Source: a virus (Duplodnaviria > Heunggongvirae > Uroviricota > Caudoviricetes). From it: a stretch of 32,403 bases of DNA. Under the pieces are notes generated by a model. The model saw only the letters and a list, made by a program, of their open reading frames with translations. It was not told the origin of the DNA and searched no databases. The position numbers were made by a program, and so were the translations under genes. Below, in pieces: positions 1-32,403 of this stretch. Where the stretch lies: IMG/VR virus record IMGVR_UViG_2675903336_000004. One strand, written 5' to 3'. The number at the start of each line of letters is the position of its first letter. Positions within the stretch are counted from its first letter, which is position 1.

Positions 1-200
1 CCACGGGAATATCTGCGGCAGCGGGCTTGTAATGGGTTAAGTGATAACAGATGTCTGGAAATATAGGGGCAAATCCAATCGTCGCCGTATTCCCGTATTA
101 ACAGAGACCGTAGCCCGACGGGGAACTCCTTCTGCGCGAGTGTGCGGGAATAATCAAAAACGATGCACACCGGGGTTACCGGGTACACATATTTCATCAT
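1..200 (-). CDS. hypothetical protein, N-terminal part only (ORF runs off the window start)
   Basis: Reverse strand is open for 66 codons from an ATG (rc of 198-200) to the window edge. Same strand and frame as the upstream orf141, separated from it by a stop. No recognisable motif and only a weak RBS. Confidence 0.2.
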   Translation of the reverse strand, partial: MMKYVYPVTPVCIVFDYSRTLAQKEFPVGLRSLLIREYGDDWICPYISRHLLSLNPLQARCRRYSR

Positions 201-245
201 GCCAGCGAGTCCGGTTCTGGCACGGAAGAAACCGGACGTTATGAT

Positions 246-671
246 TTAGTGCGGAAATATTTGTGTAGTGTTCTGTATGTTCTCAGTAAAGAGTAATGAA
301 TTATCAAAGGTATAGTAATACCTTTTGTTTTCGTGGATATTTGTAATCCATCTGAAAACCCCTGCTGTAGCAAGATTTTTCCTGTATTCGTAAAATGATA
401 ACTCTCCTGATTTGAATCCTTTTAAGGTGGCTTCTATAAGGCATTTATTTTTTGAAAATCTTACATTTACAACCTTACCCTGTCCTTTTATTAAAACCGT
501 ATTATCGTTTTCAAGAACAAGATGAATATTCTCTGTGGCTAAATAGTAAATGTAATGTGAGACATTGTGACGTTTTAGTTCAGAATAAAACCAGTGATAG
601 TTTAAATTATTTCGCACTTTATCGAATATTTGTTTAAAAATGGCAACCTGAGCCATTGTAGTACCTTCCAT
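246..671 (-). CDS. hypothetical protein (AT-rich moron gene, 141 aa)
   Basis: Complete ORF in the six-frame track. Markedly AT-rich compared with the flanking lambda-like DNA, and sits directly downstream of the small DNA-binding-like ORF on the same strand. No recognisable domain by eye. Confidence 0.45.
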
Positions 672-713
672 GTGATATGAGGGGGCGTAGTCTGCACGAT
701 TATCTAAATTGCT

Positions 714-947
714 TCAATCTGGTCTAACCTGTTTTCTGAGCAATTCAGTAATGTCACTCTTTTCTTTGTTTGCTTCAGGCGAAACTCTTTTTTCTGAGCA
801 CAGTCTCCGGCGGCAGGCTTCAATGACCCAGGCTGAGAAATTCCCGGACCCTTTTTGAACAAGAGCGATGTTAATTTGTTCAATCATTTGGTTAGGAAAG
901 CGGATGTTGCGGGTTGTTGTTCTGCGGGTTCTGTTCTTCGTTGACAT
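714..947 (-). CDS. small basic putative DNA-binding protein (77 aa, possibly ribbon-helix-helix/Arc-like)
   Basis: Complete ORF with a basic N-terminus (STKNRTRRTTTRN) followed by a short strand-helix-like segment. First gene of a leftward two- or three-gene unit. Confidence 0.4.
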   Translation of the reverse strand: MSTKNRTRRTTTRNIRFPNQMIEQINIALVQKGSGNFSAWVIEACRRRLCSEKRVSPEANKEKSDITELLRKQVRPD

Positions 948-1118
948 GAGGTTGCCCTGTATTCAGTGTCGCTGATTTGTATTGTCTGAAGTTGTTTTTA
1001 CGTTAAGTTGATGCAGATCAATTAATACGATACCTGCGTCATAATTGATTATTTGACGTGGTTTGATGGCGTAGATGCACGTTGTGACATGTAGATGATA
1101 ATTATTATCATTTTGCGG

Positions 1119-1313
1119 GTCCTTTCCGGCGATCCGACAGGTTACGGGGCGGAAGGCGCGCGGGTTTTCGCTATTTATGACAATTTTCCGGTTTAAGGCG
1201 TTTCCGTTCTTCTTCGCCGTAACCTAATGTTTTTATTTAAAACACCCCCTGAAAAGAAAGGAAACGACAGGTGCTGAAAACGGGCTTTTTGGCCTCTGTC
1301 GTTTCCTTTCTCT
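1119..1313 (+). other. cos: prophage cos packaging site (cosQ-like segment, cosN 1147-1158, cosB with R3, IHF site, R2, R1)
   Basis: Sequence gatccgacaggttacg followed by a 12-nt cohesive-end position, then cgcgggttttcgctatttatga. R-site-like repeats CGTTTCC(G/T)TTCT occur at about 1196-1216 and 1297-1313, with an inverted copy at about 1255-1270 and an AT-rich IHF-like site at about 1226-1245. All lie directly upstream of nu1, as in lambda. Confidence 0.85.
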
Positions 1314-1335
1314 GTTTTTGTCCGTGGAATGAACA

Positions 1336-1855
1336 ATGGAAGTCAACAAAAAGCAGCTGGCTGACATTTTCGGTGCGAGTATCCGTACCATTCAGAACTG
1401 GCAGGAACAGGGAATGCCCGTTCTGCGAGGCGGTGGCAAGGGTAATGAGGTGCTTTATGACTCTGCCGCCGTTATAAGATGGTATGCCGAAAGGGATGCT
1501 GAAATTGAGAACGAAAAGCTGCGCCGGGAAGTTGAAGAACTGCGGCAGGCCAGCGAGACAGATCTCCAGCCAGGGACTATTGAGTACGAACGCCATCGAC
1601 TTACGCGTGCGCAGGCCGACGCACAGGAGCTGAAAAATGCCAGAGACTCCGCTGAAGTGGTGGAAACCGCATTCTGTACTTTCGTGCTGTCGCGGATCGC
1701 AGGTGAAATTGCCAGTATTCTCGACGGGATCCCCCTGTCGGTGCAGCGGCGTTTTCCGGAACTGGAAAACCGACATGTTGATTTCCTGAAACGGGATATC
1801 ATCAAAGCCATGAACAAAGCAGCCGCGCTGGATGAACTGATACCGGGGTTGCTGA

Positions 1856-1881
<26 letters not shown>
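1336..1881 (+). CDS. nu1: terminase small subunit Nu1
   Basis: 181-aa ORF beginning MEVNKKQLADIFGASIRTIQNWQEQGMPVL, essentially identical to lambda gpNu1 as recalled. Follows cosB and overlaps the start of A. Confidence 0.97.
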
Positions 1882-4901
<3,020 letters not shown>

Positions 4902-4978
4902 AACCCTTGCTGCGTCTGGAATGTCGTTTTCCATGCTTTTGATGACCGTTCATCACCCTTCCAGTTTTTCGCGGTTTT

Positions 4979-5031
4979 GTGTATTGCAATGTGTATTGCA
5001 AATTGGCGATCGGGATGGGTGTGTATTGCAA
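4979..5031 (+). repeat. integrase arm-type direct repeats GTGTATTGCAA x3 (attL arm, upstream of int)
   Basis: Exact 11-mers at 4979-4989, 4991-5001 and 5021-5031. Two more copies in the same orientation sit at 15645-15667, just inside attR. Confidence 0.7.
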
Positions 5032-5049
5032 ATCTCTTGAGGGCTTTTA

Positions 5050-6291
5050 ATGGCTATTGAAAACAAACTCAGTGACAAACTGTTAAAGAGTCTTGTCGGA
5101 AAACGGCAGGACAAACAAAAAACAATAGCGGATGGGCGCGGGTTGTCTGTGCGTGTAAGCATGGTTGGGGGGATCAGCTTTGTTTTTTACTATCGTCTTG
5201 GTGGCAGGGAATCCCCTCCGGTATGGCTTACACTTGGTCGCTATCCTGACATGTCTCTTGCAACGGCCAGGCGCATGCGTGATCAGTGCCGTGAATGGCT
5301 GGCTGAAAATCTGGACCCCCGCAGGCAAATAAAACTTGCTGCCGAAAAAACTATGCAACCAGTGACCGTAAGGGATGCGCTGTTTTACTGGTACGACAAT
5401 CACGCCACAACAGCCAGAAAAGAGCATGAATATTTAATAAAACGATTTGAAAAGCATATCTTCCCCTATATCGGTGATATGGCTATAGAACAGTGCAAAT
5501 TACACACATGGCTTACCGTCTTTGACAGGATCAAAAAAAATGCGCCTGTTATGTCTGGTGCAATTTTTCTTGATATCAAACAGGCGTTGCGTTTTTGTCG
5601 CGTCAGGCAATACATCGCGTGCGATCCCTTTGGAGATATTAACGTAAGTTATGTCGGGCGCTCATCCGGTATAAGGGATCGCGTTCTTAATATCAATGAA
5701 ACCGCTGATGTATGGTCTTATGCTTACGGTAATAATTTGCTAACTCTGTCATCAATATATAACCGAAGAATAATGGTTATCTGCCTGGTGTTTGGTTGCC
5801 GACAGCAGGAGGCGAGGCTATCCACCTGGGACGAATGGGATTTAAAAAACTGGGTATGGACAGTCCCAAAAGAGCACAGCAAAAACAAGGAGGCTATAGT
5901 AAGGCCTGTTCCTGACGGAATAAAACAATGGATCGTTAATCTTTACGCAGAAACAAAAAATCGCGGTTATGTTGTCGGTTGTGCTTTGCAAAGGGCGACA
6001 ATAACAGGGGCTGCAAACAGAATATGCAGGCGTCTTGGTCATGATACTAATGGCTTGTGGTGCATACATGATTTCAGGCGCACATTTTCCACTACGCTTA
6101 ATGATATGGGGGCGGATCCTTATATTGTCGAACTTCTTTTAGGTCATAAAGTGAAAGGGGTTGCTGGTGTTTACAATAAAAGCAGGCATATAAAGAAAAA
6201 ACTTGAGGTGCTTAATATGTGGGTTAATTACCTTAATACGATAGCAGGATTTAACAACAACGTTATCGAGCTTAATAAAGAGGTGGTGTGA
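5050..6291 (+). CDS. int: tyrosine-type site-specific integrase (P4-like family)
   Basis: 413-aa ORF with the C-terminal catalytic signature HDFRRTFSTTLNDMGADPYIVELLLGH...VYNKS (His-x-x-Arg and Tyr). Located immediately inside attL, preceded by the arm repeats. Confidence 0.9.
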   Translation: MAIENKLSDKLLKSLVGKRQDKQKTIADGRGLSVRVSMVGGISFVFYYRLGGRESPPVWLTLGRYPDMSLATARRMRDQCREWLAENLDPRRQIKLAAEKTMQPVTVRDALFYWYDNHATTARKEHEYLIKRFEKHIFPYIGDMAIEQCKLHTWLTVFDRIKKNAPVMSGAIFLDIKQALRFCRVRQYIACDPFGDINVSYVGRSSGIRDRVLNINETADVWSYAYGNNLLTLSSIYNRRIMVICLVFGCRQQEARLSTWDEWDLKNWVWTVPKEHSKNKEAIVRPVPDGIKQWIVNLYAETKNRGYVVGCALQRATITGAANRICRRLGHDTNGLWCIHDFRRTFSTTLNDMGADPYIVELLLGHKVKGVAGVYNKSRHIKKKLEVLNMWVNYLNTIAGFNNNVIELNKEVV

Positions 6292-6292
6292 T

Positions 6293-6550
6293 ATGACAAT
6301 TTATTCTCTTGTTGATGAAAACGATTTGCGCACAATGAAGGACATTGATCGGTTCATTCGTGAAAAAGAGTGCATAGCACTTACCACGCTGGCAAACTCA
6401 ACACGCTGGAAAATGGAGCAGGCAGGTAAATTCCCGCGACGTATCAAGATCGGTGAACGTGCTGCAGGGTATCGACTTTCAGAGGTTCAGGCATGGATCC
6501 GTGGTGAGTGGCATCCTGGATGGAAACCTGGAAAAACAAAACAGCAATAA
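6293..6550 (+). CDS. alpA: AlpA-family transcriptional regulator / putative excisionase
   Basis: 85-aa ORF directly downstream of int. The segment IREKECIALTTLANSTRWKMEQAGKFPRRIKIGERAAGYRLSEVQAWI fits the AlpA/Xis-type HTH pattern. Confidence 0.8.
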   Translation: MTIYSLVDENDLRTMKDIDRFIREKECIALTTLANSTRWKMEQAGKFPRRIKIGERAAGYRLSEVQAWIRGEWHPGWKPGKTKQQ

Positions 6551-6563
6551 CCAGTAAATAATG

Positions 6564-6586
6564 CCCCTCATCACGAGGGGTTTTTT
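6564..6586 (+). terminator. rho-independent terminator after alpA
   Basis: Hairpin CCCCTC-atcac-GAGGGG followed by TTTTTT. Confidence 0.75.
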
Positions 6587-6606
6587 GTCTATAAGGTAAA
6601 AACGCG

Positions 6607-7185
6607 ATGAATAAAAATATTGCCGTGACGGGCAAGGGGTACGCTCGTCCAGTGAAAAAATTCTGCGATATTCGTGATCTCGTCGTTCTGCGCTTTGATA
6701 GTGTGAACGTTCGTGTGGTGTATCTGAACGGCGATCCGTGGTTTGTTGCAAAAGATGTTTGTGCTGCGCTGGAACTAACCAATTCGCGTACGGCGTTGCA
6801 GATGCTTGATGATGATGAAAAGGGAGTAAATTTAACTTACACCCCAGGAGGAAATCAGAATATGAGAATTATCTCTGAGTCAGGTTTCTACAAACTAATA
6901 GCCCGCAGCCGCAAAGCAACGACGCCTGGCACATTTGCTCATCGTTTCAGTAACTGGGTATTCAGAAATGTGATACCAGGTATCAGAAAAACGGGGACTT
7001 ATGGTATCCCGTGGGGTGCATTACAGGATTTTTCCCGCCGTAAAGAGCAATATCAAATAAGTGCCAGCGAGAAGGGGAGGGAGCTACAGGCATGTAAGCG
7101 CAAAAAGCGTGAGCTGGAGGAAGAAGAAAAAACGCTGATACGTGAATATCAGCCTGAGTTTTACTTTGGTAACCGCATTCAGTGA
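6607..7185 (+). CDS. Bro-N domain protein (antirepressor-like)
   Basis: 192-aa ORF. The segment DPWFVAKDVCAALELTNSRTALQMLDDDEKG...ISESGFYKLIARSRKATTPGTFAHRFSNWVFRNVIPGIRKTGTY matches the Bro-N/KilA-N type domain, with a charged coiled-coil-like C-terminus. Confidence 0.65.
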   Translation: MNKNIAVTGKGYARPVKKFCDIRDLVVLRFDSVNVRVVYLNGDPWFVAKDVCAALELTNSRTALQMLDDDEKGVNLTYTPGGNQNMRIISESGFYKLIARSRKATTPGTFAHRFSNWVFRNVIPGIRKTGTYGIPWGALQDFSRRKEQYQISASEKGRELQACKRKKRELEEEEKTLIREYQPEFYFGNRIQ

Positions 7186-7215
7186 CAAAACAAAGGCGAC
7201 CGCAAAAGGGTCGCC
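7186..7215 (-). terminator. putative rho-independent terminator of the leftward operon (possibly bidirectional)
   Basis: Hairpin GGCGACC-gcaaaag-GGTCGCC at 7195-7215, preceded on the + strand by aaaacaaa, which reads as a T-run after the stem on the - strand. Confidence 0.5.
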
Positions 7216-7281
7216 AGTGGGAACAAGGGAAAACAAAAGCATCACCAACAATGCCACATTTGCGGCTGGTGGGCAATGTGA

Positions 7282-7461
7282 TCAGTCAGATTTGGTTCGT
7301 TCCAAGGTTTGCAACGAGAGCTTTTTCCTGTGCTCTTTAAGGAATTTCTCAAGAGCAAACGAACAAGGTGCGAATCTTTCTGATTCATGTTCATGCGCTA
7401 TATTTTTGCGTCGTCTCTTACGAGTTGGTGATGGTGTTTTGGTTGATTCTGTGTCGCTCAT
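7282..7461 (-). CDS. small basic hypothetical protein (59 aa; below the ORF-track threshold)
   Basis: Manual translation of the reverse strand gives MSDTESTKTPSPTRKRRRKNIAHEHESERFAPCSFALEKFLKEHRKKLSLQTLERTKSD. It has an AGGA-containing RBS about 7 nt upstream and lies between orf101 and the terminator on the same strand. Confidence 0.35.
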   Translation of the reverse strand: MSDTESTKTPSPTRKRRRKNIAHEHESERFAPCSFALEKFLKEHRKKLSLQTLERTKSD

Positions 7462-7518
7462 GGTGCTGTCCTGTAAAGCAATGCGCCTGCGTTCCTCAAA
7501 CTATGGCGCTGATATTGG

Positions 7519-7824
7519 CTATTCATGCTCTTTGACCTTGCGTCGCTGGAGTTCTTCACGCGCGACGGTGACGAGTTGCCCGATCTCCTCGGCTGCTTTG
7601 ATGCCGATTTGTTCGACCTTAGCCAGGGCATCCAGTGACGACACAAGGGGATTTTCTCCGCTGCCTTCTGCTTGGCGGCGGGCTATTTCTCCGCGCATGG
7701 CGGTTACGATAAATCCGGCATTGCTTTCACCGTCCAGCTTAACGGATTCCATCCCTTGCATAACATCTAGTGGGACTCTGACAGTTGTCAGTTGTGATTT
7801 TGCGTTTTTGTTAGCCGTTGCCAT
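7519..7824 (-). CDS. putative transcriptional regulator (101 aa), divergent from the island early operon
   Basis: Complete ORF with an AGGAG RBS 8 nt upstream. It is transcribed away from the operator-containing intergenic region, and its position mirrors satellite/phage repressor genes. Fold assignment is tentative. Confidence 0.45.
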   Translation of the reverse strand: MATANKNAKSQLTTVRVPLDVMQGMESVKLDGESNAGFIVTAMRGEIARRQAEGSGENPLVSSLDALAKVEQIGIKAAEEIGQLVTVAREELQRRKVKEHE

Positions 7825-7885
7825 TTCTGAAACTCCTAATCATCGGTGTGTTTCAGTATACACAAAAAAAGAAATACAAAAAGCC

Positions 7886-7923
7886 TTGACGTGTGTTTCA
7901 TGCGCTCATAACATGAAACACAC
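7886..7923 (+). promoter_or_regulatory. rightward promoter (TTGACG, 17 bp, TAACAT) overlapped by a 12-bp perfect inverted-repeat operator
   Basis: GTGTGTTTCATG (7891-7902), 9-bp spacer, CATGAAACACAC (7912-7923). A third half-site GTGTGTTTCA is at 7846-7855. The -35 TTGACG is at 7886-7891 and the -10 TAACAT at 7909-7914. Confidence 0.6.
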
Positions 7924-8014
7924 CGAAAGGATTGTTGAAATACAAAGAGCAACGCCCCGCAGTGCTGGGAACACATACGGGGCGTCTAACCAACAACGTA
8001 AACTAGGAGCCGTT

Positions 8015-8212
8015 ATGGTTGCTGTAAATCATATACCACACCTTGTACACACACAAACGGCCTTTGTGTGGCGTTTTCTGGCACTGAGTGCCGGAGAATC
8101 TCAAATCATCCACGTAACCGCCTGGACGGAACGCGAAGCGCGTAGCCGTTGCCCGTCCGGTTGTGTTGCTGTATTCGCTGCAAAAATCCGCCAGGGAGTG
8201 AGTCATGCTTAA
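8015..8212 (+). CDS. small protein (65 aa), possibly Icd-like cell-division-inhibitor family
   Basis: ATG at 8015 with an AGGAG RBS 5 nt upstream; it shares frame and stop with the tail of the spurious long ORF 7142..8212. First gene after the operator-controlled promoter. Family assignment is from memory of a VWRFLAL-type motif and is tentative. Confidence 0.4.
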   Translation: MVAVNHIPHLVHTQTAFVWRFLALSAGESQIIHVTAWTEREARSRCPSGCVAVFAAKIRQGVSHA

Positions 8213-8390
8213 AACCTTCCGTGTATTTGCCCGAGCTGTTAACCCAATAGGCCACACAATTGGTATCGCTCAGAATGTGAAGGCTGTTAATGTTCAGACG
8301 GCTATTGCTGCGGTGAGAAGCGAATCATCAGAATATGGCTTATCACAAGTCATTATTTCAGCAGTGTATGAATTAAAAGAGGTGCATTAA
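8205..8390 (+). CDS. hypothetical protein (61 aa)
   Basis: Complete ORF whose start overlaps the stop of the preceding gene, indicating a translationally coupled operon. Confidence 0.4.
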   Translation: MLKTFRVFARAVNPIGHTIGIAQNVKAVNVQTAIAAVRSESSEYGLSQVIISAVYELKEVH

Positions 8391-8581
8391 TGCAGGAAAT
8401 TACATTACACGAAGCCGCTGAACGTGCGCACCAGACAGAAATTATTTGCCGCCTTCTTGAGGTATACCCGAACAAAATTACAGATGCTGATATATCCGCA
8501 CTGGCGAGCCTACTGGCGCGTCTTTCGGGAAGTGTCGCTAGTTTTTTGATTGAGGAAGAAAGTAAGCTGGTGGGGGATTAA
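8390..8581 (+). CDS. hypothetical protein (63 aa)
   Basis: Complete ORF with a TAATG stop/start overlap with the previous ORF. Confidence 0.4.
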   Translation: MQEITLHEAAERAHQTEIICRLLEVYPNKITDADISALASLLARLSGSVASFLIEEESKLVGD

Positions 8582-8803
8582 ATGAATACAGAACGGGAAG
8601 TCTTTTTTAAATTGTTAGCATGTGCAGAAAGTTCATTAACTTTAAATAATTCAGCAAAAGCAATATTAAATATGTGGCTTGATTGCATAAATGACAATGA
8701 AGATGCAAATATTGCTTATGGCCTGTTGTCACTTATTGATGAATCAGCAGAAAAACTCAATGACGCAATAAATAGTGCCCTGCTATCAAATAAGTCGAGT
8801 TAA
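8582..8803 (+). CDS. hypothetical protein (73 aa, AT-rich)
   Basis: Complete ORF abutting the previous stop. Codon composition is AT-rich. Confidence 0.4.
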   Translation: MNTEREVFFKLLACAESSLTLNNSAKAILNMWLDCINDNEDANIAYGLLSLIDESAEKLNDAINSALLSNKSS

Positions 8804-8820
8804 GTCGAGGAATAAATAAT

Positions 8821-9120
8821 ATGGAAATGAAAAATTCTGGCTTTATTGCCAGCGGCCCCGCTCGACCTGAATTTATGAACGGCGATATTTACCGCGATAA
8901 ATACGGCGGCACGGTAACGATTAAAGGCGTGGCAGAACGGCGCATCACTTACCGCCGTGAGGGGTATAGCTATGACTGCGTGATGCCTGTTTATCAGTTC
9001 CGGCGTGATTTTTCCCTGGTATATGCCGCACCCCGCAGTAAGCCCATCAGCAGGGAAAAAGCGTGGGGAAATATCCAGAAAATGAAAACCATGATTAACG
9101 GATTCAGAGGTAAAAAATGA
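8821..9120 (+). CDS. hypothetical protein (99 aa)
   Basis: Complete ORF with an ATGA overlap with the pri-rep start. Confidence 0.45.
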   Translation: MEMKNSGFIASGPARPEFMNGDIYRDKYGGTVTIKGVAERRITYRREGYSYDCVMPVYQFRRDFSLVYAAPRSKPISREKAWGNIQKMKTMINGFRGKK

Positions 9121-10871
9121 AACTGGCACCGAACGTAAAACAGCAGTCACGCGGCATAAAACACAAAGGAACAGAAGTCATTATTTTTGCGGGTAGTGAT
9201 GCCTGGGCACACGCGAAACAATGGCAGGAACATGATGCGCGTATGGCCGGAGATAATGAGCCTCCTGTGTGGCTTGGGGAGCAGCAGCTATCCGAACTGG
9301 ATAATCTGCAAATTGTGCCGGAAGGCCGAAAATCAGCACGCATATACAGGGCCGGATATCTTGCGCCTGTAATGATAAAGACGATTGGTCAGAAGCTGGC
9401 GGCAGCAGGCGTACAGGATGCAAATTTTTATCCTGAGGGTATGCACGGCCAGGAGGTGCAGAACTGGCGCGAATATCTGGCCCGTGAACGCCAGAATCTT
9501 TCTGATGGTCTGGTCATTGAGCTTCCGGTAAAGCAAAAGGCGCAACTTTCGCAGATGGCGGACAGTGAGCGCGCGCAGTTGCTTGCCGATCGCTTTGATG
9601 GCGTTTGCGTACATCCTGAAAGTGAAATCGTTCACGTATGGCGCGGCGGGGTATGGTGTCCGGTCAGCACAATGGAACTTAGCCGCGAAATGGTGGCGAT
9701 CTATTCAGAGCACAGGGCCACTTTCAGCAAGCGCGTAATCAATAACGCCGTGGAAGCGTTAAAAGTTATTGCCGAACCAATGGGCGAGCCGTCTGGCGAT
9801 TTGCTGCCGTTCGCCAATGGTGCGCTTGACCTGAAAACGGGGGAATTTTCCCCGCACACGCCGGAGAACTGGATCACCACGCACAACGGCATTGAGTACA
9901 CGCCACCAGCACCAGGGGAGAACATCCGCGATAACGCGCCAAACTTTCATAAATGGCTTGAGCACGCAGCCGGAAAAGACCCGCGCAAGATGATGCGTAT
10001 ATGTGCCGCGCTGTACATGATTATGGCGAACCGGTACGACTGGCAGATGTTTATTGAGGCCACCGGAGACGGCGGGAGCGGTAAAAGTACATTCACACAC
10101 ATAGCCAGCCTTCTGGCAGGGAAACAGAACACGGTAAGCGCTGAAATGACATCGCTTGATGATGCTGGTGGACGTGCGCAGGTTGTCGGGAGTCGTCTTA
10201 TCGTCCTGGCTGACCAGCCGAAATATACAGGCGAAGGAACGGGCATCAAGAAAATCACAGGCGGCGACCCCGTGGAAATTAACCCGAAATATGAAAAGCG
10301 TTTCACGGCGGTAATCAGGGCGGTGGTGCTGGCGACCAACAACAACCCGATGATATTCACCGAACGGGCCGGAGGTGTGGCACGTCGTCGCGTGATTTTC
10401 CGTTTCGACAATATCGTCAGTGAGGCCGAAAAAGACAGGGAGCTACCGGAAAAGATTGCGGCTGAAATCCCCGTTATTATCCGCCGATTGCTGGCGAACT
10501 TTACCGACCCTGAGAAGGCACGGGCTTTACTACTGGAACAGCGTGACGGTGATGAAGCACTGGCAATAAAGCAACAGACGGATCCGGTTATTGAGTTTTG
10601 CCAGTTCCTGAATTTTCTGGAGGAAGCGCGCGGCCTGATGATGGGTGGCGGTGGTGATTCAGTGAAGTACACGACCAGGAACAGCCTTTACCGCGTCTAT
10701 CTGGCGTTTATGGCATACGCGGGCAGGAGCAAACCGCTAAACGTGGCTGAGTTCAGCAAGGCCATGAAGCCAGCGGCGAAAGTTTACGGGCATGAATATA
10801 TTACGCGAAAAGTTAAGGGAGTAACGCAGACCAACGCAATTACAACAGACGATTGCGACGCGTTTTTATAA
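9117..10871 (+). CDS. primase/helicase replication initiator (pri-rep; P4-alpha/D5-like NTPase)
   Basis: 584-aa ORF with Walker A GDGGSGKST and a Walker B-like RLIVLADQP. Size, domain order and position (upstream of an iteron array) are as in PICI pri-rep genes. Confidence 0.85.
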   Translation: MKLAPNVKQQSRGIKHKGTEVIIFAGSDAWAHAKQWQEHDARMAGDNEPPVWLGEQQLSELDNLQIVPEGRKSARIYRAGYLAPVMIKTIGQKLAAAGVQDANFYPEGMHGQEVQNWREYLARERQNLSDGLVIELPVKQKAQLSQMADSERAQLLADRFDGVCVHPESEIVHVWRGGVWCPVSTMELSREMVAIYSEHRATFSKRVINNAVEALKVIAEPMGEPSGDLLPFANGALDLKTGEFSPHTPENWITTHNGIEYTPPAPGENIRDNAPNFHKWLEHAAGKDPRKMMRICAALYMIMANRYDWQMFIEATGDGGSGKSTFTHIASLLAGKQNTVSAEMTSLDDAGGRAQVVGSRLIVLADQPKYTGEGTGIKKITGGDPVEINPKYEKRFTAVIRAVVLATNNNPMIFTERAGGVARRRVIFRFDNIVSEAEKDRELPEKIAAEIPVIIRRLLANFTDPEKARALLLEQRDGDEALAIKQQTDPVIEFCQFLNFLEEARGLMMGGGGDSVKYTTRNSLYRVYLAFMAYAGRSKPLNVAEFSKAMKPAAKVYGHEYITRKVKGVTQTNAITTDDCDAFL

Positions 10872-10886
10872 TTTTTTGTAAAAGCC

Positions 10887-11105
10887 ATCTACCCCATCTA
10901 CCTGAACAAAATAAACGCATATTATTCAACATGATAAGTGGGTATAGGGCTAGGTAGAAGGCTAATAAAAGCTCTCTACCTCTTCTACCTGATTTTATCA
11001 GTTTCAGGTAGCAGGGTAGACGGCAGGTAGAGGAGTCAAAAAGCTATCTACCCGCTGAAAGCCGCGCCATTACTGACATGATGAGCATTCGGGTAGATGG
11101 GTAGA
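10887..11105. repeat. iteron array / putative replication origin (GGTAGA/TCTACC motifs, about 12 copies in both orientations)
   Basis: ATCTACC at 10887 and 10896; GGTAGA at 10953; TCTACC at 10975 and 10984; GGTAG(A) at 11007, 11015 and 11026; ATCTACC at 11046; GGTAGA at 11092 and 11100. Lies immediately 3' of pri-rep. Confidence 0.65.
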
Positions 11106-11218
11106 GGGGGGGAGGCACAACTAAAAACTTTTTAAACGAGGGGGGGTGAAAATAAATGCGCATACATAAAAATCACTTAACAAACATGCCAGCCGAAAAC
11201 ATGAATCAGGGGCGACAA

Positions 11219-11470
11219 ATGACCAAAATTCGCAGAGACAGAACACAGGCAAAATATAAAGCGTTAGACATGACAGAGCTTTCCTTAAAGGTGGCAATCA
11301 AAGCGATAGACCACCACACACGGGCAGGATACGCGAAGGAACATCCCGACCTGATAAGCGCATTCATGACCACAGCAGCGGCAAACTTTGCCACGCTGAC
11401 AGAACGGGAGATTGCCGAAGCGGAACAGGTGACAACCATCAATGTTAAAACCGGAGAGCAGACAGCATGA
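11219..11470 (+). CDS. hypothetical protein (83 aa from the ATG at 11219; track ORF begins at 11156)
   Basis: ATG at 11219 has an AGGGG RBS 6 nt upstream. Stop overlaps the ssb start (ATGA). Confidence 0.45.
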   Translation: MTKIRRDRTQAKYKALDMTELSLKVAIKAIDHHTRAGYAKEHPDLISAFMTTAAANFATLTEREIAEAEQVTTINVKTGEQTA

Positions 11471-11889
11471 CAGCACAGATAGCGGCTTACGGGCGGCTGG
11501 TGGCTGACCCGCAGTTAAAGACCACCAGCAAAGGGACACAAATGGCGATGGCGAGTATGGCGGTTCCCCTGCCGTGCAGCCAGGCAGATGACGGAACGGC
11601 GACGATGTGGTTATCCGTCCTGGCGTTTGGCAGACAGGCCGACGCACTGGCAAAACACCACAAAGGCGAACTGGTGAGCGTGGCGGGTAACATGCAGGTA
11701 AGCCAGTGGACAGGCCAGAACGGCGAAACGCGGCGGGGCTGGCAGGTTATCGCAGACAGCGTAATCAGTGCGCGAACGGCGCGACCGGGCGGCAAAAAAG
11801 GCCAGCAGGGGCAGGCCACTGACGCACTGAACAGGGCAAAACAACAGTCGGGGAATGATGATCCGTACGGCGATAATATACCGTTTTAA
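11467..11889 (+). CDS. ssb: single-stranded DNA-binding protein
   Basis: 140-aa ORF with an OB-fold-like core (MWLSVLAFGRQAD...VSQWTGQNGETRRGWQVIADSV), a Gly/Gln-rich linker and an acidic tail ending DDPYGDNIPF, like the SSB C-terminal DDDIPF tail. Confidence 0.75.
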   Translation: MTAQIAAYGRLVADPQLKTTSKGTQMAMASMAVPLPCSQADDGTATMWLSVLAFGRQADALAKHHKGELVSVAGNMQVSQWTGQNGETRRGWQVIADSVISARTARPGGKKGQQGQATDALNRAKQQSGNDDPYGDNIPF

Positions 11890-12100
11890 ATTCTGCAAAC
11901 AAAAAGATGCCGGAAAAAAATAGATTTTCCGGCATGCTACATAAATCCCGACCAAAGGAAGTAAATACATTAACACGAATTATCAGCACTGAAGTTGTTA
12001 CGGCATATTTTATACAACATTGCACTTGGTTGCATGTATTCGCATAGCAGACATCGGTAATAGAATATATTCACAATTATTTGTAATGAATGTAAAGAGG

Positions 12101-13147
12101 ATGAGTATGGTTGATTTATATTCGCCTACACAGCTTGTGCAGGTGGCTAATGCTGAAGATGTGCAAAAAAAATTAAATGCGTTGTTTACCAGTTTGTTTT
12201 TCACTCGCTCGGTAATGTTTGAATCGAGAGACATTATTCTTGATACGATCGACGATCCAAATATCCCGATCGCGGCGTTTTGCTCTCCTATGGTGGGCAG
12301 TAAAGTTTCACGAGATGAGGGATACGAATCAAAAACAATTCGTCCAGGTTATATGAAGCCGAAAAGCAGCATTGATCCAAATAAGTTAGCTGTGCGCCCT
12401 GCTGGTGTGTCACCTGAGCAATACAATGCTTTTGGGGCGCGTAATATTAAAGTTAAACAGGCGATTGTAAATCAGGCTAAAGCTATTCGTGCACGTATTG
12501 AATGGCTTGCTGTTCAGGCAATCACAACGGGGAAAAATATCATTGAGGGCGATGGTATTGAACGTTATGAGCTGGACTGGAATATAAAACCACAAAATAT
12601 CATCACTCAGTCTGGCGGTACTGAGTGGTCAGGTAAGGATAAAGAAACTTTTGATCCAAATGATGATATTGAGAGCTACGCAGAATTTAGTGAGGGCGTC
12701 ACTAATATCATCATTATGGGTGGTAATGTATGGAAGAAATACCGTTCATTCAGAGCGATAAAAGAGGCTTTGGATACCCGTCGTGGTTCTAATTCCGAAC
12801 TGGAAACGGCCCTTAAAGACCTTGGTGATTCGGTGAGTTTTAAAGGGTATATGGGCGATGTTGCGATTGTTGTTTACAGCGGGCGTTATACCGACGAGGA
12901 CGGAACAGAAAAACATTTCCTTGATCCTGATTTGATGGTGCTTGGCAATACGGCTCTTCAGGGGATTGTCGCCTATGGCGGTATTCAGGATCCGGAGCTA
13001 ATCCGAATGGGGCTGACTAAAGCCGAACTTGCACCGAAAAACTATATTGTGCCTGGTGATCCGGCTATTGAATATGTGCAGACACATTCAGCACCACAGC
13101 CAATACCGGCCCGCATCAATCGTTTTGTTACCGTTCGCATTGGCTAA
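12101..13147 (+). CDS. lambda gpE-like major capsid protein paralog (island-encoded)
   Basis: Alignable by eye along its length to the helper gpE in this window (18230..19255), e.g. ITQSGGTEWSGKDKETFDPNDDIESYA vs ITQSGVTEWSKRDKSTYDPTDDIEAYA, and TRRGSNSELETALKDLG...YMGDVAIVVYSG vs TRRGSHSELETAVKDLG...MYGDVAIVVYSG. Clearly diverged. An alternative start at 12107 has better RBS spacing. Confidence 0.8.
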   Translation: MSMVDLYSPTQLVQVANAEDVQKKLNALFTSLFFTRSVMFESRDIILDTIDDPNIPIAAFCSPMVGSKVSRDEGYESKTIRPGYMKPKSSIDPNKLAVRPAGVSPEQYNAFGARNIKVKQAIVNQAKAIRARIEWLAVQAITTGKNIIEGDGIERYELDWNIKPQNIITQSGGTEWSGKDKETFDPNDDIESYAEFSEGVTNIIIMGGNVWKKYRSFRAIKEALDTRRGSNSELETALKDLGDSVSFKGYMGDVAIVVYSGRYTDEDGTEKHFLDPDLMVLGNTALQGIVAYGGIQDPELIRMGLTKAELAPKNYIVPGDPAIEYVQTHSAPQPIPARINRFVTVRIG

Positions 13148-13156
13148 GGGGGAGCA

Positions 13157-13498
13157 ATGGCTACTCATTACACTGAACTCATGGCTGGCACTGAAGCACT
13201 GGTGACTACGCTGGGGATATTTTCAGCTAATAAAGGGGTAATTCCTGCATTTACGCCACTGATGCAGGAAGATGCAACAGGTGCACTGGTGGTATGGGAT
13301 GGTTCGAGCGTAGGTAAAGCGGTTTATGTTTCCGCTGTACAAATCGACACAGCGAAAAAAACACAGGCACAGGTTTATAAGACAGGTGTTTTAAATGTTG
13401 ATGCTCTGAACTGGCCTGAGTCTGTAAAAGAACTGTCGGCAAAGGTTGCCGCGTTTGTTGGCTCAGGTATTTCTGTTCAGCCGCTGGCTCGTGTGTAA
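13157..13498 (+). CDS. lambda gpD-like head decoration protein paralog (island-encoded)
   Basis: 113-aa ORF with a strong RBS (AAGGGGGAG). Shares the motifs TPLM, WDG, YKxG and WPE with the helper gpD (17842..18174) at equivalent spacing. Gene order is E-like then D-like, the reverse of lambda. Confidence 0.7.
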   Translation: MATHYTELMAGTEALVTTLGIFSANKGVIPAFTPLMQEDATGALVVWDGSSVGKAVYVSAVQIDTAKKTQAQVYKTGVLNVDALNWPESVKELSAKVAAFVGSGISVQPLARV

Positions 13499-13509
13499 AG
13501 GGGGATACA

Positions 13510-13893
13510 ATGCAGAATCATTACAATGACCTTAAGCCAATTGCCGAAATGATGTATCCGGATCCAGCAGTAGAGGAATTAAAGGCTATTGCTGACAAAA
13601 TGCGTTTAAGTGAACGCCTTGTTGATATGAATCAGGTGATGGAACTTACTACCCTTAGCCGTCGCACATTGCTAAACCTTGAGGCTCGCGGAGAGTTCCC
13701 CGAACGCGTACAGGTTACGGAAGGGCGTAAGGCCTGGTATTTAAGTGAAGTGATCGACTGGATAAACAATATTCCTCGATCTTCTGAATATTGCCGCGTA
13801 CCTGTCCCAAAAAAGCCAGATGCGGCGCTATGCCTCAAGATTGAGCGTGTACGTCGCAATGCACGGGATGGTCGCTATAAGTTGATTGGTTGA
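13510..13893 (+). CDS. AlpA-like HTH DNA-binding protein (second AlpA paralog), directly upstream of the island cos
   Basis: 127-aa ORF with RBS AGGGGG. The central segment MELTTLSRRTLLNLEARGEFPERVQVTEGRKAWYLSEVIDWI fits the AlpA/MerR-like HTH pattern and is flanked by N- and C-terminal extensions. Confidence 0.6.
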   Translation: MQNHYNDLKPIAEMMYPDPAVEELKAIADKMRLSERLVDMNQVMELTTLSRRTLLNLEARGEFPERVQVTEGRKAWYLSEVIDWINNIPRSSEYCRVPVPKKPDAALCLKIERVRRNARDGRYKLIG

Positions 13894-13918
13894 TGAAATT
13901 AGGGCCCGTTCTGGCTGG

Positions 13919-13985
13919 CGGGTCCTTTCCGGCGATCCGGTAGGCTACGGGGCGGCGACCTCGCGGGTTTTCGCTATTTATGAGC
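13919..13985 (+). other. cos: island cos site (cosQ-like segment plus canonical lambda cosN GGGCGGCGACCT at 13950-13961)
   Basis: gggtcctttccggcgatccg...ctacgGGGCGGCGACCTcgcgggttttcgctatttatga matches the lambda cos core as recalled. Downstream sequence, where cosB would be, differs from the prophage cosB. Confidence 0.8.
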
Positions 13986-14094
13986 CTTTTTCGGGTGCTG
14001 GTGGTGGTTTTGTTGTTCGCTCTATCTCTATGAATAAAAAGGAAAAGATAAAGCCAATACACCAACCTGAAACATTACTTAAGTGGGGATATTG

Positions 14095-14637
14095 ATGAAA
14101 TCGCACCTGATGAACAAAAAAAACATGGCGCAAAGCTGCCGTGTAAGTGCGACAGCGTTCGACAAGTGGGGAGTGACTCCCGTTGAACGTAAAGGCCGCG
14201 AGGCGTTTTATGATGTTGCCAGCGTAATAGACAATCGGGTTAGCAATGCAATTAACCAGATTACAGACGACAAAGGCGAGATTGATGATGATGAACTCCT
14301 ACGAGTCAGGATCAGATTGCTGACAGCACAGGCAGAGGCGCAGGAGCTTAAAAACGAGCGCGAACGCGGCGACGTTATTGATACAGCGTTTTGTATATAC
14401 GTGCTTTCAAAATTGGCGAGTCAGATTTCTTCAATCATGGACAGCCTGCCGCTTGCCATGACAAGGAAGTTTCCCGACATGAAGCCGTCTATGCTGGATG
14501 GACTGAAAAAAGAAGTTATCAGAGCCTGTAACGCATGCGCAAAACTTGACGAAAACATACCGCTGATGCTGTCCGATTATCTGATGGAAACTGCCGGAAA
14601 CGTACCGGATAAGTTGCAGCCGAATAAAGATAAGTAA
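14095..14637 (+). CDS. Nu1-like terminase small subunit (island-encoded; diverged N-terminal DNA-binding domain)
   Basis: The C-terminal two-thirds align with helper Nu1 (LTAQAEAQELKNERERGDVIDTAFCIYVLSKLASQISSIMDSLPLAMTRKFPDM vs LTRAQADAQELKNARDSAEVVETAFCTFVLSRIAGEIASILDGIPLSVQRRFPEL). The N-terminal about 60 aa are diverged. ATG at 14095 has a GTGGGG RBS; the track ORF starts at GTG 14083. Confidence 0.85.
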   Translation: MKSHLMNKKNMAQSCRVSATAFDKWGVTPVERKGREAFYDVASVIDNRVSNAINQITDDKGEIDDDELLRVRIRLLTAQAEAQELKNERERGDVIDTAFCIYVLSKLASQISSIMDSLPLAMTRKFPDMKPSMLDGLKKEVIRACNACAKLDENIPLMLSDYLMETAGNVPDKLQPNKDK

Positions 14638-14648
14638 CGTAGTACGCT

Positions 14649-14930
14649 ATGACTGAATCCGAAATACTGCGATTAATCCGCCGTGCTTGTGGAATCAGCA
14701 AGCAGCATGACGAACAGGCCACGCAGCCGGACAGCGTGACCGCAGATAATTATGTGCGTGTAGTGGCTGAGGTGATGCGCCGTGACGGTATTGAGCTTAA
14801 CGGCGTGGATATGCGCAACATACGAACAAGAGTCCTTGAGTTGCTGGCATATCGTCGCCGTTCTCAACAACGGAGGGAGAGCGCGAAAAATACTTACCAG
14901 TGGAAGAAGCCGGAACGATTGCGGCGGTAA
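14649..14930 (+). CDS. hypothetical protein (93 aa, Arg-rich C-terminus)
   Basis: Complete ORF immediately downstream of the island terS. No recognisable motif. Confidence 0.4.
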   Translation: MTESEILRLIRRACGISKQHDEQATQPDSVTADNYVRVVAEVMRRDGIELNGVDMRNIRTRVLELLAYRRRSQQRRESAKNTYQWKKPERLRR

Positions 14931-14945
14931 CTTGCTGATATTCCC

Positions 14946-15156
14946 GATAACGCAAAATTGCGCTGGCTGACTTGTTGCATTGCAAAAAGTTAAGCAGGAA
15001 GGCACGGCCTGTAAGATGGGATGCAGTAAGTAGTTCAAGGCTACCTTGTGCTGGCACGCACAGTTAAGCCGTCGGTGCTGGATATCCCCCACTGGGGGAA
15101 AAGCTGGCTACATCCCTCACATCTGAGGACTGATAACGCGACATTGCGCTGGCTGG
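14946..15156 (+). repeat. pair of 24-bp direct repeats GATAACGC(A/G)A(A/C)ATTGCGCTGGCTG, each followed by a short palindrome
   Basis: Copies at 14946-14969 and 15133-15156 match at 22 of 24 positions. Palindromes CGCAAAATTGCG and GTGCAAAATTGCAC lie within or next to them. Confidence 0.6.
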
Positions 15157-15180
15157 CAAAGTGCAAAATTGCACGATGGC

Positions 15181-15342
15181 CTAACCCATTGATTATTTCG
15201 AAAACCTGCAATGCAGGAAATCGGGGAAGTAAGCCTAAGCTATTGATTGTTTCGAAAACCCCCATTGGGGGATGTCGGGAAAGTAAGACTAACCCATTGA
15301 TTCTTCCACAATCCTCAATTTGAGGAGGCCGGAACGTCTACA
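15181..15342 (+). repeat. three tandem 54-bp repeat units, each with a different perfect hairpin (covarying stems)
   Basis: Units start at 15181, 15235 and 15289, each with CTAA(C/G)C(C/T)ATTGATT. Hairpins are CCTGCA-a-TGCAGG (15205-15217), CCCCCA-ttg-GGGG (15259-15271, stem of 4-5 bp) and CCTCAA-t-TTGAGG (15313-15325). Related hairpins lie upstream at 15086-15098 and 15115-15128. Confidence 0.7.
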
Positions 15343-15644
15343 TAGCTGCATCGCCGTAATGATGATTCAGCCCACCAGCCAAATCAGCACAGCAACGACA
15401 GAATAGCCCGACACAGAAAAACCACGAATATGGGGTTTTTGTTATGACATGGTCATGATGACCACTCATACAAAACAGGTAAAGCCCACCAGCCTGATTA
15501 AAGGTTAACCGGAAAAAAGCCAGGTATCCAATCTCGATATGGGGATCCCTATATCGACATTAACGCCCACTAAAACTGTGCATATATGCATAGAAAAAGC
15601 ATCCACCAGCTTTATGACGGATGCCGCTCATCTTATAAATAATC

Positions 15645-15667
15645 GTGTATTGCAGTGTGTATTGCGA
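15645..15667 (+). repeat. integrase arm-type repeats (GTGTATTGCAG, GTGTATTGCGA) at the attR arm
   Basis: Two copies in the same orientation as the three attL copies, about 75 bp inside the attR core. Confidence 0.65.
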
Positions 15668-15739
15668 CTCCTTTAAACGATAGGTCTGAGCATTCGTAAT
15701 GTACTGTTTTTAAATTTTATTTTTTCCTGTCTTTTCATA

Positions 15740-15747
15740 AAGGCGAT
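15740..15747. repeat. attR core (AAGGCGAT), right copy of the direct repeat
   Basis: Identical 8-mer to 4842-4849. Lambda B coding sequence resumes immediately to its right. Confidence 0.7.
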
Positions 15748-16316
15748 GTATGCCGCCACCATTGAAAGTGAGCTGGATACGCAGTCAGCGATGGATTTTA
15801 TTCTGGGCGCGAACAGTAAGGAGCAGCGGGAAAGGCTGACGGGCTGGATTGGTGAAATTGCCGCGTATTACGCCGCAGCACCGGTCCGTCTGGGAGGCGC
15901 AAAAGTGCCGCACCTGATGCCGGGGGACTCACTGAACCTGCAGACGGCTCAGGACACGGATAACGGCTACTCCGTGTTTGAGCAGTCACTGTTGCGGTAT
16001 ATCGCTGCCGGGCTGGGTGTCTCGTATGAGCAACTTTCCCGGAATTACGCCCAGATGAGCTACTCCACGGCACGGGCCAGTGCGAACGAGTCGTGGGCGT
16101 ACTTTATGGGGCGGCGAAAATTCGTCGCATCCCGTCAGGCGAGCCAGATGTTTCTGTGCTGGCTGGAAGAGGCCATCGTTCGCCGCGTGGTGACGTTACC
16201 TTCAAAAGCGCGCTTCAGCTTTCAGGAAGCCCGCAGTGCCTGGGGGAACTGCGACTGGATAGGCTCCGGTCGTATGGCCATCGATGGTCTGAAAGAAGTT
16301 CAGGAAGCGGTGATGC
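15746..16316 (+). CDS. B: portal protein B, 3' fragment (from native Met276; truncated by masked gap at 16317)
   Basis: MYAATIESELDTQSAMDFILGANSKEQRERLTGWIGEIAAYYAAAPVRLGG... matches the lambda gpB C-terminal half. The ATG at 15746 overlaps the attR core. Confidence 0.9.
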
Positions 16317-16584
16317 NNNNNNNNNNNNNNNNNNNNNNNNNNNNNNNNNNNNNNNNNNNNNNNNNNNNNNNNNNNNNNNNNNNNNNNNNNNNNNNNNNNN
16401 NNNNNNNNNNNNNNNNNNNNNNNNNNNNNNNNNNNNNNNNNNNNNNNNNNNNNNNNNNNNNNNNNNNNNNNNNNNNNNNNNNNNNNNNNNNNNNNNNNNN
16501 NNNNNNNNNNNNNNNNNNNNNNNNNNNNNNNNNNNNNNNNNNNNNNNNNNNNNNNNNNNNNNNNNNNNNNNNNNNNNNNNNNNN

Positions 16585-17832
16585 GCCTATGCGCGGGTTT
16601 TCTTTTGTGCGCTTGCAGGCCAGCTTGGGATCAGCTGCCTGACGGATGCAGTATCCGGCGACAGCCTGACTGCCGGAGAGGCACCCGCGGCGCTGGCGTT
16701 ATCCGGTGATGATGACGGACCACGACAGGCCCGCAGTTATCAGGTAATGAACGGCATCGCCGTGCTGCCGGTGTCCGGCACGCTGGTCAGCCGGACGCGG
16801 GCGCTGCAGCCGTACTCGGGGATGACCGGTTACAACGGCATTATCGCCCGTCTGCAACAGGCTGCCAGCGACCCGATGGTGGACGGCATTCTGCTCGATA
16901 TGGACACACCGGGCGGAATGGTGGCGGGAGCATTTGACTGCGCTGACATCATCGCCCGTGTGCGTGACATAAAGCCGGTATGGGCGCTGGCCAATGACAT
17001 GAACTGCAGCGCAGGTCAGCTGCTTGCCAGTGCCGCCTCCCGGCGTCTGGTCACGCAGACCGCCCGGACAGGCTCCATCGGCGTCATGATGGCTCACAGT
17101 AATTACGGCGCTGCACTGGAGAAACAGGGCGTGGAAATCACGCTGATTTACAGCGGCAGCCATAAGGTGGATGGCAACCCCTACAGCCATCTACCGGATG
17201 ATGTCCGGGAAACATTGCAGTCCCGGATGGATGCAACCCGCCGGATGTTTGCACAGAAGGTGTCGGCATATACCGGCCTGTCCGTGCAGGCTGTGCTGGA
17301 TACCGAGGCTGCAGTGTACAGCGGTCAGGAGGCCATTGATGCCGGACTGGCTGATGAACTTGTTAACAGTACCGATGCGATCACCGTCATGCGTGATGCA
17401 CTGGATGCACGTAAATCCCGTCTCTCAGGAGGGCGAATGACCAAAGAGACTCAATCAACAACTGTTTCAGCCACTGCTTCGCAGGCTGACGTTACTGGCG
17501 TGGTGCAAGCGACGGAGGGCGAGAACGCCAGCGCGGCGCAGCCGGACGTGAACGCGCAGATCACCGCAGCGGTTGCGGCAGAAAACAGTCGCATTATGGG
17601 GATCCTCAACTGTGAGGAGGCTCACGGACGCGAAGAACAGGCACGCGTGCTGGCCGAAACCCCCGGTATGACCGTGGAAACGGCCCGCCGTATTCTGGCC
17701 GCAGCACCACAGAGTGCACAGACGCGCAGTGACACTGCGCTGGATCGTCTGATGCAGGGGGCACCGGCACCGCTGGCTGCAGGTAACCCGGCATCTGATG
17801 CCGTTAACGATTTGCTGAACACACCAGTGTAA
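16585..17832 (+). CDS. C: capsid assembly protease C (5' end lost in masked gap)
   Basis: After the gap, AYARVFFCALAGQLGIS... through ...AVNDLLNTPV matches lambda gpC from about residue 25. Stop at 17830-17832. The track ORF 16093..17832 is a gap artefact that merges the B and C frames. Confidence 0.9.
   Translation, partial: AYARVFFCALAGQLGISCLTDAVSGDSLTAGEAPAALALSGDDDGPRQARSYQVMNGIAVLPVSGTLVSRTRALQPYSGMTGYNGIIARLQQAASDPMVDGILLDMDTPGGMVAGAFDCADIIARVRDIKPVWALANDMNCSAGQLLASAASRRLVTQTARTGSIGVMMAHSNYGAALEKQGVEITLIYSGSHKVDGNPYSHLPDDVRETLQSRMDATRRMFAQKVSAYTGLSVQAVLDTEAAVYSGQEAIDAGLADELVNSTDAITVMRDALDARKSRLSGGRMTKETQSTTVSATASQADVTGVVQATEGENASAAQPDVNAQITAAVAAENSRIMGILNCEEAHGREEQARVLAETPGMTVETARRILAAAPQSAQTRSDTALDRLMQGAPAPLAAGNPASDAVNDLLNTPV
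17227..17832 (+). CDS. nu3: scaffolding protein Nu3 (in-frame internal start within C)
   Basis: In-frame ATG 606 nt before the C stop, the same geometry as lambda Nu3 within C by recalled coordinates. Confidence 0.7.
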   Translation: MDATRRMFAQKVSAYTGLSVQAVLDTEAAVYSGQEAIDAGLADELVNSTDAITVMRDALDARKSRLSGGRMTKETQSTTVSATASQADVTGVVQATEGENASAAQPDVNAQITAAVAAENSRIMGILNCEEAHGREEQARVLAETPGMTVETARRILAAAPQSAQTRSDTALDRLMQGAPAPLAAGNPASDAVNDLLNTPV

Positions 17833-17841
17833 GGGATGTTT

Positions 17842-18174
17842 ATGACGAGCAAAGAAACCTTTACCCATTACCAGCCGCTGGGCAATAGTGACCCGGCTCA
17901 TACCGCAACCGCGCCCGGCGGATTGAGTGCGAAAGCGCCTGCAATGACCCCGCTGATGCTGGACACCTCCACCCGTAAGCTGGTTGCGTGGGATGGCACC
18001 ACCGACGGTGCTGCCGTTGGCATTCTTGCGGTTGCTGCTGACCAGACCAGCACCACACTGACGTTCTACAAGTCCGGCACGTTCCGTTATGAGGATGTGC
18101 TCTGGCCGGAGGCTGCCAGCGACGAGACGAAAAAACGGACCGTGTTTGCCGGAACGGCAATCAGCATCGTTTAA
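17842..18174 (+). CDS. D: head decoration protein D
   Basis: [27 protein letters not shown]... matches lambda gpD (110 aa). RBS AAGGGA. Confidence 0.95.
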
Positions 18175-18229
18175 CTTTACCCTTCATCACTAAAGGCCGC
18201 CTGTGTGGCTTTTTTTACGGGATTTTTTT

Positions 18230-19255
18230 ATGTCGATGTACACAACCGCCCAGCTGCTGGCGGCAAATGAGCAGAAATTTAAGTTTGATCCGCTGTTTCT
18301 GCGTCTCTTTTTCCGTGAGAGCTATCCCTTCACTACGGAGAAAGTCTATCTCTCACAAATTCCGGGACTGGTAAACATGGCGCTGTACGTTTCGCCGATT
18401 GTTTCCGGTGAGGTTATCCGTTCCCGTGGCGGCTCCACCTCTGAATTTACGCCGGGATATGTCAAACCCAAGCATGAGGTGAATCCGCAGATGACCCTGC
18501 GTCGCCTGCCGGATGAAGATCCGCAGAATCTGGCGGACCCGGCTTACCGCCGCCGTCGCATCATCATGCAGAACATGCGTGACGAAGAGCTGGCCATTGC
18601 TCAGGTCGAAGAGATGCAGGCAGTTTCTGCCGTGCTCAAGGGCAAATACACCATGACCGGTGAAGCCTTCGATCCGGTTGAGGTGGATATGGGCCGCAGT
18701 GCGGCGAACAACATCACACAGTCCGGCGTCACGGAGTGGAGCAAGCGTGACAAGTCCACGTATGACCCGACCGACGATATCGAAGCCTACGCGCTGAACG
18801 CCAGCGGTGTGGTGAATATCATCGTGTTTGACCCGAAAGGCTGGGCGCTGTTCCGTTCCTTCAAAGCCGTCAAGGAGAAGCTGGATACCCGTCGCGGCTC
18901 TCATTCCGAGCTGGAGACAGCGGTAAAAGACCTGGGCAAAGCGGTGTCCTATAAGGGAATGTATGGCGATGTGGCCATCGTCGTGTATTCCGGACAGTAC
19001 GTGGAAAACGGCGTCAAAAAGAACTTCCTGCCGGACAACACGATGGTGCTGGGGAACACTCAGGCTCGCGGTCTGCGCACCTATGGCTGCATTCAGGATG
19101 CGGACGCACAGCGCGAAGGCATTAACGCTTCTGCCCGTTACCCGAAAAACTGGGTGACCACCGGCGATCCGGCGCGTGAGTTCACCATGATTCAGTCAGC
19201 ACCGCTGATGCTGCTGGCTGATCCTGATGAGTTCGTGTCCGTTCAACTGGCGTAA
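18230..19255 (+). CDS. E: major capsid protein E
   Basis: MSMYTTAQLLAANEQKFKFDPLFLRLFFRESYPF... to ...DEFVSVQLA matches lambda gpE (341 aa). The track ORF has a spurious 9-codon upstream extension. Confidence 0.95.
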   Translation: MSMYTTAQLLAANEQKFKFDPLFLRLFFRESYPFTTEKVYLSQIPGLVNMALYVSPIVSGEVIRSRGGSTSEFTPGYVKPKHEVNPQMTLRRLPDEDPQNLADPAYRRRRIIMQNMRDEELAIAQVEEMQAVSAVLKGKYTMTGEAFDPVEVDMGRSAANNITQSGVTEWSKRDKSTYDPTDDIEAYALNASGVVNIIVFDPKGWALFRSFKAVKEKLDTRRGSHSELETAVKDLGKAVSYKGMYGDVAIVVYSGQYVENGVKKNFLPDNTMVLGNTQARGLRTYGCIQDADAQREGINASARYPKNWVTTGDPAREFTMIQSAPLMLLADPDEFVSVQLA

Positions 19256-19296
19256 TCATGGCCCTTCGGGGCCATTTTCTCTCTGTGGAGGAGTTC

Positions 19297-19695
19297 ATGA
19301 CGAAAGATGAACTGATTGCCCGTCTTCAGGAGCTGGGTGAGCAATTGAACCGCGATGTCAGTTTGACGGGAACGAAAGAAGAACTGGCGCTTCGTGTGGC
19401 AGAGCTGGAAGAAGAGCTTGATGACACGGATGAAACTGCCGGTCAGGACACCCCTCTCAGCCGGGAAAATGTGCTGACCGGGCATGAAAATGAGGTGGTA
19501 TCAGCGCAGCCGGATACCGTGATTCAGGATACGGCTGAACTGGTCACGGTCGTGGCACTGGTGACGCTGCATACTGATGCACTTCACGCCACGCGGGATA
19601 AACCTGTGGCATTTGTGCTGCCGGGAACGGCGTTTCGTGTCTCTGCCGGTGTGGCAGCCGAAATGACAGAGCGCGGCCTGGCCAGAATGCAATAA
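19297..19695 (+). CDS. FI: DNA-packaging protein FI
   Basis: MTKDELIARLQELGEQLNRDVSLTGTKEELALRVAELEEE... matches lambda gpFI. RBS GGAGGAG. Confidence 0.93.
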   Translation: MTKDELIARLQELGEQLNRDVSLTGTKEELALRVAELEEELDDTDETAGQDTPLSRENVLTGHENEVVSAQPDTVIQDTAELVTVVALVTLHTDALHATRDKPVAFVLPGTAFRVSAGVAAEMTERGLARMQ

Positions 19696-19706
19696 CGGGA
19701 GGCGCT

Positions 19707-20060
19707 GTGGCTGATTTCGATAACCTGTTCGATGCTGCCATTGCCCGCGCCGATGAAACGATACGCGGGTACATGGGAACGTCAGCCACCATGACATCCG
19801 GTGAGCAGTCAGGTGCGGTGATACGTGGTGTTTTTGATGACCCTGAAAATATCAGCTATGCCGGACAGGGCGTGCGCGTTGAAGGCTCCAGCCCGTCCCT
19901 GTTTGTCCGGACTGATGAGGTGCGGCAGCTGCGGCGTGGAGACACGCTGACCATCGGTGAGGAAAATTTCTGGGTAGATCGGGTTTCGCCGGATGATGGC
20001 GGAAGTTGTCATCTCTGGCTTGGACGGGGCGTACCGCCTGCCGTTAACCGTCGCCGCTGA
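19707..20060 (+). CDS. FII: head-tail joining protein FII
   Basis: MADFDNLFDAAIARADETIRGYMGTSATMTSGEQSGAVIRG... matches lambda gpFII (117 aa). Confidence 0.93.
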   Translation: MADFDNLFDAAIARADETIRGYMGTSATMTSGEQSGAVIRGVFDDPENISYAGQGVRVEGSSPSLFVRTDEVRQLRRGDTLTIGEENFWVDRVSPDDGGSCHLWLGRGVPPAVNRRR

Positions 20061-20071
20061 AAGGGGGATGT

Positions 20072-20697
20072 ATGGCCATAAAAGGTCTTGAGCAGGCCGT
20101 TGAAAACCTCAGCCGTATCAGCAAAACGGCGGTGCCCGGTGCCGCCGCAATGGCCATTAACCGCGTTGCTTCATCCGCGATATCGCAGTCTGCGTCACAG
20201 GTTGCCCGTGAGACAAAGGTACGCCGGAAACTGGTAAAGGAAAGGGNNNNNNNNNNNNNNNNNNNNNNNNNNNNNNNNNNNNNNNNNNNNNNNNNNNNNN
20301 NNNNNNNNNNNNNNNNNNNNNNNNNNNNNNNNNNNNNNNNNNNNNNNNNNNNNNNNNNNNNNNNNNNNNNNNNNNNNNNNNNNNNNNNNNNNNNNNNNNN
20401 NNNNNNNNNNNNNNNNNNNNNNNNNNNNNNNNNNNNNNNNNNNNNNNNNNNNNNNNNNNNNNNNNNNNNNNNNNNNNNNNNNNNNNNNNNNNNNNNNNNN
20501 NNNNNNNNNNNNNNNNNNNNNNNNNNNNNNNNNNNNCCGGGAAAAACCGTTACCCCATTGATGTGGTGAAAATCCCGATGGCGGTGCCGCTGACCACGGC
20601 GTTTAAACAGAATATTGAACGGATACGGCGTGAACGTCTTCCGAAAGAGCTGGGCTATGCGCTGCAGCATCAACTGAGAATGGTAATAAAGCGATGA
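20072..20697 (+). CDS. Z: tail completion protein Z (contains masked gap 20247-20536)
   Basis: N-terminus MAIKGLEQAVENLSRISKTAVPGAAAMAINRVASS... before the gap. After the gap the frame ending at TGA 20695-20697 encodes ...[49 protein letters not shown]. The gap length breaks the apparent frame. Confidence 0.85.
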
Positions 20698-21089
20698 AAC
20701 ATACTGAACTCCGTGCAGCCGTACTGGATGCACTGGAGAAGCATGACACCGGGGCGACGCTTTTTGATGGTCGCCCCGCTGTTTTTGATGAGGAAGATTT
20801 TCCGGCAATTGCCGTTTATCTCACCGGCGCTGAATACACGGGCGAAGAGCTGGACAGCGATACCTGGCAGGCGGAGCTGCATATTGAAGTTTTCCTGCCT
20901 GCTCAGGTGCCGGATTCAGAGCTGGATTCGTGGATGGAGTCCCGGATTTATCCGGTGATGAGCGATATCCCGGCACTGTCAGATTTGATCACCAGTATGG
21001 TGGCCAGCGGCTATGACTACCGGCGCGACGATGATGCGGGCCTGTGGAGTTCAGCCGATCTGACTTATGTCATTATCTATGAAATGTGA
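20694..21089 (+). CDS. U: tail terminator protein U
   Basis: [52 protein letters not shown]... matches lambda gpU (131 aa). Confidence 0.95.
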
Positions 21090-21096
21090 GGACGCT

Positions 21097-21837
21097 ATGC
21101 CTGTACCAAATCCTACAATGCCGGTGAAAGGTGCCGGGACCACCCTGTGGGTTTATAAGGGGAGCGGTGACCCTTATGCGAACCCGCTTTCAGACGTTGA
21201 CTGGTCGCGTCTGGCAAAAGTTAAAGACCTGACGCCCGGCGAACTGACCGCTGAGTCCTATGACGACAGCTATCTCGATGATGAAGATGCAGACTGGACT
21301 GCGACCGGGCAGGGGCAGAAATCTGCCGGAGATACCAGCTTCACGCTGGCGTGGATGCCCGGAGAGCAGGGGCAGCAGGCGCTGCTGGCGTGGTTTAATG
21401 AAGGTGATACCCGTGCCTATAAAATCCGCTTCCCGAACGGCACGGTCGATGTGTTCCGTGGCTGGGTCAGCAGTATCGGTAAGGCGGTGACGGCGAAGGA
21501 GGTGATTACCCGCACGGTGAAGGTCACCAATGTGGGACGTCCGTCGATGGCAGAAGATCGCAGCACGGTGACGGCGACGACCGGCATGACGGTGACACCC
21601 GCCAGTGCTTCCGTAGTGAAAGGGCAGAGCACCACGCTGACCGTGGCATTCCAGCCGGATGGCGCAACCGACAAGAGCTTCCGTGCGGTGTCTGCGGATA
21701 AAACAAAAGCCACCGTGTCGGTCAGTGGTATGACCATCACCGTGAAAGGTGTTGCTGCAGGCAAGGTCAACATTCCGGTCGTATCTGGTAATGGTGAGTT
21801 TGCTGCGGTTGCAGAAATCAACGTCACCGCCAGTTAA
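21097..21837 (+). CDS. V: major tail tube protein V
   Basis: [42 protein letters not shown]... matches lambda gpV, including the C-terminal Ig-like domain. RBS GAGGA. Confidence 0.95.
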
Positions 21838-21852
21838 TCCGGAGAGTCAGCG

Positions 21853-22275
21853 ATGTTCCTGAAAACCGAATCATTTGAACATAACGGTGTGACCGTCACG
21901 CTTTCTGAACTGTCAGCCCTGCAGCGTATTGAGCATCTCGACCTGATGAAACGGCAGGCAGAACAGGCGGAGTCAGACAGCAACCGGAAGTTTACTGTGG
22001 AAGACGCCATCAGAACCGGCGCTTTTGTGGTTGCGATGTCCCTGTGGCATAACCATCCGAAGAAGACGCAGATGCCGTCCATGAATGAAGCCGTTAAACA
22101 GATTGAGCAGGAAGTGCTTACCACCTGGCCCACAGAGGCAATTTCTCATGCTGAAAACGTGGTGTACCGGCTGTCCGGTATGTATGAGTTTGTGGTGAAT
22201 GATGCTCCTGAACAGGCAGAGGACGCCGGGCCTGCAGAGCCTGTTTCTGCGGGAAAGTGTTCGACGGTGAGCTGA
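21853..22275 (+). CDS. G: tail assembly chaperone G
   Basis: MFLKTESFEHNGVTVTLSELSALQRIEHLDLMKRQAEQAESD... matches lambda gpG (140 aa). Confidence 0.95.
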   Translation: MFLKTESFEHNGVTVTLSELSALQRIEHLDLMKRQAEQAESDSNRKFTVEDAIRTGAFVVAMSLWHNHPKKTQMPSMNEAVKQIEQEVLTTWPTEAISHAENVVYRLSGMYEFVVNDAPEQAEDAGPAEPVSAGKCSTVS

Positions 22276-22691
22276 GTTTTGCCCTGAAACTGGCGCGTGA
22301 GATGGGGCGACCCGACTGGCGCGCCATGCTTGCCGGGATGTCATCCACGGAGTATGCCGACTGGCACCGCTTTTACAGTACCCATTATTTTCATGATGTT
22401 CTGCTGGATATGCACTTTTCCGGGCTGACGTACACCGTGCTCAGCCTGTTTTTCAGCGATCCGGAGATGCATCCGCTGGATTTCAGTCTGCTGAACCGGC
22501 GCGAGGCTGACGAAGAGCCTGAAGATGATGTGCTGATGCAGAAAGCGGCAGGGCTTGCCGGAGGTGTCCGCTTTGGCCCGGACGGGAATGAAGTTATCCC
22601 CGCTTCCCCGGATGTGGCGGACATGACGGAGGATGACGTAATGCTGATGACAGTATCAGAAGGGATCGCAGGAGGAGTCCGGTATGGCTGA
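21853..22691 (+). CDS. T: tail assembly protein G-T fusion via programmed -1 ribosomal frameshift (slippery site 22251-22257)
   Basis: Slippery heptamer G GGA AAG at 22251-22257 near the 3' end of G. The -1 frame continues as the T ORF (...FDGELSFALKLAREMGRPDWRAMLAGMSSTEYADWHRFY...) ending at 22691, as in lambda. Confidence 0.85.
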
Positions 22692-25263
22692 ACCGGTAGG
22701 CGATCTGGTCGTTGATTTGAGTCTGGATGCGGCCAGATTTGACGAGCAGATGGCCAGAGTCAGGCGTCATTTTTCCGGTACGGAAAGTGATGCGAAAAAA
22801 ACAGCGGCAGTCGTTGAACAGTCGCTGAGCCGACAGGCGCTGGCTGCACAGAAAGCGGGGATTTCCGTCGGGCAGTATAAAGCCGCCATGCGTATGCTGC
22901 CTGCACAGTTCACCGACGTGGCCACGCAGCTTGCAGGGGGGCAGAATCCCTGGCTGATCCTGCTGCAACAGGGTGGTCAGGTTAAGGACTCCTTCGGCGG
23001 GATGATCCCCATGTTCAGGGGGCTTGCCGGCGCGATCACCCTGCCGATGGTGGGGGCCACCTCGCTGGCGGTGGCGACCGGTGCGCTGGCGTATGCCTGG
23101 TATCAGGGCAACTCAACCCTGTCCGATTTCAACAAAACGCTGGTCCTTTCCGGTAATCAGGCGGGACTGACGGCAGATCGTATGCTGGTCCTGTCCAGAG
23201 CCGGGCAGGCGGCAGGGCTGACGTTTAACCAGACCAGCGAGTCACTCAGCGCACTGGTTAAGGCGGGGGTAAGCGGTGAGGCTCAGATTGCGTCCATCAG
23301 CCAGAGTGTGGCGCGTTTCTCCTATGCATCCGGCGTGGAGGTGGACAAGGTCGCTGAAGCCTTCGGGAAGCTGACCACAGACCCGACGTCGGGGCTGACG
23401 GCGATGGCACGCCAGTTCCATAACGTGACGGCGGAGCAGATTGCGTATGTTGCTCAGTTGCAGCGTTCCGGCGATGAAGCCGGGGCATTGCAGGCGGCGA
23501 ACGAGGCCGCAACGAAAGGGTTTGATGACCAGACCCGCCGCCTGAAAGAGAACATGGGCACGCTGGAGACCTGGGCAGACAGGACTGCACGTGCATTCAA
23601 ATCCATGTGGGATGCGGTGCTGGATATTGGTCGTCCTGATACCGCGCAGGAGATGCTGATTAAGGCAGAGGCTGCGTTTAAGAAAGCAGACGACATCTGG
23701 AATCTGCGCAAGGATGATTATTTCGTTAACGATGAAGCACGGGCGCGTTACTGGGATGATCGTGAAAAAAAACGCCTGGAGCGGGATGCAGCCCAAAAGA
23801 GGGTAGATCAACAGCGTCAACAGGACAAAAATGCGCAGCAGCAGAGCGATACCGAAGCGTCACGGCTGAAATATACCGAAGAGGCGCAGAAGGCTTACGA
23901 ACGGCTGCAGACGCCGCTGGAGAAATATACCGCCCGTCAGGAAGAACTGAACAAGGCACTGAAAGACGGAAAAATCCTGCAGGCAGATTACAACACGCTG
24001 ATGGCGGCGGCGAAAAAGGATTATGAAGCGACGCTGAAAAAGCCGAAACAGTCCGGCGTGAAGGTGTATGCGGGCGATCGTCAGGAAGACAGTGCTCATG
24101 CGGCCCTGCTGACGCTTCAGGCAGAACTCCGGACGCTGGAGAAGCATGCCGGAGCGAATGAGAAAATCAGCCAGCAGCGCCGGGATTTGTGGAAGGCAGA
24201 AAGTCAGTTCGCGGTACTGGAGGAGGCGGCACAACGTCGCCAGCTGTCCGCACAGGAGAAATCCCTGCTGGCGCATAAAGACGAGACGCTGGAGTACAAA
24301 CGCCAGCTGGCTGCACTTGGTGACAAGGTTACGTATCAGGAGCACCTGAATGCGCTGGCGCAGCAGGCGGATAAATTCGCACAGCAGCAACGGGCAAAAC
24401 GGGCAGCCATTGATGCGAAAAACCGGGGGCTGACTGACCGGCAGGCAGCGCGGGAAGCCACGGAACAGCGCCTGAAGGAACAGTATGGCGATAATCCTCT
24501 GGCGCTGAATAACGTCATGTCAGAGCAGAAAAAGACCTGGGCGGCTGAAGACCAGCTTCGCGGGAGCTGGATGGCAGGCCTGAAGTCCGGCTGGAGTGAG
24601 TGGGAAGAGAGCGCCACGGACAGTATGTCACAGGTTAAAAGTGCAGCCACGCAGACCTTTGATGGTATTGCACAGAATATGGCGGCGATGCTGACCGGCA
24701 GTGAACAGAACTGGCGCAGCTTCACCCGCTCCGTGCTGTCCATGATGACAGAAATTCTGCTTAAGCAGGCAATGGTGGGGATTGTCGGGAGTATCGGCAG
24801 CGCCATTGGCGGGGCTGTTGGTGGCGGCGCATCCGCGTCAGGTGGTACAGCNNNNNNNNNNNNNNNNNNNNNNNNNNNNNNNNNNNNNNNNNNNNNNNNN
24901 NNNNNNNNNNNNNNNNNNNNNNNNNNNNNNNNNNNNNNNNNNNNNNNNNNNNNNNNNNNNNNNNNNNNNNNNNNNNNNNNNNNNNNNNNNNNNNNNNNNN
25001 NNNNNNNNNNNNNNNNNNNNNNNNNNNNNNNNNNNNNNNNNNNNNNNNNNNNNNNNNNNNNNNNNNNNNNNNNNNNNNNNNNNNNNNNNNNNNNNNNNNN
25101 NNNNNNNNNNNNNNNNNNNNNNNTGATTCAGAACGACGGTACGAATGGTCTGCCAGGTCCACAGATGATGAAGGCCGTGTATGACATGGCCCGCAAGGGT
25201 GCCCGTGATGAAATTCAGACACAGATGCGTGATGGTGGCCTGTTCTCCGGAGGTGGACGATGA
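22684..25263 (+). CDS. H: tail tape measure protein H (contains masked gap 24852-25123)
   Basis: MAEPVGDLVVDLSLDAARFDEQMARVRRHFSGTESDAKKTAAVVEQS... is a long Ala/Gln-rich coiled-coil protein matching lambda gpH. Confidence 0.93.
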   Translation: MAEPVGDLVVDLSLDAARFDEQMARVRRHFSGTESDAKKTAAVVEQSLSRQALAAQKAGISVGQYKAAMRMLPAQFTDVATQLAGGQNPWLILLQQGGQVKDSFGGMIPMFRGLAGAITLPMVGATSLAVATGALAYAWYQGNSTLSDFNKTLVLSGNQAGLTADRMLVLSRAGQAAGLTFNQTSESLSALVKAGVSGEAQIASISQSVARFSYASGVEVDKVAEAFGKLTTDPTSGLTAMARQFHNVTAEQIAYVAQLQRSGDEAGALQAANEAATKGFDDQTRRLKENMGTLETWADRTARAFKSMWDAVLDIGRPDTAQEMLIKAEAAFKKADDIWNLRKDDYFVNDEARARYWDDREKKRLERDAAQKRVDQQRQQDKNAQQQSDTEASRLKYTEEAQKAYERLQTPLEKYTARQEELNKALKDGKILQADYNTLMAAAKKDYEATLKKPKQSGVKVYAGDRQEDSAHAALLTLQAELRTLEKHAGANEKISQQRRDLWKAESQFAVLEEAAQRRQLSAQEKSLLAHKDETLEYKRQLAALGDKVTYQEHLNALAQQADKFAQQQRAKRAAIDAKNRGLTDRQAAREATEQRLKEQYGDNPLALNNVMSEQKKTWAAEDQLRGSWMAGLKSGWSEWEESATDSMSQVKSAATQTFDGIAQNMAAMLTGSEQNWRSFTRSVLSMMTEILLKQAMVGIVGSIGSAIGGAVGGGASASGGTXXXXXXXXXXXXXXXXXXXXXXXXXXXXXXXXXXXXXXXXXXXXXXXXXXXXXXXXXXXXXXXXXXXXXXXXXXXXXXXXXXXXXXXXXXXXIQNDGTNGLPGPQMMKAVYDMARKGARDEIQTQMRDGGLFSGGGR

Positions 25264-25589
25264 AAACCTTCCGCTGGAAAGTGAAACCCGGTATGGATGT
25301 GGCTTCGGCCCCTTCTGTAAGAAAGGTGCGCTTTGGTGATGGCTATTCCCAGCGAGCGCCTGCCGGGCTGAATGCCAACCTGAAAACGTACAGCGTGACG
25401 CTTTCTGTCCCCCGTGAGGAGGCCATGGTACTGGAGTCGTTTCTGGAAGAGCACGGGGGCTGGAAAGCCTTTCTGTGGACGCCGCCTTATGAGTGGCGGC
25501 AGATAAAGGTGACCTGCGCAAAATGGTCGTCGCGGGTCAGTATGCTGCGTGTTGAGTTCAGCGCAGAGTTTGAACAGGTGGTGAACTGA
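25260..25589 (+). CDS. M: tail tip protein M
   Basis: MKTFRWKVKPGMDVASAPSVRKVRFGDGYSQRAPAGLNANLKTYSVTLSV... matches lambda gpM (109 aa). ATGA overlap with the H stop. Confidence 0.95.
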   Translation: MKTFRWKVKPGMDVASAPSVRKVRFGDGYSQRAPAGLNANLKTYSVTLSVPREEAMVLESFLEEHGGWKAFLWTPPYEWRQIKVTCAKWSSRVSMLRVEFSAEFEQVVN

Positions 25590-26287
25590 TGCAGGATATC
25601 CGGCAGGAAACACTGAATGAATGCACCCGTGCGGAGCAGTCGGCCAGCGTGGTGCTCTGGGAAATCGATCTGACAGAGGTCGGTGGAGAACGTTATTTTT
25701 TCTGTAATGAGCAGAACGAAAAAGGTGAGCCGGTCACCTGGCAGGGGCGACAGTATCAGCCGTATCCCATTCAGGGGAGTGGTTTTGAACTGAATGGCAA
25801 AGGCACCAGTACGCGCCCCACGCTGATGGTTTCTAACCTGTACGGTATGGTCACCGGGATGGCGGAAGATCTACAGAGTCTGGTCGGCGGAACGGTGGTC
25901 CGGCGTAAGGTTTACGCCCGTTTTCTGGATGCGGTGAACTTCGTCAACGGAAACAGTGACGCCGATCCGGAGCAGGAGGTGATCAGCCGCTGGCGCATTG
26001 AGCAGTGCAGCGAACTGAGCGCGGTGAGTGCCTCTTTTGTACTGTCCACGCCGACGGAAACAGATGGCGCTGTTTTTCCGGGACGTATCATGCTGGCCAA
26101 CACCTGCACCTGGACCTATCGCGGCGATGAGTGCGGTTATCACGGTCCGGCGGTCGCGGATGAATATGACCAGCCAACGTCCGACATCACGAAGGATAAA
26201 TGCAGCAAATGCCTGAGTGGCTGTAAGTTTCGCAATAACGTCGGCAACTTTGGCGGCTTCCTTTCCATTAACAAACTTTCGCAGTAA
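25589..26287 (+). CDS. L: tail tip protein L
   Basis: MQDIRQETLNECTRAEQSASVVLWEIDLTEVGGERYFFCNEQNEKGEPVTWQGRQYQ... matches lambda gpL (232 aa). Confidence 0.95.
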   Translation: MQDIRQETLNECTRAEQSASVVLWEIDLTEVGGERYFFCNEQNEKGEPVTWQGRQYQPYPIQGSGFELNGKGTSTRPTLMVSNLYGMVTGMAEDLQSLVGGTVVRRKVYARFLDAVNFVNGNSDADPEQEVISRWRIEQCSELSAVSASFVLSTPTETDGAVFPGRIMLANTCTWTYRGDECGYHGPAVADEYDQPTSDITKDKCSKCLSGCKFRNNVGNFGGFLSINKLSQ

Positions 26288-26292
26288 ATCCC

Positions 26293-27036
26293 ATGACAGA
26301 GACAGAATCAGCGATTCTGGCGCACGCCCGGCGATGTGCTCCAGCGGAGTCGTGCGGCTTCGTGGTAAGAACGCCGGAGGGGGAAAGATATTTCCCCTGC
26401 GTGAATATCTCCGGTGAGCCGGAGGCGTATTTCCGTATGTCGCCGGAAGACTGGCTGCAGGCAGAGATGCAGGGTGAGATTGTGGCACTGGTCCACAGCC
26501 ACCCCGGTGGTCTGCCCTGGCTGAGTGAGGCCGACCGGCGGCTGCAGGTGCAGAGTGATTTGCCGTGGTGGCTGGTCTGCCGGGGGGCGATTCACAAGTT
26601 CCGCTGTGTGCCACATCTTACCGGGCGGCGCTTTGAGCACGGGGTGACGGACTGTTACACGCTGTTCCGGGATGCTTACCATCTGGCGGGGATTGAGATG
26701 CCGGATTTTCATCGTGAGGATGACTGGTGGCGTCACGGTCAGAATCTCTATCTGGATAATCTGGAGGCCACAGGGCTGTATCAGGTGCCGTTGTCAGCGG
26801 CGCAGCCGGGCGATGTGCTGCTGTGCTGTTTTGGTTCATCGGTGCCGAATCATGCCGCCATTTACTGTGGTGACGGCGAGCTGCTGCACCATATTCCTGA
26901 ACAACTGAGCAAACGAGAGAGGTATACCGACAAATGGCAGCGACGCACACACTCCCTCTGGCGTCACCGGGCATGGCACGCATCTGCCTTTACGGGGATT
27001 TGCAACGATTTGGCCGCCGCATCGACCTTCGTGTGA
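26293..27036 (+). CDS. K: tail tip assembly protein K (JAMM/MPN + NlpC/P60-like), called at its long form of 247 aa
   Basis: From the classical start at 26437 (MSPEDWLQAEMQ...) it matches lambda gpK. The in-frame upstream ATG at 26293 adds 48 aa containing an E-x-CG-type element (PAESCGFVV) about 60 residues before the HSHPGGLPWLSEAD (H-x-H-x7-S-x2-D) JAMM motif. Confidence 0.85.
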   Translation: MTETESAILAHARRCAPAESCGFVVRTPEGERYFPCVNISGEPEAYFRMSPEDWLQAEMQGEIVALVHSHPGGLPWLSEADRRLQVQSDLPWWLVCRGAIHKFRCVPHLTGRRFEHGVTDCYTLFRDAYHLAGIEMPDFHREDDWWRHGQNLYLDNLEATGLYQVPLSAAQPGDVLLCCFGSSVPNHAAIYCGDGELLHHIPEQLSKRERYTDKWQRRTHSLWRHRAWHASAFTGICNDLAAASTFV

Positions 27037-27605
27037 AAACGGGTGCCGAAGCCATCCGGGCGATGGCCACACAGCTCCCTGCGTTTCGTCAGAAGCTGAG
27101 CGACGGCTGGTATCAGGTGCGTATTGCCGGGCAGGATGTTAGCACGTCCGGATTAACGGCACAGTTACATGAGGCTCTGCCTGACGGCGCTGTGATTCAT
27201 ATTGTTCCCAGAGTCGCCGGGGCCAAGTCAGGTGGTGTATTCCAGATTGTCCTGGGAGCAGCCGCCATTGCCGGATCATTCTTTACCGCCGGAGCCACCC
27301 TTGCAGCATGGGGGGCTGCCATTGGTGCCGGTGGTATGACCGGCATTCTGTTTTCTCTCGGTGCCAGTATGGTGCTCGGCGGTGTGGCTCAGATGCTGGC
27401 ACCGAAAGCCAGAACTCCCCGCACACAGACAACGGATAACGGTAAGCAGAACACCTATTTCTCCTCACTGGATAACATGGTTGCCCAGGGCAATGTTATG
27501 CCTGTTCTGTATGGTGAAATGCGCGTGGGGTCACGTGTGGTATCTCAGGAGATCAGCACGGCAGACGAAGGGGACGGTGGTCAGGTTGTGGTGATTGGTC
27601 GCTGA
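26934..27605 (+). CDS. I: tail tip assembly protein I
   Basis: MAATHTLPLASPGMARICLYGDLQRFGRRIDLRVKTGAEAIRAM... matches lambda gpI (223 aa), with the Gly/Ala-rich hydrophobic C-terminal region. Confidence 0.93.
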   Translation: MAATHTLPLASPGMARICLYGDLQRFGRRIDLRVKTGAEAIRAMATQLPAFRQKLSDGWYQVRIAGQDVSTSGLTAQLHEALPDGAVIHIVPRVAGAKSGGVFQIVLGAAAIAGSFFTAGATLAAWGAAIGAGGMTGILFSLGASMVLGGVAQMLAPKARTPRTQTTDNGKQNTYFSSLDNMVAQGNVMPVLYGEMRVGSRVVSQEISTADEGDGGQVVVIGR

Positions 27606-27665
27606 TGCAAAATGTTTTATGTGAAATCGCCTCCGGGCGGTTTTATCGTTTATGGAGCATGACGA

Positions 27666-30600
27666 ATGGGTAAAGGCAGCAGTAAGGGGCATACCCCGCG
27701 CGAAGCGAAGGACAACCTGAAGTCCACGCAGCTGCTGAGTGTGATCGATGCCATCAGCGAAGGGCCGGTTGAAGGTCCGGTGGATGGATTAAAAAGCGTG
27801 CTGCTGAACAGTACGCCGGTGCTGGACAGTGAGGGGAATACCAACATCTCCGGCGTCACGGTGGTGTTCCGGGCAGGTGAGCAGGAGCAGTCACCGCCGG
27901 AGGGATTTGAATCCTCCGGCTCCGAGACGGTGCTGGGTACGGAAGTGAAATATGACACGCCGATCACCCGGACCATCACGTCGGCAAACATTGACCGACT
28001 GCGTTTTACCTTCGGTGTACAGGCACTGGTGGAAACCACCTCAAAGGGAGACAGGAATCCGTCTGAAGTTCGCCTGCTGGTTCAGATACAGCGTAACGGT
28101 GGCTGGGTGACGGAAAAAGACATCACCATTAAGGGCAAAACCACCTCGCAGTATCTGGCCTCGGTGGTGGTGGATAACCTGCCGCCGCGCCCGTTTAATA
28201 TCCGGATGCGCAGAATGACGCCGGACAGCACCACAGACCAGCTGCAGAACAAAACGCTCTGGTCGTCATACACCGAAATCATCGATGTGAAACAGTGCTA
28301 CCCGAACACGGCACTGGTCGGCGTACAGGTGGATTCGGAGCAGTTCGGCAGCCAGCAGGTGAGCCGTAATTATCATCTTCGCGGGCGCATTCTGCAGGTG
28401 CCGTCGAACTATAATCCGCAGACGCGGCAATACAGCGGTATCTGGGACGGAACGTTAAAACCGGCATACAGCAACAACATGGCCTGGTGTCTGTGGGATA
28501 TGCTGACCCATCCGCGCTATGGCATGGGGAAACGTCTTGGTGCGGCAGATGTGGATAAATGGGCGCTGTATGTCATCGGCCAGTACTGTGACCAGTCGGT
28601 GCCGGACGGCTTTGGCAGCACGGAGCCGCGCATCACCTGTAATGCCTGGCTGACCACACAGCGCAAGGCGTGGGATGTGCTCAGTGATTTCTGCTCGGCG
28701 ATGCGCTGTATGCCGGTATGGAACGGGCAGACGCTGACGTTCGTGCAGGACCGACAGTCGGATAAGGTGTGGGCCTATAACCGCAGTAATGTGGTGATGC
28801 CGGATGATGGCGCGCCGTTCCGCTACAGTTTCAGCGCCCTGAAAGACCGCCATAATGCCGTTGAGGTGAACTGGATTGACCCGGATAACGGCTGGGAGAC
28901 GGCGACAGAGCTTGTGGAGGATACGCAGGCCATTGTCCGTTACGGTCGTAACGTCACGAAGATGGATGCCTTTGGCTGTACCAGCCGGGGGCAGGCACAC
29001 CGCGCCGGGCTGTGGCTGATTAAAACGGAACTGCTGGAGACGCAGACCGTGGATTTCAGCGTGGGTGCTGAAGGGCTTCGTCATGTACCGGGCGATGTCA
29101 TTGAAATCTGCGATGATGACTATGCCGGTATCCGCACCGGCGGGCGCGTGCTGGCGGTGAACAGCCAGACCCGGACGCTGACGCTCGACCGTGAAATCAC
29201 GCTGCCATCCTCCGGCACCACGCTGATAAGCCTGGTTGACGGGCAGGGGAATCCGGTCAGCGTGGAGGTCCAGTCCGTCACCGACGGCGTGAAGGTAAAA
29301 GTGAGCCGTGTTCCTGACGGTGTTGCTGAATACAGCGTGTGGGGGCTGAAGCTGCCGACGCTGCACCAGCGATTGTTCCGCTGCGTGAGTATCCGTGAGA
29401 ACGACGACGGCACGTATGCCATCACCGCCGTGCAGCATGTGCCGGAAAAAGAAGCCATCGTGGATAACGGGGCGCACTTTGACGGCGACCAGAGCGGCAC
29501 GGTGAATGGTGTCACGCCGCCAGCGGTGCAGCACCTGACTGCCGAAGTCACCGCAGACAGCGGGGAATATCAGGTGCTGGCGCGCTGGGACACGCCGAAG
29601 GTGGTGAAGGGCGTGAGCTTCCTGCTCCGTCTGACCGTAACAGCGGATGACGGCAGTGAGCGGCTGGTCAGCACGGCCCGGACGACGGAAACCACTTACC
29701 GCTTCACACAACTGGCGCTGGGGAACTACANNNNNNNNNNNNNNNNNNNNNNNNNNNNNNNNNNNNNNNNNNNNNNNNNNNNNNNNNNNNNNNNNNNNNN
29801 NNNNNNNNNNNNNNNNNNNNNNNNNNNNNNNNNNNNNNNNNNNNNNNNNNNNNNNNNNNNNNNNNNNNNNNNNNNNNNNNNNNNNNNNNNNNNNNNNNNN
29901 NNNNNNNNNNNNNNNNNNNNNNNNNNNNNNNNNNNNNNNNNNNNNNNNNNNNNNNNNNNNNNNNNNNNNNNNNNNNNNNNNNNATCAAACCGGGCCATGA
30001 TTATTACTTTTATATCCGCAGTGTGAACACCGTTGGCAAATCGGCATTCGTGGAGGCTGTTGGTCAGCCGAGTGATGATGCATCCGGTTATCTGGATTTT
30101 TTCAAAGGCGAGATAGGGAAAACCCATCTGGCTCAGGAGCTGTGGACGCAGATTGATAACGGTCAGCTTGCGCCTGACCTGGCTGAAATCAGGACGTCCA
30201 TTACGGATGTCAGCAATGAAATCACGCAGACCGTCAATAAGAAACTGGAAGACCAGAGTGCGGCAATTCAGCAGATACAGAAGGTTCAGGTTGATACAAA
30301 TAATAACCTGAACAGCATGTGGGCTGTGAAGCTGCAGCAGATGCAGGACGGACGCCTTTATATCGCGGGTATTGGTGCCGGTATTGAGAACACCCCTGAC
30401 GGCATGCAGAGTCAGGTGCTGCTGGCGGCGGACAGGATTGCGATGGTTAATCCTGCGAATGGCAACACAAAACCGATGTTTGTTGGTCAGGGCGATCAGA
30501 TATTCATGAACGACGTGTTCCTGAAACGCCTGACGGCCCCCACCATTACCAGCGGTGGAAATCCATCGGCATTTTCCCTGACTCCGGACGGAAAGCTGAC

Positions 30601-31147
30601 CGCTAAAAATGCGGATATCAGTGGCAGTGTGAATGCGAACGCCGGGACGCTCAACAATGTCACGGTAAATGAAAACTGTACGATTAAGGGCATGCTGGAG
30701 GCGACTCAGGTCAGAGGTGACTTCGTTAAAGCTGTATCCAAATCATTTCCGAAACAGGCTGGTACGTGGGGTAACACGGAAACACCAAACGGGACGGTTA
30801 CAGTCACCATAAGCGATGATCATAACTTTGACCGCCAGATTATTATTCCGCCCATTATTTTTAACGGTATAGCGTATGACGATCCGGGGAGCGGAAATAA
30901 CCCAGGAGGCACGCGATACACGGGTTATGGTTTTGAAGTTCGCAAAAACGGCGTATTAATCGCATCCAGAGAAACTAAAGGTGCCATTCCCGGTAGTTAC
31001 AGTGCAGTTATTGATATGCCTAGTGGTGGTGGTAGCGTCACTCTGGAGTTTAAGATTTTCCAGAAAGGCAATCAGGGGGCAGGCAATATCACCGACTGTA
31101 CGGTGATTGTGACCAAAAAAGCGGCTTCCGGCATCAGTATTCGTTGA
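27666..31147 (+). CDS. J: central tail fiber / host specificity protein J (contains masked gap 29731-29983; C-terminal region diverged from lambda)
   Basis: [34 protein letters not shown]... matches lambda gpJ over about 680 residues before the gap. After the gap ...[22 protein letters not shown]... continues to the stop at 31147. The last about 150 aa differ from the lambda J receptor-binding region as recalled. Confidence 0.9.
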
Positions 31148-31169
31148 AATATTTATAACCCCAATAAAT

Positions 31170-31193
31170 GGCGTCAGGAATGACGCCTTTTTT
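31170..31193 (+). terminator. rho-independent terminator downstream of J
   Basis: Hairpin GGCGTCA-ggaa-TGACGCC followed by TTTTTT. Confidence 0.8.
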
Positions 31194-31217
31194 ATTGCAG
31201 AAAAGCGAGAGGTAATT

Positions 31218-31734
31218 ATGCGTAAAGTTTGTGCAGCCATTTTGTCCGCAGCCATTTGCCTGGCCGTATCCGGTGCGCCTGCATGGGCGTCTGAACATCA
31301 GTCCACGCTGAGCGCGGGGTATCTTCATGCCCGGACCAACGTTCCCGGCAGTGATGATCTGAACGGGATTAACGTGAAATACCGTTATGAGTTTACGGAT
31401 ACGCTGGGGCTGGTGACGTCATTCAGCTATGCAGGAGACAAGAATCGCCAGCTGACCCGTTACAGCGATACCCGCTGGCATGAAGATTCCGTGCGTAACC
31501 GCTGGTTCAGCGTGATGGCGGGGCCGTCTGTGCGCGTGAATGAATGGTTCAGCGCGTATGCGATGGCGGGTGTGGCTTACAGCCGTGTGTCGACTTTTTC
31601 CGGGGATTATATCCGCGTAACTGACAATAAGGGGAAAACGCACGATGTGCTGACCGGAAGTGATGACGGTCGCCACAGCAACACGTCTCTGGCGCACTGA
31701 CGGTTTCATCGTGGGTGTCGGTTATAAATTCTGA
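31218..31734 (+). pseudogene. lom: lom-like outer-membrane protein gene (Ail/Lom/OmpX family), apparently frameshifted near the 3' end
   Basis: The 160-aa ORF has a signal peptide (MRKVCAAILSAAICLAVSGAPAWA) and Lom-like motifs (GINVKYRYEFTD, SVMAGP, SAYAMAGVAYSR). It stops at 31698-31700, yet the family-typical C-terminal strand WRTDGFIVGVGYKF-stop is encoded in another frame at 31690-31734. Confidence 0.6.
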
Positions 31735-31761
31735 TTAGCCAGGTAACACAGTGTTATGACA

Positions 31762-31787
31762 GCCCGCCGGTTCAGGCGGGCTTTTTT
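31762..31787 (+). terminator. rho-independent terminator between lom and stf
   Basis: Hairpin GCCCGCC-ggttca-GGCGGGC followed by TTTTTT. Confidence 0.8.
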
Positions 31788-31798
31788 GTGGGGTGAAT

Positions 31799-32403
31799 AT
31801 GGCAGTAAAGATTTCAGGTGTACTGAAAGACGGCACAGGAAAACCGGTACAGAACTGCACAATCCAGCTGAAAGCAAAACGTAACAGCACCACGGTGGTG
31901 GTGAACACGCTGGCCTCAGAAAATCCGGATGAAGCCGGGCGTTACAGCATGGACGTTGAGTACGGTCAGTACAGCGTTATTCTGTTGGTGGAAGGATTCC
32001 CGCCGTCACATGCCGGGACCATCACCGTGTATGAAGATTCCCGACCCGGTACGCTGAATGATTTTCTCGGTGCCATGACGGAGGATGATGCCCGTCCGGA
32101 GGCACTGCGCCGTTTTGAGCTGATGGTGGAAGAGGTGGCGCGTAACGCGTCCGCGGTGGCACAGAACACGGCAGCCGCGAAGAAATCAGCCAGCGATGCC
32201 AGCACATCAGCCCGTGAGGCGGCAACCCATGCGACTGATGCTGCAGATTCAGCACGTGCAGCCAGCACGTCAGCCGGACAGGCCGCTTCGTCGGCTCAGT
32301 CAGCGTCTTCCAGCGCAGGAACGGCATCAACAAAGGCCACTGAAGCCTCAAAAAGTGCTGCCGCTGCAGAGTCCTCAAAAAGCGCGGCGGCTACCAGTGC
32401 CGG
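31799..32403 (+). CDS. stf: side tail fiber protein Stf, N-terminal part (runs off the window end)
   Basis: ATG at 31799 with RBS GTGGGG, then MAVKISGVLKDGTGKPVQNCTIQLKAKRNSTTVVVNTLASENPDEAGRYSMDVEYGQYSV..., matching the lambda Stf N-terminus. Ala/Ser-rich low-complexity region follows. No stop within the window. Confidence 0.85.
   Translation, partial: MAVKISGVLKDGTGKPVQNCTIQLKAKRNSTTVVVNTLASENPDEAGRYSMDVEYGQYSVILLVEGFPPSHAGTITVYEDSRPGTLNDFLGAMTEDDARPEALRRFELMVEEVARNASAVAQNTAAAKKSASDASTSAREAATHATDAADSARAASTSAGQAASSAQSASSSAGTASTKATEASKSAAAAESSKSAAATSA

Follow-up and report, generated by a model that had tools for sequence, protein, structure and literature searches.

Can a single terminase serve two cos sites whose cohesive ends differ, and does the difference alter how the two elements are packaged and cyclised? 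The question is raised by a 32,403-nucleotide stretch of viral DNA (IMG/VR record IMGVR_UViG_2675903336_000004, hereafter the window), which is a lambda-like prophage late region with Nu1, gpA, W and then portal gene B, and in which portal gene B is interrupted by a satellite island with a cos site of its own. A first-pass annotation of the window had claimed that the helper and island cosN sequences mismatch at 5 of 12 positions and that the island version is canonical, and both claims are borne out. The island cosN at 13950-13961 reads GGGCGGCGACCT and is therefore canonical, as the lambda record J02459 starts with the same sequence at its left end (right end ...GGGTCCTTTCCGGTGATCCGACAGGTTACG), while the helper site is changed from lambda at bp 7, 8, 9, 10 and 12, all in the cosB-proximal right half. 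Our reading, which we hold with high confidence, is that the helper sequence is a natural allele of the lambda-type cosN right half, here called AAGGCG, at which cutting would be tolerated, and that its mismatch with the satellite would be harmless.

Table 1 Coordinates of the cos sites, terminase genes, portal gene fragments and island in the window.
Feature	Position	Strand	Basis and remarks
Helper cos region	1117..1335	+	cosQ-like GGGTCCT at 1117 (-30), lambda-type cosB up to Nu1 start; alignment to joined J02459 ends
Helper cohesive end GGGCGGAAGGCG	1147-1158	+	Left half 1147-1152 canonical; right half 1153-1158 AAGGCG replacing CGACCT
Helper Nu1, small terminase subunit, 181 aa	1336..1881	+	Pfam PF07471, full length, E 2e-101
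Helper gpA, large terminase subunit	1856..3820	+	Annotation of near-identical locus L001; N run 3140-3426 inside
Portal gene B, 5' fragment	4020..4854	+	attL core AAGGCGATTTATG at 4842-4854; blastn to intact PhiR46_1 portal gene
Helper-embedded PICI, ~10.9 kb	4855..15752	+	attR core AAGGCGATGTATG at 15740-15752
Island cos core, -30 to +34	13920..13983	+	cosQ-like GGGTCCT, canonical cosN 13950-13961, then unrelated cosB
Island Nu1-family TerS, 180 aa	14095..14637	+	Pfam PF07471, E 3e-24
Portal gene B, 3' fragment	15740..16316	+	Up to next N run; blastn to PhiR46_1 portal gene

An alignment of the helper site to the joined ends of J02459 gave 18 differing positions between -60 and +134, five of which are the cohesive-end changes. 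The cosQ-like GGGTCCT (-30) and R3 (+50 to +65) show no difference from lambda at all, so that helper and lambda have an identical R3 but differ in the cohesive end, and Nu1 starts at +190, the same distance as in lambda. The island departs from lambda between -30 and +34 only at -17, -10, -9 and -5, and because all other positions there agree, the alignment indicates that this resemblance is homology, not chance. From +35 on, the island is unrelated to lambda or to the helper (106 of 166 positions differ), and the lambda-type cosB, with R3 followed by Nu1, is present in the helper and absent from the island. The sequence GGGTCCTTTCCGG starts at -30 in helper, island and lambda; in lambda, cosQ lies ~30 bp upstream of the left nick. 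The flanks had been described as conserved in both sites, which is true on the downstream side, where the block CGCGGGTTTTCGCTATTTATGA (+13 to +34) is identical, but not on the upstream side, where the helper has GGTTACG and the island GGCTACG, with further differences at -10 and -9. Both sites read ACG/GGGCGG....../CGCGGG (slashes bound the cohesive end), with the left half GGGCGG and the nick-flanking CG pairs present.

The island is an integrase-bearing satellite, flanked by att sites and co-oriented within a late gene, which places it among the helper-embedded PICIs (HE-PICIs), a described class (Tommasini, Mageeney and Williams 2023, PMC10111431) for which three B (portal) target sites are reported. 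Its genes run in the order int, HTH, Bro-N, Icd-like, primase (of the D5/P4 type), SSB, E-like capsid, D-like decoration, AlpA-like, cos and Nu1-like TerS, and it shares with the published elements the integrase, the AlpA-type and Bro-N genes, the primase, the late zone and the co-oriented position inside a lambda-like late gene. The insertion point corresponds to nucleotides 823-835 of the PhiR46_1 portal gene, and the 13-bp core AAGGCGAT(T/G)TATG at the two island ends is identical at 12 of 13 positions; precise excision of the co-oriented island would restore portal gene B, whose 5' fragment is annotated as a partial portal protein in locus L001. This arrangement is common to ~52 complete E. 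coli genomes. The model element of PMC10111431, 11capE, has no terS and was presumed to use the helper cos machinery, whereas the window island has a full-length Nu1 homologue adjoining its cos; that paper makes no cosN sequence comparison. As portal protein cannot be made until the island excises, the helper's own cos may be used rarely.

Several further features of the composite deserve mention. The satellite has its own lambda E-like capsid and D-like decoration genes (12107-13498) beside its full-length Nu1-family TerS gene (14095-14637), but has no large terminase, portal or protease gene, and because of this gene content it suggests an element that would remodel or supplement the helper capsid and redirect the helper gpA. 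Integrase arm-type repeats TGTGTATTGCAA are found at 4978-5033 and 15656, and three 38-nt direct repeats with a 54-nt period, each with a short hairpin, lie at 15181-15326, close to the island's right end; Rfam yielded no matches in the window. Five N runs of 253-290 nt (3140-3426, 16317-16584, 20247-20536, 24852-25123 and 29731-29983) mask parts of gpA, of the portal/protease region and of the tail genes, so that the integrity of gpA is only partly visible. The run inside gpA exceeds the corresponding stretch of strain VL46, whose composite has a canonical helper end, by 39 nt, and ORF lengths across N runs are therefore unreliable.

The position of the helper changes within cosN agrees with published work on lambdoid cos sites. 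Feiss et al. (2015, PLoS One, PMC4669245) placed natural cosN variation at bp 7-12, which they described as free of selection, and reported that cosQ, the left half of cosN and the CG pairs beside the nicks are conserved. In their comparison, phiD326 and N15 (cohesive end GGGCGGCGTCCG) differ from lambda at bp 9 and 12, and Gifsy-1 at 8, 9 and 11; the Gifsy-1 cosN is taken from that paper, and the Gifsy-1 record itself begins at attP, not cos. Like these three phages, the helper has the left half GGGCGG and the nick-flanking CGs, with all differences inside bp 7-12, and like N15 it has a G at position 12, but it carries five changes where they carry two or three. Right-half changes did not measurably alter cos cleavage in that study, which used changes other than the five-base allele of the helper. 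In lambda, the two nicks that gpA makes in cosN lie 12 bp apart, and the small subunit, from its binding site R3, determines where the cosB-proximal one falls (PMC9026076, PMC4669245), which is why the cosB-proximal half is insensitive to sequence. At the helper site, two gpA (TerL) endonuclease centres would likewise nick 12 bp apart, and a small subunit at cosB (R3) would set the cosB-side nick, so that bp 7-12 could vary without loss of cutting. We infer that the helper and island sites are both cleaved, and that gpA cuts AAGGCG as efficiently as it cuts the canonical cosN.

A comparison of cosN across related prophages, proposed in the first-pass annotation, found variation restricted to the right half and AAGGCG recurring exactly in complete E. 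coli genomes. Among 131 cos sites from IMG/VR and GTDB representatives, which are mostly reachable via the downstream anchor alone, positions -3 to +5 were invariant, +6 varied once, and all other variation in the cohesive end fell at 7, 8, 9, 10 and 12; positions -29 to -19 were nearly invariant in the same sample. A second IMG/VR scan anchored on the downstream flank only returned nearly the same 120 contigs, adding two loci and a singleton G6 to A. In a complete IMG/VR scan for sites in which position 9 is not A, with alleles counted in genuine cos contexts, AAGGCG occurred 78 times, CAGGCG four times, CAGACG three times, GAGCGT twice, and CTGACG, AAGCGT and AAGGCT once each; CGACCG and AGACCT were likewise seen. 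At least seven right-half alleles thus accompany AAGGCG, and their sequences show that intermediates exist between the two common alleles. In the same scan AAGGCG was accompanied by any of three cosB types: that of lambda, a second one and that of the island. Five IMG/VR relatives of the island with the same cosB-side sequence (L152, L156, L198, L211 and L066) carry CAGACG, CTGACG or AAGGCG, not CGACCT, so that bp 7-12 vary as much in the satellite family as in the phages. A scan of GTDB representatives gave 11 matches, several of them in unrelated organisms and possibly due to contamination or chance. Exact lambda-type cos sequences were also seen in assemblies of unlikely lambda hosts (L128-L131, GTDB representatives of Raphidiopsis, Aeromicrobium, Archangium and Alicyclobacillus), where they probably reflect contamination with lambda vector or spike-in DNA.

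Could the variant nevertheless be a sequencing or assembly error, or the random decay of a defective prophage with a broken portal gene? The island does interrupt the portal gene, and the helper cohesive end is canonical in seven other sampled genomes with the same composite. One of these seven, the composite of E. coli STE15 (NZ_CP095823.1, 1052-1140), combines a canonical helper end with a G14 to T change in the otherwise invariant CG by the cosB-side nick, which may be a damaging change in a decaying helper. However, of 5,426 complete E. coli genomes, 155 contain the exact AAGGCG 37-mer, at 166 places in all, 16 of them on plasmids of ~46-47 kb; since the canonical 37-mer occupies 7,413 places in 4,101 genomes of this set, AAGGCG makes up ~2% of such sites. 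In addition to the 78 viral contigs, the allele is carried by the phage genomes PhiR46_1 (recorded host, E. coli ECOR13) and YDC107_1, both deposited as complete, and by a phage-plasmid of 46.9 kb whose portal gene is intact. Five IMG/VR contigs are identical to the window around cos, through 150 nt on the upstream and 200 nt on the downstream side, and cosQ, the left half of cosN and R3 are unchanged in the helper. Recurrence of the exact sequence excludes error or decay, to which we assign next to no probability.

The viability of PhiR46_1 is something we infer from the laboratory host named in its GenBank record; neither a description of this phage nor a paper on its plaque formation turned up under the PhiR names or in a 2025 lambdoid-phage paper. 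A literature search for the variant 12-mer found it in no phage paper of the library searched, its sole match being an unrelated plant paper. Two identical variant cos sites on one 56-kb IMG/VR contig, considered as a candidate helper/satellite pair, turned out to be a terminal duplication of one site.

Comparison with VL46 bears on how the natural allele entered this prophage. A cluster of 14 differences between the two lies in 1153-1283, with only sparse differences elsewhere. The 150 nt upstream of the window cos are 100% identical to contigs with the canonical allele, and the 200 nt downstream are 100% identical only to AAGGCG contigs, some of which have unrelated DNA upstream; these identities, in the compared region 1117-1346 of the window, therefore place a recombination joint at cosN itself, in the conserved cosQ/cosN-left block. 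In our sample AAGGCG travels with the cosB/Nu1 side, and the allele reached the prophage together with cosB/Nu1-side DNA by recombination at that block.

Such joint travel, and the sheer size of a difference comprising five changes in six adjacent bases, would also fit a variant cosN that required a co-evolved gpA and Nu1 specialised for AAGGCG, by which the canonical site of the island would be cut poorly, or the reverse. The sequences of the terminase subunits speak against this, as they do not co-vary with the cosN allele. We compared 32 full-length gpA proteins encoded beside AAGGCG with 33 encoded beside CGACCT, all with a lambda-type cosB, and no residue separates the two groups; the best column, position 185 (D/E), has a frequency difference of only 0.39, and three identical 641-aa gpA proteins occur beside both alleles. 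For Nu1 (47 versus 55 proteins), five identical proteins are shared by both alleles and no column differs by more than 0.11. AAGGCG lies next to lambda-type Nu1 and gpA proteins that also occur unchanged beside the canonical cosN, and in this it differs from the variants of N15, phiD326 and Gifsy-1; the helper Nu1 of the window is annotated as nohD/DNA-packaging protein in the near-identical locus L001. Burst-size data for the lambda and N15 terminases point the same way, showing no cosN specificity (PMC4669245). A co-evolved terminase is, in our judgement, very unlikely.

Tolerance by a single enzyme is further suggested by the packaging genes of the island. Because the Nu1-family TerS and the cosB of the island are both its own, the cosB being unrelated to that of the helper, a single helper gpA probably serves both the helper and the island cosN: the island TerS would recruit the helper's only gpA to the island cos, so that the same gpA would cut a canonical and a variant cosN. 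The island TerS shares 37% identity with the helper Nu1, with the C-terminal two thirds kept and the N-terminal DNA-binding region diverged. Its alignment to Nu1 extends through residue 181, the C-terminal part being the best conserved, and since it thus reaches the very end of Nu1, the island TerS may bind gpA directly. In combining a phage-like cosQ/cosN with an unrelated cosB, the island resembles the Rpp-type E. coli PICIs (EcCICFT073; Fillol-Salom 2019, reviewed in PMC9026076), in which the cos is likewise followed by a gene for a small DNA-binding packaging protein. Rpp has a C terminus 30-40 residues shorter than that of lambda TerS and acts as a heterodimer with the phage TerS (PMC9026076). 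On comparison with this published description of Rpp, the 180-aa island protein differs in that the C-terminal TerL-binding region is not missing.

What, then, would the two cohesive ends mean for packaging and cyclisation? The ends of helper and satellite genomes, as the first-pass annotation had pointed out, are not complementary to each other, which follows directly from the differing cosN sequences. It had left the choice between a tolerated polymorphism and an effect on packaging or cyclisation, and the evidence favours the former: the allele occurs in 155 genomes, in phages and in phage-plasmids, its changes lie within bp 7-12, and gpA and Nu1 do not co-vary with it. An effect on either process found no support. 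The prophage would give rise to genomes in which both ends are variant and mutually complementary, and the embedded satellite to genomes with lambda-type ends. Because the two ends of each genome come from its own cosN and match, no effect on cyclisation is expected, and the cosN difference from the satellite is most likely harmless. We also considered an effect of overhang stability and rejected it, as the predicted duplex stabilities of the two overhangs, -18.2 versus -17.8 kcal/mol, are only 0.4 kcal/mol apart.

There is only one setting in which the mismatch could matter: on a concatemer of unexcised composites, packaging might begin at the island cos and end at the following helper cos, giving a chimeric chromosome. 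It is here that the difference might be adaptive, with the right half of cosN serving as a compatibility barcode that blocks the cyclisation of such chimeras and the cross-annealing of helper and satellite ends. In the composite both cos sites point the same way, composites replicate before satellite excision (PMC10111431), and a 2-bp end mismatch already lowers the viable yield about fourfold (PMC4669245). In addition, a second, independent composite (L166, IMGVR_UViG_2623620496_000002) has the same combination, with a helper AAGGCG at 239 and an island CGACCT at 12504, a distance of 12,265 nt; the background of the helper cos deviates slightly there from that of the window. Yet the ends are matching and canonical in all seven of the other sampled composites, both alleles occur in phages and in satellites across many backgrounds, and a chimeric particle would be wasted whether it cyclised or not, so that there is no clear benefit to either element. 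Since composites with matched alleles are common and both kinds of element carry both alleles, we rate an adaptive role as highly improbable. If there were one, helper and satellite would stay genetically separate replicons, and selection for this would help several discrete alleles to persist in the lambdoid gene pool.

The helper sequence is thus one more natural allele of a polymorphism already known to be tolerated, met in a described type of helper-satellite composite, and it calls for no new mechanism. A practical consequence is that cos-site finders and genome-end predictors keyed to GGGCGGCGACCT overlook ~2% of the lambda-type cos sites of E. coli, chiefly those with AAGGCG, next to which at least seven further right-half alleles exist. 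One gpA probably suffices for a helper and a satellite site whose overhangs differ, and the survey provides population-scale support for the published model in which sequence reading by terminase is limited to the left half of cosN and the CG pairs that flank the nicks.

Follow-up and report, generated by a model that had tools for sequence, protein, structure and literature searches.

Five direct repeats in a helper-embedded satellite as predicted arm-type sites of its P4-like integrase

A satellite inside a prophage portal gene

The window considered here, by which we mean the whole 32,403-nt stretch of DNA that was analysed, is the head-gene region of a lambdoid prophage, with genes for the small and large terminase, W, portal, protease, D and E. 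The portal gene, which belongs to the lambda B family and lies on the plus strand, is split in two. Its 5' part (4020-4901; positions 2-242 of the PF05136 profile) is cut at 4849 and runs on into a satellite as far as a stop at 4901, and its 3' part (15748-16316, also plus; profile positions 238-354) continues into an N-masked run; the Phage_portal_2 profile match ends near 4863 and resumes at 15746. Five N runs of 253-290 nt lie inside helper genes (3140-3426, 16317-16584, 20247-20536, 24852-25123 and 29731-29983); they are masked stretches, not biology, and one of them cuts the 3' part of the portal gene.

The satellite occupies 4850-15747 on the plus strand, a length of 10,898 bp (10.9 kb) with one copy of the identity block counted. 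All of its genes are on the plus strand, co-oriented with the helper portal gene that it splits at 4849/15748. The integrase gene int (5050-6291, plus) encodes a P4/CP4-like tyrosine integrase of 413 aa with Pfam matches PF13356, PF22022 and PF00589, and is followed by alpA (6293-6550, plus), whose 85-aa product (PF05930) is a presumed excisionase or activator. Further genes encode Bro-N, DUF4222, a D5-type primase and SSB, and the satellite also has a lambda E-like capsid gene, a D-like decoration gene, a second AlpA-like gene, a cosN site and a Nu1-like small terminase gene. A 356-aa open reading frame at 7142-8212 is probably no gene; at this place a near-identical RefSeq record has a minus-strand YlcI/YnfO gene and a short Icd-like gene instead.

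The homologues of helper head genes lie within 12020-14637 and comprise capsid E (42% identical to the helper E), decoration D and the Nu1-like small terminase, for which the Pfam Nu1 match covers the C-terminal part alone; the second AlpA-like gene sits among them. Such captured genes suggest capsid remodelling and redirected packaging. The satellite cosN has the exact lambda form, GGGCGGCGACCT (13950-13961), with lambda-like flanks, and stands directly upstream of the satellite's own Nu1-like terS. The helper cos region (1140-1175) has GGGCGGAAGGCGCG in place of GGGCGGCGACCTCG, which amounts to six consecutive changes within the cohesive-end sequence. A near-identical helper in CFSAN029787 has the canonical cos form, and no complete E. 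coli genome matched positions 1100-1340 of the window over their full length at 99% identity or more (best 97.9%). It may be that the helper, unlike the satellite, cannot cut its own cos.

Two other repeat arrays lie in the satellite. Near its right end, at 15179-15340 and in no annotated gene, there are three tandem 54-nt units, each of which holds one of the window's only three exact IHF-consensus matches (minus strand) and a hairpin with a 5-bp stem, the stems being compensatory (CCTGC/GCAGG, CCCCC/GGGGG and CCTCA/TGAGG). Part of such a unit also occurs close to the right end of the hpt PICI (L122:31498-31544), and an Rfam search of the element, these units included, returned no match. Iteron-like direct and inverted repeats (AAAAGCYMTCTACC...) directly follow the primase gene at 10880-11058, and PICI replication origins have been reported at such a place, just after the primase gene (PMC10111431).

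Over the stretch tested, the satellite is 99.9% identical to CP011416.1 3698288-3709185, which is Eco2613.11.B_Phage_portal_2_241 in the tables of the paper that defined helper-embedded PICIs, or HE-PICIs (Tommasini, Mageeney & Williams 2023, NAR Genom Bioinform; PMC10111431). The element is a HE-PICI of site group B:Phage_portal_2:241. It is inserted in a late gene and co-oriented with it, carries the int/alpA/primase module, with an integrase that belongs to the HE-PICI clade, and has the doubled TGTATTGC motif on both attP arms, and the identity block listed for its site group is aaggcgat (PMC10111431 SuppFile1). Excision after helper induction has been shown experimentally for the capsid-gene element 11capE alone (PMC10111431); for the present satellite, the evidence comes from the population, with 63 filled and 3119 empty sites among complete E. 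coli genomes.

Junctions, rebuilt attP and the five repeats

The block AAGGCGAT is common to both junctions, at 4842-4849 and 15740-15747. At the attL junction (4842-4854), it runs into the element-side core arm TTTATG (4849-4854), and at the attR junction (15736-15747) the element-side core arm CATAAA leads into it. When the two ends are joined to give the attP of the excised circle, about 390 bp long, the rebuilt core is the inverted repeat CATAAA-GGCGA-TTTATG. Because the inverted arms CATAAA and TTTATG stand around GGCGA, the 7-bp overlap is likely AGGCGAT (15741-15747); a T/G difference directly outside it tells the element core arm from the portal core arm.

Joining the flanks restores an in-frame portal gene, with the frame ...QSAIVKAMYAATIESELD... 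across the join. This rebuilt empty site of 303 nt occurs without interruption, 100% identical, in intact portal genes of other E. coli genomes; of 5426 complete E. coli genomes, 3119 contain 80% or more of it. We found the attL junction together with int in 63 complete E. coli genomes, the full set that carries this int, so insertion is strictly site-specific. A sequence-only reading of the window had argued for a genuine integrase-type insertion over a chance or assembly junction; with identical portal junctions in 63 of 63 genomes and the empty site in 3119, this holds. An assembly artefact is excluded by the same 63 identical junctions in complete genomes. A search for the reconstructed attP in the phage collection did not find it, and a distant nucleotide search with int reached the element's own group alone.

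Five direct repeats, all on the plus strand, lie on the two attP arms and are distinct from the core-type inverted repeats. On the int-proximal arm, the attL side, exact GTGTATTGCAA forms a doublet of half-sites at 4979-4989 and, 12 nt further on, at 4991-5001, and the same exact 11-mer comes a third time at 5021-5031, 30 nt past the second half-site. On the int-distal arm, the attR side, the doublet consists of GTGTATTGCAG (15645-15655) and, again 12 nt past it, GTGTATTGCGA (15657-15667), each with one mismatch to GTGTATTGCAA. The sequence-only reading had described three identical and two near-identical 11-mers in one orientation, three at attL and two at attR: the letters and strands agree on checking, and the division between the ends is correct given the junctions at 4842-4849 and 15740-15747.

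We scanned both strands of the 32.4-kb window with TGTGTATTGCA at up to one mismatch and obtained five matches in all, the five repeats themselves; the element has no sixth copy, whether close to the alpA promoter region or in any other part. Dinucleotide-preserving shuffles gave a mean of 0.71 matches and reached five or more in 0 of 100 cases. The exact 8-mer TGTATTGC is also present at 5614, 12425 and 28434, each time as a minus-strand singleton without the 11-mer context, and we take these three as chance. For the five repeats, a chance origin is excluded by the shuffle test together with their conservation in dozens of elements.

The doubled motif tgTGTATTGCantgTGTATTGCa has been described as present twice, co-oriented, in every HE-PICI attP, at 81 +/- 2 bp upstream and 132 +/- 2 bp downstream of the attP centre (PMC10111431). 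In the window, the int-side doubled motif begins 132 nt past the overlap centre, which is the published position. Measured from the overlap centre to the start of each 8-mer core, the far-arm doublet begins 98 and 86 nt before the centre (direct, with 12-nt spacing), the int-side doublet, co-oriented with it, at +134 and +146, and the fifth copy at +176. With respect to int, the 8-mer core of the first int-proximal half-site begins 70 nt before the ATG, the three int-proximal sites span 28-70 nt before the start codon, and the GAGGG ribosome-binding site and the ATG follow the end of the fifth 11-mer at 8 and 19 nt, respectively.

Three copies crowded upstream of a start codon in this way, the last of them just before the ribosome-binding site, could point to a purely transcriptional function, in which the repeats would serve as an int operator or promoter, or as a roadblock to helper late transcription, and have no role in synapsis; in P4, too, a repeat overlaps the int start codon. 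Against this, the same doublet stands at the element's other end, where no element gene follows, and at a fixed distance from the crossover, and scanning 4700-5200 for promoters and terminators gave no match, with no sigma-70-like promoter upstream of int. We regard a purely transcriptional function as very improbable: regulation may add to recombination and is unlikely to replace it.

Conservation of the layout and candidate readers

A scan of viral contigs (IMG/VR) for TGTATTGCNNNNTGTATTGC returned 120 stretches. About 46 of the 120 are co-oriented doublets just upstream of an Int homologue (48-100% identity), and about 24 are far-end copies, after which the late gene resumes about 93 nt later. 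Near the other 50 or so, no protein of the element is encoded, and we discarded these as unrelated or chance repeats; with 16 bases specified, about this many would be expected by chance in a collection of this size. Across groups with differing cores, such as AAGGCGAT and AACCCAAGCA, the spacing is constant: the far-arm doublet starts 94-97 nt ahead of the identity block, and the int-side doublet comes 138 nt past the block. In all HE-PICI groups, the far-arm doublet is exact amid flanking sequence that is unrelated between elements, a pattern that reads as a clear footprint of selection.

The doubled motif has been stated to be absent from fis PICIs (PMC10111431), which is true of the exact sequence; the architecture, by contrast, is there. 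In the E. coli fis PICI, TGTATAAAcatYTGTATAAA stands 91 nt before the core and 142 nt after it and, besides these doublets on both arms, there is a fifth, single copy of TGTATAAA. The E. coli hpt PICI, with an Int 46% identical to that of the satellite, carries TATATCACTcggTGTATCACT on both sides of the core, 85 nt before and 148 nt after, the second copy lying 44 nt upstream of int. The P4 record annotates its 12-nt 'attP arm sequence repeat' five times: one doublet precedes the core, another follows it, and the fifth copy, inverted, overlaps the int start codon. The half-sites in the fis and hpt PICIs and P4 are TGTATAAA, TGTATCAC and TGGGGGCA.

A genome-wide scan combined with an alignment of Int proteins yielded three half-site classes, TGTATTGC, TGTATCA(C/A) and TGTATAAA, each in the form of 12-nt-spaced direct doublets 33-66 nt before int in nearly all loci, with a few degenerate or single. 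Three consecutive half-sites at 12-nt spacing stand upstream of int at a Winslowiella locus (L139:9947-9985, TGTATCAA three times) and a Proteus locus (L155:9939-9975, TGTATAAA three times), so the number of int-side arm sites varies within the family.

The satellite integrase itself offers a plausible reader. Its N-terminal domain matches Arm-DNA-bind_3 (PF13356; E = 3e-17) over residues ~7-94, encoded at nt 5068-5331, and also the solved arm-binding domains 3ju0 and 3jtz/3rmp (PDB; E ~1e-6). These matches and the fixed two-arm geometry support the earlier proposal that the repeats are arm sites of a tyrosine integrase with an N-terminal arm-binding domain, and the P4-like layout and the co-variation of half-site with N-domain back it as well. 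Among 47 integrases, F45, P57 and W59 go with TGTATTGC (F45 and P57 in 24 of 24, W59 in 23 of 24), and W, L and R at positions 45, 57 and 59 go with the other two half-site classes (12 of 12 and 11 of 11), a co-variation that spans three clades only and is therefore confounded by shared descent. Int positions 30 and 35 differ between the two classes with W, L and R.

We tentatively place the class-specific residues on DNA-contacting strands; the placement is tentative because the single-sequence AlphaFold model of Int residues 1-110 is poor (pLDDT 51), with the rough order of strands and helices alone usable. The motif is invariant within HE-PICIs, and there the mean pairwise identity of the Int N-domain is 67%, as compared with 46% for the core-binding and 47% for the catalytic domain, but the N-domain is the best-conserved part of Int between half-site classes as well (59% vs 39-43%), so that its conservation alone is weak evidence. 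Taking these lines together, we think it likely that the five repeats are arm-type sites of the satellite's own P4-like tyrosine integrase.

Which protein reads the doubled motif was left open when HE-PICIs were defined, with integrase arm domains, AlpA or an unknown protein as the candidates (PMC10111431). Were the repeats AlpA sites, for arm bending or transcription control, Int would read the core alone, and the constant adjacency of alpA to int is in keeping with such a division of labour. Xis/AlpA-type directionality factors also often bind tandem direct repeats. They usually act on one arm, however, whereas the doublets are on both arms, in an integrase-like geometry. Moreover, the motif is invariant across HE-PICI groups, but AlpA has a mean identity of 48% (minimum 33%) and its putative recognition helix differs from one to the next (ANSTRWKMEQ, SQAGLYRAEK, PKSTRAFMEK, GASTRHYMIK and GRRHRALLEK). 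The hpt PICI has a different AlpA paralogue and the same layout. AlpA is reported to activate the alpA promoter (PMC10111431), yet the motif is absent near it. Recognition of the repeats by AlpA in place of Int thus appears quite unlikely to us.

The repeats might also be sites for a DNA-bending protein of the host or helper, given that attP arms are often bound by host factors such as IHF. The motif is off the IHF consensus, though, and the three IHF matches of the window lie outside the att arms; in addition, the three half-site classes coexist in one host species, where they follow the Int class of the element. That the five repeats are sites of this kind, or a product of chance or assembly, is extremely improbable.

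The fifth copy, a proposed mechanism and known systems

Most HE-PICI groups have the doublet 32-49 nt before the int ATG, without a third exact copy. In the portal-241 group and in elements whose Int is 88%, 76% or 70% identical to it, the last of these from Erwinia, the doublet lies 66-85 nt upstream of the int start, and a third int-side copy stands exactly 30 nt past the second half-site. The 22-nt spacer between the 8-mers has diverged among these relatives while the +30 copy is kept, exact in L009 and L028 and with one mismatch in L123 (TGTATTGT). Given that the spacing is held despite the diverged spacer, the fifth site is a conserved feature limited to the portal-241 subclade, and it lies outside the 2023 description.

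We infer that Int binds these sites heterobivalently: its C-terminal domains would bind and cut the core, and the N-domains of the same molecules would hold the distant repeats. Holding the arms would fold attP into a recombination-competent intasome that captures AAGGCGAT in lambda-family portal genes, to which each of the individual sites might contribute. After integration, three sites would be left beside int, at attL, and two at the far end, at attR; excision would reassemble the arm sites, presumably with help from AlpA. Int at the int-proximal sites may also damp its own expression, as has been reported for related integrases. Such autoregulation is speculative because no sigma-70-like promoter was found upstream of int; it gains plausibility from IntS of ICEMlSymR7A, a P4-family integrase with five arm-type motifs (P1-P5), all of them needed for efficient integration, which when bound to attP is reported to shut off intS transcription (PMC11963761).

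An unlikely variant, as we see it, is that the fifth site and the int-proximal doublet form a gate and do not serve synapsis alone, or else that some protein other than Int reads the doublets. While the satellite is integrated, late transcription of the helper may run through the broken portal gene into int, and Int bound 28-70 nt before its own start codon may throttle this read-through. Satellite excision and portal repair may then be timed to a set point in the helper late phase, and the extra site may have been added in the portal-241 subclade to tune that timing.

A HE-PICI breaks an essential head gene of its helper, which precise excision alone can repair, and the att machinery therefore sets the timing of the life cycles of both partners. 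If the doublets are integrase arm sites, as we favour, this would explain how one integrase clade could be retargeted to 14 or more late-gene sites: the core alone would change, with the arm scaffold and its spacing fixed. As the fis and hpt PICIs and P4 have the layout in common and differ in their half-sites, they could also provide a simple swap system for P4-like arm-site specificity.

Among known systems, P4 comes close, with the same Int family and its arm-binding N-domain, 12-nt-spaced doublets that flank the core, the second of them just upstream of int, and a fifth copy adjoining the int start. It differs in its half-site (TGGGGGCAYA), in the fifth copy, which is inverted and overlaps the ATG, and in its target, a tRNA-Leu gene as against a phage late gene here. 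Lambda has a heterobivalent integrase and five arm sites, P1 and P2 and P'1, P'2 and P'3, distinct from its core sites. The likeness lies in five arm sites split 2 + 3, with three on the int-proximal arm, a division that P4 has as well; the arm-binding domain family, the site sequence and the spacing are different, and the use of the sites has been dissected experimentally in lambda, whereas we argue from sequence.

ICEMlSymR7A likewise has its five arm-type motifs in a 283-bp attP adjoining intS, but their consensus is TGKTGGTATC, the element is a conjugative one in a tRNA gene, and its directionality factor is encoded far from int (PMC11963761).

The nearest precedent is the HE-PICI paper itself, which shares with our analysis the motif, the attP positions, the element type and the identity block, and tabulates the 99.9%-identical copy (PMC10111431); its attL/attR alignment files are too short to take in the doublets, and we left them out. 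Among later HE-PICI papers in the collection that we searched, we found none that took the question of the reader further by experiment. What the motif is, where it lies, which element carries it and the integrase-arm hypothesis were already known, and we have correctly rediscovered them, so the value of the five-repeat finding is one of confirmation, for a motif whose likely meaning is already in the literature. The published account counts four half-sites and does not mention the copy at 5021-5031 (PMC10111431). What we add is modest: a conserved fifth site, a layout shared, with variant half-sites, by the fis and hpt PICIs and P4, and a comparison that favours Int over AlpA.

Follow-up and report, generated by a model that had tools for sequence, protein, structure and literature searches.

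Genetic organization of the locus

The locus analyzed here is part of a 32,403-nt stretch of DNA, referred to as the window, and comprises the small gene orf101, read leftward, an icd-like gene, read rightward, and the divergent region between them (Table 1). The Icd-like protein matches NF033153 with 63.7 bits (cut-off 25), and its gene is followed by tightly packed ORFs up to that of a D5_N primase (9117-10871). As judged from the sequence, these genes belong to a helper-embedded PICI (HE-PICI) that lies within the portal gene of a lambdoid (lambda-B-type) E. coli prophage: the portal gene is split at about positions 4872 and 15740, the island is co-oriented with it, and a near-identical CFT073 prophage, which serves as an empty-site control, has an intact portal gene. 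The configuration described for HE-PICIs is that of an island co-oriented inside the lambda late-gene cognate (PMC10111431). The genes of the island encode Int, AlpA, Bro-N, the D5_N primase, SSB, capsid, decoration protein and TerS; that for Bro-N is at 6607-7185. Its ends were set from the portal reading frame only, and a search for an att core by exact repeats gave no more than an 11-bp match, whose significance is doubtful. At least 80% of the 497-nt module was found in 349 of 5,426 complete E. coli genomes, and the module spans about ten enterobacterial genera. Many related PICIs have the same icd-like leader and lack orf101; orf101 is absent from L028 and L029, two O145/O157-type unidirectional PICIs.

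Table 1. Features of the orf101 locus, with positions in the window
Feature	Position	Strand	Remarks
alpA-like gene	6293-6550		
orf101	7519-7824	-	101 aa, YlcI/YnfO family; proposed repressor
Exchangeable specificity cassette	7750-7975	.	First ~25 orf101 codons and the entire operator/promoter region
Site 1	7847-7855	+	TGTGTTTCA, 9/9; extended match TCGGTGTGTTTCA at 7843-7855; just downstream of the candidate leftward -10
Candidate leftward (orf101) promoter, -10	7855-7860	-	TATACT; weak -35; between sites 1 and 2; putative
Site 2	7870-7878	-	AGAAATACA on the plus strand, TGTATTTCT on the minus strand; 7/9
Rightward promoter P_R	7886-7914	+	-35 TTGACG 7886-7891, 17-nt spacer, -10 TAACAT 7909-7914
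Perfect 12-bp inverted repeat, as reported	7891-7923	.	Sites 3 and 4 plus non-conserved flanks
Site 3	7892-7900	+	TGTGTTTCA; directly after the -35, inside the promoter spacer
Site 4	7914-7922	-	TGAAACACA on the plus strand; 9/9 reversed; overlaps the end of the -10 and the predicted start site
Site 5	7936-7944	-	TGAAATACA on the plus strand; 8/9 reversed; in the transcribed leader, 22 bp past site 4
Candidate cis-antisense RNA	7936-8021	-	~80-86 nt; across the icd-like ribosome-binding site
icd-like gene	8015-8212	+	First gene of the rightward operon; Shine-Dalgarno AGGAG 8005-8009
Candidate antisense promoter	8028-8056	-	-35 TTGTGT 8056-8051, 17 nt, -10 TATGAT 8033-8028; in the first icd-like codons; putative

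orf101 is predicted to adopt a ribbon-helix-helix-like fold

The orf101 protein was assigned to the YlcI/YnfO family by the NCBIfam model NF041551, an N-terminal domain model, which matched residues 9-50 with 63.3 bits (cut-off 30), and RefSeq gives the identical protein the same family name. In the predicted structure, a ribbon-helix-helix (RHH) domain at approximately residues 1-54 is followed by a long C-terminal helix (residues 59-100), and the strand-helix-helix fold of about 45 residues that is typical of the Arc/MetJ/CopG superfamily is present in this model, by which the fold of orf101 is RHH-like. No significant sequence or profile match was found between orf101 and the described RHH families, nor was any obtained in sequence and profile searches of the PDB. 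A Pfam search with orf101 alone gave nothing above the cut-off; PF07704 was found below the threshold in 18 of 25 family members, with a best E value of 0.0011. A Foldseek search of the PDB with the orf101 model gave no significant hit, Arc appearing at E = 6. Comparison by hhalign with the Arc and Mnt sequences gave probabilities of 8.9% and 1.1%, respectively; the register was correct and, in this non-significant match, orf101 residues 12, 14 and 16 align with Q9, N11 and R13 of Arc, which are its DNA-contact residues. The putative recognition strand of orf101 corresponds to residues 11-17. Members of the RHH superfamily bind repeated sites as dimers that insert a two-stranded ribbon into the major groove, with specificity set by residues of the strand; orf101 may bind in this way, for which the alignment with Arc and the co-variation of residues 11-17 with the sites in 23 loci give indirect support. 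The protein lacks an S24 peptidase or other self-cleavage domain, and no published description of an orf101-type repressor was found.

A phased array of 9-bp sites brackets the rightward and a candidate leftward promoter

The divergent region contains a perfect inverted repeat, GTGTGTTTCATG-N9-CATGAAACACAC, the arms of which (7891-7902 and 7912-7923) are complementary at all 12 positions and are separated by the spacer cgctcataa. It is the sole perfect inverted repeat in the window with arms of at least 12 nt and a spacer of at most 20 nt, and none of 100 dinucleotide shuffles gave an inverted repeat of this kind. The palindrome of the original prediction is hence real, and the same holds for the third half-site that it had placed 45 bp upstream, which is in fact better than claimed: GTGTGTTTCA at 7846-7855 recurs exactly, as a direct repeat, at 7891-7900 (45 bp from start to start), and the longer TCGGTGTGTTTCA is complementary to 7914-7926 at 13 of 13 positions. 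What has to be revised is the view of the operator as a 12-bp palindrome with one stray half-site; instead, it comprises four to five sites of 9 bp each, phased at intervals of 22-23 bp. The repeat unit is TGTGTTTCA, of which the array in the window has five copies, centred at 7851, 7874, 7896, 7918 and 7940. The exact 9-mer occurs three times in the 32.4 kb, all within 76 bp, and the copies at sites 2 and 5, which the original prediction did not include, are weaker. The outer ATG/CAT of the palindrome is not conserved across the loci compared below, and in some specificity classes (QMTT and KN) sites 3 and 4 are direct rather than inverted repeats. A class-specific fifth site, with at least 7 of 9 matches, is present in 11 of the 23 loci. 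The sites and their phasing are evident from the sequence, and their occurrence is non-random. Searches of the entire window with the 12-mer (up to two mismatches) and the 9-mer (up to one mismatch) revealed only chance-level copies outside 7843-7944, and nothing in the window points to a wider regulon. Visual inspection of the region showed no LexA-type box.

In a promoter scan P_R matched the consensus at 9 of 12 positions, with a predicted start site at about 7921. This is a fair match only, not the near-consensus promoter that had been described, and, since the region has no excess of promoter-like matches (3 found, 4.5 expected), it is weak evidence if taken alone. P_R is credible because its position is conserved across loci: the -35 reads TTGAC in 17 of the 23 loci and TTGCA, TTGAA or TTAAC in the others, always at a fixed position, and a TAAnnT-type -10 is located 17 nt (plus or minus one base) past it. 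It is by this comparison that the proposed rightward promoter at the head of the icd-like/small-ORF/primase operon is upheld, and in the same comparison the repeats over it behave like sites for a DNA-binding protein. The repeat had also been placed between the -35 and the -10. The left arm fills the P_R spacer and shares G7891 with the -35, and the right arm takes in the final three bases of the -10 together with the predicted start site, which places the -10 within the repeat. For the candidate leftward promoter, a minus-strand T-A-x-x-x-T hexamer is found in the same column in most loci and reads TATAAT in six Xenorhabdus/Photorhabdus loci; both this promoter and the candidate antisense promoter scored below the threshold of the promoter scan. 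The sites bracket P_R as well as the candidate leftward promoter.

Site sequences co-vary with the N-terminal strand of orf101

The comparison set comprised 23 loci of about ten enterobacterial genera, with sources in E. coli, Xenorhabdus, Photorhabdus, Serratia, Enterobacter, Erwinia, Klebsiella, Edwardsiella, Yersinia and Phytobacter. All share the layout site 1, -10-like element, site 2, AAAAG, -35, site 3, N8, -10 and site 4, and the median centre-to-centre spacings of the sites are 23, 23, 22 and 22 bp. The promoter scaffold is fixed while the sequence of the sites varies from locus to locus: site similarity is 22.7 of 27 within a locus and 17.9 +/- 2.7 between classes. This variation is matched in the recognition strand of orf101. 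The strand motif QLTTVRV of the window is associated with the site TGTGTTTCA, KQISIRI of L014 with TGTGATTCA, QMTT[ILV]R[VI] with TGTAT(A/C)TCA (in L023, QMTTLRV with TGTATATCA), QSLTARI with TGTAAG(C/A)CA, QQ[LI]NARF with TGG(T/G)ATTCA, and Q.KN[IV]R. with sites of the TAAATACAC type.

Several pairs of loci discriminate between the proteins that might determine the site sequence. The window and L023 have Icd-like proteins that are 98% identical and orf101 C-termini that are 94% identical, yet their strands and sites differ. L026 and L027 are identical in the Icd-like N-terminus (first 60 aa) and in AlpA, and L023 and L025 share 61 of 62 AlpA residues; in both pairs the sites differ. Conversely, QSLTARI loci from four genera have TGTAAGCCA in common despite less than 50% identity of their Icd-like proteins and different replication proteins. 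In this sequence comparison, the site changes with the N-terminal strand of orf101. The C-terminus of orf101, the Icd-like protein, AlpA and the replication protein do not change with the site and were rejected as its determinants on these pairs. Identity between the window and L023 is 92-96% at 7600-7750, 40-84% at 7750-7975 and 88-100% at 7975-8175, and the divergent block, which extends from about codon 25 of orf101 to site 5, has the appearance of an exchangeable specificity cassette.

The recognition end of orf101 is only 20-120 bp away from the sites, and because of this physical linkage co-inheritance also contributes to the co-variation.

With a predicted RHH-like fold and a recognition strand that co-varies with the sites in the 23 loci compared, the original choice of orf101 as the candidate repressor has been strengthened, and no other protein comes close to it as a candidate for reading the sites. 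The uncharacterised YlcI/YnfO family would thereby gain a candidate function, that of a sequence-specific repressor.

A candidate antisense RNA spans the icd-like ribosome-binding site

The comparison also pointed to a conserved candidate RNA of about 80 nt, whose existence and ends we infer from the alignment. It would be complementary to the icd-like start codon and Shine-Dalgarno sequence and would consist of a 5' hairpin (8020-7988) with the anti-Shine-Dalgarno CUCCU in its loop, a long hairpin (7986-7951) and a U-rich tail (7950-7936). In 21 of 22 loci, the minus-strand version of the hairpin is the more stable one, and the consensus structure shows compensatory changes in 11 of 19 pairs, with pairing in 95.6% of the cells, a result matched by none of 500 shuffles. 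A structure in the plus-strand leader was rejected in favour of the minus strand: the antisense fold reaches -33.6 kcal/mol (z -3.8) as compared with z -1.1 for the sense leader, the alignment contains 54 G.U cells against 4 A.C cells, and a plus-strand reading lowers pairing to 84%. The candidate antisense promoter scores 8 of 12, its conservation being partly confounded by coding constraint. A T-A-x-x-x-T hexamer is found 47-51 nt from the hairpin in 20 of the 23 loci (48-49 nt in 18); this distance is kept where the start codon has moved (L010, L020 and L022), and the three key bases of the hexamer persist across the H, S, R and T codons found at that position.

Rfam searches of the whole window gave no match at the gathering threshold, and none at E <= 10 was obtained for 7780-8260, except chance miRNA/lncRNA matches to the palindrome. 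Membership in the C4, CI or IsrK families was rejected, given that there was no C4 or isrK match even at E <= 10 and that the structure signature is on the opposite strand. The candidate RNA over the icd-like start forms a separate module that is also found in PICIs without orf101, and this putative second regulatory layer was absent from the original prediction.

Alternative explanations

The inverted repeat might act as RNA rather than as DNA, namely as a minus-strand intrinsic terminator that would stop leftward transcripts, for example antisense read-through, before they reach orf101. The minus strand from 7930 to 7860 folds with -21.9 kcal/mol (z -4.2) and is followed by CUUUUUGUAUUUCUUUUUUU, and the arms can be extended to 26 nt with 81% complementarity. 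However, the rightward mRNA begins in the right arm and cannot form the hairpin. Moreover, the minus-strand hairpin with its U-rich tract is lost in the QMTT and KN classes, whose direct-repeat sites 3 and 4 have no hairpin potential, yet the sites keep position and spacing. Complementarity alone also fails to explain why different genera retain the arm sequence itself and why sites 1, 2 and 5 repeat it. Termination is thus very unlikely to be what the repeat is for, although a secondary role of this kind in this island might exist. Nor do we expect the downstream neighbour of orf101 to provide the explanation. A small basic ORF of 59 aa (7461-7282) follows orf101, and the two could form an antitoxin-like autoregulator and its partner, in which case control of the rightward operon would be incidental. 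The weak PF07704 matches of the family would fit an antitoxin, and an ORF of 57-67 aa is conserved after a 57-nt gap in the window, L019 and L023. It is, however, absent or unrelated in many loci with a full array (L014, L016, L018 and L020), is not annotated in RefSeq and is not known to match a toxin family. Moreover, sites 3 and 4, which are the strongest and have no mismatch in the window, are on the rightward promoter and not on that of orf101 itself, which leaves this pairing the most improbable of the explanations.

It is also conceivable that the sites are read by another protein, such as AlpA, the Icd-like protein, a replication initiator, for which they would be origin iterons, or CI or Cro of the helper. 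AlpA is a known regulator of Gram-negative PICIs (PMC6092414), PICI origins consist of iterons, some Icd-like families are called 'transcriptional repressor' in PHROGs, and linkage alone could make the sites seem to co-vary with the 5' end of orf101, which is close by. Against this stand the loci whose sites differ although their Icd-like proteins are 98-100% identical or their AlpA proteins are identical or nearly so, as well as the presence of one site class next to unrelated replication proteins (D5_N, DUF927, AAA_25 or Toprim). The sites furthermore lie on promoter elements and not downstream of pri-rep, and the 32-kb window, including the helper genes in it, contains no further exact copy. 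A reader other than orf101 is accordingly given little credence, although one encoded by the helper is conceivable.

Proposed mode of action

The best explanation as a whole, which we consider probable, is that orf101 represses the icd-like/primase operon in a sequence-specific manner, acts through a phased array, is autoregulated and is assisted by an antisense lock. orf101 would bind the 9-bp sites, and since sites 3 and 4 occupy the spacer and the start site of P_R, protein bound there would block RNA polymerase and silence the icd-like/small-ORF/DUF4222/primase operon. The candidate leftward promoter is similarly flanked by sites 1 and 2, through which orf101 would probably also repress its own gene. 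The C-terminal helix of orf101 probably joins dimers bound two helical turns apart, and the antisense RNA of about 80 nt, if made constitutively, probably serves as a post-transcriptional lock against leaky icd-like transcripts. Because orf101 lacks a self-cleavage domain, derepression would need to come from an external source. Most likely, helper late transcription would run through the co-oriented island and against orf101 transcription, displacing the repressor; an antirepressor or AlpA-driven expression may act alongside this read-through or in its place. The region is proposed to be the immunity-type control region of this helper-embedded satellite.

The term master switch, as used in the original prediction, is not established for it: related PICIs without orf101 keep the icd-like leader, and AlpA is the essential inducer in relatives (PMC6092414). 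As these PICIs work without orf101 and depend on AlpA, orf101 may be an accessory lock.

Comparison with known systems

The immI region of phage P22 comprises the RHH repressors Mnt and Arc, operators over P_ant and P_mnt and the sar antisense RNA. As in the arrangement proposed here, a small RHH repressor is divergent from its operon, the operators overlap back-to-back promoters, and a short cis-antisense RNA, in P22 sar, covers the ribosome-binding site of a gene further along the operon. In Mnt, as predicted for orf101, the RHH domain is followed by a C-terminal helical oligomerisation domain. In contrast, sequence homology is not detectable (hhalign probabilities of 1% for Mnt and 9% for Arc). 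P22 uses single operators of about 21 bp, whose half-sites are separated by about 11 bp, where the island has four to five 9-bp sites at 22-23 bp, and the P22 operon carries an antirepressor gene in place of a satellite replication module. A P22 Mnt-type immunity repressor was rejected on the hhalign probability and on operator geometry, the likeness being one of architecture only. RHH operators usually space dimers 8-11 bp apart, and the spacing of 22-23 bp, being unusual for them, speaks against the proposed explanation.

The immI region of P1/P7 (C4 - icd - ant) is similar in that an Icd-type gene heads the operon and its ribosome-binding site is masked by a small RNA. C4 and P4 CI are, however, encoded on the same strand as their target and processed from the leader, whereas the signature found here is on the opposite strand. 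Among satellites, Stl of SaPIs and Rpr of Gram-positive PICIs resemble the proposed repressor in being divergent from an excision/replication operon and, like orf101, have no SOS self-cleavage domain, which calls for an external anti-repression signal; for Stl, derepression by a helper protein is documented. They differ in being larger helix-turn-helix proteins that are co-directional with int; orf101, a predicted RHH protein of 101 aa, is encoded convergently with int, alpA and bro, an orientation relative to int that is different from that in Gram-positive PICIs (PMC6092414).

In related Gram-negative PICIs the essential inducer is the activator AlpA, as exemplified by EcCICFT073 (PMC6092414). 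The island belongs to the same element family and shares with it the gene order int, alpA, icd-like, DUF4222 and primase; unlike the unidirectional PICIs L028 and L029 it has an added, proposed divergent repressor-operator cassette. With HE-PICIs it shares the four zones for integration, Bro, replication and late functions, as well as capsid, decoration and terS genes of its own. The Bro zone was described as containing Bro-network proteins and C4/isrK-type RNAs (Tommasini, Mageeney and Williams 2023; PMC10111431); an RHH repressor, its operators and a cis-antisense RNA are not described in that paper.

Implications

In a wider and more tentative reading, which at present seems possible but not likely, YlcI/YnfO RHH proteins would be the missing master repressors of many Gram-negative PICIs, a large subset that includes helper-embedded and capsid-forming ones, with orthogonal immunity cassettes, a two-layer switch and sensing of read-through. 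If this were true, swappable cassettes of N-terminal strand and operator would define orthogonal immunity groups, and several satellites could coexist in one cell. The switch would then be flipped by late-transcription read-through and not by a helper protein binding the repressor, which would be unprecedented among satellites.

The candidate operators have been mapped base by base, and the window, L014 and L023 provide natural specificity swaps. The short and apparently orthogonal repressor-operator pairs may also be of use as genetic parts. Gram-positive PICIs are silenced by Stl or Rpr, which are inactivated by a helper protein, and in the founding study of Gram-negative PICIs only the activator AlpA was found (PMC6092414); orf101 is a candidate for a widely distributed Gram-negative counterpart of these repressors.

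RESULTS

Operator sites and the N-terminal strand of the orf101 protein

Across 23 loci, the sequence of the 9-bp sites around the divergent promoters tracks the N-terminal strand of the protein encoded by the leftward gene orf101. Besides the window, 22 further loci were gathered: 12 were taken from one-genome-per-species contigs, of which L013 (covering protein residues 51-98 only) was unused, and 14 more came from a look-up of chosen protein variants, of which L015, L017, and L019, operator-region duplicates of other fetched loci, were not scored separately. All loci share the same synteny, namely, int, alpA, (Bro/Ant genes), and orf101 leftward, and icd-like, small ORFs, DUF4222, and replication protein rightward. 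When aligned on the -35, every locus shows the scaffold site 1, a minus-strand -10-like hexamer, site 2, an AAAAG tract, the -35, site 3, N8, a TAAnnT-type -10, and site 4, so that site 3 directly follows the -35 and eight bases then lead to the -10. Of the 23 loci, 17 have TTGAC as the -35, and the others have TTGCA, TTGAA, or TTAAC. Median centre-to-centre spacings are 23, 23, 22, and 22 bp, and a class-specific fifth site with at least 7 of 9 matches is present in 11 of the 23 loci. Site similarity averages 22.7/27 within a locus, compared with 17.9 +/- 2.7 between classes. Comparison of E. coli with Xenorhabdus, Photorhabdus, or Serratia shows conserved sites and drifting spacers, and the outer ATG/CAT of the 12-bp palindrome of the window drifts along with the spacers. 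The repressor/operator reading of the original prediction is largely right; its anatomy was wrong, the unit being an array of phased 9-bp sites. A Xenorhabdus vietnamensis contig (Xvie_38; L008 and L009) carries two whole orf101/operator modules that face opposite ways about 5 kb from each other; in one copy, sites 1 and 3 have point changes.

Strand motifs of the orf101 protein and the corresponding sites
Strand motif	Site	Remark
QLTTVRV	TGTGTTTCA	
KQISIRI	TGTGATTCA	
QMTT[ILV]R[VI]	TGTAT(A/C)TCA	
QSLTARI	TGTAAG(C/A)CA	
QMISTRV	TGTAGGCAG	
QQ[LI]NARF	TGG(T/G)ATTCA	
Q.KN[IV]R.	TAAATACAC type	orientation pattern differs

In the window, 7886-7923 reads TTGACG TGTGTTTCATG cgctcataa CATGAAACACAC, G7891 being common to the -35 and the left arm of the inverted repeat. 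The two arms, GTGTGTTTCATG at 7891-7902 and CATGAAACACAC at 7912-7923, pair without a mismatch around a 9-base spacer. The predicted palindrome is borne out, since a scan of the whole window returned it as the only perfect inverted repeat with arms of at least 12 nt and a spacer of at most 20 nt, and 0 of 100 dinucleotide-preserving shuffles contained a comparable one. The upstream copy is also real and longer than initially described: TCGGTGTGTTTCA at 7843-7855 is complementary to 7914-7926 at 13 of 13 positions. The exact 9-mer TGTGTTTCA has three copies in 32.4 kb, all inside 76 bp. For the rightward promoter P_R, the promoter scan identified TTGACG, a 17-nt spacer, and TAACAT at 7886-7914; with 9 of 12 positions matched, "near-consensus" was an overstatement. 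As promoter-like matches are not in excess in this region (3 found versus 4.5 expected in the same scan), the hexamers by themselves are weak proof. Only one further long inverted repeat without mismatches occurs in the window, an 11-bp one (ATGCCGGAAAA-N7-TTTTCCGGCAT) between the ssb and capsid genes of the island, just past ssb; it could be a terminator or mark the boundary of the replication and late zones. Five masked N runs (3140-3426, 16317-16584, 20247-20536, 24852-25123, and 29731-29983) all lie away from the operator region.

Family and fold of the orf101 protein

The orf101 protein matched NCBIfam NF041551 (63 bits; cut-off, 30) and had no match in Pfam, and PHROGs places it in a family without an assigned function. 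Members are few and restricted to Enterobacterales: a word-indexed search returned 216 homologues, and an exhaustive profile search of 1.84 billion proteins gave only 73 representatives at 50% identity. Many members have 52 to 65 aa and match residues 1-54 only, indicating that the N-terminal part forms a domain of its own. The AlphaFold model (pLDDT 80) has an extended N terminus, helices at 19-28 and 35-54, and a long helix at 59-100. Foldseek returned no significant match for this model, and the profile comparisons with Arc and Mnt were not significant; their alignments pair TTVRVP with FNLRWP and FNFRMP, which is the expected register. The family alignment shows a strand, helix A, and a G-E-S turn ahead of helix B. 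A test of ribbon-helix-helix (RHH) membership at the sequence level was negative, and the predicted RHH fold is accepted on structural grounds.

Alternative explanations for the sites

Other DNA-binding proteins of the island were rejected as readers of the sites on discriminating locus pairs. The window and L023 differ in strands and sites, with Icd-like proteins 98% identical and orf101 C termini 94% identical. Sites also differ between L026 and L027, in which AlpA and the Icd-like N termini (first 60 aa compared) are identical, and between L023 and L025, in which AlpA is identical at 61 of 62 residues. Conversely, QSLTARI loci from four genera have an identical site 3, with Icd-like identity below 50% and differing replication proteins (AAA_25 or Toprim/DUF927). 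A helper-encoded reader is a formal possibility. Sliding comparison between the window and L023 revealed a divergent block at 7750-7975, comprising the first ~25 orf101 codons and the whole operator region, with sharp edges and 88 to 100% identity on either side, a pattern typical of an exchangeable specificity cassette. Physical linkage does add to the co-variation of site and strand. However, linkage explains neither why one 9-mer is repeated four or five times in phase per cassette, nor the conservation of the 9-mers across genera, nor the position of the cassette edge just past the DNA-reading strand. The palindrome might instead act as an RNA hairpin or terminator, and in the window a hairpin with a U tract would form from it on the minus strand, but classes with sites 3 and 4 as direct repeats have no hairpin potential, and a terminator leaves sites 1, 2, and 5 unexplained.

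A candidate antisense RNA over the icd-like start

Downstream of the sites lies a conserved leader hairpin, for which the minus strand gives the stabler fold in 21 of 22 loci. The minus-strand alignment contains 19 consensus pairs, and compensatory changes are seen at 11 of these. Pairing occurs in 95.6% of cells, is equalled in 0 of 500 shuffles, and collapses if partners are slid; G.U cells number 54 versus 4 A.C cells, and pairing drops to 84% when read as plus-strand RNA. An 86-nt minus-strand RNA from 8021 to 7936 has a fold of -33.6 kcal/mol (z -3.8, versus -1.1 for the sense leader), with a predicted layout of a 5' hairpin, a long hairpin, and a U-rich tail, and the loop of the 5' hairpin has CUCCU, complementary to the icd-like Shine-Dalgarno sequence. 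In 20 of 23 loci, a T-A-x-x-x-T hexamer and the hairpin are separated by 47 to 51 nt (48 to 49 nt in 18), and this distance is unchanged where the start codon has shifted (L010, L020, and L022). Neither strand gave a match to any Rfam family. The same segment, 97% identical, precedes Icd-like genes in unidirectional phage-inducible chromosomal islands (PICIs) without orf101 (L028 and L029) and is thus a separate module. These patterns make it fairly probable that a cis-antisense RNA of ~80 nt spans the icd-like start codon and Shine-Dalgarno sequence.

The island and its helper prophage

E. coli EC28 and several further genomes match window positions 5000-11000 at 100% identity, and RefSeq annotation and family scans agree on the layout of the ~10.8-kb island. 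The island splits a lambda-B-type portal gene in the same orientation (..LQSAIVKA / MYAATIESELD..; ~4872 and ~15740), which is whole (L030 32568-34160) in the icd-integrated CFT073 prophage, which is otherwise near-identical and is known as the helper of EcCICFT073. This arrangement is the one that Tommasini, Mageeney and Williams (PMC10111431) describe for helper-embedded PICIs. Given this co-oriented position, helper late transcription would enter the island against orf101. The BRO-N protein strongly matches PHROG anti-repressor families (phrog_2593, E 4e-85) and could be an antirepressor against orf101 or the repressor of the helper; in many loci, though not in all, Bro, AntA, or ORF6N genes separate alpA from the orf101 homologue. 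The unannotated 59-aa ORF, which may be co-transcribed with orf101, is kept in L019 and L023 (..HESERFAPCAFALEQFLKEHRKKLSLQTLERTKSD) and missing from many other loci.

Features of the island and its regulatory region
Feature	Position	Strand	Remark
Tyrosine integrase	5050-6291		
AlpA-like HTH	6293-6550		
Strong terminator-like hairpin and T run	6563-6581	plus	GCCCCTCATCACGAGGGGT TTTTTG; directly 3' of alpA-like gene, ahead of same-strand BRO-N gene
BRO-N protein	6607-7185		
Basic 59-aa ORF	7282-7461	minus	57 nt downstream of orf101, same strand
orf101, YlcI/YnfO family protein	7519-7824	leftward	
Sites 1 to 5 (centres)	7851, 7874, 7896, 7918, 7940		
Candidate orf101 -10, TATACT	7860-7855	minus	
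Leader hairpin	7951-7985		
Candidate antisense RNA region	7936-8056	minus	
Antisense candidate -10, TATGAT	8033-8028	minus	TTGTGT 17 nt ahead; inside first icd-like codons
Icd-like gene	8015-8212	rightward	followed by three small ORFs, then DUF4222
D5_N primase	9117-10871		followed by SSB, major capsid, decoration, second AlpA-like HTH, terS
11-bp inverted repeat	11907-11935		
Second AlpA/excisionase-like HTH	13510-13893		late zone, decoration gene to terS; phrog_2790, E 2e-48

DISCUSSION

Sites 3 and 4 cover the P_R spacer and predicted start site, so that bound protein would keep RNA polymerase out. The candidate orf101 promoter is bracketed by sites 1 and 2 in a like manner, which suggests autoregulation through weaker sites (site 2 matches at 7/9); of all the elements, this leftward promoter is the least certain, having a poor -35 and going undetected in the scan. 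The site spacing of 22 to 23 bp, about two helical turns, is wide for RHH proteins. In Mnt, a C-terminal domain links neighbouring dimers, and by analogy the long C-terminal helix of orf101 is suggested to bridge them. As orf101 has no peptidase domain, inactivation must come from outside. In kind, the proposed switch is an ordinary RHH repressor-operator system. Its nearest counterpart in architecture is the immI region of P22 (Mnt/Arc and sar RNA), and in target it is nearest to P1 immI, in which C4 RNA acts on icd.

Fillol-Salom et al. 2018 (PMC6092414) considered a global repressor in Gram-negative PICIs "unclear" and AlpA a helper-induced activator. The helper-embedded PICI paper (PMC10111431) describes a Bro zone and C4/isrK-type RNAs, the orf101 protein and its sites being absent from it; the cf-PICI preprint makes no mention of a repressor, and a 2026 survey only lists "YlcI/YnfO, prophage-associated protein" in PICIs. 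No description of YlcI/YnfO, RHH proteins in phage satellites, or an Icd-like antisense RNA was found in the literature covered, which takes in few subscription journals. The proposed role of orf101 and its operator as a "master switch" is unproven. The real interest for satellite biology is that this analysis gives a testable candidate for the missing repressor of Gram-negative PICIs, together with natural specificity variants.

What the first reader, a model, noticed from the sequence alone, without database searches (positions are those of the whole stretch)
8015..9120. Translationally coupled operon of five small ORFs between the operator and pri-rep
Five ORFs of 61-99 aa with overlapping stop/start codons (8015-8212, 8205-8390, 8390-8581, 8582-8803, 8821-9120) sit in the position where satellites often carry helper-interference or host-takeover genes. 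The first may be Icd-like. None is recognisable beyond that.
Basis: inference. Interest (0 to 1): 0.45.

Follow-up and report, generated by a model that had tools for sequence, protein, structure and literature searches.

The report
Satellite early operon with nested kil-like gene
The five small genes are real and form the front half of the replication operon of a phage satellite (PICI) lodged inside a prophage; two belong to known families (a P1 Icd / P4 Kil-type cell-division inhibitor and the RgdR regulator), and the first is the tail of a much longer open frame, as in satellite phage P4.

Summary
NCBI's PGAP pipeline annotates the same five CDS. Junctions are -8, -1, 0 and +17 nt, and ORF5 overlaps the primase gene by ATGA. 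Against diverged islands dN/dS is 0.2-0.35 for ORF1, 2, 3 and 5. The element is a Gram-negative PICI inserted in the portal gene of a lambdoid prophage.

"None is recognisable" is wrong.
- ORF1 carries the full Icd-like domain (NF033153). That domain maps onto the FtsZ-binding core of P1 Icd and onto the last 65 codons of the P4 eta frame (Kil).
- ORF5 is DUF4222, 73% identical to RgdR, the O157 regulator of type III secretion and motility, but it reads NGD instead of RGD. Its model is an SH3/Tudor-like barrel plus a basic helix.
- ORF4 is a helical hairpin from a family that sits next to last in 15 of 17 loci.
- ORF2 and ORF3 are exchangeable cassettes of unknown function.

New here: ORF1 ends a 356-codon stop-free frame (7142-8212). 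This frame crosses the promoter and operators and runs antisense through the YlcI/YnfO gene. It is kept open in 9 of 10 loci, a P4 eta/kil-like nesting without the CI RNA. No evidence supports helper interference.

Verdict: an ordinary PICI early operon with one interesting architectural variant.

The parts
7142..8212 (+). Long stop-free frame (356 codons) whose last 65 codons are ORF1. It is the analogue of P4 eta. It overlaps the end of the BRO-N gene (stop at 7183-7185), runs antisense through the YlcI/YnfO gene, and contains the promoter, operators and leader.
   Evidence: no stops in this frame over 7186-8014 against 13 and 15 in the other frames. The same holds in 9 of 10 related loci (P<0.0005 by shuffling in each). 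Only the C-terminal ~60 residues match any protein family.
7519..7824 (-). Divergent YlcI/YnfO-family gene (101 aa), with a ribbon-helix-helix-like N-terminus. It is the putative repressor of the operon.
   Evidence: NCBIfam NF041551 1.6e-17 and phrog_6522 1.5e-64. A repeated motif in the intergenic region differs between islands that carry divergent YlcI/YnfO genes, 60 or 101 aa long. The repressor role is inferred.
7846..7923 (.). Three copies of a 10-nt operator-like motif: GTGTGTTTCA at 7846-7855 and 7891-7900, and inverted TGAAACACAC at 7914-7923. They bracket the promoter.
   Evidence: Read from the sequence. Each related island repeats its own version of the motif at the same three places.
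7886..7914 (+). Sigma-70-like promoter: TTGACG, 17-nt spacer, TAACAT. It lies inside the long frame and is the analogue of P4 PLE.
   Evidence: The -35 TTGAC is conserved in 4 of the 6 islands aligned and reads TTGAA in the other two. This is a consensus match only; no transcript data.
7952..7998 (+). Leader hairpin (ACGCCCCG...CGGGGCGT, 7952-7985) followed by a C-rich, G-poor tract CTAACCAACAACG (7986-7998), upstream of the AGGAG ribosome-binding site (8005-8009).
   Evidence: RNAalifold on 6 islands: 8 of 15 pairs are kept through changes on both sides. No Rfam family matches. Function unknown.
8015..8212 (+). ORF1, 65 aa. Icd-like, homologue of P1 Icd and P4 Kil. First gene after the internal promoter.
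   Evidence: NF033153 1.2e-17 over residues 17-60, covering the whole 48-position model. BLASTP against P1 Icd: 38% over 55 aa, E 6e-8. The P4 eta frame matches the same model at 7.8e-21. ORF1 and P4 share phrog_1743. dN/dS 0.12-0.34.
8205..8390 (+). ORF2, 61 aa, phrog_3672. Function unknown. Exchangeable cassette gene, present in 6 of 17 loci.
   Evidence: dN/dS 0.18-0.26 against diverged alleles. No PDB, Pfam or PADLOC match. Not related to Icd by hhalign.
8390..8581 (+). ORF3, 63 aa, phrog_1478. Function unknown; the sequence looks helical (by eye, not modelled). Exchangeable cassette gene, present in 6 of 17 loci.
   Evidence: dN/dS 0.24-0.30. No credible PDB match.
8582..8803 (+). ORF4, 73 aa, AT-rich (32% GC). 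Two-helix antiparallel hairpin. Its family (phrog_2196/5796) is next to last in 15 of 17 loci, just before DUF4222 (before the primase gene in L012).
8821..9120 (+). ORF5, 99 aa. DUF4222 / RgdR family. SH3/Tudor-like barrel plus a basic C-terminal helix. NGD in place of the RGD motif.
9117..10871 (+). Primase-helicase (D5_N + DUF5906 + Pox_D5; P4-family primase C-terminal domain), translationally coupled to ORF5.

Best explanation
The interval is the promoter-proximal half of the early (replication) operon of a Gram-negative phage-inducible chromosomal island (PICI). The island is embedded in the portal gene of a lambdoid prophage. The operon is the counterpart of the left operon of satellite phage P4 (vis, eta/kil, epsilon, orf151, orf106, alpha).

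Shown here:
- The five ORFs are genuine genes, packed stop-to-start and coupled by ATGA to the primase-helicase gene.
- ORF1 carries the complete Icd-like domain, shared with P1 Icd and with the last 65 codons of the P4 eta frame (Kil).
- As with P4 kil, ORF1 is the tail of a long stop-free frame. That frame starts at the end of the preceding gene and contains the internal promoter.
- ORF5 is an RgdR-family (DUF4222) protein with an SH3/Tudor-like barrel and a basic helix.
- Icd-like comes first, the ORF4-family helical hairpin comes next to last (15 of 17 loci), and DUF4222 comes last, overlapping whichever replication gene follows. This is a near-constant scaffold among E. coli PICIs. ORF2 and ORF3 are swappable.

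Inferred:
- At rest, the divergent YlcI/YnfO ribbon-helix-helix-like protein occupies three operator copies and shuts the internal promoter.
- After helper induction, transcription enters from the AlpA-activated upstream promoter, the internal promoter is derepressed, or both.
- Ribosomes on the long frame, or on ORF1, keep the nascent RNA covered, so transcription is not terminated early. P4 eta sets the precedent.
- Termination-reinitiation then carries ribosomes gene by gene into pri, so the small proteins are made together with the replication protein.
- The Icd/Kil-like protein arrests host division through FtsZ while the island replicates. P1 Icd sets the precedent.
- RgdR resets host and/or island transcription through a non-sequence-specific contact with DNA or RNA polymerase. 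The precedent is RgdR of O157, which binds DNA without specificity, raises LEE1 and lowers motility.
- The functions of ORF2, ORF3 and ORF4 are not known.
For: - Identity of the element: int, alpA, BRO-N, YlcI, primase, SSB, capsid, decoration protein and TerS lie between two halves of a portal gene. This is the HE-PICI configuration of PMC10111431.
- Coding status and coupling.
- ORF1 as Icd/Kil: NF033153 matches ORF1 (1.2e-17), frame-corrected P1 Icd at residues 12-51 (the experimentally defined FtsZ-binding core) and P4 ORF137 at residues 85-132 (7.8e-21) (PMC11897509). ORF1 and P4 share phrog_1743.
- Nested frame: no stops over 511-1264 nt in 9 of 10 loci, against 10-28 in each other frame. 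The frame starts right after alpA or the Bro/Ant gene. Two loci show Phage_ASH followed by Icd-like in one frame, exactly as in P4.
- Summary of P4 eta/kil regulation.
- ORF5 as RgdR family.
- Constant scaffold: Icd-like in 17 of 17 loci, ORF4 family in 15 of 17, DUF4222 in 16 of 17. The replication partner is a primase, DUF927 or RepA helicase, and one read-through fusion joins DUF4222 to a zinc-ribbon primase.
- Operator repeats that differ between islands carrying divergent YlcI/YnfO genes.
Against: - No expression data. The promoter, repressor role and terminators are inferred from sequence.
- The P4 immunity RNA is absent. There is no C4 or isrK match, so the P4 mechanism cannot apply unchanged.
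- Pairwise BLASTP of ORF1 against P4 Kil finds nothing. The link rests on profiles.
- The N-terminal 296 residues of the long frame match no family, read like non-protein sequence, and have no clear start codon (GTG 7142 or TTG 7166).
- One related locus (L004) has the frame closed.
- ORF5 has N20. An engineered R20N change lowered type III secretion activation by RgdR, so the published phenotype may not transfer.
Confidence: 0.6

Rival explanations
1. Helper-interference payload. The small proteins mainly act on the helper phage, blocking or redirecting its replication, late transcription or assembly, as P4 epsilon, Sid and Psu or the SaPI interference genes do.
For: - The position matches that of P4 epsilon (helper derepression), between eta/kil and alpha.
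- ORF2 and ORF3 are exchangeable cassettes, as expected of genes in an arms race.
- In the model PICI the genes upstream of pri were never tested for interference.
Against: - No similarity to epsilon (Pfam 'Derepression') or to any P4 left-operon protein other than Kil.
- No PADLOC hit.
- Lambda interference by EcCICFT073 was traced to rppA, downstream of the ori, and escape mutants map only to TerS.
- The Icd-like, ORF4-family and DUF4222 genes are near-constant across islands with different packaging modules and integration sites. That fits core functions better than helper-specific ones.
Confidence: 0.12
2. Replication accessory module. ORF5 (DUF4222), and perhaps ORF4, are cofactors of the replication initiator, acting as loader, origin-binding partner or copy-number control. 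The effects of RgdR on LEE and motility would then be side effects of a basic DNA-binding protein.
For: - DUF4222 overlaps the replication gene by ATGA in all 14 annotated E. coli loci, whatever the type of that gene. One protein is a read-through fusion to a primase zinc ribbon.
- RgdR binds DNA without sequence specificity.
- The family is absent from phages.
Against: [quoted passage not shown] No accessory gene is mentioned, and whether rgdR was on the clone is not stated.
- The cf-PICI vB_KppS-Ant has the primase but no DUF4222.
- The fold match is generic.
Confidence: 0.2
3. The long frame is not translated. ORF1 is a free-standing gene, and the missing stop codons upstream are a by-product of genes on the opposite strand and of sequence constraints in the regulatory region.
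For: - The N-terminal 296 residues have no family match and an odd composition.
- There is no convincing start codon or ribosome-binding site in the window.
- PGAP annotates only the short form here, and calls the upstream parts pseudogenes in other islands.
- L004 has the frame closed.
Against: - The ~195-nt stretch between the YlcI start and the ORF1 ATG has no gene on either strand, yet it has no stops in the icd frame in 7 of 8 YlcI-type loci, against 3-8 in each other frame. These sequences are strongly diverged.
- Over the whole gap the count is 0 against 10-28 per frame in 9 of 10 loci.
- The frame always begins at the stop of the preceding plus-strand gene.
- P4 has exactly this arrangement, with a homologous terminal domain.
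Confidence: 0.15
4. Host-benefit cargo (morons). The small genes, RgdR above all, are kept because they tune host virulence and behaviour during lysogeny, not because the island needs them.
For: - Deleting rgdR or OI-51 lowers type III secretion, adherence and sheep colonisation in O157.
- PICIs also carry PerC-type LEE regulators.
Against: - RgdR-family genes occur in strains without LEE, including UPEC, NMEC and commensals.
- They sit inside a repressor-controlled lytic-type operon, coupled to pri, rather than behind their own promoter.
- The window allele has N20, a change that weakened LEE activation.
Confidence: 0.1

Closest known systems
Satellite phage P4 left operon with the nested genes kil and eta (Forti et al. 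1999, J Bacteriol 181:5225, as summarised in PMC10111431)
   Same: - Gene order: alpA/vis, then a long frame whose terminal 65 codons form a separately translated small gene downstream of an internal promoter, then small coupled ORFs, then the primase.
- The terminal domain is homologous (NF033153 and phrog_1743 match both).
- Some PICIs even keep the Phage_ASH plus Icd-like pair in one frame, as P4 does.
   Different: - No CI/C4/isrK immunity RNA. Instead a protein gene (YlcI/YnfO family) lies on the opposite strand inside the long frame, with three operator repeats.
- The window frame has no Ash domain.
- The downstream small genes (ORF2-5) are unrelated to epsilon, orf151 and orf106.
- The kil length of 65 aa is recalled from memory and checked here against the P4 sequence.
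Phage P1 Icd (immI operon: c4, icd, ant)
   Same: - Same domain family. P1 residues 12-51, the FtsZ-binding and growth-inhibiting core, align with ORF1 residues 17-60. W-R-F, T/A-E-x-E-A-R and P-x-G are conserved (PMC11897509).
- It is also the first translated gene of a repressor-controlled operon.
   Different: - 38% identity over 55 aa.
- P1 controls icd through the C4 antisense RNA, which is absent here.
- FtsZ binding by the PICI protein is untested.
RgdR (ECs1581, O-island 51 / CP-933C of E. coli O157:H7; Flockhart et al. 2012, PMC3378721)
   Same: - Same length (99 aa), same Pfam domain (DUF4222), 73% identity, and the same position directly upstream of and overlapping the island's replication gene.
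- OI-51 is itself a PICI (PMC6092414).
   Different: - The window protein reads NGD instead of RGD at residues 20-22, and differs at A10, K27 and R45.
- R20N lowered type III secretion activation in RgdR.
- The molecular target of RgdR is unknown.
Gram-negative PICIs of the EcCICFT073 type, and helper-embedded PICIs (PMC6092414, PMC10111431)
   Same: - int, alpA, Bro zone, replication zone and late zone, all in one direction.
- Inserted in a late gene of a lambdoid prophage and co-oriented with it.
- RgdR is reported in all E. coli PICIs analysed.
   Different: - Those papers treat the small genes between the Bro zone and pri as hypothetical.
- They do not describe the Icd-like/Kil homology, the stop-free frame across the YlcI gene, or the fixed order Icd-like, ORF4 family, DUF4222.
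Bacterial Tudor/SH3-like RNA-polymerase-binding domains (UvrD/PcrA C-terminal domain, CarD and Mfd RID)
   Different: 10-17% identity, no Z at or above 8, and the fold is very common. RNA polymerase binding was not tested. This is a lead, not a classification.

Membership tests
Icd-like domain family (NCBIfam NF033153; P1 Icd, P4 Kil) | Profile match above the curated cut-off, covering the whole domain | tested here: met
   63.7 bits against a cut-off of 25; ORF1 residues 17-60 match model positions 1-48 of 48.
Icd-like domain family (NCBIfam NF033153; P1 Icd, P4 Kil) | The domain corresponds to the P1 Icd core (residues 12-51) that is sufficient for FtsZ binding and growth arrest | tested here: met
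   Frame-corrected P1 Icd matches the same model at residues 12-51. BLASTP of ORF1 against P1 Icd gives E 6e-8. The core is defined in PMC11897509.
Icd-like domain family (NCBIfam NF033153; P1 Icd, P4 Kil) | Binds FtsZ, blocks the Z-ring and causes filamentation | not testable with these tools
   Needs expression, microscopy and two-hybrid or pull-down assays.
P4-type nested kil/eta gene pair | The small gene is the 3' end of a longer open frame that begins upstream of the internal promoter | tested here: met
   The frame is open over 7142-8212 and the promoter lies at 7886-7914. No stops over 7186-8014 against 13 and 15 in the other frames. The same holds in 9 of 10 loci.
P4-type nested kil/eta gene pair | The terminal domain is homologous to P4 Kil | tested here: met
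   P4 ORF137 residues 85-132 match NF033153 at 7.8e-21. Both proteins match phrog_1743. Pairwise BLASTP is negative.
P4-type nested kil/eta gene pair | Immunity RNA (CI; Rfam C4/isrK) and its target sites embedded in the frame | tested here: not met
   No Rfam match at gathering threshold in the window. Nothing relevant at E up to 10 over 7750-8350.
P4-type nested kil/eta gene pair | The long frame starts next to (is coupled to) the upstream alpA/vis-type gene | tested here: inconclusive
   In related loci the frame opens 5-15 nt after alpA (58 nt in L003), or overlaps the Ant gene stop. In the window it opens at 7142, overlapping the BRO-N stop at 7183-7185, with only GTG 7142 or TTG 7166 as candidate starts.
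P4-type nested kil/eta gene pair | Translation of the frame suppresses transcription termination | not testable with these tools
   Needs reporter fusions, stop-codon mutants and Rho inhibition.
RgdR / DUF4222 family | Pfam PF13973 match above the gathering score; about 99 aa with a conserved core at residues 20-68 | tested here: met
   83.2 bits against 27. Residues 16-67 align. 73% identity to the O157 protein that carries all six residues diagnostic of ECs1581.
RgdR / DUF4222 family | RGD tripeptide at residues 20-22 | tested here: not met
   The window protein reads N20-G21-D22. R20N lowered type III secretion activation in RgdR.
RgdR / DUF4222 family | Activates LEE1/type III secretion and represses motility | not testable with these tools
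   Needs expression in an EHEC rgdR mutant.
Gram-negative PICI / helper-embedded PICI | int, alpA and a primase-type replication gene in one direction, in a 10-15 kb island with captured late genes | tested here: met
   int 5050-6291, alpA 6293-6550, pri 9117-10871, then SSB, capsid, decoration protein and TerS up to about 14930.
Gram-negative PICI / helper-embedded PICI | [quoted passage not shown] | tested here: met
   In the matching annotated record the island lies between the N-terminal and C-terminal fragments of a phage portal gene, after terminase and before protease and capsid. An 11-bp repeat, GTGTGTATTGC, occurs at 5019 and 15655.
Gram-negative PICI / helper-embedded PICI | Induction, replication and packaging depend on a helper phage | not testable with these tools
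   Experimental.
Tudor-like RNA-polymerase-binding domains (UvrD/PcrA C-terminal domain, CarD RID) | Fold match clearly above that of other small barrels, and contact with the RNA polymerase beta lobe | tested here: inconclusive
Known anti-phage defence systems (PADLOC-DB) | Profile match to a component of a known or candidate defence system | tested here: not met
   No hits for ORF1-5, YlcI or BRO-N at E up to 0.01.

The most novel reading that the evidence does not exclude
The operon is governed by a dual-strand switch not yet described for PICIs. It would work in two parts.
- A stop-free 'ribosome track' (7142-8212) is selected for translatability rather than for its protein. It runs antisense through the island's own repressor gene and over its operators. 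This would let AlpA-driven transcripts from upstream escape both repression and Rho-dependent termination, so that they deliver Kil/Icd, RgdR and the primase.
- RgdR is a Tudor-like factor that binds RNA polymerase or the nucleoid and reprograms host transcription. That would explain its pleiotropic, sequence-independent effects on LEE, motility and curli.
Probability: 0.25. Interest if true: 0.6.

Novelty: new variant of a known kind. Interest (0 to 1): 0.4.

Why it matters
Islands carrying at least part of this interval occur in about a third of complete E. coli genomes (1748 of 5426). How Gram-negative PICIs are kept silent and then switched on is still unclear: AlpA is known to be an activator, but a repressor has not been identified.

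Three results bear on that question.
- The first gene of the replication operon is a Kil/Icd homologue nested in an eta-like frame.
- A YlcI/YnfO gene with island-specific operator repeats lies inside that frame.
- Together these give a concrete, testable model that links PICI regulation to the well-studied P4 immunity region.

The work also puts RgdR, a published virulence regulator of O157 with no known mechanism, into its native context. It is the last gene before the replication protein, it is specific to satellites, and it has an SH3/Tudor-like fold. This suggests where to look for its target.

For annotation, two points follow. The PHROG label 'transcriptional repressor' on Icd-like families most likely derives from the obsolete 'cI gene product' label of P4. 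The 'pseudogene' calls upstream of icd in many genomes probably mark the long frame.

Tried and rejected
- Rfam, whole window at gathering threshold and 7750-8350 at E up to 10: no C4, isrK or other relevant family.
- PDB sequence and profile searches for ORF1-5: nothing credible.
- PADLOC: nothing.
- ORF2 as an Icd paralogue, and ORF3 as an ORF4 paralogue: hhalign probabilities below 1%.
- P4 orf151 as a DUF4222 relative. A shared 'RFLREFT' motif is visible by eye, but Pfam gives no hit and a broad DUF4222 profile scores 1.8 bits, so the idea is rejected.
- BLASTP of ORF1 against P4 Kil: no alignment. The homology rests on profiles only.
- tblastn of ORF5 against 50,697 phage genomes: no match.
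- A genome-contig scan for DUF4222 loci returned only 2 loci because the patterns were too strict.
- A word-based homologue search with ORF4 alone found only 6 near-identical proteins. A profile search was needed.
- DUF4222 profile against 1.8 billion representatives. The two long hits are repeat proteins (aRib and the like) and spurious. Only P0300 is informative.
- Fold search of the ORF4 model: only generic helical hairpins, with no functional lead.
- BFVD search of the ORF5 model: DUF1653 and unnamed proteins.
- The afdb50 library was unavailable.
- The hairpin plus T-run inside ORF1 (8050-8080) as a translation-sensitive terminator. The T-run is the conserved W-R-F codons, and the other icd allele has a different hairpin without it, so this is inconclusive.
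- The helper prophage's own YlcI (window 714-947, minus strand) against the island's YlcI: only marginal pairwise similarity.
- Forti 1999 (PMC94026) is not held in the library.
Full report
**What is there**

The window matches E. coli chromosomes. The stretch 7400-9400 is 100% identical in 19 of the listed complete genomes.

The surroundings show a Gram-negative PICI:
- integrase 5050-6291
- AlpA 6293-6550
- BRO-N protein 6607-7185
- a divergent YlcI/YnfO-family gene 7519-7824 on the minus strand
- the five small ORFs
- primase-helicase 9117-10871
- SSB, major capsid, head decoration protein, an HTH protein and TerS

The whole island lies between the two halves of the portal gene of a lambdoid prophage. 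This is the 'helper-embedded PICI' configuration of Tommasini, Mageeney and Williams (PMC10111431).

**Check of the observation**

The junctions read from the sequence:

| Junction | Spacing |
|---|---|
| ORF1/ORF2 | 8-nt overlap |
| ORF2/ORF3 | TAATG (1-nt overlap) |
| ORF3/ORF4 | TAAATG (abutting) |
| ORF4/ORF5 | 17-nt gap |
| ORF5/pri | ATGA (4-nt overlap) |

The packing is real, but it extends into pri. All five ORFs are coding. Against diverged alleles from other islands, dN/dS is 0.12-0.34 for ORF1, 0.18-0.26 for ORF2, 0.24-0.30 for ORF3 and 0.20-0.40 for ORF5. ORF4 is too diverged to measure, but it matches phrog_2196 at 1e-28.

**A constant scaffold with a variable middle**

Parts of the interval occur in 1748 of 5426 complete E. 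coli genomes. The exact five-gene version occurs in 86. I compared the window with 16 other loci: 14 from E. coli, one from Shigella flexneri and one from E. albertii; one of the E. coli entries is an induced cf-PICI deposited as a 'phage'. Profiles built from the five families gave these counts:

| Family | Loci (of 17) | Position |
|---|---|---|
| Icd-like | 17 | always first |
| ORF4 family | 15 | next to last, just before DUF4222 (before pri in L012) |
| DUF4222 | 16 | always last |
| ORF2 family | 6 | variable |
| ORF3 family | 6 | variable |

- Other small-gene families replace ORF2 and ORF3 elsewhere.
- The smallest operon seen is Icd-like, ORF4 family, DUF4222, primase.
- DUF4222 overlaps the next gene by ATGA in all 14 annotated E. 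coli loci. That next gene may be a D5-type primase, a DUF927 protein or a RepA-family helicase.
- One database protein is a read-through fusion of DUF4222 to the zinc ribbon of a P4-alpha-type primase.

**ORF5 is RgdR-like**

- Pfam DUF4222 matches at 9e-24.
- A literature search on the domain led to RgdR (ECs1581) of O157:H7 O-island 51. RgdR is a 99-aa, pI 10 protein that activates LEE1 and type III secretion, represses motility, and binds DNA without sequence specificity. Residue 20 of its RGD motif matters (PMC3378721, PMC10877973).
- The O157 homologue in my set carries all six diagnostic residues of ECs1581. The window protein is 73% identical to it but reads NGD. An engineered R20N change lowered type III secretion activation.
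- Fillol-Salom et al. already noted that RgdR is encoded by all E. coli PICIs they analysed. This part is known biology.
- The AlphaFold2 model has core pLDDT 84-89. It shows a five-stranded SH3/Tudor-like barrel (residues 23-68) and a basic C-terminal helix (78-96).
- The family is narrow: 77 clusters among 1.8 billion representatives, nearly all stand-alone proteins of 40-110 aa. It is absent from 50,697 phage genomes.

**ORF1 is Icd- and Kil-like, and nested**

- ORF1 matches NF033153 over the whole model.
- The old P1 record X15639 has a one-base frame error. The corrected 73-aa Icd agrees with the residue numbers quoted in PMC11897509. It matches the same model at residues 12-51, exactly the segment shown to bind FtsZ and stop growth.
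- The PHROG label 'transcriptional repressor' on the Icd-like families led me to P4. The obsolete P4 'cI gene product' ORF137 is Phage_ASH (residues 22-85) plus an Icd-like domain (85-132, 7.8e-21). Its last 65 codons, behind an AGGAGG site, are kil.
- In P4, kil is the first gene after the constitutive promoter PLE and the tail of eta. Eta starts upstream and is translated only from the late promoter, and its translation prevents termination (Forti 1999, as summarised).
- The window shows the same geometry. ORF1 is 65 codons long and ends a frame open from 7142.
- Between the stop of the preceding plus-strand gene and the icd ATG, the icd frame has no stops in 9 of 10 loci over 511-1264 nt, against 10-28 in each other frame. 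Shuffles give P<0.0005 per locus.
- The same holds for the ~195-nt stretch that holds the promoter and operators and has no gene on either strand: 0 stops against 3-8, in 7 of 8 YlcI-type loci, despite strong sequence divergence.
- In two islands the frame reads Phage_ASH followed by Icd-like, as in P4.

There are also differences from P4:
- There is no CI/C4/isrK RNA.
- The frame instead carries, on its opposite strand, a YlcI/YnfO gene with a ribbon-helix-helix-like N-terminus.
- Each island repeats its own 10-nt motif at the same three places around the promoter. In the window these are at 7846-7855, 7891-7900 and, inverted, 7914-7923.
- The upstream 296 residues of the window frame match no family and look non-protein-like. 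If the frame is used, what is selected may be ribosome transit rather than the protein.

**ORF2, ORF3 and ORF4**

**Interpretation**

The best-supported reading is that this is the front half of the island's early (replication) operon, homologous in layout and in its first gene to the P4 left operon.

The inferred steps are:
- repression by the YlcI/YnfO protein at the internal promoter;
- entry of AlpA-driven transcripts from upstream;
- protection from termination by translation of the long frame;
- coupled translation down to pri;
- division arrest by the Icd/Kil-like protein;
- transcriptional reprogramming by RgdR.

Helper interference has no support. The lambda interference of the model island maps to rppA, downstream of the ori. 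The upstream small genes were not tested there, so the idea is not excluded, especially for the exchangeable ORF2 and ORF3.

**Verdict**

- The finding is real.
- It is largely an ordinary, already annotated part of a known kind of element.
- Two of the five genes are recognisable and one family has been characterised experimentally.
- The part worth a specialist's attention is the eta/kil-type nesting with an antisense repressor gene in place of the immunity RNA, together with the fixed Icd-like, hairpin, RgdR, replication-gene scaffold.

Noticed in passing
window 4020-4901 and about 15746-16642; repeats at 5019 and 15655: The PICI sits inside the portal gene of a lambdoid (DLP12-like) prophage and is co-oriented with its late genes, the helper-embedded PICI configuration. 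An 11-bp direct repeat, GTGTGTATTGC, lies just left of int and just before the portal C-terminal part. It is a candidate att core.
   Followed up: partly
window 7846-7855, 7891-7900, 7914-7923: A 10-nt motif occurs three times around the divergent promoters. Each related island has its own version of the motif at the same three places, and the islands carry divergent YlcI/YnfO genes. This looks like immunity-type operators for a ribbon-helix-helix repressor.
   Followed up: partly
window 7952-7998: A leader hairpin is kept through compensatory changes in six diverged islands. A conserved C-rich, G-poor tract follows it, just upstream of the ORF1 ribosome-binding site. It matches no Rfam family. 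It could be a rut- or nut-like site or an RNA stabiliser.
   Followed up: partly
window 7282-7461 (minus strand); terminator-like hairpin 7215-7195 (minus strand): An unannotated 59-aa ORF lies downstream of the YlcI/YnfO gene on the minus strand and ends before a terminator-like hairpin. Other islands have one to three small annotated genes at this position.
   Followed up: no
window 8050-8080: A hairpin followed by GCGTTTTCT lies inside ORF1 and resembles an intrinsic terminator. The T-run is the conserved W-R-F codons. The other icd allele has a different GC-rich hairpin without a T-run.
   Followed up: partly
window 714-947 (minus strand): The surrounding helper prophage encodes its own YlcI/YnfO-family protein (77 aa), next to a DUF1398 gene. 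Pairwise it is only marginally similar to the island's 101-aa protein.
   Followed up: partly
window 8582-8803: ORF4 is much more AT-rich (32% GC, GC3 23%) than its neighbours (41-53%). ORF3 and ORF4 are identical in protein to those of island L010, whose ORF1 is only 48% identical. This points to cassette exchange at gene boundaries.
   Followed up: partly
L011 (GenBank X15639, phage P1 immI region), about nt 448: The old P1 record has a one-base frame error in icd. A frame shift at that point restores the 73-aa Icd, whose residue numbers match those quoted in PMC11897509.
   Followed up: yes
PHROG families phrog_1743, phrog_6196, phrog_6928; L019 (P4) 8168-8584 minus strand: The 'transcriptional repressor' label on these Icd-like PHROG families most likely comes from the obsolete 'cI gene product' label on P4 ORF137 (the eta/kil frame). 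In P4 the real CI is an RNA, so the label is an annotation trap.
   Followed up: yes
L003 3327-3920, L005 3052-3531, L008 2032-2311, L009 1905-2912: PGAP marks 'Icd-like' or 'ash family' pseudogenes upstream of icd in several islands. These lie in the same open frame as icd and probably mark the long eta-like frame rather than decayed genes.
   Followed up: partly
window 12020-14637: The island carries its own major capsid, head decoration and small terminase homologues alongside those of the surrounding prophage. These are captured late genes.
   Followed up: no

Follow-up and report, generated by a model that had tools for sequence, protein, structure and literature searches.

A mirror-symmetric array of GGTAGA iterons behind the replicase gene is the probable replication origin of a prophage-embedded PICI

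Introduction

Directly behind the replication gene of a small genomic island, about 220 bp of DNA is crowded with copies of a single six-base word in both orientations, which raises the question of whether the island begins its own replication there and, if so, which protein reads the repeats. The island is contained in the window, that is, the whole 32,403-bp stretch of viral DNA analyzed here, and the original prediction had taken the repeats for a putative replication origin in the arrangement usual for PICI-type satellites.

In PICIs, the origin is the region immediately 3' of pri-rep, where sets of iterons flank an AT-rich tract (Fillol-Salom 2018, ISME J, PMC6092414). For the island EcCICFT073, a pri-rep-ori segment maintains a temperature-sensitive plasmid at the restrictive temperature, an ability that is lost on deletion of ori or of pri, and deletion of pri-rep lowers the transfer from ~1e5 to ~50 (PMC6092414). 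Here, we compare the array in the window with this and other systems, and examine how the repeat word, the layout of the sites, and the domains of the adjacent replicase vary among related islands.

Results

The island is a Gram-negative PICI embedded in a prophage

The repeats lie in an island of ~10.7 kb (about 5050–15700), the key genes of which are co-oriented. The array is preceded, in this order, by int (5050–6291), AlpA (6293–6550), the genes of a Bro-N protein, an Icd-like protein, and a DUF4222 protein, and the replicase gene (Pri), and is followed by orf83, ssb, genes of a lambda E-type capsid protein and a D-type decoration protein, a second AlpA-like gene, cosN, and a Nu1-like terS. 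On account of this gene set (int, AlpA, Pri, SSB, capsid/decoration, terS, and cosN), the island is a Gram-negative PICI. Moreover, int, alpA, and pri are co-oriented, the length is within 10–20 kb, the helper-related elements cos or terS are represented, and tail and lysis genes are absent; the PICI-type satellite assumed in the original prediction is thus borne out by gene content, co-orientation, and size. A P4-like satellite was considered and rejected, since no PHROG or Pfam match to sid, psu, or delta was found in the island, which instead carries lambda E/D-type capsid and decoration genes and a Nu1-like terS.

The island is inserted, co-oriented, in the portal gene of a DLP12-like lambdoid prophage, the two halves of which (4020–4853 and 15737–16519) are annotated as pseudogenes. 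The identical sequence is carried by E. coli strain Res13-Lact-PEA14-20 (NZ_CP062871), in which the island also splits the prophage portal gene. Such a "helper-embedded PICI" is a published configuration, with B:Phage_portal_2 sites among those described, and for 11capE, the sole helper-embedded PICI studied experimentally, replication after excision was ambiguous, with little clear signal (PMC10111431). In the relative L004, the island splits a prophage large-terminase gene. No tRNA was found at the island border, and a search of the island junctions for an att core repeat returned none, revealing only the putative arm-type repeats TGTGTATTGCAAAT, of which three copies are located just upstream of int (4978–5033) and one near the right junction (15656–15669); they are probably arm-type binding sites of the integrase.

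Several other features of the island were noted in passing. The second AlpA-like gene (13510–13893; 127 aa; Pfam Phage_AlpA, 1.3e-8) separates the decoration gene from cos. At 13950–13961, directly upstream of terS (14083–14637) and 2.8 kb from the array, there is an exact lambda cosN, the flanks of which are also lambda-like. This site has the canonical lambda sequence GGGCGGCGACCT, differing in 5 of 12 positions from the prophage counterpart GGGCGGAAGGCG at ~1147–1158 upstream of nohD; therefore, the island may differ in packaging specificity from the prophage around it, or the latter may have a defective cos. Near the right end of the island (15181–15342), there are three tandem 54-bp repeats, each consisting of a conserved head of 26 nt, CTAACCCATTGATTATTTCGAAAACC, and a GC-rich hairpin that differs from repeat to repeat; in EcCICFT073 and L002, the repeat occurs only as weak single copies, and it gave no Rfam match.

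GGTAGA hexamers are concentrated immediately downstream of the replicase gene

An exact search of the whole window returned 13 GGTAGA/TCTACC hexamers, 10 of which fall within 10888–11105 (starting at 10888, 10897, 10953, 10975, 10984, 11015, 11026, 11047, 11092, and 11100). By dinucleotide shuffles, 7.7 copies are expected per window and ~0.05 per 219 bp, and none of 200,000 random placements of 13 sites put 10 of them within 219 bp. The rest of the island contains no copy, and the other three are singletons in the prophage. Two degenerate copies with one mismatch each, GGTATA at 10941 and GGTAGC at 11007, are aligned with true sites in related arrays, and the "about a dozen" hexamers predicted for 10887–11105 is accurate when these are counted with the 10 exact ones.

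With "+" denoting GGTAGA, the sites are ordered as −− (10888 and 10897), + (10953), −− (10975 and 10984), +++ (11007, 11015, and 11026), − (11047), and ++ (11092 and 11100), close neighbors being spaced 8–11 bp apart. The first hexamer is located 17 bp past the replicase stop codon (10871), and the array region is noncoding. The full spacer covers 10872–11218, for we preferred 11219 over the mechanically assigned 11156 as the start of the downstream ORF because the PHROG match spans residues 22–103 and because both PGAP annotation and conservation in relatives favor it. The prediction of closely spaced pairs in both orientations, in ~220 bp of noncoding DNA right after the replication gene, was confirmed in all these respects.

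The array is mirror-symmetric, containing four mirrored pairs about a center at ~11002 (offset 131 from the stop codon). When sites were placed at random, the observed number of mirrored pairs was reached in no more than 5 of 300 trials for 17 of the 23 arrays so examined. The dyad center occupies 10990–11006, with ~11002 as the best mirror center and a short inverted repeat at 10982–10992/11004–11014. In the left arm, a distal pair on the − strand (10888–10902; TCTACC at 10888 and 10897, 9 bp apart), the position of which is kept in all GGTAGA-class arrays, is separated by a gap from the inverted site or sites on the + strand (10941–10958; degenerate GGTATA at 10941 and exact GGTAGA at 10953), and these are followed by a proximal pair on the − strand (10975–10989; TCTACC at 10975 and 10984). 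The right arm begins with a proximal triple on the + strand (11007–11031; GGTAGC at 11007 and GGTAGA at 11015 and 11026, with spacings of 8 and 11 bp), continues with a single inverted iteron on the − strand (11047–11052), and ends, beyond a second gap, with a distal pair on the + strand (11092–11105; GGTAGA at 11092 and 11100).

The two gaps differ in composition. The left-arm gap (10903–10940), a candidate DNA-unwinding element with 26% GC, has the lowest GC content in 10400–11600 and a local minimum of duplex stability at 10908, and this tract matches the AT-rich region between the iteron sets of PICI origins (PMC6092414). The duplex stability of the AT-rich tracts of the array is at a minimum only locally; a uniquely unstable unwinding element was rejected, since less stable DNA exists elsewhere in the island. 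The right-arm gap (54% GC) contains a conserved non-iteron block of 26 bp, CTGAAAGCCGCGCCATTACTGACATG (11055–11080), which is kept in the EcCICFT073, Shigella, Raoultella, and Symbiopectobacterium arrays, whereas the other spacers diverge there. Its mirror image, the left-arm gap, is AT-rich and not conserved, and both gaps are AT-rich in TGTTCACC-class arrays and in P4 ori. Between the last iteron and orf83 lies a leader with a G-run and AT-rich DNA (11106–11218; GC 35–38% at 11120–11199).

A classical iteron plasmid origin of the pSC101/R6K/P1 type, for which we took direct repeats of ~17–22 bp together with DnaA boxes, IHF sites, and Dam sites as the criterion, was rejected: the words here are 6 bp long and stand in both orientations, and no DnaA box, IHF consensus, or GATC (Dam) site was found in 10860–11230. 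No Rfam family matched anywhere in the window at the gathering thresholds.

The upstream gene encodes a helicase with a P4 alpha-like origin-binding domain

The replicase gene (9117–10871, + strand) encodes a 584-residue Pri-Rep protein composed of D5_N, an SF3 helicase (DUF5906, the C-terminal region of P4-family primases), and a C-terminal origin-binding domain (OBD). Pri gave Pfam matches to D5_N, DUF5906, and Pox_D5, and reached the cutoff of TIGR01613 (NCBIfam "phage/plasmid primase, P4 family"). Its residues 190–432 match 7OLA (E 4e-15), a 797-aa chain deposited as "DNA primase", which we take to be a SaPI primase-helicase. The OBD (residues 488–576; coding region 10578–10844, + strand), the presumed reader of the iterons, matches 1KA8, the solved origin-binding domain of P4 alpha (E 8e-6). 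By these matches, Pri is a D5_N/SF3-helicase/origin-binding protein of the P4 alpha family. A phage database search with the pri-ori segment gave weak P4 alpha matches only.

The gene had been predicted to encode a primase-helicase, of which the helicase part is supported by the SF3 match and the primase part is not: no primase catalytic domain was detected in Pri, and residues 1–150 (9117–9566) match no family. Pri begins at about residue 190 of alpha and is devoid of the N-terminal ~190 residues of alpha with the zinc finger. Full-length relatives of the GGTAGA class (Xenorhabdus and Symbiopectobacterium; L012 and L021) possess a zinc finger and, as TOPRIM motifs, TEGYATA and AGDNDW; the E. 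coli Pri starts after the zinc finger and after TEGYATA, the TOPRIM motif with the catalytic Glu, and has AGSDAW in place of AGDNDW. Because Pri contains no recognizable primase domain, it may be a helicase-initiator without primase activity, the host probably supplying the primers.

The array corresponds to the origin region of EcCICFT073

The Pri of the window is identical to the Pri-Rep of EcCICFT073 in 570 of 584 residues (98%), and the GGTAGA/TCTACC word, the orientation order, and the position 3' of pri-rep are all the same in EcCICFT073 as in the window. The EcCICFT073 sites are at offsets 17−, 26−, 72+, 94−, 105−, 114−, 145+, 156+, 178−, 224+, and 233+, making five mirrored pairs at 19/21, 30/32, 52/54, 98/100, and 107/109 bp from the center. 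The array DNA of the window is, however, only 83% identical to that of EcCICFT073: the "−" site at offset 94 is absent, a "+" site is shifted by 12 bp, and two sites are degenerate. GGTATA at 10941 aligns with the "+" site of other arrays, and GGTAGA at 10953 is specific to the window allele. The islands also differ in location, EcCICFT073 residing between roxA and phoQ in CFT073 and the window island inside the prophage portal gene. The origins of the S. aureus SaPIs are likewise found directly 3' of the initiator, with two iteron sets around an AT-rich region (PMC6092414); they differ in the iteron sequences and in the N-terminal domain of the initiator, the proteins being related only in the helicase core. 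In position and in its iteron sets, the window array is as described by Fillol-Salom 2018 (PMC6092414), which upholds the predicted likeness to the usual PICI origin.

The replicase and the array are exchanged together

Among 5,426 complete genomes of E. coli, many islands were found to have the same flanking genes and a different middle. The common flanks of the swapped block are DUF4222 upstream and orf83-ssb downstream; orf83 (phrog_1231) and the gene of the single-stranded-DNA-binding protein (together 11219–11889, + strand) accompany each of the three replicase types on the downstream side. In the corresponding slot, L003 and L004 carry a divergent primase of 604 aa with a TGTTCACC/GGTGAACA array behind it, and L002 carries a RepA-family helicase with six AAGTGAG repeats behind it, which are all the copies in that 14-kb locus. 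No GGTAGA is present in the L003/L004 or L002 arrays, and no TGTTCACC is present in the window array, a single one-mismatch match being located at 11145, downstream of the last iteron.

The window and L003 Pri proteins are 95% identical in residues 1–135, but only 34% in D5_N, 54% in the helicase, and 34% in the OBD. On the downstream side, the similarity to relatives with other replicases returns at ~11216, that is, at the start codon of orf83. From the drop in identity after residue 135 and the resumption of DNA similarity at the orf83 start, the exchangeable cassette consists of Pri from residue ~140 to the end and the whole spacer, including the leader. Since each replicase type in this slot comes with a word of its own, and since the word tracks the OBD (see below), the iterons appear to be specific to the cognate replicase allele.

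The late modules differ considerably among islands with the same early/replication module (L001–L004 and L087). The window has the lambda E/D capsid and decoration genes with the Nu1-like terS; L002 and EcCICFT073 have capsid and decoration genes, L002 also having terS; L003 has an HK97 capsid, protease, portal, HNH, terS, and terL, like capsid-forming PICIs; and L004 has a ClpP-protease/capsid fusion.

The repeat word follows the origin-binding domain across species

To extend the comparison, 80 homologous loci, with one genome per species, were searched de novo for the commonest word in the 350 bp past the stop codon. The GGTAGA class comprises 16 of the 80 loci including the window, its genera and species being Shigella, Rosenbergiella, Xenorhabdus, Escherichia ruysiae, Symbiopectobacterium, Yersinia, Raoultella, and Pantoea, and the GGTGAACA class comprises 12. 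Other words, ATGAACAC, GGTATACA, GTAGACA, ACTGTCC, CAGTGAC, CCCTAC, and CAGTGC, are represented by 1–3 loci each. In 41 of the 80 loci, none of ten tested words reaches five copies in the 350 bp downstream, and the array-after-gene arrangement is therefore not universal in the protein family. These loci encode mostly full-length alpha-like proteins of ~810 aa in Xenorhabdus, Photorhabdus, and Proteus, and contain weak ATGTATA-type words in 3–5 copies; here, replication may begin at a different place, as in P4, or the sites used may be more degenerate.

Over the 80 loci, the OBD identity is 65% within and 42% between word classes, as compared with 72% and 60% for the helicase; the permutation test applied to this co-variation is a naive one that ignores phylogeny. 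Particularly informative are L007, L008, and L010, whose helicases are 70–72% identical to that of the window, as close as any, whereas their OBDs are only 31–33% identical and their words differ. Furthermore, 14 OBD positions are fixed differently between the GGTAGA and TGTTCACC classes. These comparisons indicate that the repeat word tracks the C-terminal OBD, more closely than it does any other domain, and not the helicase core.

Within the GGTAGA class, the hexamer columns of the alignments are mostly 82–94% identical to the window (62–94% overall), as against 37–56% for the spacers. Across genera, the difference amounts to 94% versus 42%, with Fisher p values down to 1e-14 (versus Xenorhabdus), a pattern that points to purifying selection on the hexamers. 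Moreover, the orientation order and the spacings are nearly the same in the GGTAGA, GGTGAACA, ATGAACAC, GGTATACA, and GTAGACA arrays, so that the word varies within a constant positional grammar.

The right arm has the site layout of the P4 origin

Phage P4 and the window share short iterons of 6–8 bp in two orientations, and the window Pri combines a P4-family helicase core with a 1KA8-like OBD. The right arm reproduces the six-iteron layout of P4 ori, in which three direct sites and one inverted site are followed, after ~44 bp, by two further direct sites. The triple (11007–11031) has the same pattern as the P4 ori sites 9310/9320/9331, the single inverted iteron at 11047 corresponds to site 9353, and the distal pair (11092 and 11100) corresponds to sites 9396/9406. 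The successive spacings are 8, 11, 21, 45, and 8 in the window, 10, 11, 22, 43, and 10 in P4 ori, and 10, 11, 21, and 44 in L003. The type I iteron of P4, TGTTCACC, occurs unchanged in the sister PICIs L003, L004, and L055, whereas the window uses GGTAGA. The word and the layout, and these features only, suggest a common descent of P4 ori and the PICI arm. Homology between the two beyond the iterons was rejected, the identity there being 46% and the gap alignment non-significant, and an equivalence of the left arm with the P4 crr unit was dropped, since only the first three sites correspond.

The arrangement as a whole differs, as P4 has two arrays (ori and crr) ~4.5 kb apart and the window has one compact, mirror-symmetric array. 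According to the annotation of NC_001609, the P4 array directly downstream of alpha is crr, with ori 4.5 kb away, and the window array, coming right after the replicase gene, is positioned like crr. Hence the most serious of the rival explanations is that the array is an auxiliary cis element like crr, acting as a replicase-binding enhancer, and that initiation takes place elsewhere, for example, in the leader (11106–11218) or at a distant site. We consider this unlikely. There is no second GGTAGA cluster, only the three prophage singletons remaining outside the array; the right arm has the layout of P4 ori and not that of a crr unit; and the cloned pri-ori segment of EcCICFT073 alone is enough for replication (PMC6092414).

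The array is also situated in the sole large gap among genes that all run in one direction, right before orf83 and ssb, where the repeats could be operators for a regulator of the orf83-ssb-capsid operon (Pri by autoregulation, AlpA, or a repressor) rather than an origin. Iteron-binding initiators often autoregulate too. Nevertheless, neither a sigma-70-like promoter nor an intrinsic terminator was found in 10600–11400, a change of replicase brings a change of repeats but not of AlpA, orf83, or ssb, with the word tracking the OBD, and ~12 sites in a mirror-symmetric 220-bp array are untypical of an operator. As a replacement for the origin, the operator reading is very improbable; a secondary regulatory role of the array besides that of the origin may exist. 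That the repeats are a packaging signal, namely, cosB-like sites for the small terminase subunit, is hardly credible and was rejected, for although the terS of the island is Nu1-like and Nu1 binds to repeated sites in lambda cosB, the exact lambda cosN at 13950 stands next to and upstream of the island terS, far from the array, and the repeats co-vary with the replicase and not with terS.

Discussion

The array at 10888–11105 is very probably the replication origin of the PICI, recognized by the island's own replicase encoded immediately upstream. This reading is drawn from the sequence evidence in combination: the clustering and position of the hexamers, the near-identity with EcCICFT073, the module swap, the co-variation of word and replicase, and the purifying selection on the sites, to which the match of the OBD to 1KA8, the P4 ori layout of the right arm, and the mirror symmetry can be added. 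The original prediction of a replication origin is supported on these grounds. The finding is correct and already known, since the same type of origin was tested experimentally in 2018 (PMC6092414). As the P4 array after alpha is crr, the actual start point may lie either within or beside the array.

An SF3 helicase with its own OBD reading short inverted words is also found in SV40, polyomaviruses, and papillomaviruses, in which words of 5–6 bp are arranged around a dyad with AT-rich DNA adjoining, and two hexamers assemble at these origins. The SV40 core contains 4 pentamers, as compared with ~12 sites over 220 bp in the window, and the likeness is a functional analogy only; at the window array, a double hexamer may assemble.

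From the homology with P4 alpha and from the co-variation, the initiation may be pictured as follows. After induction, the C-terminal winged-helix OBD of Pri would bind the GGTAGA hexamers, which form two mirror-image arms of ~6 sites each, with neighbors about one helical turn apart. The arms could then nucleate SF3-helicase hexamers, one per arm and in opposite orientations, and melting would start in the adjoining AT-rich tract, for which 10903–10940 is the best candidate. Presumably, the single strands are coated by the SSB of the island, and priming would be supplied by the host.

Tentatively, we propose a more general model, which is a possibility to be taken seriously rather than relied on. 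The array may consist of two six-site units of the P4-ori type in mirror symmetry, each for one helicase hexamer, and serve as a platform for the head-to-head loading of two SF3 hexamers; PICI origins and P4 ori may share one ancestral design, in which the word and the OBD are swapped as one cassette to produce at least eight specificity classes (in Enterobacterales and Aeromonas), while the positional grammar is kept fixed. Both this dyad and the classes of word/domain cassettes may be regarded as modest extensions of the known origin.

After induction, the origin would let the island amplify, and such amplification is the basis of the very high frequencies at which PICIs are transferred. For this family of elements, the results provide a rule of annotation, in that a dense array of a short word after a P4-family replicase gene marks the origin, and the repeat word would predict which replicase allele works with that origin. 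The matching of word and replicase bears on the compatibility of co-resident satellites and on PICI-based delivery vectors. Finally, a fixed grammar with interchangeable words represents a natural case of co-evolution between initiator and sites, extending a known principle without introducing a new one.

Follow-up and report, generated by a model that had tools for sequence, protein, structure and literature searches.

An E-like and D-like gene pair of a satellite-specific lineage in a helper-embedded PICI within a lambda-type portal gene

What does a satellite gain from a capsid gene and a decoration gene when it carries no other genes for building a head? The 32,403-nucleotide stretch of viral DNA analyzed here (IMG/VR record IMGVR_UViG_2675903336_000004, Caudoviricetes; referred to as the window) raises this question, as it contains two gpE-type and two gpD-type genes. 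One set, gpD at 17842-18174 and gpE at 18230-19255 on the plus strand, belongs to a lambda-like helper prophage, and the other lies in an island embedded in that prophage. The locus bears on a puzzle that has existed since 2018, namely that a capsid gene is retained in most Gram-negative PICIs although transfer in laboratory assays does not depend on it; here the matching decoration gene is kept too. The original prediction regarded the island genes as diverged paralogs of the helper's own genes, which could build a smaller or satellite-specific capsid together with helper portal, protease, and scaffold.

The junction sequences place the whole island at 4842..15747 on the plus strand, bounded by an 8-bp att core, AAGGCGAT, at 4842-4849 and 15740-15747. 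The unit between the att cores measures 10,898 bp, in agreement with the ~11 kb estimated beforehand. The target of the island is the portal gene B of the lambda-like prophage, which is split at 4849 and 15740 and is co-oriented with the island. The 5' fragment of gene B (4020..4849, +) translates as lambda gpB up to ...SAIVKA and is then cut by island DNA, while the 3' fragment (15740..16519, +) includes the masked run 16317-16584; RefSeq labels the interrupted gene “phage portal protein, incomplete”. The doubled motif published for HE-PICIs is present as TGTATTGC at 4978-5000 and 15644-15666 and is also given in the form tgTGTATTGCantgTGTATTGCa, with copies on both attP arms at these same positions. 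Its spacing of ~80-100 bp on one arm and ~130 bp on the other is near the published 81 and 132 bp, the match depending on how the centre is defined.

The integration zone (5050..6550, +) comprises a tyrosine integrase (5050-6291) and AlpA (6293-6550). The integrase shares 88% identity with its counterpart in an Edwardsiella island located at this portal site too, and 54% with that of a capsid-gene-targeting (capE-type) HE-PICI. The replication zone (8821..11889, +) holds DUF4222, a primase/helicase (9117-10871), an iteron-like ori at ~10879-11110, an 83-aa gene, and SSB (11467-11889), with Pfam matches to D5_N, DUF5906, Pox_D5, and SSB. Gram-negative PICIs are recognized by a unidirectional int/alpA/pri-rep arrangement, a size of ~10-20 kb, and an ori located 3' of pri (Fillol-Salom 2018). 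In the present island, int, alpA, and pri (9117-10871) are all on the plus strand, the unit is 10.9 kb long, and the iteron-like repeats at 10879-11110 follow pri. The packaging features of this class, an own cos and a redirection protein, are represented by a cosN with divergent cosB followed by a Nu1-like TerS. The position inside a helper late gene, the shared orientation, and the short block of att identity are those of HE-PICIs. The late zone at the 3' end of the island consists of the E-like, D-like, and AlpA-like genes, cos, the Nu1-like TerS, and a 93-aa gene.

Portal, protease, and scaffold families found no match among the island ORFs in Pfam, PHROG, or the RefSeq annotation of identical islands, as had been expected. 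The set that defines cfPICIs (portal, maturation protease, head-tail connectors, TerL, HNH) is likewise absent from the island, which carries only E, D, and TerS of the head and packaging genes; the earlier distinction of this locus from cfPICIs is therefore sound. No tRNA genes were found, which rules out a tRNA-targeting island, and at gathering thresholds Rfam gave no hits anywhere in the window, neither P4 CI/C4 nor isrK-type RNA being detected. The island belongs to the helper-embedded Gram-negative PICIs (Tommasini 2023) and resides in gene B.

The E-like gene occupies 12107..13147 on the plus strand and encodes 346 aa. The gene and its end at 13147 had been recognized correctly, whereas the start then assumed, 12101 (348 aa), is less likely than the ATG at 12107, which has AAGAGG 6 nt upstream and is the RefSeq start. 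Alignment shows the expected homology and divergence: the protein, taken from 12101, is 42% identical to helper E over its full length (E=4e-85), and the same identity is observed over the full length of lambda gpE, from which helper E differs at 4 of 341 residues. Pfam Phage_cap_E (PF03864) matches residues 14-345 at 2.9e-41, with 142 bits against a cutoff of 22.9. Matches in the structure database include lambda gpE (9e-78) and PDB 3bqw (1e-121), which is the crystal structure of c1499, the 55%-identical homolog from EcCICFT073. Structure prediction had been suggested as a check, and the AF2 model obtained (pTM 0.80) presents an HK97 fold with a long helix at 108-141; in Foldseek it gives TM scores of 0.91 to 3bqw and 0.86-0.88 to lambda gpE. 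The E-like protein is colinear with lambda gpE, and its clade-specific indels are confined to the N-terminal region and amount to just 3 aa and 1 aa. The full-length profile match and the predicted fold, spine helix included, identify it as a full-length lambda gpE-type capsid protein with a complete HK97 fold as modelled. A search of the late-module region for promoters and terminators yielded promoter-like sites in numbers not above those in shuffled sequence. We also note one weak promoter-like site at 12039-12066, upstream of the E-like gene, which is not evidence of function.

The D-like gene (13157..13498, +; 113 aa) encodes a homolog of gpD/SHP-type head decoration proteins and is 37% identical to helper D (E=5e-17), so that here too homology is combined with the divergence anticipated. 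Its match to Pfam HDPD (PF02924) at 4.1e-15 scores 56.4 bits against a cutoff of 29.1, and the Pfam matches of both proteins exceed the gathering scores. The nearest solved structure is the head decoration protein 1td0 (3.8e-16), followed by lambda gpD (1c5e, 7vii) at ~8e-12. Profile match and similarity to solved structures together place the protein in the gpD/SHP family. The order E then D is the reverse of the D-then-E order of lambda, as pointed out originally.

It is misleading to describe these genes as paralogs of those of the helper itself. The sequences retained in the satellite E-like clade are at least 50% identical to the E-like protein of the window, the minimum within the clade being 44%, and they are at most 47% identical to helper E; against 50,697 phage records, the best identity of satellite E-like proteins is 42%. 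These values and the clade structure led us to reject a recent duplication or capture, and sequence comparison places the E-like and D-like genes in an old satellite-specific lineage rather than among recent copies of the helper's genes. The E-then-D pair is found in PICIs of Serratia, Edwardsiella, Lelliottia, Cedecea, and Salmonella and in EcCICFT073, and the D-like gene directly follows the E-like gene in all satellites examined (Serratia, Edwardsiella, Lelliottia, Cedecea, several E. coli sites, CFT073). The ORFs are intact and full-length in at least seven genera at 50-100% identity and in strict synteny, and D-like homologs are 49-99% identical across Enterobacterales. The same module is present in chromosomal PICIs that interrupt no phage gene (L003, L007, L011, CFT073).

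Both genes are under strong purifying selection. For the E-like gene, dN/dS is 0.088 at a dS of 1.16, calculated against an 85%-identical allele, and for the D-like gene it is 0.079. Conservation per site is correlated between the satellite and phage clades (r=0.55) with means of 0.74 and 0.76, which suggests similar structural constraints; the E-like protein also has clade-specific substitutions at positions that are otherwise conserved. What the present analysis adds is that the pair constitutes an ancient satellite-specific lineage, strongly selected, constant in its E-then-D order among the satellites examined, and no closer than 42% to the phage records. These properties taken together make a real structural or competitive role likely.

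Downstream of the D-like gene is a second AlpA-family HTH gene (13510..13893, +), which matches Pfam Phage_AlpA at 1.3e-08 and PDB 8c3t, an AlpA family regulator, at 8e-11; an AlpA-like gene stands at the same late-module position in satellite loci L003, L008-L010, and L014. The island cos site (13915..13985, +) lies between this gene and TerS and contains the exact lambda cosN, GGGCGGCGACCT, at 13950-13961. Its flanks are conserved with the cos sites of the helper and lambda, and the sequence diverges downstream, in cosB. The 3' non-coding tail of the island (14600-15760), upstream of which the cos is situated, has no similarity to the helper cos region. The Nu1-type small terminase gene (14095..14637, +; 180 aa), whose ORF opens at GTG 14083, matches Pfam Phage_Nu1 at 3.5e-24 on its C-terminal part and phrog_57, terminase small subunit, at 3.4e-51. 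Identity to helper Nu1 is 37%; the C-terminal half is conserved between the two proteins and the N-terminal part has diverged. The original prediction made no mention of the cosN or of the Nu1-like TerS, which are located close downstream of the D-like gene. The late module ends with a conserved 93-aa gene (14649..14930, +; phrog_1561), the product of which is 76% identical to that of the EcCICFT073 gene at the same position.

Two proteins were considered as Rpp. TerS was rejected, as it has no similarity to EcCICFT073 RppA; it has no PDB match at all, and hence RppC (6HLK) is not matched either. The AlpA-like protein was rejected because its sole structural match is an AlpA structure. Judged by sequence, the packaging-redirection protein of the island would thus be something other than Rpp.

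The E/D gene pair in E. coli PICIs has already been published and the island type already catalogued, so the novelty implied at the outset does not hold. EcCICFT073, the prototype E. coli PICI (Fillol-Salom 2018, 2019), was reported with the capsid protein c1499 and the head decoration protein c1500 (Fillol-Salom 2018, PMC6092414), and a major capsid gene is present in 21 of the 29 reference Gram-negative PICIs (Tommasini 2023, PMC10111431). EcCICFT073 shares with the island int, alpA, pri, SSB, the E-like and D-like genes in the same order (c1499 and c1500 being 55% and 54% identical to the respective island proteins), an identical cosN, a packaging protein, and the 93-aa gene. It resides in the chromosome between roxA and phoQ rather than inside a helper portal gene, lacks the AlpA-like gene after the D-like gene, and redirects packaging by RppA, in contrast to the full Nu1-type TerS of the island. 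HE-PICIs such as 11capE (Tommasini, Mageeney & Williams 2023) share the location inside a lambda-type late gene, the common orientation, the doubled motif flanking attP, and the four zones. The late modules of capE-type islands match that of the island at 85% (E) and 96% (D) identity; capE-type islands target the capsid gene E, whereas the present island enters portal gene B after the ...SAIVKA codon.

Redirection of assembly by a satellite-encoded capsid homolog also has a precedent, SaPIbov5 Ccm, which had not been considered originally (Carpena 2016; Hawkins 2021; PMC8569155). Ccm is an HK97-fold homolog of the helper capsid protein, encoded by a cos-packaged satellite without portal, protease, and scaffold genes. 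It belongs to an unrelated sequence family and host, and its role has been demonstrated: it occupies pentons and converts prolate heads to small isometric ones (PMC8569155). For the PICI E-like proteins, by comparison, no phenotype has been found. The island pairs its capsid homolog with a decoration gene, a partner that does not appear in the published abstract on Ccm. cfPICIs (EcCIEDL933; Alqurainy 2023) resemble the island in combining a PICI backbone with phage-derived head genes that fall in satellite-specific clades. They carry a full head and packaging set (capsid, protease, portal, connectors, TerS, TerL, HNH) in contrast to the three genes of the island. P4, likewise a satellite, has its own capsid-associated protein, and Psu serves as a decoration protein. 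Neither Psu nor Sid is related to gpD or gpE, and the capsid protein of P4 is the helper's only.

Functional data are available for EcCICFT073. Deletion of c1499 or c1500 left interference with lambda intact and did not restore lambda plaquing (PMC6092414, PMC6739421), and replacement of c1499 with cat produced no phenotype that the authors could find (PMC6092414). EcCICFT073 DNA enters phage-sized capsids with lambda or phi80 (PMC6092414, PMC6739421, PMC6893505), and its interference is accounted for by Rpp (PMC6092414, PMC6739421). Transcription of c1498-c1501 is seen in CFT073 and is regulated by temperature (PMC12890032). PmCI172, which possesses a capsid homolog, makes small capsids (PMC6092414, PMC6893505).

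The reading that we tentatively prefer, and to which we assign not quite an even chance, is that the E-like and D-like proteins are non-essential shell and cement proteins entering heads nucleated by the helper, in the manner of an accessory that brings its own shell. Their expression would be late, driven by read-through of the helper late operon, by an island promoter, or by both. The E-like protein may assemble on helper portal, protease, and scaffold to give mosaic or satellite-made heads; as the island has no scaffold, this presupposes that the E-like protein is compatible with helper Nu3, C, and B. The D-like protein would cement those regions of the lattice that are built of E-like subunits. 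Lambda gpD binds only to sites formed by assembled gpE subunits, and the conservation of a cognate D together with the E-like gene argues for an E-like lattice in vivo. Island TerS and helper gpA would constitute the terminase that cuts island DNA at the island cos, and the simplest load of a normal T=7 head would be a four-unit concatemer of 43.6 kb. The capsid pair would supplement or compete with helper gpE and gpD and be dispensable for transfer. Homology, the complete fold, the distinct clade, purifying selection, synteny, cosN, TerS, and the transcription of c1498-c1501 in CFT073 count for this shell and cement role; the null phenotypes and phage-sized capsids of EcCICFT073 count against it. 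The tape-measure gene is damaged in the resident prophage of some related genomes, and the prophage may therefore not be a competent helper.

A role resembling that of Ccm is distinctly unlikely in our estimate. The E-like protein, possibly as pentons, and the D-like protein would force heads of smaller T number that fit one or two units of 10.9 kb and exclude the helper genome. A lambda T=7 head could indeed hold far more than one unit, selection maintains the conserved module, and there are precedents in PmCI172 and in the altered capsid geometry brought about by the penton-occupying Ccm. On the other hand, a normal lambda head accommodates four units, so that small ones are not needed; a penton-only role has no obvious need for a dedicated decoration protein; and EcCICFT073, with the same E-D module, is found in capsids of phage size and shows no detected phenotype for its capsid gene. 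The original prediction of a small or satellite-specific capsid is thus disfavoured in this nearest studied relative, and might still apply with natural helpers. Quite improbable, in our view, is that the two proteins interfere as dominant-negative subunits, poisoning or diverting the assembly of helper procapsids and reducing the helper yield. Helper interference is general among PICIs, a diverged subunit still able to bind helper partners could plausibly act as a poison, and the clade-specific substitutions are compatible with altered interfaces; however, deletion of c1499 or c1500 did not restore plaquing on EcCICFT073 strains, where Rpp explains the interference, the E-like protein is conserved over its whole length as genuine capsid proteins are, and poisoning needs no cognate decoration protein.

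The proposal of Tommasini et al. that captured late genes replace a helper gene interrupted by an embedded island has, for this pair, only a slim chance of being correct. Helper gene E is the commonest HE-PICI site (PMC10111431), and islands located there (L009, L010) carry an 85%-identical E-like protein. The present island, however, interrupts B rather than E and has no portal gene aboard, the chromosomal PICIs that interrupt no phage gene have the same module, and no known phage E comes near the clade, so that it is not a recent capture. That the genes are decaying, functionless relics of captured phage genes is scarcely credible in spite of the lack of phenotype in EcCICFT073, given intact ORFs in at least seven genera and strict synteny, and this reading was rejected on dN/dS values of ~0.08-0.09.

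A further reading can also be considered, although we regard it as rather unlikely. With natural lambdoid helpers, classical Gram-negative PICIs might build heads from satellite shell and cement proteins on helper portal, protease, and scaffold, possibly with a smaller T number; this could have been missed since the laboratory tests employed lambda and phi80 with EcCICFT073 only. If true, such PICIs would stand between the classical type and cfPICIs as a “half capsid-forming” intermediate. The E/D pair offers a defined target for particle proteomics and cryo-EM. Among complete E. coli genomes, the island is present in 53 and its attL junction in 64.

The island inserted in the lambda-like prophage encodes diverged homologues of the capsid protein gpE and the decoration protein gpD of its helper, and this observation of the original prediction is confirmed. 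The E-like protein aligns with helper E (18230-19255), which differs from lambda gpE in 4 of 341 residues, over its full length at 42% identity (E=4e-85), and the D-like protein (13157-13498, + strand) aligns with helper D (17842-18174) at 37% identity (E=5e-17). Both exceed the Pfam gathering thresholds, for Phage_cap_E and HDPD, respectively. The E-then-D order, opposite to that of lambda, and the size of about 11 kb (10,898 bp as measured) also hold; no family match to a portal, protease or scaffold is found in the island, and the RefSeq annotation of 99.9%-identical islands concurs. The E-like gene had been placed at 12101-13147. The gene stands, but a start at 12107 (12107-13147, + strand) is likelier, since it has AAGAGG 6 nt before it and is the RefSeq start. 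The description of the two genes as paralogs of the helper's own is misleading: the best E-like match among 50,697 deposited phage genomes is lambda gpE, at only 42% identity, and the genes are therefore not recent copies of helper genes.

In the window, the sequence of which is partly masked (five N runs), the late genes of the prophage follow the order Nu1 (1336-1881), A (1856-3820), W, portal B, C/Nu3, D, E, FI and tail genes to J. Portal gene B is in two pieces: the 5' piece ends with ...SAIVKA (~4849), the codon after which the island is inserted in the orientation of the late operon, and the 3' piece restarts with MYAATIES (~15748). Direct repeats of 8 bp (AAGGCGAT; 4842-4849 and 15740-15747) flank the island, and only after its excision is the helper portal producible. 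The island belongs to the Gram-negative phage-inducible chromosomal islands (PICIs), and among these to the helper-embedded ones (HE-PICIs), a class described by Tommasini, Mageeney and Williams (PMC10111431). The survey of this class covers 491 islands at 14 sites in lambda-type late genes, 97% of them within gene A, B, C or E, and defines a doubled motif, tgTGTATTGCantgTGTATTGCa, on each attP arm (PMC10111431). This motif is found in the island at 4978-5000 and 15644-15666, and the arrangement in portal gene B matches the published HE-PICI configuration, doubled TGTATTGC motifs included. An Edwardsiella island at the same portal-gene position has an integrase 88% identical to this one; identity to a capsid-gene-E-targeting integrase is 54%. 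The whole island is present in 53 complete E. coli genomes and the portal-island junction in 64; two E. coli genomes with the island carry it in a DLP12-like lambdoid prophage. We also note that helper J reads as two ORFs, 27666-30026 and 30023-31147, that overlap and lie in different frames in the vicinity of the masked run 29731-29983; as J has an intact annotation in VL46, a related genome, the split may be an artefact of masking.

All island genes except one lie on the + strand. The integrase (5050-6291) is followed by AlpA (6293-6550), a Bro-N protein (6607-7185), a YlcI/YnfO-family gene (7519-7824, - strand) and Icd-like and small ORFs between 7824 and 8821 (+ strand), the last two by RefSeq annotation, then by DUF4222 (8821-9120), a D5_N/DUF5906 primase-helicase (9117-10871), SSB (11467-11889), the E-like and D-like genes, an AlpA-like gene (13510-13893), a Nu1-like small terminase (14095-14637) and a 93-aa ORF (14649-14930). 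A 356-aa + strand ORF at 7142-8212, in the Bro/immunity zone, is probably spurious; RefSeq instead places the YlcI/YnfO-family gene on the minus strand and small genes on the + strand. Rfam, at gathering thresholds, detects neither C4 nor isrK RNA in this zone. Directly 3' of the primase gene (about 10879-11110), iteron-like repeats based on CTACC/GGTAG occur in direct and inverted orientation, which fits a PICI replication origin. Three tandem 54-nt repeats occupy 15179-15340, after the last island gene and before attR; relative to the first copy, the later ones have 80% and 61% identity, and a short palindrome is present in each (CCTGCAATGCAGG, CCCCCATTGGGGG and CCTCAATTTGAGG).

A search of 5.8 billion proteins with the E-like sequence reveals a bimodal distribution of identity. 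The upper group consists of proteins of 343-355 aa, 50-100% identical to island E-like, from Escherichia, Cedecea, Scandinavium, Serratia, Edwardsiella, Salmonella and Lelliottia; below the gap are 338-350-aa proteins of the phage gpE type, at most 44% identical. In alignment, identity within the satellite clade has a minimum of 44% and a median of 56%, and its members are at most 47% identical to helper E, with the exception of one chimera. The PICI backbone of int, alpA, pri, E-like and D-like is present at 9 of 9 upper-group loci inspected. Among these, the Serratia and Lelliottia islands adjoin fis, an Edwardsiella island is situated in a portal gene, and E. coli and Cedecea islands occupy capsid gene E; of other E. 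coli islands, one is chromosomal and others lie between roxA and phoQ. D-like homologues have the same distribution, and the E-like allele group is present in ~395 of 5,426 complete E. coli genomes. The E-like and D-like genes belong to an old lineage travelling with satellites. In the Lelliottia fis-PICI (L007:11409-12752), the two genes are directly followed by an S49 peptidase, a lambda C-like protease/scaffold, so some satellites of this lineage hold a larger share of the head module. The chimera (protein P0043, metagenome scaffold L016:2801-3829) is helper-type E at nt 1-758 (94.6%) and island-type E-like at nt 624-1029 (97.5%); on its 5' side are a portal fragment, S49 peptidase and D gene, all of helper type, and on its 3' side is an island-type D-like gene. 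Either helper E and satellite E-like underwent homologous recombination or the gene is a product of assembly; in the window, the two genes share no exact match longer than 13 nt.

Several observations make it almost certain that both genes, E-like and D-like, are functional. Against the 85%-identical allele, dN/dS (Nei-Gojobori) is 0.088 at dS 1.16 for E-like and 0.079 at dS 0.26 for D-like. Apart from indels of 3 aa and 1 aa in the N-terminal region, the satellite clade aligns colinearly with phage gpE; columns have a mean conservation of 0.74 in the satellite clade versus 0.76 in the phage clade, per-site profiles correlate at r=0.55, and 24 positions are invariant in both. In structure prediction, the AlphaFold2 model of E-like (pTM 0.80) superposes on 3bqw (TM 0.91) and lambda gpE (TM 0.86-0.88). 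The sequence of 3bqw, deposited as 'putative capsid protein of prophage, E. coli CFT073', is that of c1499, the capsid homologue of the prototype E. coli PICI EcCICFT073, over the residues both alignments show. A 2025 study reports the CFT073 genes c1498-c1501, including the capsid and decoration homologues, as more highly expressed at 37 °C than at 23 °C with no phage induction (PMC12890032), which hints at helper-independent expression of this block (L015:5462-7496). That the two genes are relics is rejected on the dN/dS values, the colinear conservation, the fold model and the CFT073 regulation, and is very improbable. The interest lies in what purpose conserved satellite capsid genes serve, a question now framed for experiment.

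Packaging in lambda is limited to ~75-105% of genome length. Four island units amount to 43.6 kb, ~90% of the 48.5 kb of lambda; three amount to 32.7 kb and five to 54.5 kb. The simplest expectation is a tetramer in a normal head, since three or five units fall beyond the limits. The original prediction envisaged a smaller or satellite-specific capsid. Published cases provide precedents for both the capsid-gene feature and this mechanistic idea. The E-D feature is already published for EcCICFT073 and catalogued for the HE-PICI class, and a major capsid gene is present in 21 of 29 reference Gram-negative PICIs (Tommasini et al., PMC10111431). The precedent for the mechanism is SaPIbov5 Ccm, an established example of a satellite capsid homologue that co-assembles at pentons and alters capsid geometry (PMC8569155). 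In EcCICFT073, deletion of c1499 or of the decoration homologue c1500 did not relieve interference, and the authors concluded that this element is packaged as multimers in full-sized capsids (Fillol-Salom et al., PMC6092414); its interference and packaging specificity were assigned to Rpp in a 2019 paper (PMC6739421). The review by Dokland describes normal-size heads for EcCICFT073 with its capsid homologue, in contrast to PmCI172, which has a capsid homologue and makes small heads (PMC6893505). The proposed mechanism is not new, and the nearest experimental system gives it no support. Size redirection is disfavoured by the EcCICFT073 data, although natural helpers may differ, and we consider it unlikely; dominant-negative interference by the E-like and D-like proteins is, if anything, slightly more doubtful.

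We tentatively favor an accessory, non-essential role as real shell and cement proteins. E-like would serve as shell and D-like as cement, both entering heads nucleated by the helper portal, protease and scaffold, where they would either supply shell subunits or act as competitors. The strongest argument for this role is the strict co-conservation of the cognate decoration protein; the binding site of a gpD-type protein exists only on the assembled lattice. Tommasini et al. propose late-gene capture with a possible back-up role (PMC10111431). A back-up for the interrupted helper gene misfits this island, in which that gene is B, and is improbable, as are functions other than those considered here.

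An exact lambda cosN, GGGCGGCGACCT, is located in the island at 13950-13961, between the AlpA-like and terminase genes. Its flanks are conserved relative to the helper cos, and divergence sets in just downstream, at the expected position of cosB; the layout is the same in EcCICFT073. The island terminase (180 aa) is a full-length Nu1 homologue, 37% identical to helper Nu1. The similarity resides mostly in the C-terminal half, which in Nu1 binds gpA, and the N-terminal part is divergent. The island TerS has no similarity to RppA of EcCICFT073, which occupies the corresponding position in that element and is unrelated. From the Nu1 homology and the lack of similarity to RppA, we infer that helper gpA is probably redirected by the island's own TerS. 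This suggests a route of packaging redirection unlike that of EcCICFT073, with satellite TerS and helper TerL acting on a cos satellite. The helper cosN (1146-1157) is a variant, GGGCGGAAGGCG, whereas that of the island is canonical; in the related composites VL46 and CFSAN029787, helper and island alike carry the canonical cosN. The variant is also present in E. coli strain 582, and is therefore a natural allele.

Follow-up and report, generated by a model that had tools for sequence, protein, structure and literature searches.

A second AlpA-family protein accompanies one lineage of PICI capsid modules and is a candidate regulator of its own operon

The stretch of DNA analysed here (the window, 32,403 nucleotides) contains a satellite island with two genes of the AlpA family, one beside int and the other, alpA2, at the end of a capE-gpD-alpA2 unit that stands before cos. 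We find that alpA2 invariably follows one lineage of satellite capsid genes, is separable from the island's terS, cosB, int and int-adjacent alpA1, and occurs together with an array of phased direct repeats 5' of capE. On the strength of these sequence comparisons we tentatively propose that AlpA2, which may well act as a module-specific transcription regulator, is an autoregulator of the satellite capE-gpD-alpA2 operon, and that it probably activates it. The novelty lies in the fixed pairing of this AlpA paralogue with one capsid-module lineage and a candidate operator.

The window covers the late region of a lambdoid prophage (lysis genes, Nu1, A, W, split portal, protease, D, E and tail), the portal gene of which is interrupted by an island of ∼10.9 kb. 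E. coli APEC O2-211 carries 100% identical DNA, in which the portal halves on both sides of the island are annotated as pseudogenes. PMC10111431 defines such islands as helper-embedded PICIs (HE-PICIs), and this one contains matches to the HE-PICI attP arm motif published there (tgTGTATTGCantgTGTATTGCa; section 19), of which 0 would be expected in the window by chance. Table 1 lists the features of the island; an Rfam scan of the whole window gave no match.

Table 1. Features of the island, with positions in the window.
Feature	Position	Strand	Evidence or remark
HE-PICI attP arm motif TGTATTGCAATGTGTATTGCA (4980-5000) with a third TGTATTGC unit at 5022	4980-5029	+	just 5' of int
int	5050-6291		island gene
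alpA1, int-adjacent AlpA	6293-6550	+	Pfam Phage_AlpA E=4.7e-14; recognition helix LANSTRWKMEQAGKFP
Bro-N gene	6607-7185		island gene
YlcI-like gene	7519-7824	-	
Small ORFs, Icd-like and DUF4222 genes among them	8016-9120		
D5-type primase	9117-10871		
SSB	11467-11889		
Stable GC-rich hairpin between ssb and the capE promoter	11905-11935		z = -5.0
Candidate operator, four 10-bp-phased direct-repeat units, 5' of capE	12010-12045	+	units TTATAC (12010), TTGCAC (12020), TTGCAT (12030), TTCGCA (12039)
-10-like hexamer TAGAAT, putative capE promoter	12061-12066	+	promoter scan and alignment; consensus match only
capE-like satellite major capsid protein, lambda gpE-like, 'type A'	12107-13147	+	Pfam Phage_cap_E E=3.8e-41; RefSeq; tblastn
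Satellite head decoration protein, lambda gpD-like	13157-13498	+	Pfam HDPD E=4e-15; RefSeq
alpA2, 127-aa AlpA-family winged-HTH protein	13510-13893	+	last gene of the capE-gpD-alpA2 unit
Hairpin overlapping cosQ, then cosQ and cosN	13901-13961	+	
cosQ GGGTCCTTTCC	13920-13930		
cosN cohesive-end sequence GGGCGGCGACCT	13950-13961		
Island-specific cosB-like region	13962-14094	+	conserved blocks CGCTATTTATGA, CTGGTGGTGGTTTTGTT, CAATACACCAAC
terS, island small terminase, Nu1-like	14095-14637	+	Pfam Phage_Nu1 E=3.5e-24; phrog_57 E=3e-51; RefSeq
orf93	14649-14930		
Partner copy of the attP arm motif	15646-15666		

The sequence-only reading of this DNA had called a first alpA beside int and a second AlpA-like helix-turn-helix (HTH) gene between the island's capsid genes and cos/terS. 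Annotation of the neighbouring genes agrees with this placement, the Pfam match of alpA1 bears out the first call, and three resources agree on the second. Residues 36-85 of AlpA2 match Pfam Phage_AlpA (PF05930; E=1.3e-8, 35 bits against a cut-off of 21), nearly the whole length matches phrog_2790 (E=2.4e-48), a family that PHROG labels 'excisionase and transcriptional regulator', and the alpA2 CDS is RefSeq WP_001179424.1 in 100% identical genomes, named helix-turn-helix / AlpA family transcriptional regulator; NCBIfam returned no match. The gene starts with ATG, and its ribosome-binding site, AAGGGGGA, lies within the 11 nt that separate it from gpD. An AlphaFold model, for which the input was a family alignment of 18 sequences, predicts a winged HTH at residues 36-86 (pLDDT ∼90), preceded by two helices at residues ∼8-33 of lower confidence and followed by a basic helix at residues 105-119 (pLDDT ∼79). 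By sequence and fold, then, AlpA2 belongs to the Pfam AlpA family, with a MerR-type winged HTH. Its closest structural relatives are Xis, RdfS and BldC, which bind DNA head-to-tail, and its closest solved relative is the GIsul2 excisionase 8c3t (42% identity across the winged HTH).

Relatives with the full 127-aa architecture fall into ∼100 protein clusters at 50-95% identity, all from Enterobacteriaceae, in which the winged-HTH core is near-invariant and the basic C-terminal helix (LCLKxERVRRxAR) is conserved. Given this full-length conservation, we conclude that alpA2 is a real gene and not a chance ORF. A tblastn search of 50,697 phage records returned 0 matches to the family; thus AlpA2 would be an addition made by the satellite, rather than a gene captured with the capsid genes of a helper. 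We found no paper that treats alpA2. In the HE-PICI supplement several Phage_AlpA families are listed for each island, none with an assigned function, and since multiple AlpA genes per HE-PICI were already catalogued, the presence of a second one here is unsurprising.

The AlpA already known from PICIs is encoded beside int and is the master activator of Gram-negative PICIs, EcCICFT073 among them (Fillol-Salom 2018, PMC6092414). AlpA2 has the PF05930 domain and the winged-HTH fold in common with this protein and with CP4-57 AlpA, all being satellite-encoded DNA-binding regulators, and judging by its sequence context it probably resembles PICI AlpA in being an activator, in this case of its own operon. 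It is, however, only 28-31% identical to these proteins and differs in its recognition helix (SRRTLLNLE against NSTRWKMEQ), and its 127 residues include the extra N-terminal helices and the basic C-terminal helix. Furthermore, PICI AlpA is int-adjacent, while alpA2 lies in the capsid operon by cos, 7.2 kb downstream of int, and the int-adjacent slot of the window island is filled by alpA1. Comparison of the two island proteins, as had been suggested, places both in Phage_AlpA by profile, at ∼28% identity and with different recognition helices. From its position, and from its lack of co-variation with int, we conclude that AlpA2 is not the PICI master AlpA. A link to the AlpA antiterminator of P. 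aeruginosa was considered and rejected: that Q21-like protein has eight helices, an N-terminal ring and a C-terminal HTH, a fold that AlpA2 lacks, there is no match in sequence, and the shared name is coincidental.

In order to see what does and does not travel with alpA2, we sampled loci from divergent homologues, from a scan of species-representative genomes, from EcCICFT073 and from 120 IMG/VR loci found via the attP motif, and annotated them by tblastn using the window proteins. The order capE-gpD-alpA2-cos is invariant in at least 13 loci from about ten enterobacterial genera, among them Escherichia, Enterobacter-group relatives, Kosakonia, Kluyvera, Superficieibacter, Cedecea, Buttiauxella, Scandinavium and Serratia, with gpD and alpA2 spaced by 6-15 nt in the loci with called genes. 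The capE-gpD pair that precedes alpA2 always belongs to a single lineage, which we term type A, its capE being 74-100% identical to that of the window; the satellite capE is itself ∼45% identical to the helper's E. The rest of the island is far more variable. Integrases beside alpA2-bearing modules are 25-100% identical to that of the window, and the islands integrate at portal-gene, capsid-gene and fis sites. The int-proximal regulator may be AlpA1, a diverged AlpA or an HTH_17 protein (L138), or there may be no detectable homologue (L002); the primase is of D5_N, Toprim-D5 or DUF927 type; and 3' of cos there may be a Nu1-like terS, a lambda tail-I-like gene (as in L008) or a gene of another kind.

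The converse arrangement is also found. Two loci, L035 and L038, carry int and alpA1 at 98% identity to those of the window, yet have no AlpA2; their capsid module is of the EcCICFT073 type, its capE being 55% identical, and the alpA2 slot is filled by a Nu3/scaffold-like protein of 137 aa. Since these loci keep the integrase, alpA1 and the attP motif without AlpA2, we conclude that AlpA2 is independent of all three, and the earlier assignment of the gene to the late (capsid) module rather than the integration module holds: it always follows capE-gpD and co-varies with none of int, alpA1 and attP.

This result also argues against a role in excision. If AlpA2 were a second excisionase or RDF, it would bind the attP arms and share control of excision and integration with AlpA1. 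Such a role would be in keeping with the excisionase 8c3t as nearest solved relative, with the mention of excisionase in the PHROG label, and with the ATTGCA core that the attP arm motif TGTATTGCA and the capE array have in common. That core is all they share, the motif having a 12-bp and the array a 10-bp spacing, and the motif also occurs without AlpA2. Unlike Xis/AlpA/RdfS-type excisionases (8c3t, P4 Vis), AlpA2 has no linkage to an integrase or attP, and its candidate sites are instead at the capsid-gene promoter. It occurs beside integrases only 25-53% identical to that of the window, at all three types of integration site, while L035 lacks it in spite of having both attP arm motifs. Within the window it lies ∼1.7 kb from the nearest attP arm motif, the partner copy, and in another operon. 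The motif itself is reported from all HE-PICIs and to be missing from fis PICIs (PMC10111431), and AlpA2 is found in fis PICIs. We therefore regard a second excisionase as very improbable.

We then consider the DNA on the other side of the gene. The stop codon of alpA2 precedes cosQ by 26 nt and cosN by 56 nt, and the island cosN is lambda-type, differing from that of the resident helper (GGGCGGAAGGCG). With such a neighbour, AlpA2 could be a packaging accessory that binds near cosQ/cosN or to the terminase and so defines or protects the packaging site, in the manner of Rpp or of IHF at cosB. However, AlpA2 is present without an island terS in L005, L008, L014, L016 and L140, one of them with a helper-type lambda cosB. 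In L005, capE-gpD-alpA2 is kept, cosB is lambda-type (R3/I1-like sequence) and the island terS is missing, while L035 and L038 combine a window-type terS (83%) and the window cosB blocks with the Nu3-like protein in place of AlpA2. Because both kinds of natural recombinant exist, we conclude that AlpA2 and the island terS/cosB are doubly dissociable; the cosB-like blocks accompany the island terS, and not alpA2. Neither does the DNA between alpA2 and cosN contain any AlpA2-specific block conserved across loci, only cosQ and cosN themselves being conserved there. The same cosQ and cosN occur in EcCICFT073, which has no AlpA2, and cosQ is also present in other AlpA2-less islands and in lambda.

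AlpA2 is not itself a small terminase of the Nu1 family, as it has no Phage_Nu1 match in Pfam, while the adjacent 180-aa protein does. Nor do we consider it a homologue of the Rpp (redirecting phage packaging) proteins RppA and RppC (Fillol-Salom 2019, PMC6739421). These are encoded 3' of cos, in the terS slot, unlike AlpA2, and consist of an N-terminal winged HTH and a C-terminal dimerisation domain; AlpA2, by contrast, is found both with a full TerS and without one. BLASTP aligned neither AlpA2 with the EcCICFT073 slot protein nor the island TerS with RppA, and a phmmer search of the PDB with AlpA2 at E<=10 returned neither RppC nor any other Rpp or TerS chain, so that a generic winged-HTH fold is all that is shared. 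An Rpp-like complex with helper TerS, redirecting it to the island cosB, is indirectly disfavoured by the dissociation of AlpA2 from the type of cosB. The EcCICFT073 protein of 137 aa, between gpD and cos, occupies the same slot of the capsid module as AlpA2, but has no HTH and matches phrog_53, the C-terminal Nu3/scaffold-like part of head maturation proteases; homology with AlpA2 was rejected, there being no similarity.

Transcription, too, appears to divide alpA2 from cos in several lineages. L138 and L140 each have a strong intrinsic terminator 3' of alpA2 and directly 5' of cosQ, and in EcCICFT073 a strong terminator follows the slot gene and is succeeded by cos and then by RppA in the terS slot. 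From these terminators we conclude that the capsid unit ends before cos. In the window, the hairpin at cosQ is GC-rich but folds no better than shuffled sequence, and the window has no stronger terminator here. Taken with the recombinants, this makes a packaging role for AlpA2 quite unlikely. Of the two functions suggested earlier, a cos-proximal specificity factor thus receives no support, and activation of an island capsid/terS operon fits in its capsid part alone, for which there is a candidate operator, the tie to terS being broken by islands that have either gene without the other.

The candidate operator is an array of three to four direct repeats with the consensus nnATTGCAY, phased at 10 bp and situated 88-104 bp 5' of the capE start codon, except that the arrays of L002 and L003 are on the other strand and ∼53 bp from the ATG. 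In alignments the array is conserved across genera while the adjoining intergenic DNA diverges, and as its surroundings are not conserved, we take it to be a phylogenetic footprint. Kosakonia, Kluyvera and Superficieibacter have three copies of ATTGCAC after TTTATACA, followed ∼25 nt later by TGnTAnnAT, the form that the -10-like element takes in the other genera, with no recognisable -35. We built a 9-nt matrix from the array units and searched both strands of whole loci (9-32 kb) for triples spaced at 9-11 bp. Under leave-one-out scoring no triple outranks the array in the window or L013-L016, and a single one does so in L004. It also ranks first in the held-out loci L003, L138 and L140 (scoring 26.7 in L138, where the next-best triple scores 10.1) and second in the held-out L002. 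The Serratia locus L008 scores poorly, and its units, ATTGTGC/CTTGTGC, were seen by eye.

No such array is present in five capsid modules that lack AlpA2 (EcCICFT073, L018, L035, L038 and L128), all of which have instead a palindrome, ATTGCA-N5-TGCAAT, at a strong-looking promoter. The first ORF of the AlpA2-less modules, of 68 aa, was considered as a ribbon-helix-helix regulator and rejected for want of Pfam support. Nor does the array follow AlpA1, since L035 has int and alpA1 at 98% identity and no array, and L138 has the array with an HTH_17 gene in the place of AlpA1. AlpA1 is thus unlikely to be the protein that binds the array.

A further, suggestive indication that AlpA2 and the array belong together comes from covariation between residue R52 of the AlpA2 recognition helix and the core of the repeats. 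The Cedecea-type loci L016 and L140 have G in place of R52 and repeat units that read TTGTAC, and the Serratia locus L008 has Q and units that read TTGTGC; every other lineage keeps R52, with repeat units TTGCAY. It is important to note that this covariation amounts to two events. The co-occurrence of AlpA2, type A capE-gpD and the array could also reflect plain inheritance of one cassette, and another binder of the array could be AlpA1, Int, or a factor of the host or helper. The ATTGCA core is found as well in the attP arm motif and in the palindromes of modules without AlpA2.

If AlpA2 is the binder, we can envisage the following arrangement. The unit would consist of promoter and operator, capE, gpD, alpA2, in several lineages a terminator, and then cos. 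AlpA2, as an Xis/MerR-type winged HTH with additional N- and C-terminal helices, would bind the array head-to-tail and cooperatively, occupying its three or four 10-bp-phased repeats, which would span roughly -65 to -30 with respect to a -10-like element without a good -35. It is this situation of the array, beside a -10-like element that has no good -35, that suggests an activator. As alpA2 is encoded inside the operon under its putative control, such an activator would amplify its own synthesis.

The sign of the regulation is nevertheless uncertain. The array of the window is 9 bp nearer to the -10 element than in most genera, so that its last unit covers the -35 position, a layout no less fitting for a repressor. 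AlpA2 might then, from the same array, repress the capE promoter and so limit the dosage of capsid protein or silence the integrated module. L008, L002 and L003 resemble the window in this respect (last unit 14-16 bp from the -10), and the palindromes of the AlpA2-less modules, placed between -35 and -10, have a repressor-like layout. In most genera, however, the array stops ∼25 bp before the -10, and the lack of a recognisable -35 is typical of activator-dependent promoters. Furthermore, a repressor whose gene comes last in the very operon that it silences could not set up silencing in a newly infected cell. Thus we think negative autoregulation unlikely, and retain activation as the probable sign.

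The island is co-oriented with its helper (PMC10111431), and on this account helper Q-modified transcription would read into it in the integrated state. Once the island is excised, and so removed from the Q-antiterminated late transcript of the helper, the AlpA2 loop would sustain synthesis of the capsid and decoration proteins. In its strongest form, which we consider possible but doubtful, this proposal would make AlpA2 and its operator a self-contained positive-feedback late switch, by which capsid and decoration protein expression becomes independent of helper Q after excision, and which may also act on helper promoters. Were this true, the switch would correspond to P4 delta in function while being built on an excisionase fold, and no dedicated late-gene regulator would have been described before it for enterobacterial PICIs.

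P4 delta is the closest functional analogue of AlpA2, also being a satellite regulator within a capsid-related late operon beside cos, and the likeness, which presumes that AlpA2 activates its own operon, is one of function only. Delta is an Ogr-type zinc finger, a fold unrelated to that of AlpA2, and this late transactivator lies within the sid-delta-psu capsid-size operon of P4, adjoining cos. The analogy brings with it the possibility that AlpA2 acts in trans upon the helper, repressing or activating its late or capsid genes or its cos, in the way of P4 delta/epsilon or of CapR from PLE. The confinement of the family to satellites, with none among the phage records searched, would be consistent with such a target, as would the frequency with which satellites carry helper-manipulating genes in their late zone. 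However, no array above background is present in ∼21 kb of helper late region (window and L001; the pR'/Q region lies outside the window). AlpA2 is moreover kept in islands whose helpers differ, having lambda-like tail flanks in some cases and a P2-like baseplate in others (L002, L003), and this conservation argues that its target is within the island. We therefore consider a helper-directed regulator unlikely.

Two other features near the candidate operator were considered. In the window, the hairpin that separates ssb from the capE promoter carries its T-run on the minus-strand side, and similarly placed hairpins are found in other loci; as a plus-strand terminator in the window it was rejected, the scan flagging the minus strand only, and for this reason we do not press the description of the operon as insulated. 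A second repeat-like site, which lies on the minus strand within gpD (13261-13289), has a high score in E. coli loci and not in L013-L015; it is in coding sequence and is probably coincidental.

According to the statement in PMC10111431 that cites Fillol-Salom 2018, the captured capsid genes are dispensable for transfer of EcCICFT073. A candidate regulator-operator pair that appears confined to one capsid-module lineage would offer a handle for switching the module on or off, and a module that can be switched could be used to address capsid remodelling, interference with the helper, or packaging size. The comparison also shows that PICI late zones are built of exchangeable cassettes, one being the capsid module with its own control element and another cos with cosB and terS (or with Rpp for terS), a manner of construction that is relevant to engineered PICI-based delivery particles. 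Among 5426 complete E. coli genomes, 264 carry the AlpA2 capsid module with a coverage of at least 80%.

The island's cosN (13950-13961) is a lambda-type cohesive-end sequence, GGGCGGCGACCT, unlike that of the resident helper prophage, which reads GGGCGGAAGGCG (within 1117-1160). The island and helper copies of cosQ are identical. The helper cosB is lambda-like, with CGTTTCCGTTCT as its R3, and the cosB of the island is unrelated to it. An exact Chi octamer, GCTGGTGG, is found at 13997-14004, ∼45 bp inside the left cohesive end of the island, where it forms part of a block, CTGGTGGTGGT(T/G)TTGTT, that is kept in all terS-bearing islands. It may serve as an R-site for TerS and not as a functional Chi.

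The island TerS, a Nu1-like small terminase encoded at 14095-14637, matches the Pfam Nu1 profile only across residues 70-152, in the C-terminal half. The DNA-binding part at the N terminus has diverged from lambda Nu1. A sequence search matched it to no PDB chain, the lambda Nu1 N-terminal domain included. Judged from sequence, this N-terminal divergence is consistent with a private specificity for the island cosB.

A natural mosaic, IMGVR_UViG_2617271340_000010 (locus L035), combines int, alpA1 (the int-adjacent AlpA gene), the Bro-N gene, cosB, terS and orf93 (the gene following terS) of the type seen in the window with a capsid module of the type carried by EcCICFT073, a known PICI that lacks AlpA2. 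This mosaic shows that the late zones of PICIs are made up of exchangeable cassettes. Comparison of the PICI capsid modules without AlpA2 (L012/L017, which represent EcCICFT073, and L035, L038, L018 and L128) reveals that their promoter differs, carrying ATTGCA-N5-TGCAAT palindromes that adjoin TGATTATAAT, that their first ORF is of 68 aa, and that the slot of alpA2 is occupied by a protein of 137 aa that matches head maturation proteases in their C-terminal (Nu3/scaffold-like) part.

Many helper-embedded PICIs (IMG/VR loci L024, L027, L037, L045, L050 and others) have two or three AlpA-family genes in tandem directly 3' of int. In one published gene profile (PMC10111431 supplement), a gene listed as 'Phage_AlpA.4' stands between primase and capsid genes.

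A second triple of TGCA-containing units, spaced by 9-10 bp, lies on the minus strand inside gpD (13261-13289). In E. coli loci its score comes close to that of the candidate capE operator; in other genera it does not, and we consider the triple probably a coincidence of the coding sequence.

The stretch between orf93 and attR, for which Rfam returned no match, is rich in repeats (see table). The 54-nt units share 61-80% identity with the reference copy, and a short palindrome is found in every one of them (CTGCAATGCAG, CCCCCATTGGGGG and CCTCAATTTGAGG).

Repeats and runs of N in the window
Feature	Position	Location
24-nt direct repeat	14946 and 15132	orf93-attR stretch
Inverted repeat GTGCAA-AA-TTGCAC	15161-15174	orf93-attR stretch
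Three tandem 54-nt repeats	15179-15340	orf93-attR stretch (∼800 bp, unannotated)
N run 1	3140-3426	
N run 2	16317-16584	
N run 3	20247-20536	
N run 4	24852-25123	
N run 5	29731-29983	

Since the matching RefSeq genome runs through these positions without a break, the five N runs look like masked stretches rather than assembly gaps. Each is 253-290 bases long, and they are spaced by ∼3.6-4.9 kb, except for the first pair, which are ∼13 kb apart. The helper terminase, portal/protease and tail genes are broken up by these runs.

Follow-up and report, generated by a model that had tools for sequence, protein, structure and literature searches.

Several described packaging systems are close to the locus studied here. 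In EcCICFT073-type PICIs, the packaging slot holds a capsid gene, a D-like gene, a small ORF, cosQ-cosN, a private cosB, a specificity gene and a 93-aa gene (PMC6739421; PMC9026076); cosN is canonical, cosB is a single R3-type site without helper R sites, and the specificity proteins, the Rpps (135–154 aa), carry an N-terminal TerS-like winged-HTH (wHTH) and no TerL-binding tail. In phage N15, the R3 site has the sequence GAGGTTGTTGTT at +48 to +59, with a critical GTTGTT at bp 54–59, and scrambling of these six bases decreased the phage yield 100-fold (Feiss 2015, PMC4669245). N15 DNA is not packaged by the lambda and 21 terminases, while in lambda-N15hy4 a hybrid TerS, with the DNA-binding domain of N15 and the C-terminus of lambda, directs lambda TerL to the N15 cosB (PMC4669245). 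In pac-type staphylococcal PICIs, a satellite TerS homologue reads its own packaging site and uses the helper TerL (Ubeda 2007, in PMC6739421). The initial annotation of the present island had set it apart from described E. coli PICIs, which were said to redirect the helper TerS with an Rpp-type protein. Its product is indeed a TerS and not an Rpp, but the contrast was overstated: a terS homologue in some Gram-negative PICIs was stated by Fillol-Salom 2018 (PMC6092414), and SatelliteFinder counts terS among the PICI core genes (PMC10085698).

We analyzed a window of 32,403 nucleotides (the whole stretch of viral DNA), in which an island of ~10.9 kb (4842–15752) lies within portal gene B of a lambda-like prophage. 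The helper portal gene is split at about position 241 of the Pfam portal profile, an identity block (AAGGCGAT.TATG) is common to attL and attR, and the portal reading frame was restored once both gene B fragments were joined in silico. The features of the island outside its cos-terS region are as follows.

4842–4854, plus strand: attL core AAGGCGATTTATG, inside helper portal gene B
5050–10871, plus strand: satellite backbone (Pfam; RefSeq annotation of the APEC O2-211 locus)
5050–6291, plus strand: integrase, in the backbone (Pfam)
6293–6550, plus strand: AlpA, in the backbone (Pfam)
6607–7185, plus strand: Bro-N protein, in the backbone (Pfam)
8821–9120, plus strand: DUF4222 protein, in the backbone (Pfam)
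9117–10871, plus strand: D5-type primase, in the backbone (Pfam)
11467–11889: SSB, downstream of the primase
12107–13498, plus strand: island lambda E-like major capsid gene (12107–13147) and D-like decoration gene (13157–13498) (Pfam Phage_cap_E and HDPD)
13510–13893, plus strand: 127-aa AlpA-like HTH protein, directly 5′ of cos (Pfam Phage_AlpA, PHROG 2790)
14649–14930, plus strand: 93-aa conserved protein of unknown function, 3′ of terS (PHROG 1561)
15740–15752, plus strand: attR core AAGGCGATGTATG (att comparison; Pfam portal profile break)

The unidirectional order int-alpA-(Bro)-primase-late zone, a length within the ~10–20 kb of PICIs and the co-oriented insertion in a late gene of the prophage, bordered by an att identity block, reveal that the island is a helper-embedded PICI, an already known kind of element. 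In its ~10.9 kb, its int, AlpA, Bro protein and primase, its late-zone capsid genes and its co-oriented insertion into a lambdoid late gene, at a point that corresponds to B:Phage_portal_2:241, it agrees with HE-PICI/HES (Tommasini, Mageeney & Williams 2023, PMC10111431). The model element of that study, 11capE, for which excision is the only step shown by experiment, is stated to be without terS and to have a cos segment in common with its helper, whereas the present island brings a terS of its own and a private cosB. The capsid proteins of island and helper are 42% identical, and no Rfam families were found in the island. The island of APEC O2-211 is 99.8% identical to that of the window; the helper there differs from the window helper in that its cosN is canonical and its gpA is 13 codons shorter.

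The resident helper carries its own packaging module.

1116–3820, plus strand: helper packaging module (cosQ/cosN, R sites, Nu1, gpA)
1147–1158: helper cohesive end, variant GGGCGGAAGGCG
1199–1211: helper R3
1254–1266, minus strand: helper R2
1300–1312: helper R1
1336–1881, plus strand: helper Nu1
1856–3820, plus strand: helper gpA

The island has the following cos region.

13919–13949, plus strand: cosQ-proximal segment, cosN left flank (−31 to −1), 27/31 to lambda and 28/31 to the helper
13950–13961, plus strand: cohesive-end sequence GGGCGGCGACCT, cosN core (+1 to +12), 12/12 to lambda
13962–13983, plus strand: cosN right flank (+13 to +34), 22/22 to lambda and to the helper
13997–14017, plus strand: candidate cosB, single R3-like site GCTGGTGGTGGTTTTGTTGTT (+48 to +68), from conservation and likeness to N15 R3
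14000–14008, plus strand: R3-like core GGTGGTGGT (+51 to +59), inside the candidate cosB

As the initial annotation had proposed, the island cos core is lambda cosQ/cosN: 13919–13985 is identical to lambda −31 to +36 at 61 of 67 positions, and blastn of the island cos against phages gave an E value of about 1e-21. The 12-mer GGGCGGCGACCT is present in every TerS-type and Rpp-type island examined. The helper cohesive end is only 7/12 identical to lambda, so the island end is more canonical than that of its own prophage. Because of this variant cosN, and because the island's relatives are for the most part chromosomal PICIs, the natural helper need not be the resident prophage. Helper gpA and lambda gpA agree in all of their first 30 residues.

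The helper R-site repeats, reported as missing between island cosN and terS, are absent from the whole island (no copy of R3, R2 or R1; in the window they occur only in the helper, starting at 1199, 1254 and 1300). In their place we found a GGT block, of which the core GGTGGTGGT occurs once in the window (0.05 expected by chance). Sequence and position of this core are invariant in TerS-type islands of E. coli, Citrobacter and Enterobacter while the flanks diverge, and the islands with this fixed core carry TerS proteins that are only about 60% identical. Among IMG/VR cos sites, all 58 testable ones with the core GGTGGTGGT are followed by a satellite-type terS, and all 15 with ACCACCACC are followed by rppA; no gpA was found within 3.5 kb of these 58 terS-type and 15 rppA-type sites. 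As in N15, there is a single R site at about +48 to +59, no IHF site, no R2 or R1 and only a short stretch between cosN and the gene, and the core agrees with N15 R3 in position and triplet phase. The sequences differ, with (GTT)3 in N15 and (GGT)3-4 in the island, where GCTGGTGGTGGT matches N15 at 4/6 positions of bp 54–59 and each triplet has G instead of T as its middle base. N15 specificity thus cannot simply be carried over, and the same phase with another middle base points to a specificity related to that of N15, not to the same one. A search of 13880–14700 for a second R-like or rR2-like site or repeat found only short chance repeats, so the rR2-like second site of N15 has no counterpart detected here. 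The N15 cohesive end differs from lambda at 2/12 positions, that of the island at none. In Rpp islands the core is ACCACCACC at +55 to +63, the reverse complement of GGTGGTGGT. Inversion of the cassette between cos1 and an inverted cos2 was considered as a source of (ACC)3 versus (GGT)3 and rejected, since this geometry recreates the same arrangement from cos2.

Directly 3′ of cosN-cosB, as in the Nu1 family, lies the terS gene, with its ATG at +146 from the nick.

14095–14637, plus strand: island terS, full-length Nu1-family small terminase, 180 aa (Pfam PF07471, PHROG 57)
codons 1–50: DNA-binding domain
codons 51–125: central helical/oligomerisation region
codons 126–180: C-terminal region equivalent to the TerL-binding region

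The Nu1-like nature of the protein (RefSeq WP_000835282.1, annotated ‘terminase small subunit’) was confirmed by matches to Pfam Phage_Nu1 PF07471 (85.8 bits, cutoff 30, residues 66–148) and PHROG 57 (residues 1–176, E = 5e-51), and so was the lack of a large terminase gene in the island (Pfam and RefSeq annotation), so that terS is not paired with an adjacent TerL as in phages; in N15, gp1 precedes the phage's own TerL gene. The further proposal of a helper-like Nu1 with a retained C-terminus and an exchanged, unrelated N-terminal wHTH did not hold. The domain-by-domain alignment suggested for this purpose revealed homology throughout: BLASTP aligned island TerS and helper Nu1 from residue 6 to residue 167 end to end (37% identity, E = 5e-36), and the DNA-binding domain is 40% identical to that of helper Nu1 (17/43). 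The C-terminal region is homologous as well but not specially retained (48% identity over 96 columns; the last 40 residues, which correspond to the part of lambda Nu1 that binds gpA, are 38% identical). The segment closest to helper Nu1 is the central one (residues 71–120, 29/50 identical, blocks of 6–7/10), and the confinement of the Pfam match to residues 66–148 is a local-alignment effect and no evidence for a domain swap. N15 gp1 is closer, with 47.6% identity overall and 60% (27/45) in the DNA-binding domain; the recognition helix SATAFDKWGVT corresponds to SVQAFDKWGVQ of N15 (A19/T20 in place of V/Q), and both proteins share the core AFDKWGV.PVE..GRE, with its recognition-helix motif AFDKWGV.PVE. 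The whole island TerS belongs to a separate Nu1 lineage, with a DNA-binding domain that is N15-like rather than novel. The C-terminus of N15 gp1 is 78–80% identical to lambda, much above the values for the island. Residues 151–160 (LDENIPLMLS) are 7/10 identical to lambda Nu1, and the protein has a lambda-like IP..L..Y motif. Two C-terminal alleles were seen in the family, KLDENIP.MLSDYL and RVADNLPQILADYL.

Structural searches added little. A PDB sequence search with island TerS found no relative at E ≤ 1, RppC 6HLK included, while a control search with helper Nu1 found 6HN7_B, 1J9I and, weakly, RppC 6HLK. The AlphaFold2 model, built on a 20-sequence alignment (mean pLDDT 58.9), has a secondary structure that fits a wHTH followed by long helices, and Foldseek of this low-confidence model against PDB returned nothing significant (best hits weak MerR-family matches, E = 0.3).

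What did stand of the initial annotation is that the packaging-specificity module is unlike that of the helper, with its own cosB, a full-length TerS in place of an Rpp and no TerL. On balance, and by a modest lead over even chances, we take it to be a self-contained cos plus TerS cassette, in which island TerS would bind the GGT site and bring helper gpA to the island cosN. After excision and replication of the island, a TerS dimer would bind, through its N15-type wHTH, the single R3-like site (GGT)3-4 at +48 to +59 (13997–14008), which helper Nu1 presumably does not recognise; the C-terminal domain of island TerS itself would recruit the helper large terminase gpA, which would nick the lambda-type cosN (13950–13961), and island concatemers would be packaged into helper-made heads. 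The logic would be that of the SaPI TerS. SaPIs differ in that their packaging is of the headful pac type, their TerS belongs to an unrelated family and they add Ppi to block helper TerS; the island is of the cos type, with nicking at a precise point in a lambda cosN, and no Ppi-like gene was identified in it. The mechanism predicts that packaging of the island requires helper TerL and not helper TerS.

The observations counted for this mechanism are the intact lambda-type cos, the full-length TerS with its N15-like DNA-binding domain, the fixed core that matches N15 R3 in position and triplet phase, the 58/58 and 15/15 linkage, the allelism of the cassettes and the wide spread described below, the dN/dS values, the 7/10 identity in LDENIPLMLS, the lambda-identical N-terminus of gpA and the lambda-N15hy4 precedent. 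Counted against it are an R3-like core that departs from N15 R3 in the middle base of each triplet, the low-confidence AlphaFold model with its uninformative fold search and a resident prophage that is perhaps not the natural helper. The 38% identity over the last 40 residues also counts against it, being not far from the 30% shared by lambda TerS and TerS of the phage 21 type. In older lambda/21 hybrid work, the lambda and 21 TerS proteins were reportedly not interchangeable for TerL binding. Recruitment of helper gpA by a C-terminus 38% identical to the helper's nevertheless seems plausible.

Comparison with the Rpp cassette revealed how the module is exchanged. terS occupies the rppA slot of the syntenic EcCICFT073, directly 3′ of the PICI cos with a private cosB. 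The O157 PICI and EcCICFT073 are 94% identical up to cosN +42; past this point cosB+terS (792 bp, O157 PICI) replaces cosB+rppA (664 bp, EcCICFT073), and homology then resumes. In this way, cosB plus terS or rppA is exchanged as a single cassette, and the terS module would be the full-length-TerS alternative to the Rpp cassette in EcCICFT073-type PICIs. The two differ in the cosB core (GGTGGTGGT at +51 to +59 versus ACCACCACC at +55 to +63), in the gene start (+146 versus +102) and in the protein (180 aa, of Nu1 type in its centre and C-terminus, versus 135–154 aa), and island TerS, in contrast to the Rpps, is predicted not to need helper TerS. BLASTP of island TerS against RppA gave no alignment, and hhalign between the families of satellite TerS and Rpp aligned the wHTH alone (E = 0.39), so there is no sequence support for full-length TerS-Rpp homology.

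The rppA slot raises the question of whether the protein works as an Rpp does and enters mixed oligomers with helper Nu1, joined by the central oligomerisation region or by the dimer interface of the DNA-binding domain. Such an oligomer would recognise the island cosB and contact gpA by way of its Nu1 subunits, and would poison helper packaging as well, while island TerS alone would bind no gpA productively. Helper TerS is strictly required by EcCICFT073 (PMC6739421), the central region of island TerS is the part most similar to helper Nu1 while its last 40 residues reach only 38% identity, and the TerS profile PHROG 57 is matched by the RppA N-terminus as well. The Rpps, however, lost the C-terminal 30–40 residues (PMC9026076), which island TerS keeps at a dN/dS of 0.17–0.19 and with the IP..L..Y motif; beyond the wHTH it has no detectable similarity to Rpp, and the Rpp helices behind the RppC-TerS contacts have no counterpart in it. 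We regard an Rpp-like mode as rather unlikely. The terS-cos cassette provides a natural way to test why helper TerS is needed by Rpp-type islands, since a satellite TerS with a TerL-binding tail should be able to do without.

The terS-cos module is frequent in E. coli and has been annotated before. The satellite terS type is present in 763–793 of 5426 complete E. coli genomes (~14%, about one in seven, O157:H7 strains and Nissle 1917 included) compared with ~2% for rppA, and no TerL gene lies 3′ of satellite terS at any locus examined. The cassette thus outnumbers rppA about sevenfold; among the packaging mechanisms of E. coli PICIs, that of rppA alone has been the subject of experiments to date. 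terS is under purifying selection, its C-terminus included (dN/dS about 0.2; 0.09–0.24 across all three domains). These data bear on the view that the region is a passively captured phage fragment, packaged by the helper terminase through cos alone as in SaPIbov5, with terS a functionless relic. Capture of late genes from the helper is frequent in helper-embedded PICIs (PMC10111431), and lambda transfers EcCICFT073-cos plasmids at reduced frequency (PMC6092414). Such a relic is nonetheless hard to reconcile with an island without helper R sites, with the failure of the lambda and 21 terminases on N15-type DNA (PMC4669245), and with a terS that is intact, selected and kept with its site across genera; its 37% identity to the resident helper Nu1 also indicates that terS is no recent capture from that helper. 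We hold this view to be very improbable.

Between alleles, dS is 1.3–1.4 in codons 126–180 and 0.14–0.37 in codons 1–125. In the satellite TerS family, the DNA-binding domain is the conserved part and the C-terminal third the mosaic part. A mosaic third is also what would be expected of an interface that tracks different helper TerLs in an interference or defence factor, which competes for, sequesters or misdirects gpA and cuts helper yield, with any packaging benefit secondary; satellite packaging factors usually also hinder the helper (Rpp; SaPI TerS plus Ppi; PMC6739421). Packaging in cis is favoured instead by the close link, at fixed positions, between terS and a cos that has a conserved R3-like site of its own. 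Lambda DNA is still packaged at about 50% efficiency by N15-specific terminase (PMC4669245), so a TerS like that of N15 could still admit helper DNA. Interference as the main role is accordingly improbable in our judgment.

For the self-contained cassette, a broader reading is possible, though we hold it with more doubt than belief. The satellite TerS would be self-sufficient and helper-TerS-independent, binding helper TerL directly and reading a private, N15-related (GGT)n site with its AFDKWGV helix; it may be the commonest E. coli cos-PICI strategy, instead of Rpp; its TerL-binding third would be swapped by recombination to follow helpers; and it may be ancestral to Rpp through loss of the tail and inversion of the site. 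If true, the question raised in PMC6739421, ‘what is the origin of Rpp?’, would have an answer, and the Murialdo-Feiss hypothesis, by which delivery of TerL is all that TerS is required for, would be put to the test. The fixed (GGT)3, N15 (GTT)3 and Rpp-type (ACC)3 make up a compact system for how Nu1-type wHTH domains read DNA, and may guide orthogonal cos packaging for PICI-based delivery vehicles.

The genes on both sides of the cassette also recur. The 127-aa AlpA-like protein was considered as an Rpp and rejected, having no similarity to Rpp; its gene adjoins cos-terS also in loci L007–L010, L042 and L043. The 93-aa protein 3′ of terS is 76% identical to the product of the gene 3′ of rppA in EcCICFT073.

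The window holds a lambda-like prophage with the order cos, Nu1, gpA, W, a split portal gene B, then protease, D, E and tail genes. Between the two portal fragments, which match Pfam Phage_portal_2 profile positions 2-242 and 238-354, respectively, lies a 10.9-kb insert with an identity block at each end, and all genes of the insert are on the + strand.

Features of the prophage and of the island in its portal gene (window positions)
1199, 1254 (-) and 1300: helper R3, R2 and R1
1336-1881: helper small terminase Nu1
1856-3820: helper large terminase gpA, 654 codons
4020-~4854 and ~15740-16642: fragments of portal gene B
4842-4854 and 15740-15752: att core AAGGCGAT.TATG, the island boundaries in portal gene B
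Insert, + strand: genes for integrase, AlpA, a Bro-N protein, a DUF4222 protein, a D5-type primase and SSB
Insert, + strand, late genes: lambda-E-like capsid protein and D-like decoration protein
13510-13893, + strand: second AlpA-like HTH protein, upstream of the island cos
13997-14017: candidate R3-like block of the island cosB, GCTGGTGGTGGTTTTGTTGTT, with core GGTGGTGGT at 14000-14008
14095-14637, + strand: island terS, Nu1 family
14470-14634: terS codons 126-180, mosaic between alleles (dN/dS ~0.18)
14649-14930, + strand: 93-aa protein, downstream of terS

The insert is a helper-embedded PICI in the sense of Tommasini, Mageeney and Williams (bioRxiv 10.1101/2022.07.18.500453; PMC10111431), with an insertion site equivalent to their B:Phage_portal_2:241. 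As proposed for such elements, no portal protein would be made before the island is excised. E. coli APEC O2-211 and some 60 further complete genomes carry the same island at 99.8% identity. The island's E-like capsid protein shares 42% identity with that of the helper.

The helper cohesive end (1147-1158) is the variant GGGCGGAAGGCG, which agrees with lambda at 7 of 12 positions. Every change falls within positions 7-12, the right half, which tolerates changes and varies naturally (Feiss et al., PMC4669245). The cos flanks and R3, R2 and R1 are lambda-like, and the N-terminus of gpA is identical to lambda's. The exact variant was found again in 29 IMG/VR contigs; the helper of APEC O2-211, a strain with the same island, shows the canonical cohesive end. 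The gpA ORF is 13 codons longer than its counterpart in the prophage of APEC O2-211, whose product has 641 aa, and the lack of alignment between the two prophages at ~3139-3427 indicates mosaicism.

The match of the island cos (13919-13985) to lambda that the initial annotation had noticed was confirmed: the interval aligns without gaps to lambda -31 to +36, counted from the cosN nick, at 61 of 67 positions (12-nt cohesive end identical; +13 to +34, 22/22; cosQ side, 27/31). The claims in that annotation of a Nu1-like small terminase (TerS), no large terminase (TerL) and no helper R-site repeats between island cosN and terS were likewise confirmed: ORF 14095-14637 scores 85.8 bits in Pfam, matches PHROG 57 over residues 1-176 and is annotated as small terminase in RefSeq, no large terminase gene was found in the island, and no copy of helper R3, R2 or R1 was found anywhere in it. 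However, the proposal of a swapped DNA-recognition domain, with an N-terminal region unrelated to helper Nu1, does not hold. BLASTP aligns the proteins from residue 6 (residues 6-167, 37% identity, E=5e-36), and identity to helper Nu1 is 40% in the DNA-binding domain, 17% in the linker, which is 13 residues shorter, 48% over the C-terminal 96 columns and 38% in the last 40 residues. Judged by these domain-by-domain identities, island TerS is evenly diverged from helper Nu1 and carries no foreign head on a helper-type body.

The best phage match of island TerS is N15 gp1 (47.6% identity). The likeness is greatest in the DNA-binding domain (60%), where the recognition-helix and wing region ISVQAFDKWGVQPVEKRGREVFFDV of gp1 is nearly the same as VSATAFDKWGVTPVERKGREAFYDV of the island protein; these residue blocks are the most conserved in the satellite TerS family (majority fraction 0.96). 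N15 is a lambda-like phage with a simple cosB, a single R3 GAGGTTGTTGTT at bp 48-59 without IHF site, R2 or R1; scrambling of bp 54-59 lowers phage yield 100-fold, and N15 DNA is not packaged by lambda or 21 terminases (PMC4669245). We aligned by distance from the nick the cos regions of the window island, the Nissle 1917 and O157:H7 PICIs (L011 and L012) and Citrobacter/Enterobacter helper-embedded islands (L007-L010), whose TerS is only ~60% identical. In all of them GGTGGTGGT lies at exactly +51 to +59, while the flanks diverge. The block GCTGGTGGTGGTTTTGTTGTT is present once in the window, no other meaningful repeats were found around the island cosB, and compared with N15 R3 position by position, the block has the (GTT) triplets of N15 with G in place of the middle T. 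Because of this fixed core, single copy and altered triplets, the island cosB is probably a single R3, with a specificity related to that of N15 and not identical to it.

The best explanation, which we favor somewhat over all others together, is that island TerS would use its N15-type wHTH to bind the (GGT)n R3-like site and its own C-terminal domain to bring helper gpA to the lambda-type cosN. Island concatemers would then be packaged without helper Nu1. The sequence comparisons show anatomy, conservation, allelism of the cassettes and selection, and from them we infer that island TerS binds DNA and gpA and does not depend on helper TerS. A chimeric TerS with N15 DNA-binding domain and lambda C-terminus functions with lambda TerL (PMC4669245). 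Competition for gpA would be a by-product, and a role of island TerS mainly in interference seems improbable. The initial proposal is wrong in its details of a domain swap, but its central idea, a cosB specificity private to the island and a TerL provided in trans by the helper, is the most likely reading. Rpp is the experimentally studied E. coli case (PMC6739421), and helper TerS has been hypothesized to be needed there only for TerL delivery (Murialdo and Feiss, PMC9026076). An Rpp-like requirement that island TerS co-assemble with helper Nu1 is a possible but clearly less probable alternative; the well conserved central region and the weak identity (38%) of the tail speak for it.

In EcCICFT073 of strain CFT073, the right end has the order capsid, D-like gene, small ORF, cos, RppA (c1503) and 93-aa gene. 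The 93-aa protein is 76% identical to its counterpart in the window, and with this neighbor and gene order island terS therefore sits in the rppA slot. The O157 PICI and EcCICFT073 occupy a common roxA-phoQ site and are 94% identical over the stretch that begins with the capsid gene and ends at +42 of cosN; past +42, cosB and terS (792 bp) in the former stand in place of cosB and rppA (664 bp) in the latter, and homology restarts at a second, inverted cos. By this exchange between homologous flanks, the two are alternative cassettes. Beyond the wHTH, no sequence similarity between island TerS and RppA was found. Read on the opposite strand, the cosB core of Rpp islands, ACCACCACC at +55 to +63, is exactly the TerS-type core. 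Among IMG/VR cos loci, which are mostly related E. coli elements and not independent observations, (GGT)3 sites are followed by island-type terS starting at +146 in 58/58 testable cases and (ACC)3 sites by rppA starting at +102 in 15/15, with no TerL gene within 3.5 kb of these sites.

Selection on terS is evident from a dN/dS of ~0.2 overall and 0.09-0.24 per domain. That terS is a captured fragment without function is very unlikely, slightly more so than the interference role, in view of its conservation and the absence of helper R sites from the island. Between the window and O157/Nissle alleles, dS is 0.14-0.37 for codons 1-125 and 1.3-1.4 for codons 126-180, so the C-terminal third is much older in divergence. 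By this comparison, the exchanged module is the counterpart of the TerL-binding domain and not of the DNA-binding domain. Window residues 151-160, LDENIPLMLS, are identical to lambda Nu1 at 7 of 10 positions, a likeness not seen in the O157 counterpart VADNLPQILA, and E. coli has at least two tail types, KLDENIP.MLSDYL and RVADNLPQILADYL.

A search of 5426 complete E. coli genomes identified island-type terS in 763-793 and rppA in 97-110. The terS sites include tRNA-Pro (Nissle 1917), roxA-phoQ (O157:H7), cspD-clpS, and prophage portal and capsid genes. A terS homologue is present in some Gram-negative PICIs (Fillol-Salom 2018, PMC6092414) and terS has been used as a PICI core marker (de Sousa 2023, PMC10085698). 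The feature is real, and its kind is known: a TerS encoded by a PICI, here a helper-embedded one. In the open-access literature we found no paper analyzing the Nu1-type TerS of PICIs, the cosB that goes with it or how it relates to N15. The feature is of value mainly because the cassette is so prevalent and makes clean experiments possible.

Several minor features were also observed. The TerS-type core (14000-14008) and the Rpp-type core (L006:2613-2621, CFT073 region) are at nearly equal distance from the nick. The second, inverted cos lies downstream of terS or rppA in the chromosomal relatives O157 (L012:12690-12764), Nissle (L011 ~12734) and CFT073 (L006 ~3309). Its +48 to +65 resembles a helper-type R3, and the Nissle copy GTCGGTACTTCTCGAA matches the cosB of the CFT073 21-type prophage; the window island has no such cos, with an 11-nt gap at that place (14638-14648). 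Upstream of cos, EcCICFT073 has a 137-aa ORF (L006:2084-2497) weakly matching the C-terminal part of phrog_53, a head-maturation protease and scaffold family (positions 495-567, E=1e-8), whereas in the window this slot is filled by the unrelated AlpA-like HTH protein. Between the 93-aa gene and attR there are three tandem 54-nt repeats (15179-15340; 61-80% identity with the reference copy), every one of which contains a palindrome, e.g., CCTGCAATGCAGG, and a 24-nt repeat GATAACGCAAAATTGCGCTGGCTG occurs at 14946 and 15132; both may serve in attP as arm sites for integrase or AlpA. Directly upstream of the integrase gene, TGTGTATTGCAA(A/T) is present three times (4978-5033), and an 11-nt match, GTGTGTATTGC, recurs at 15655, near attR.
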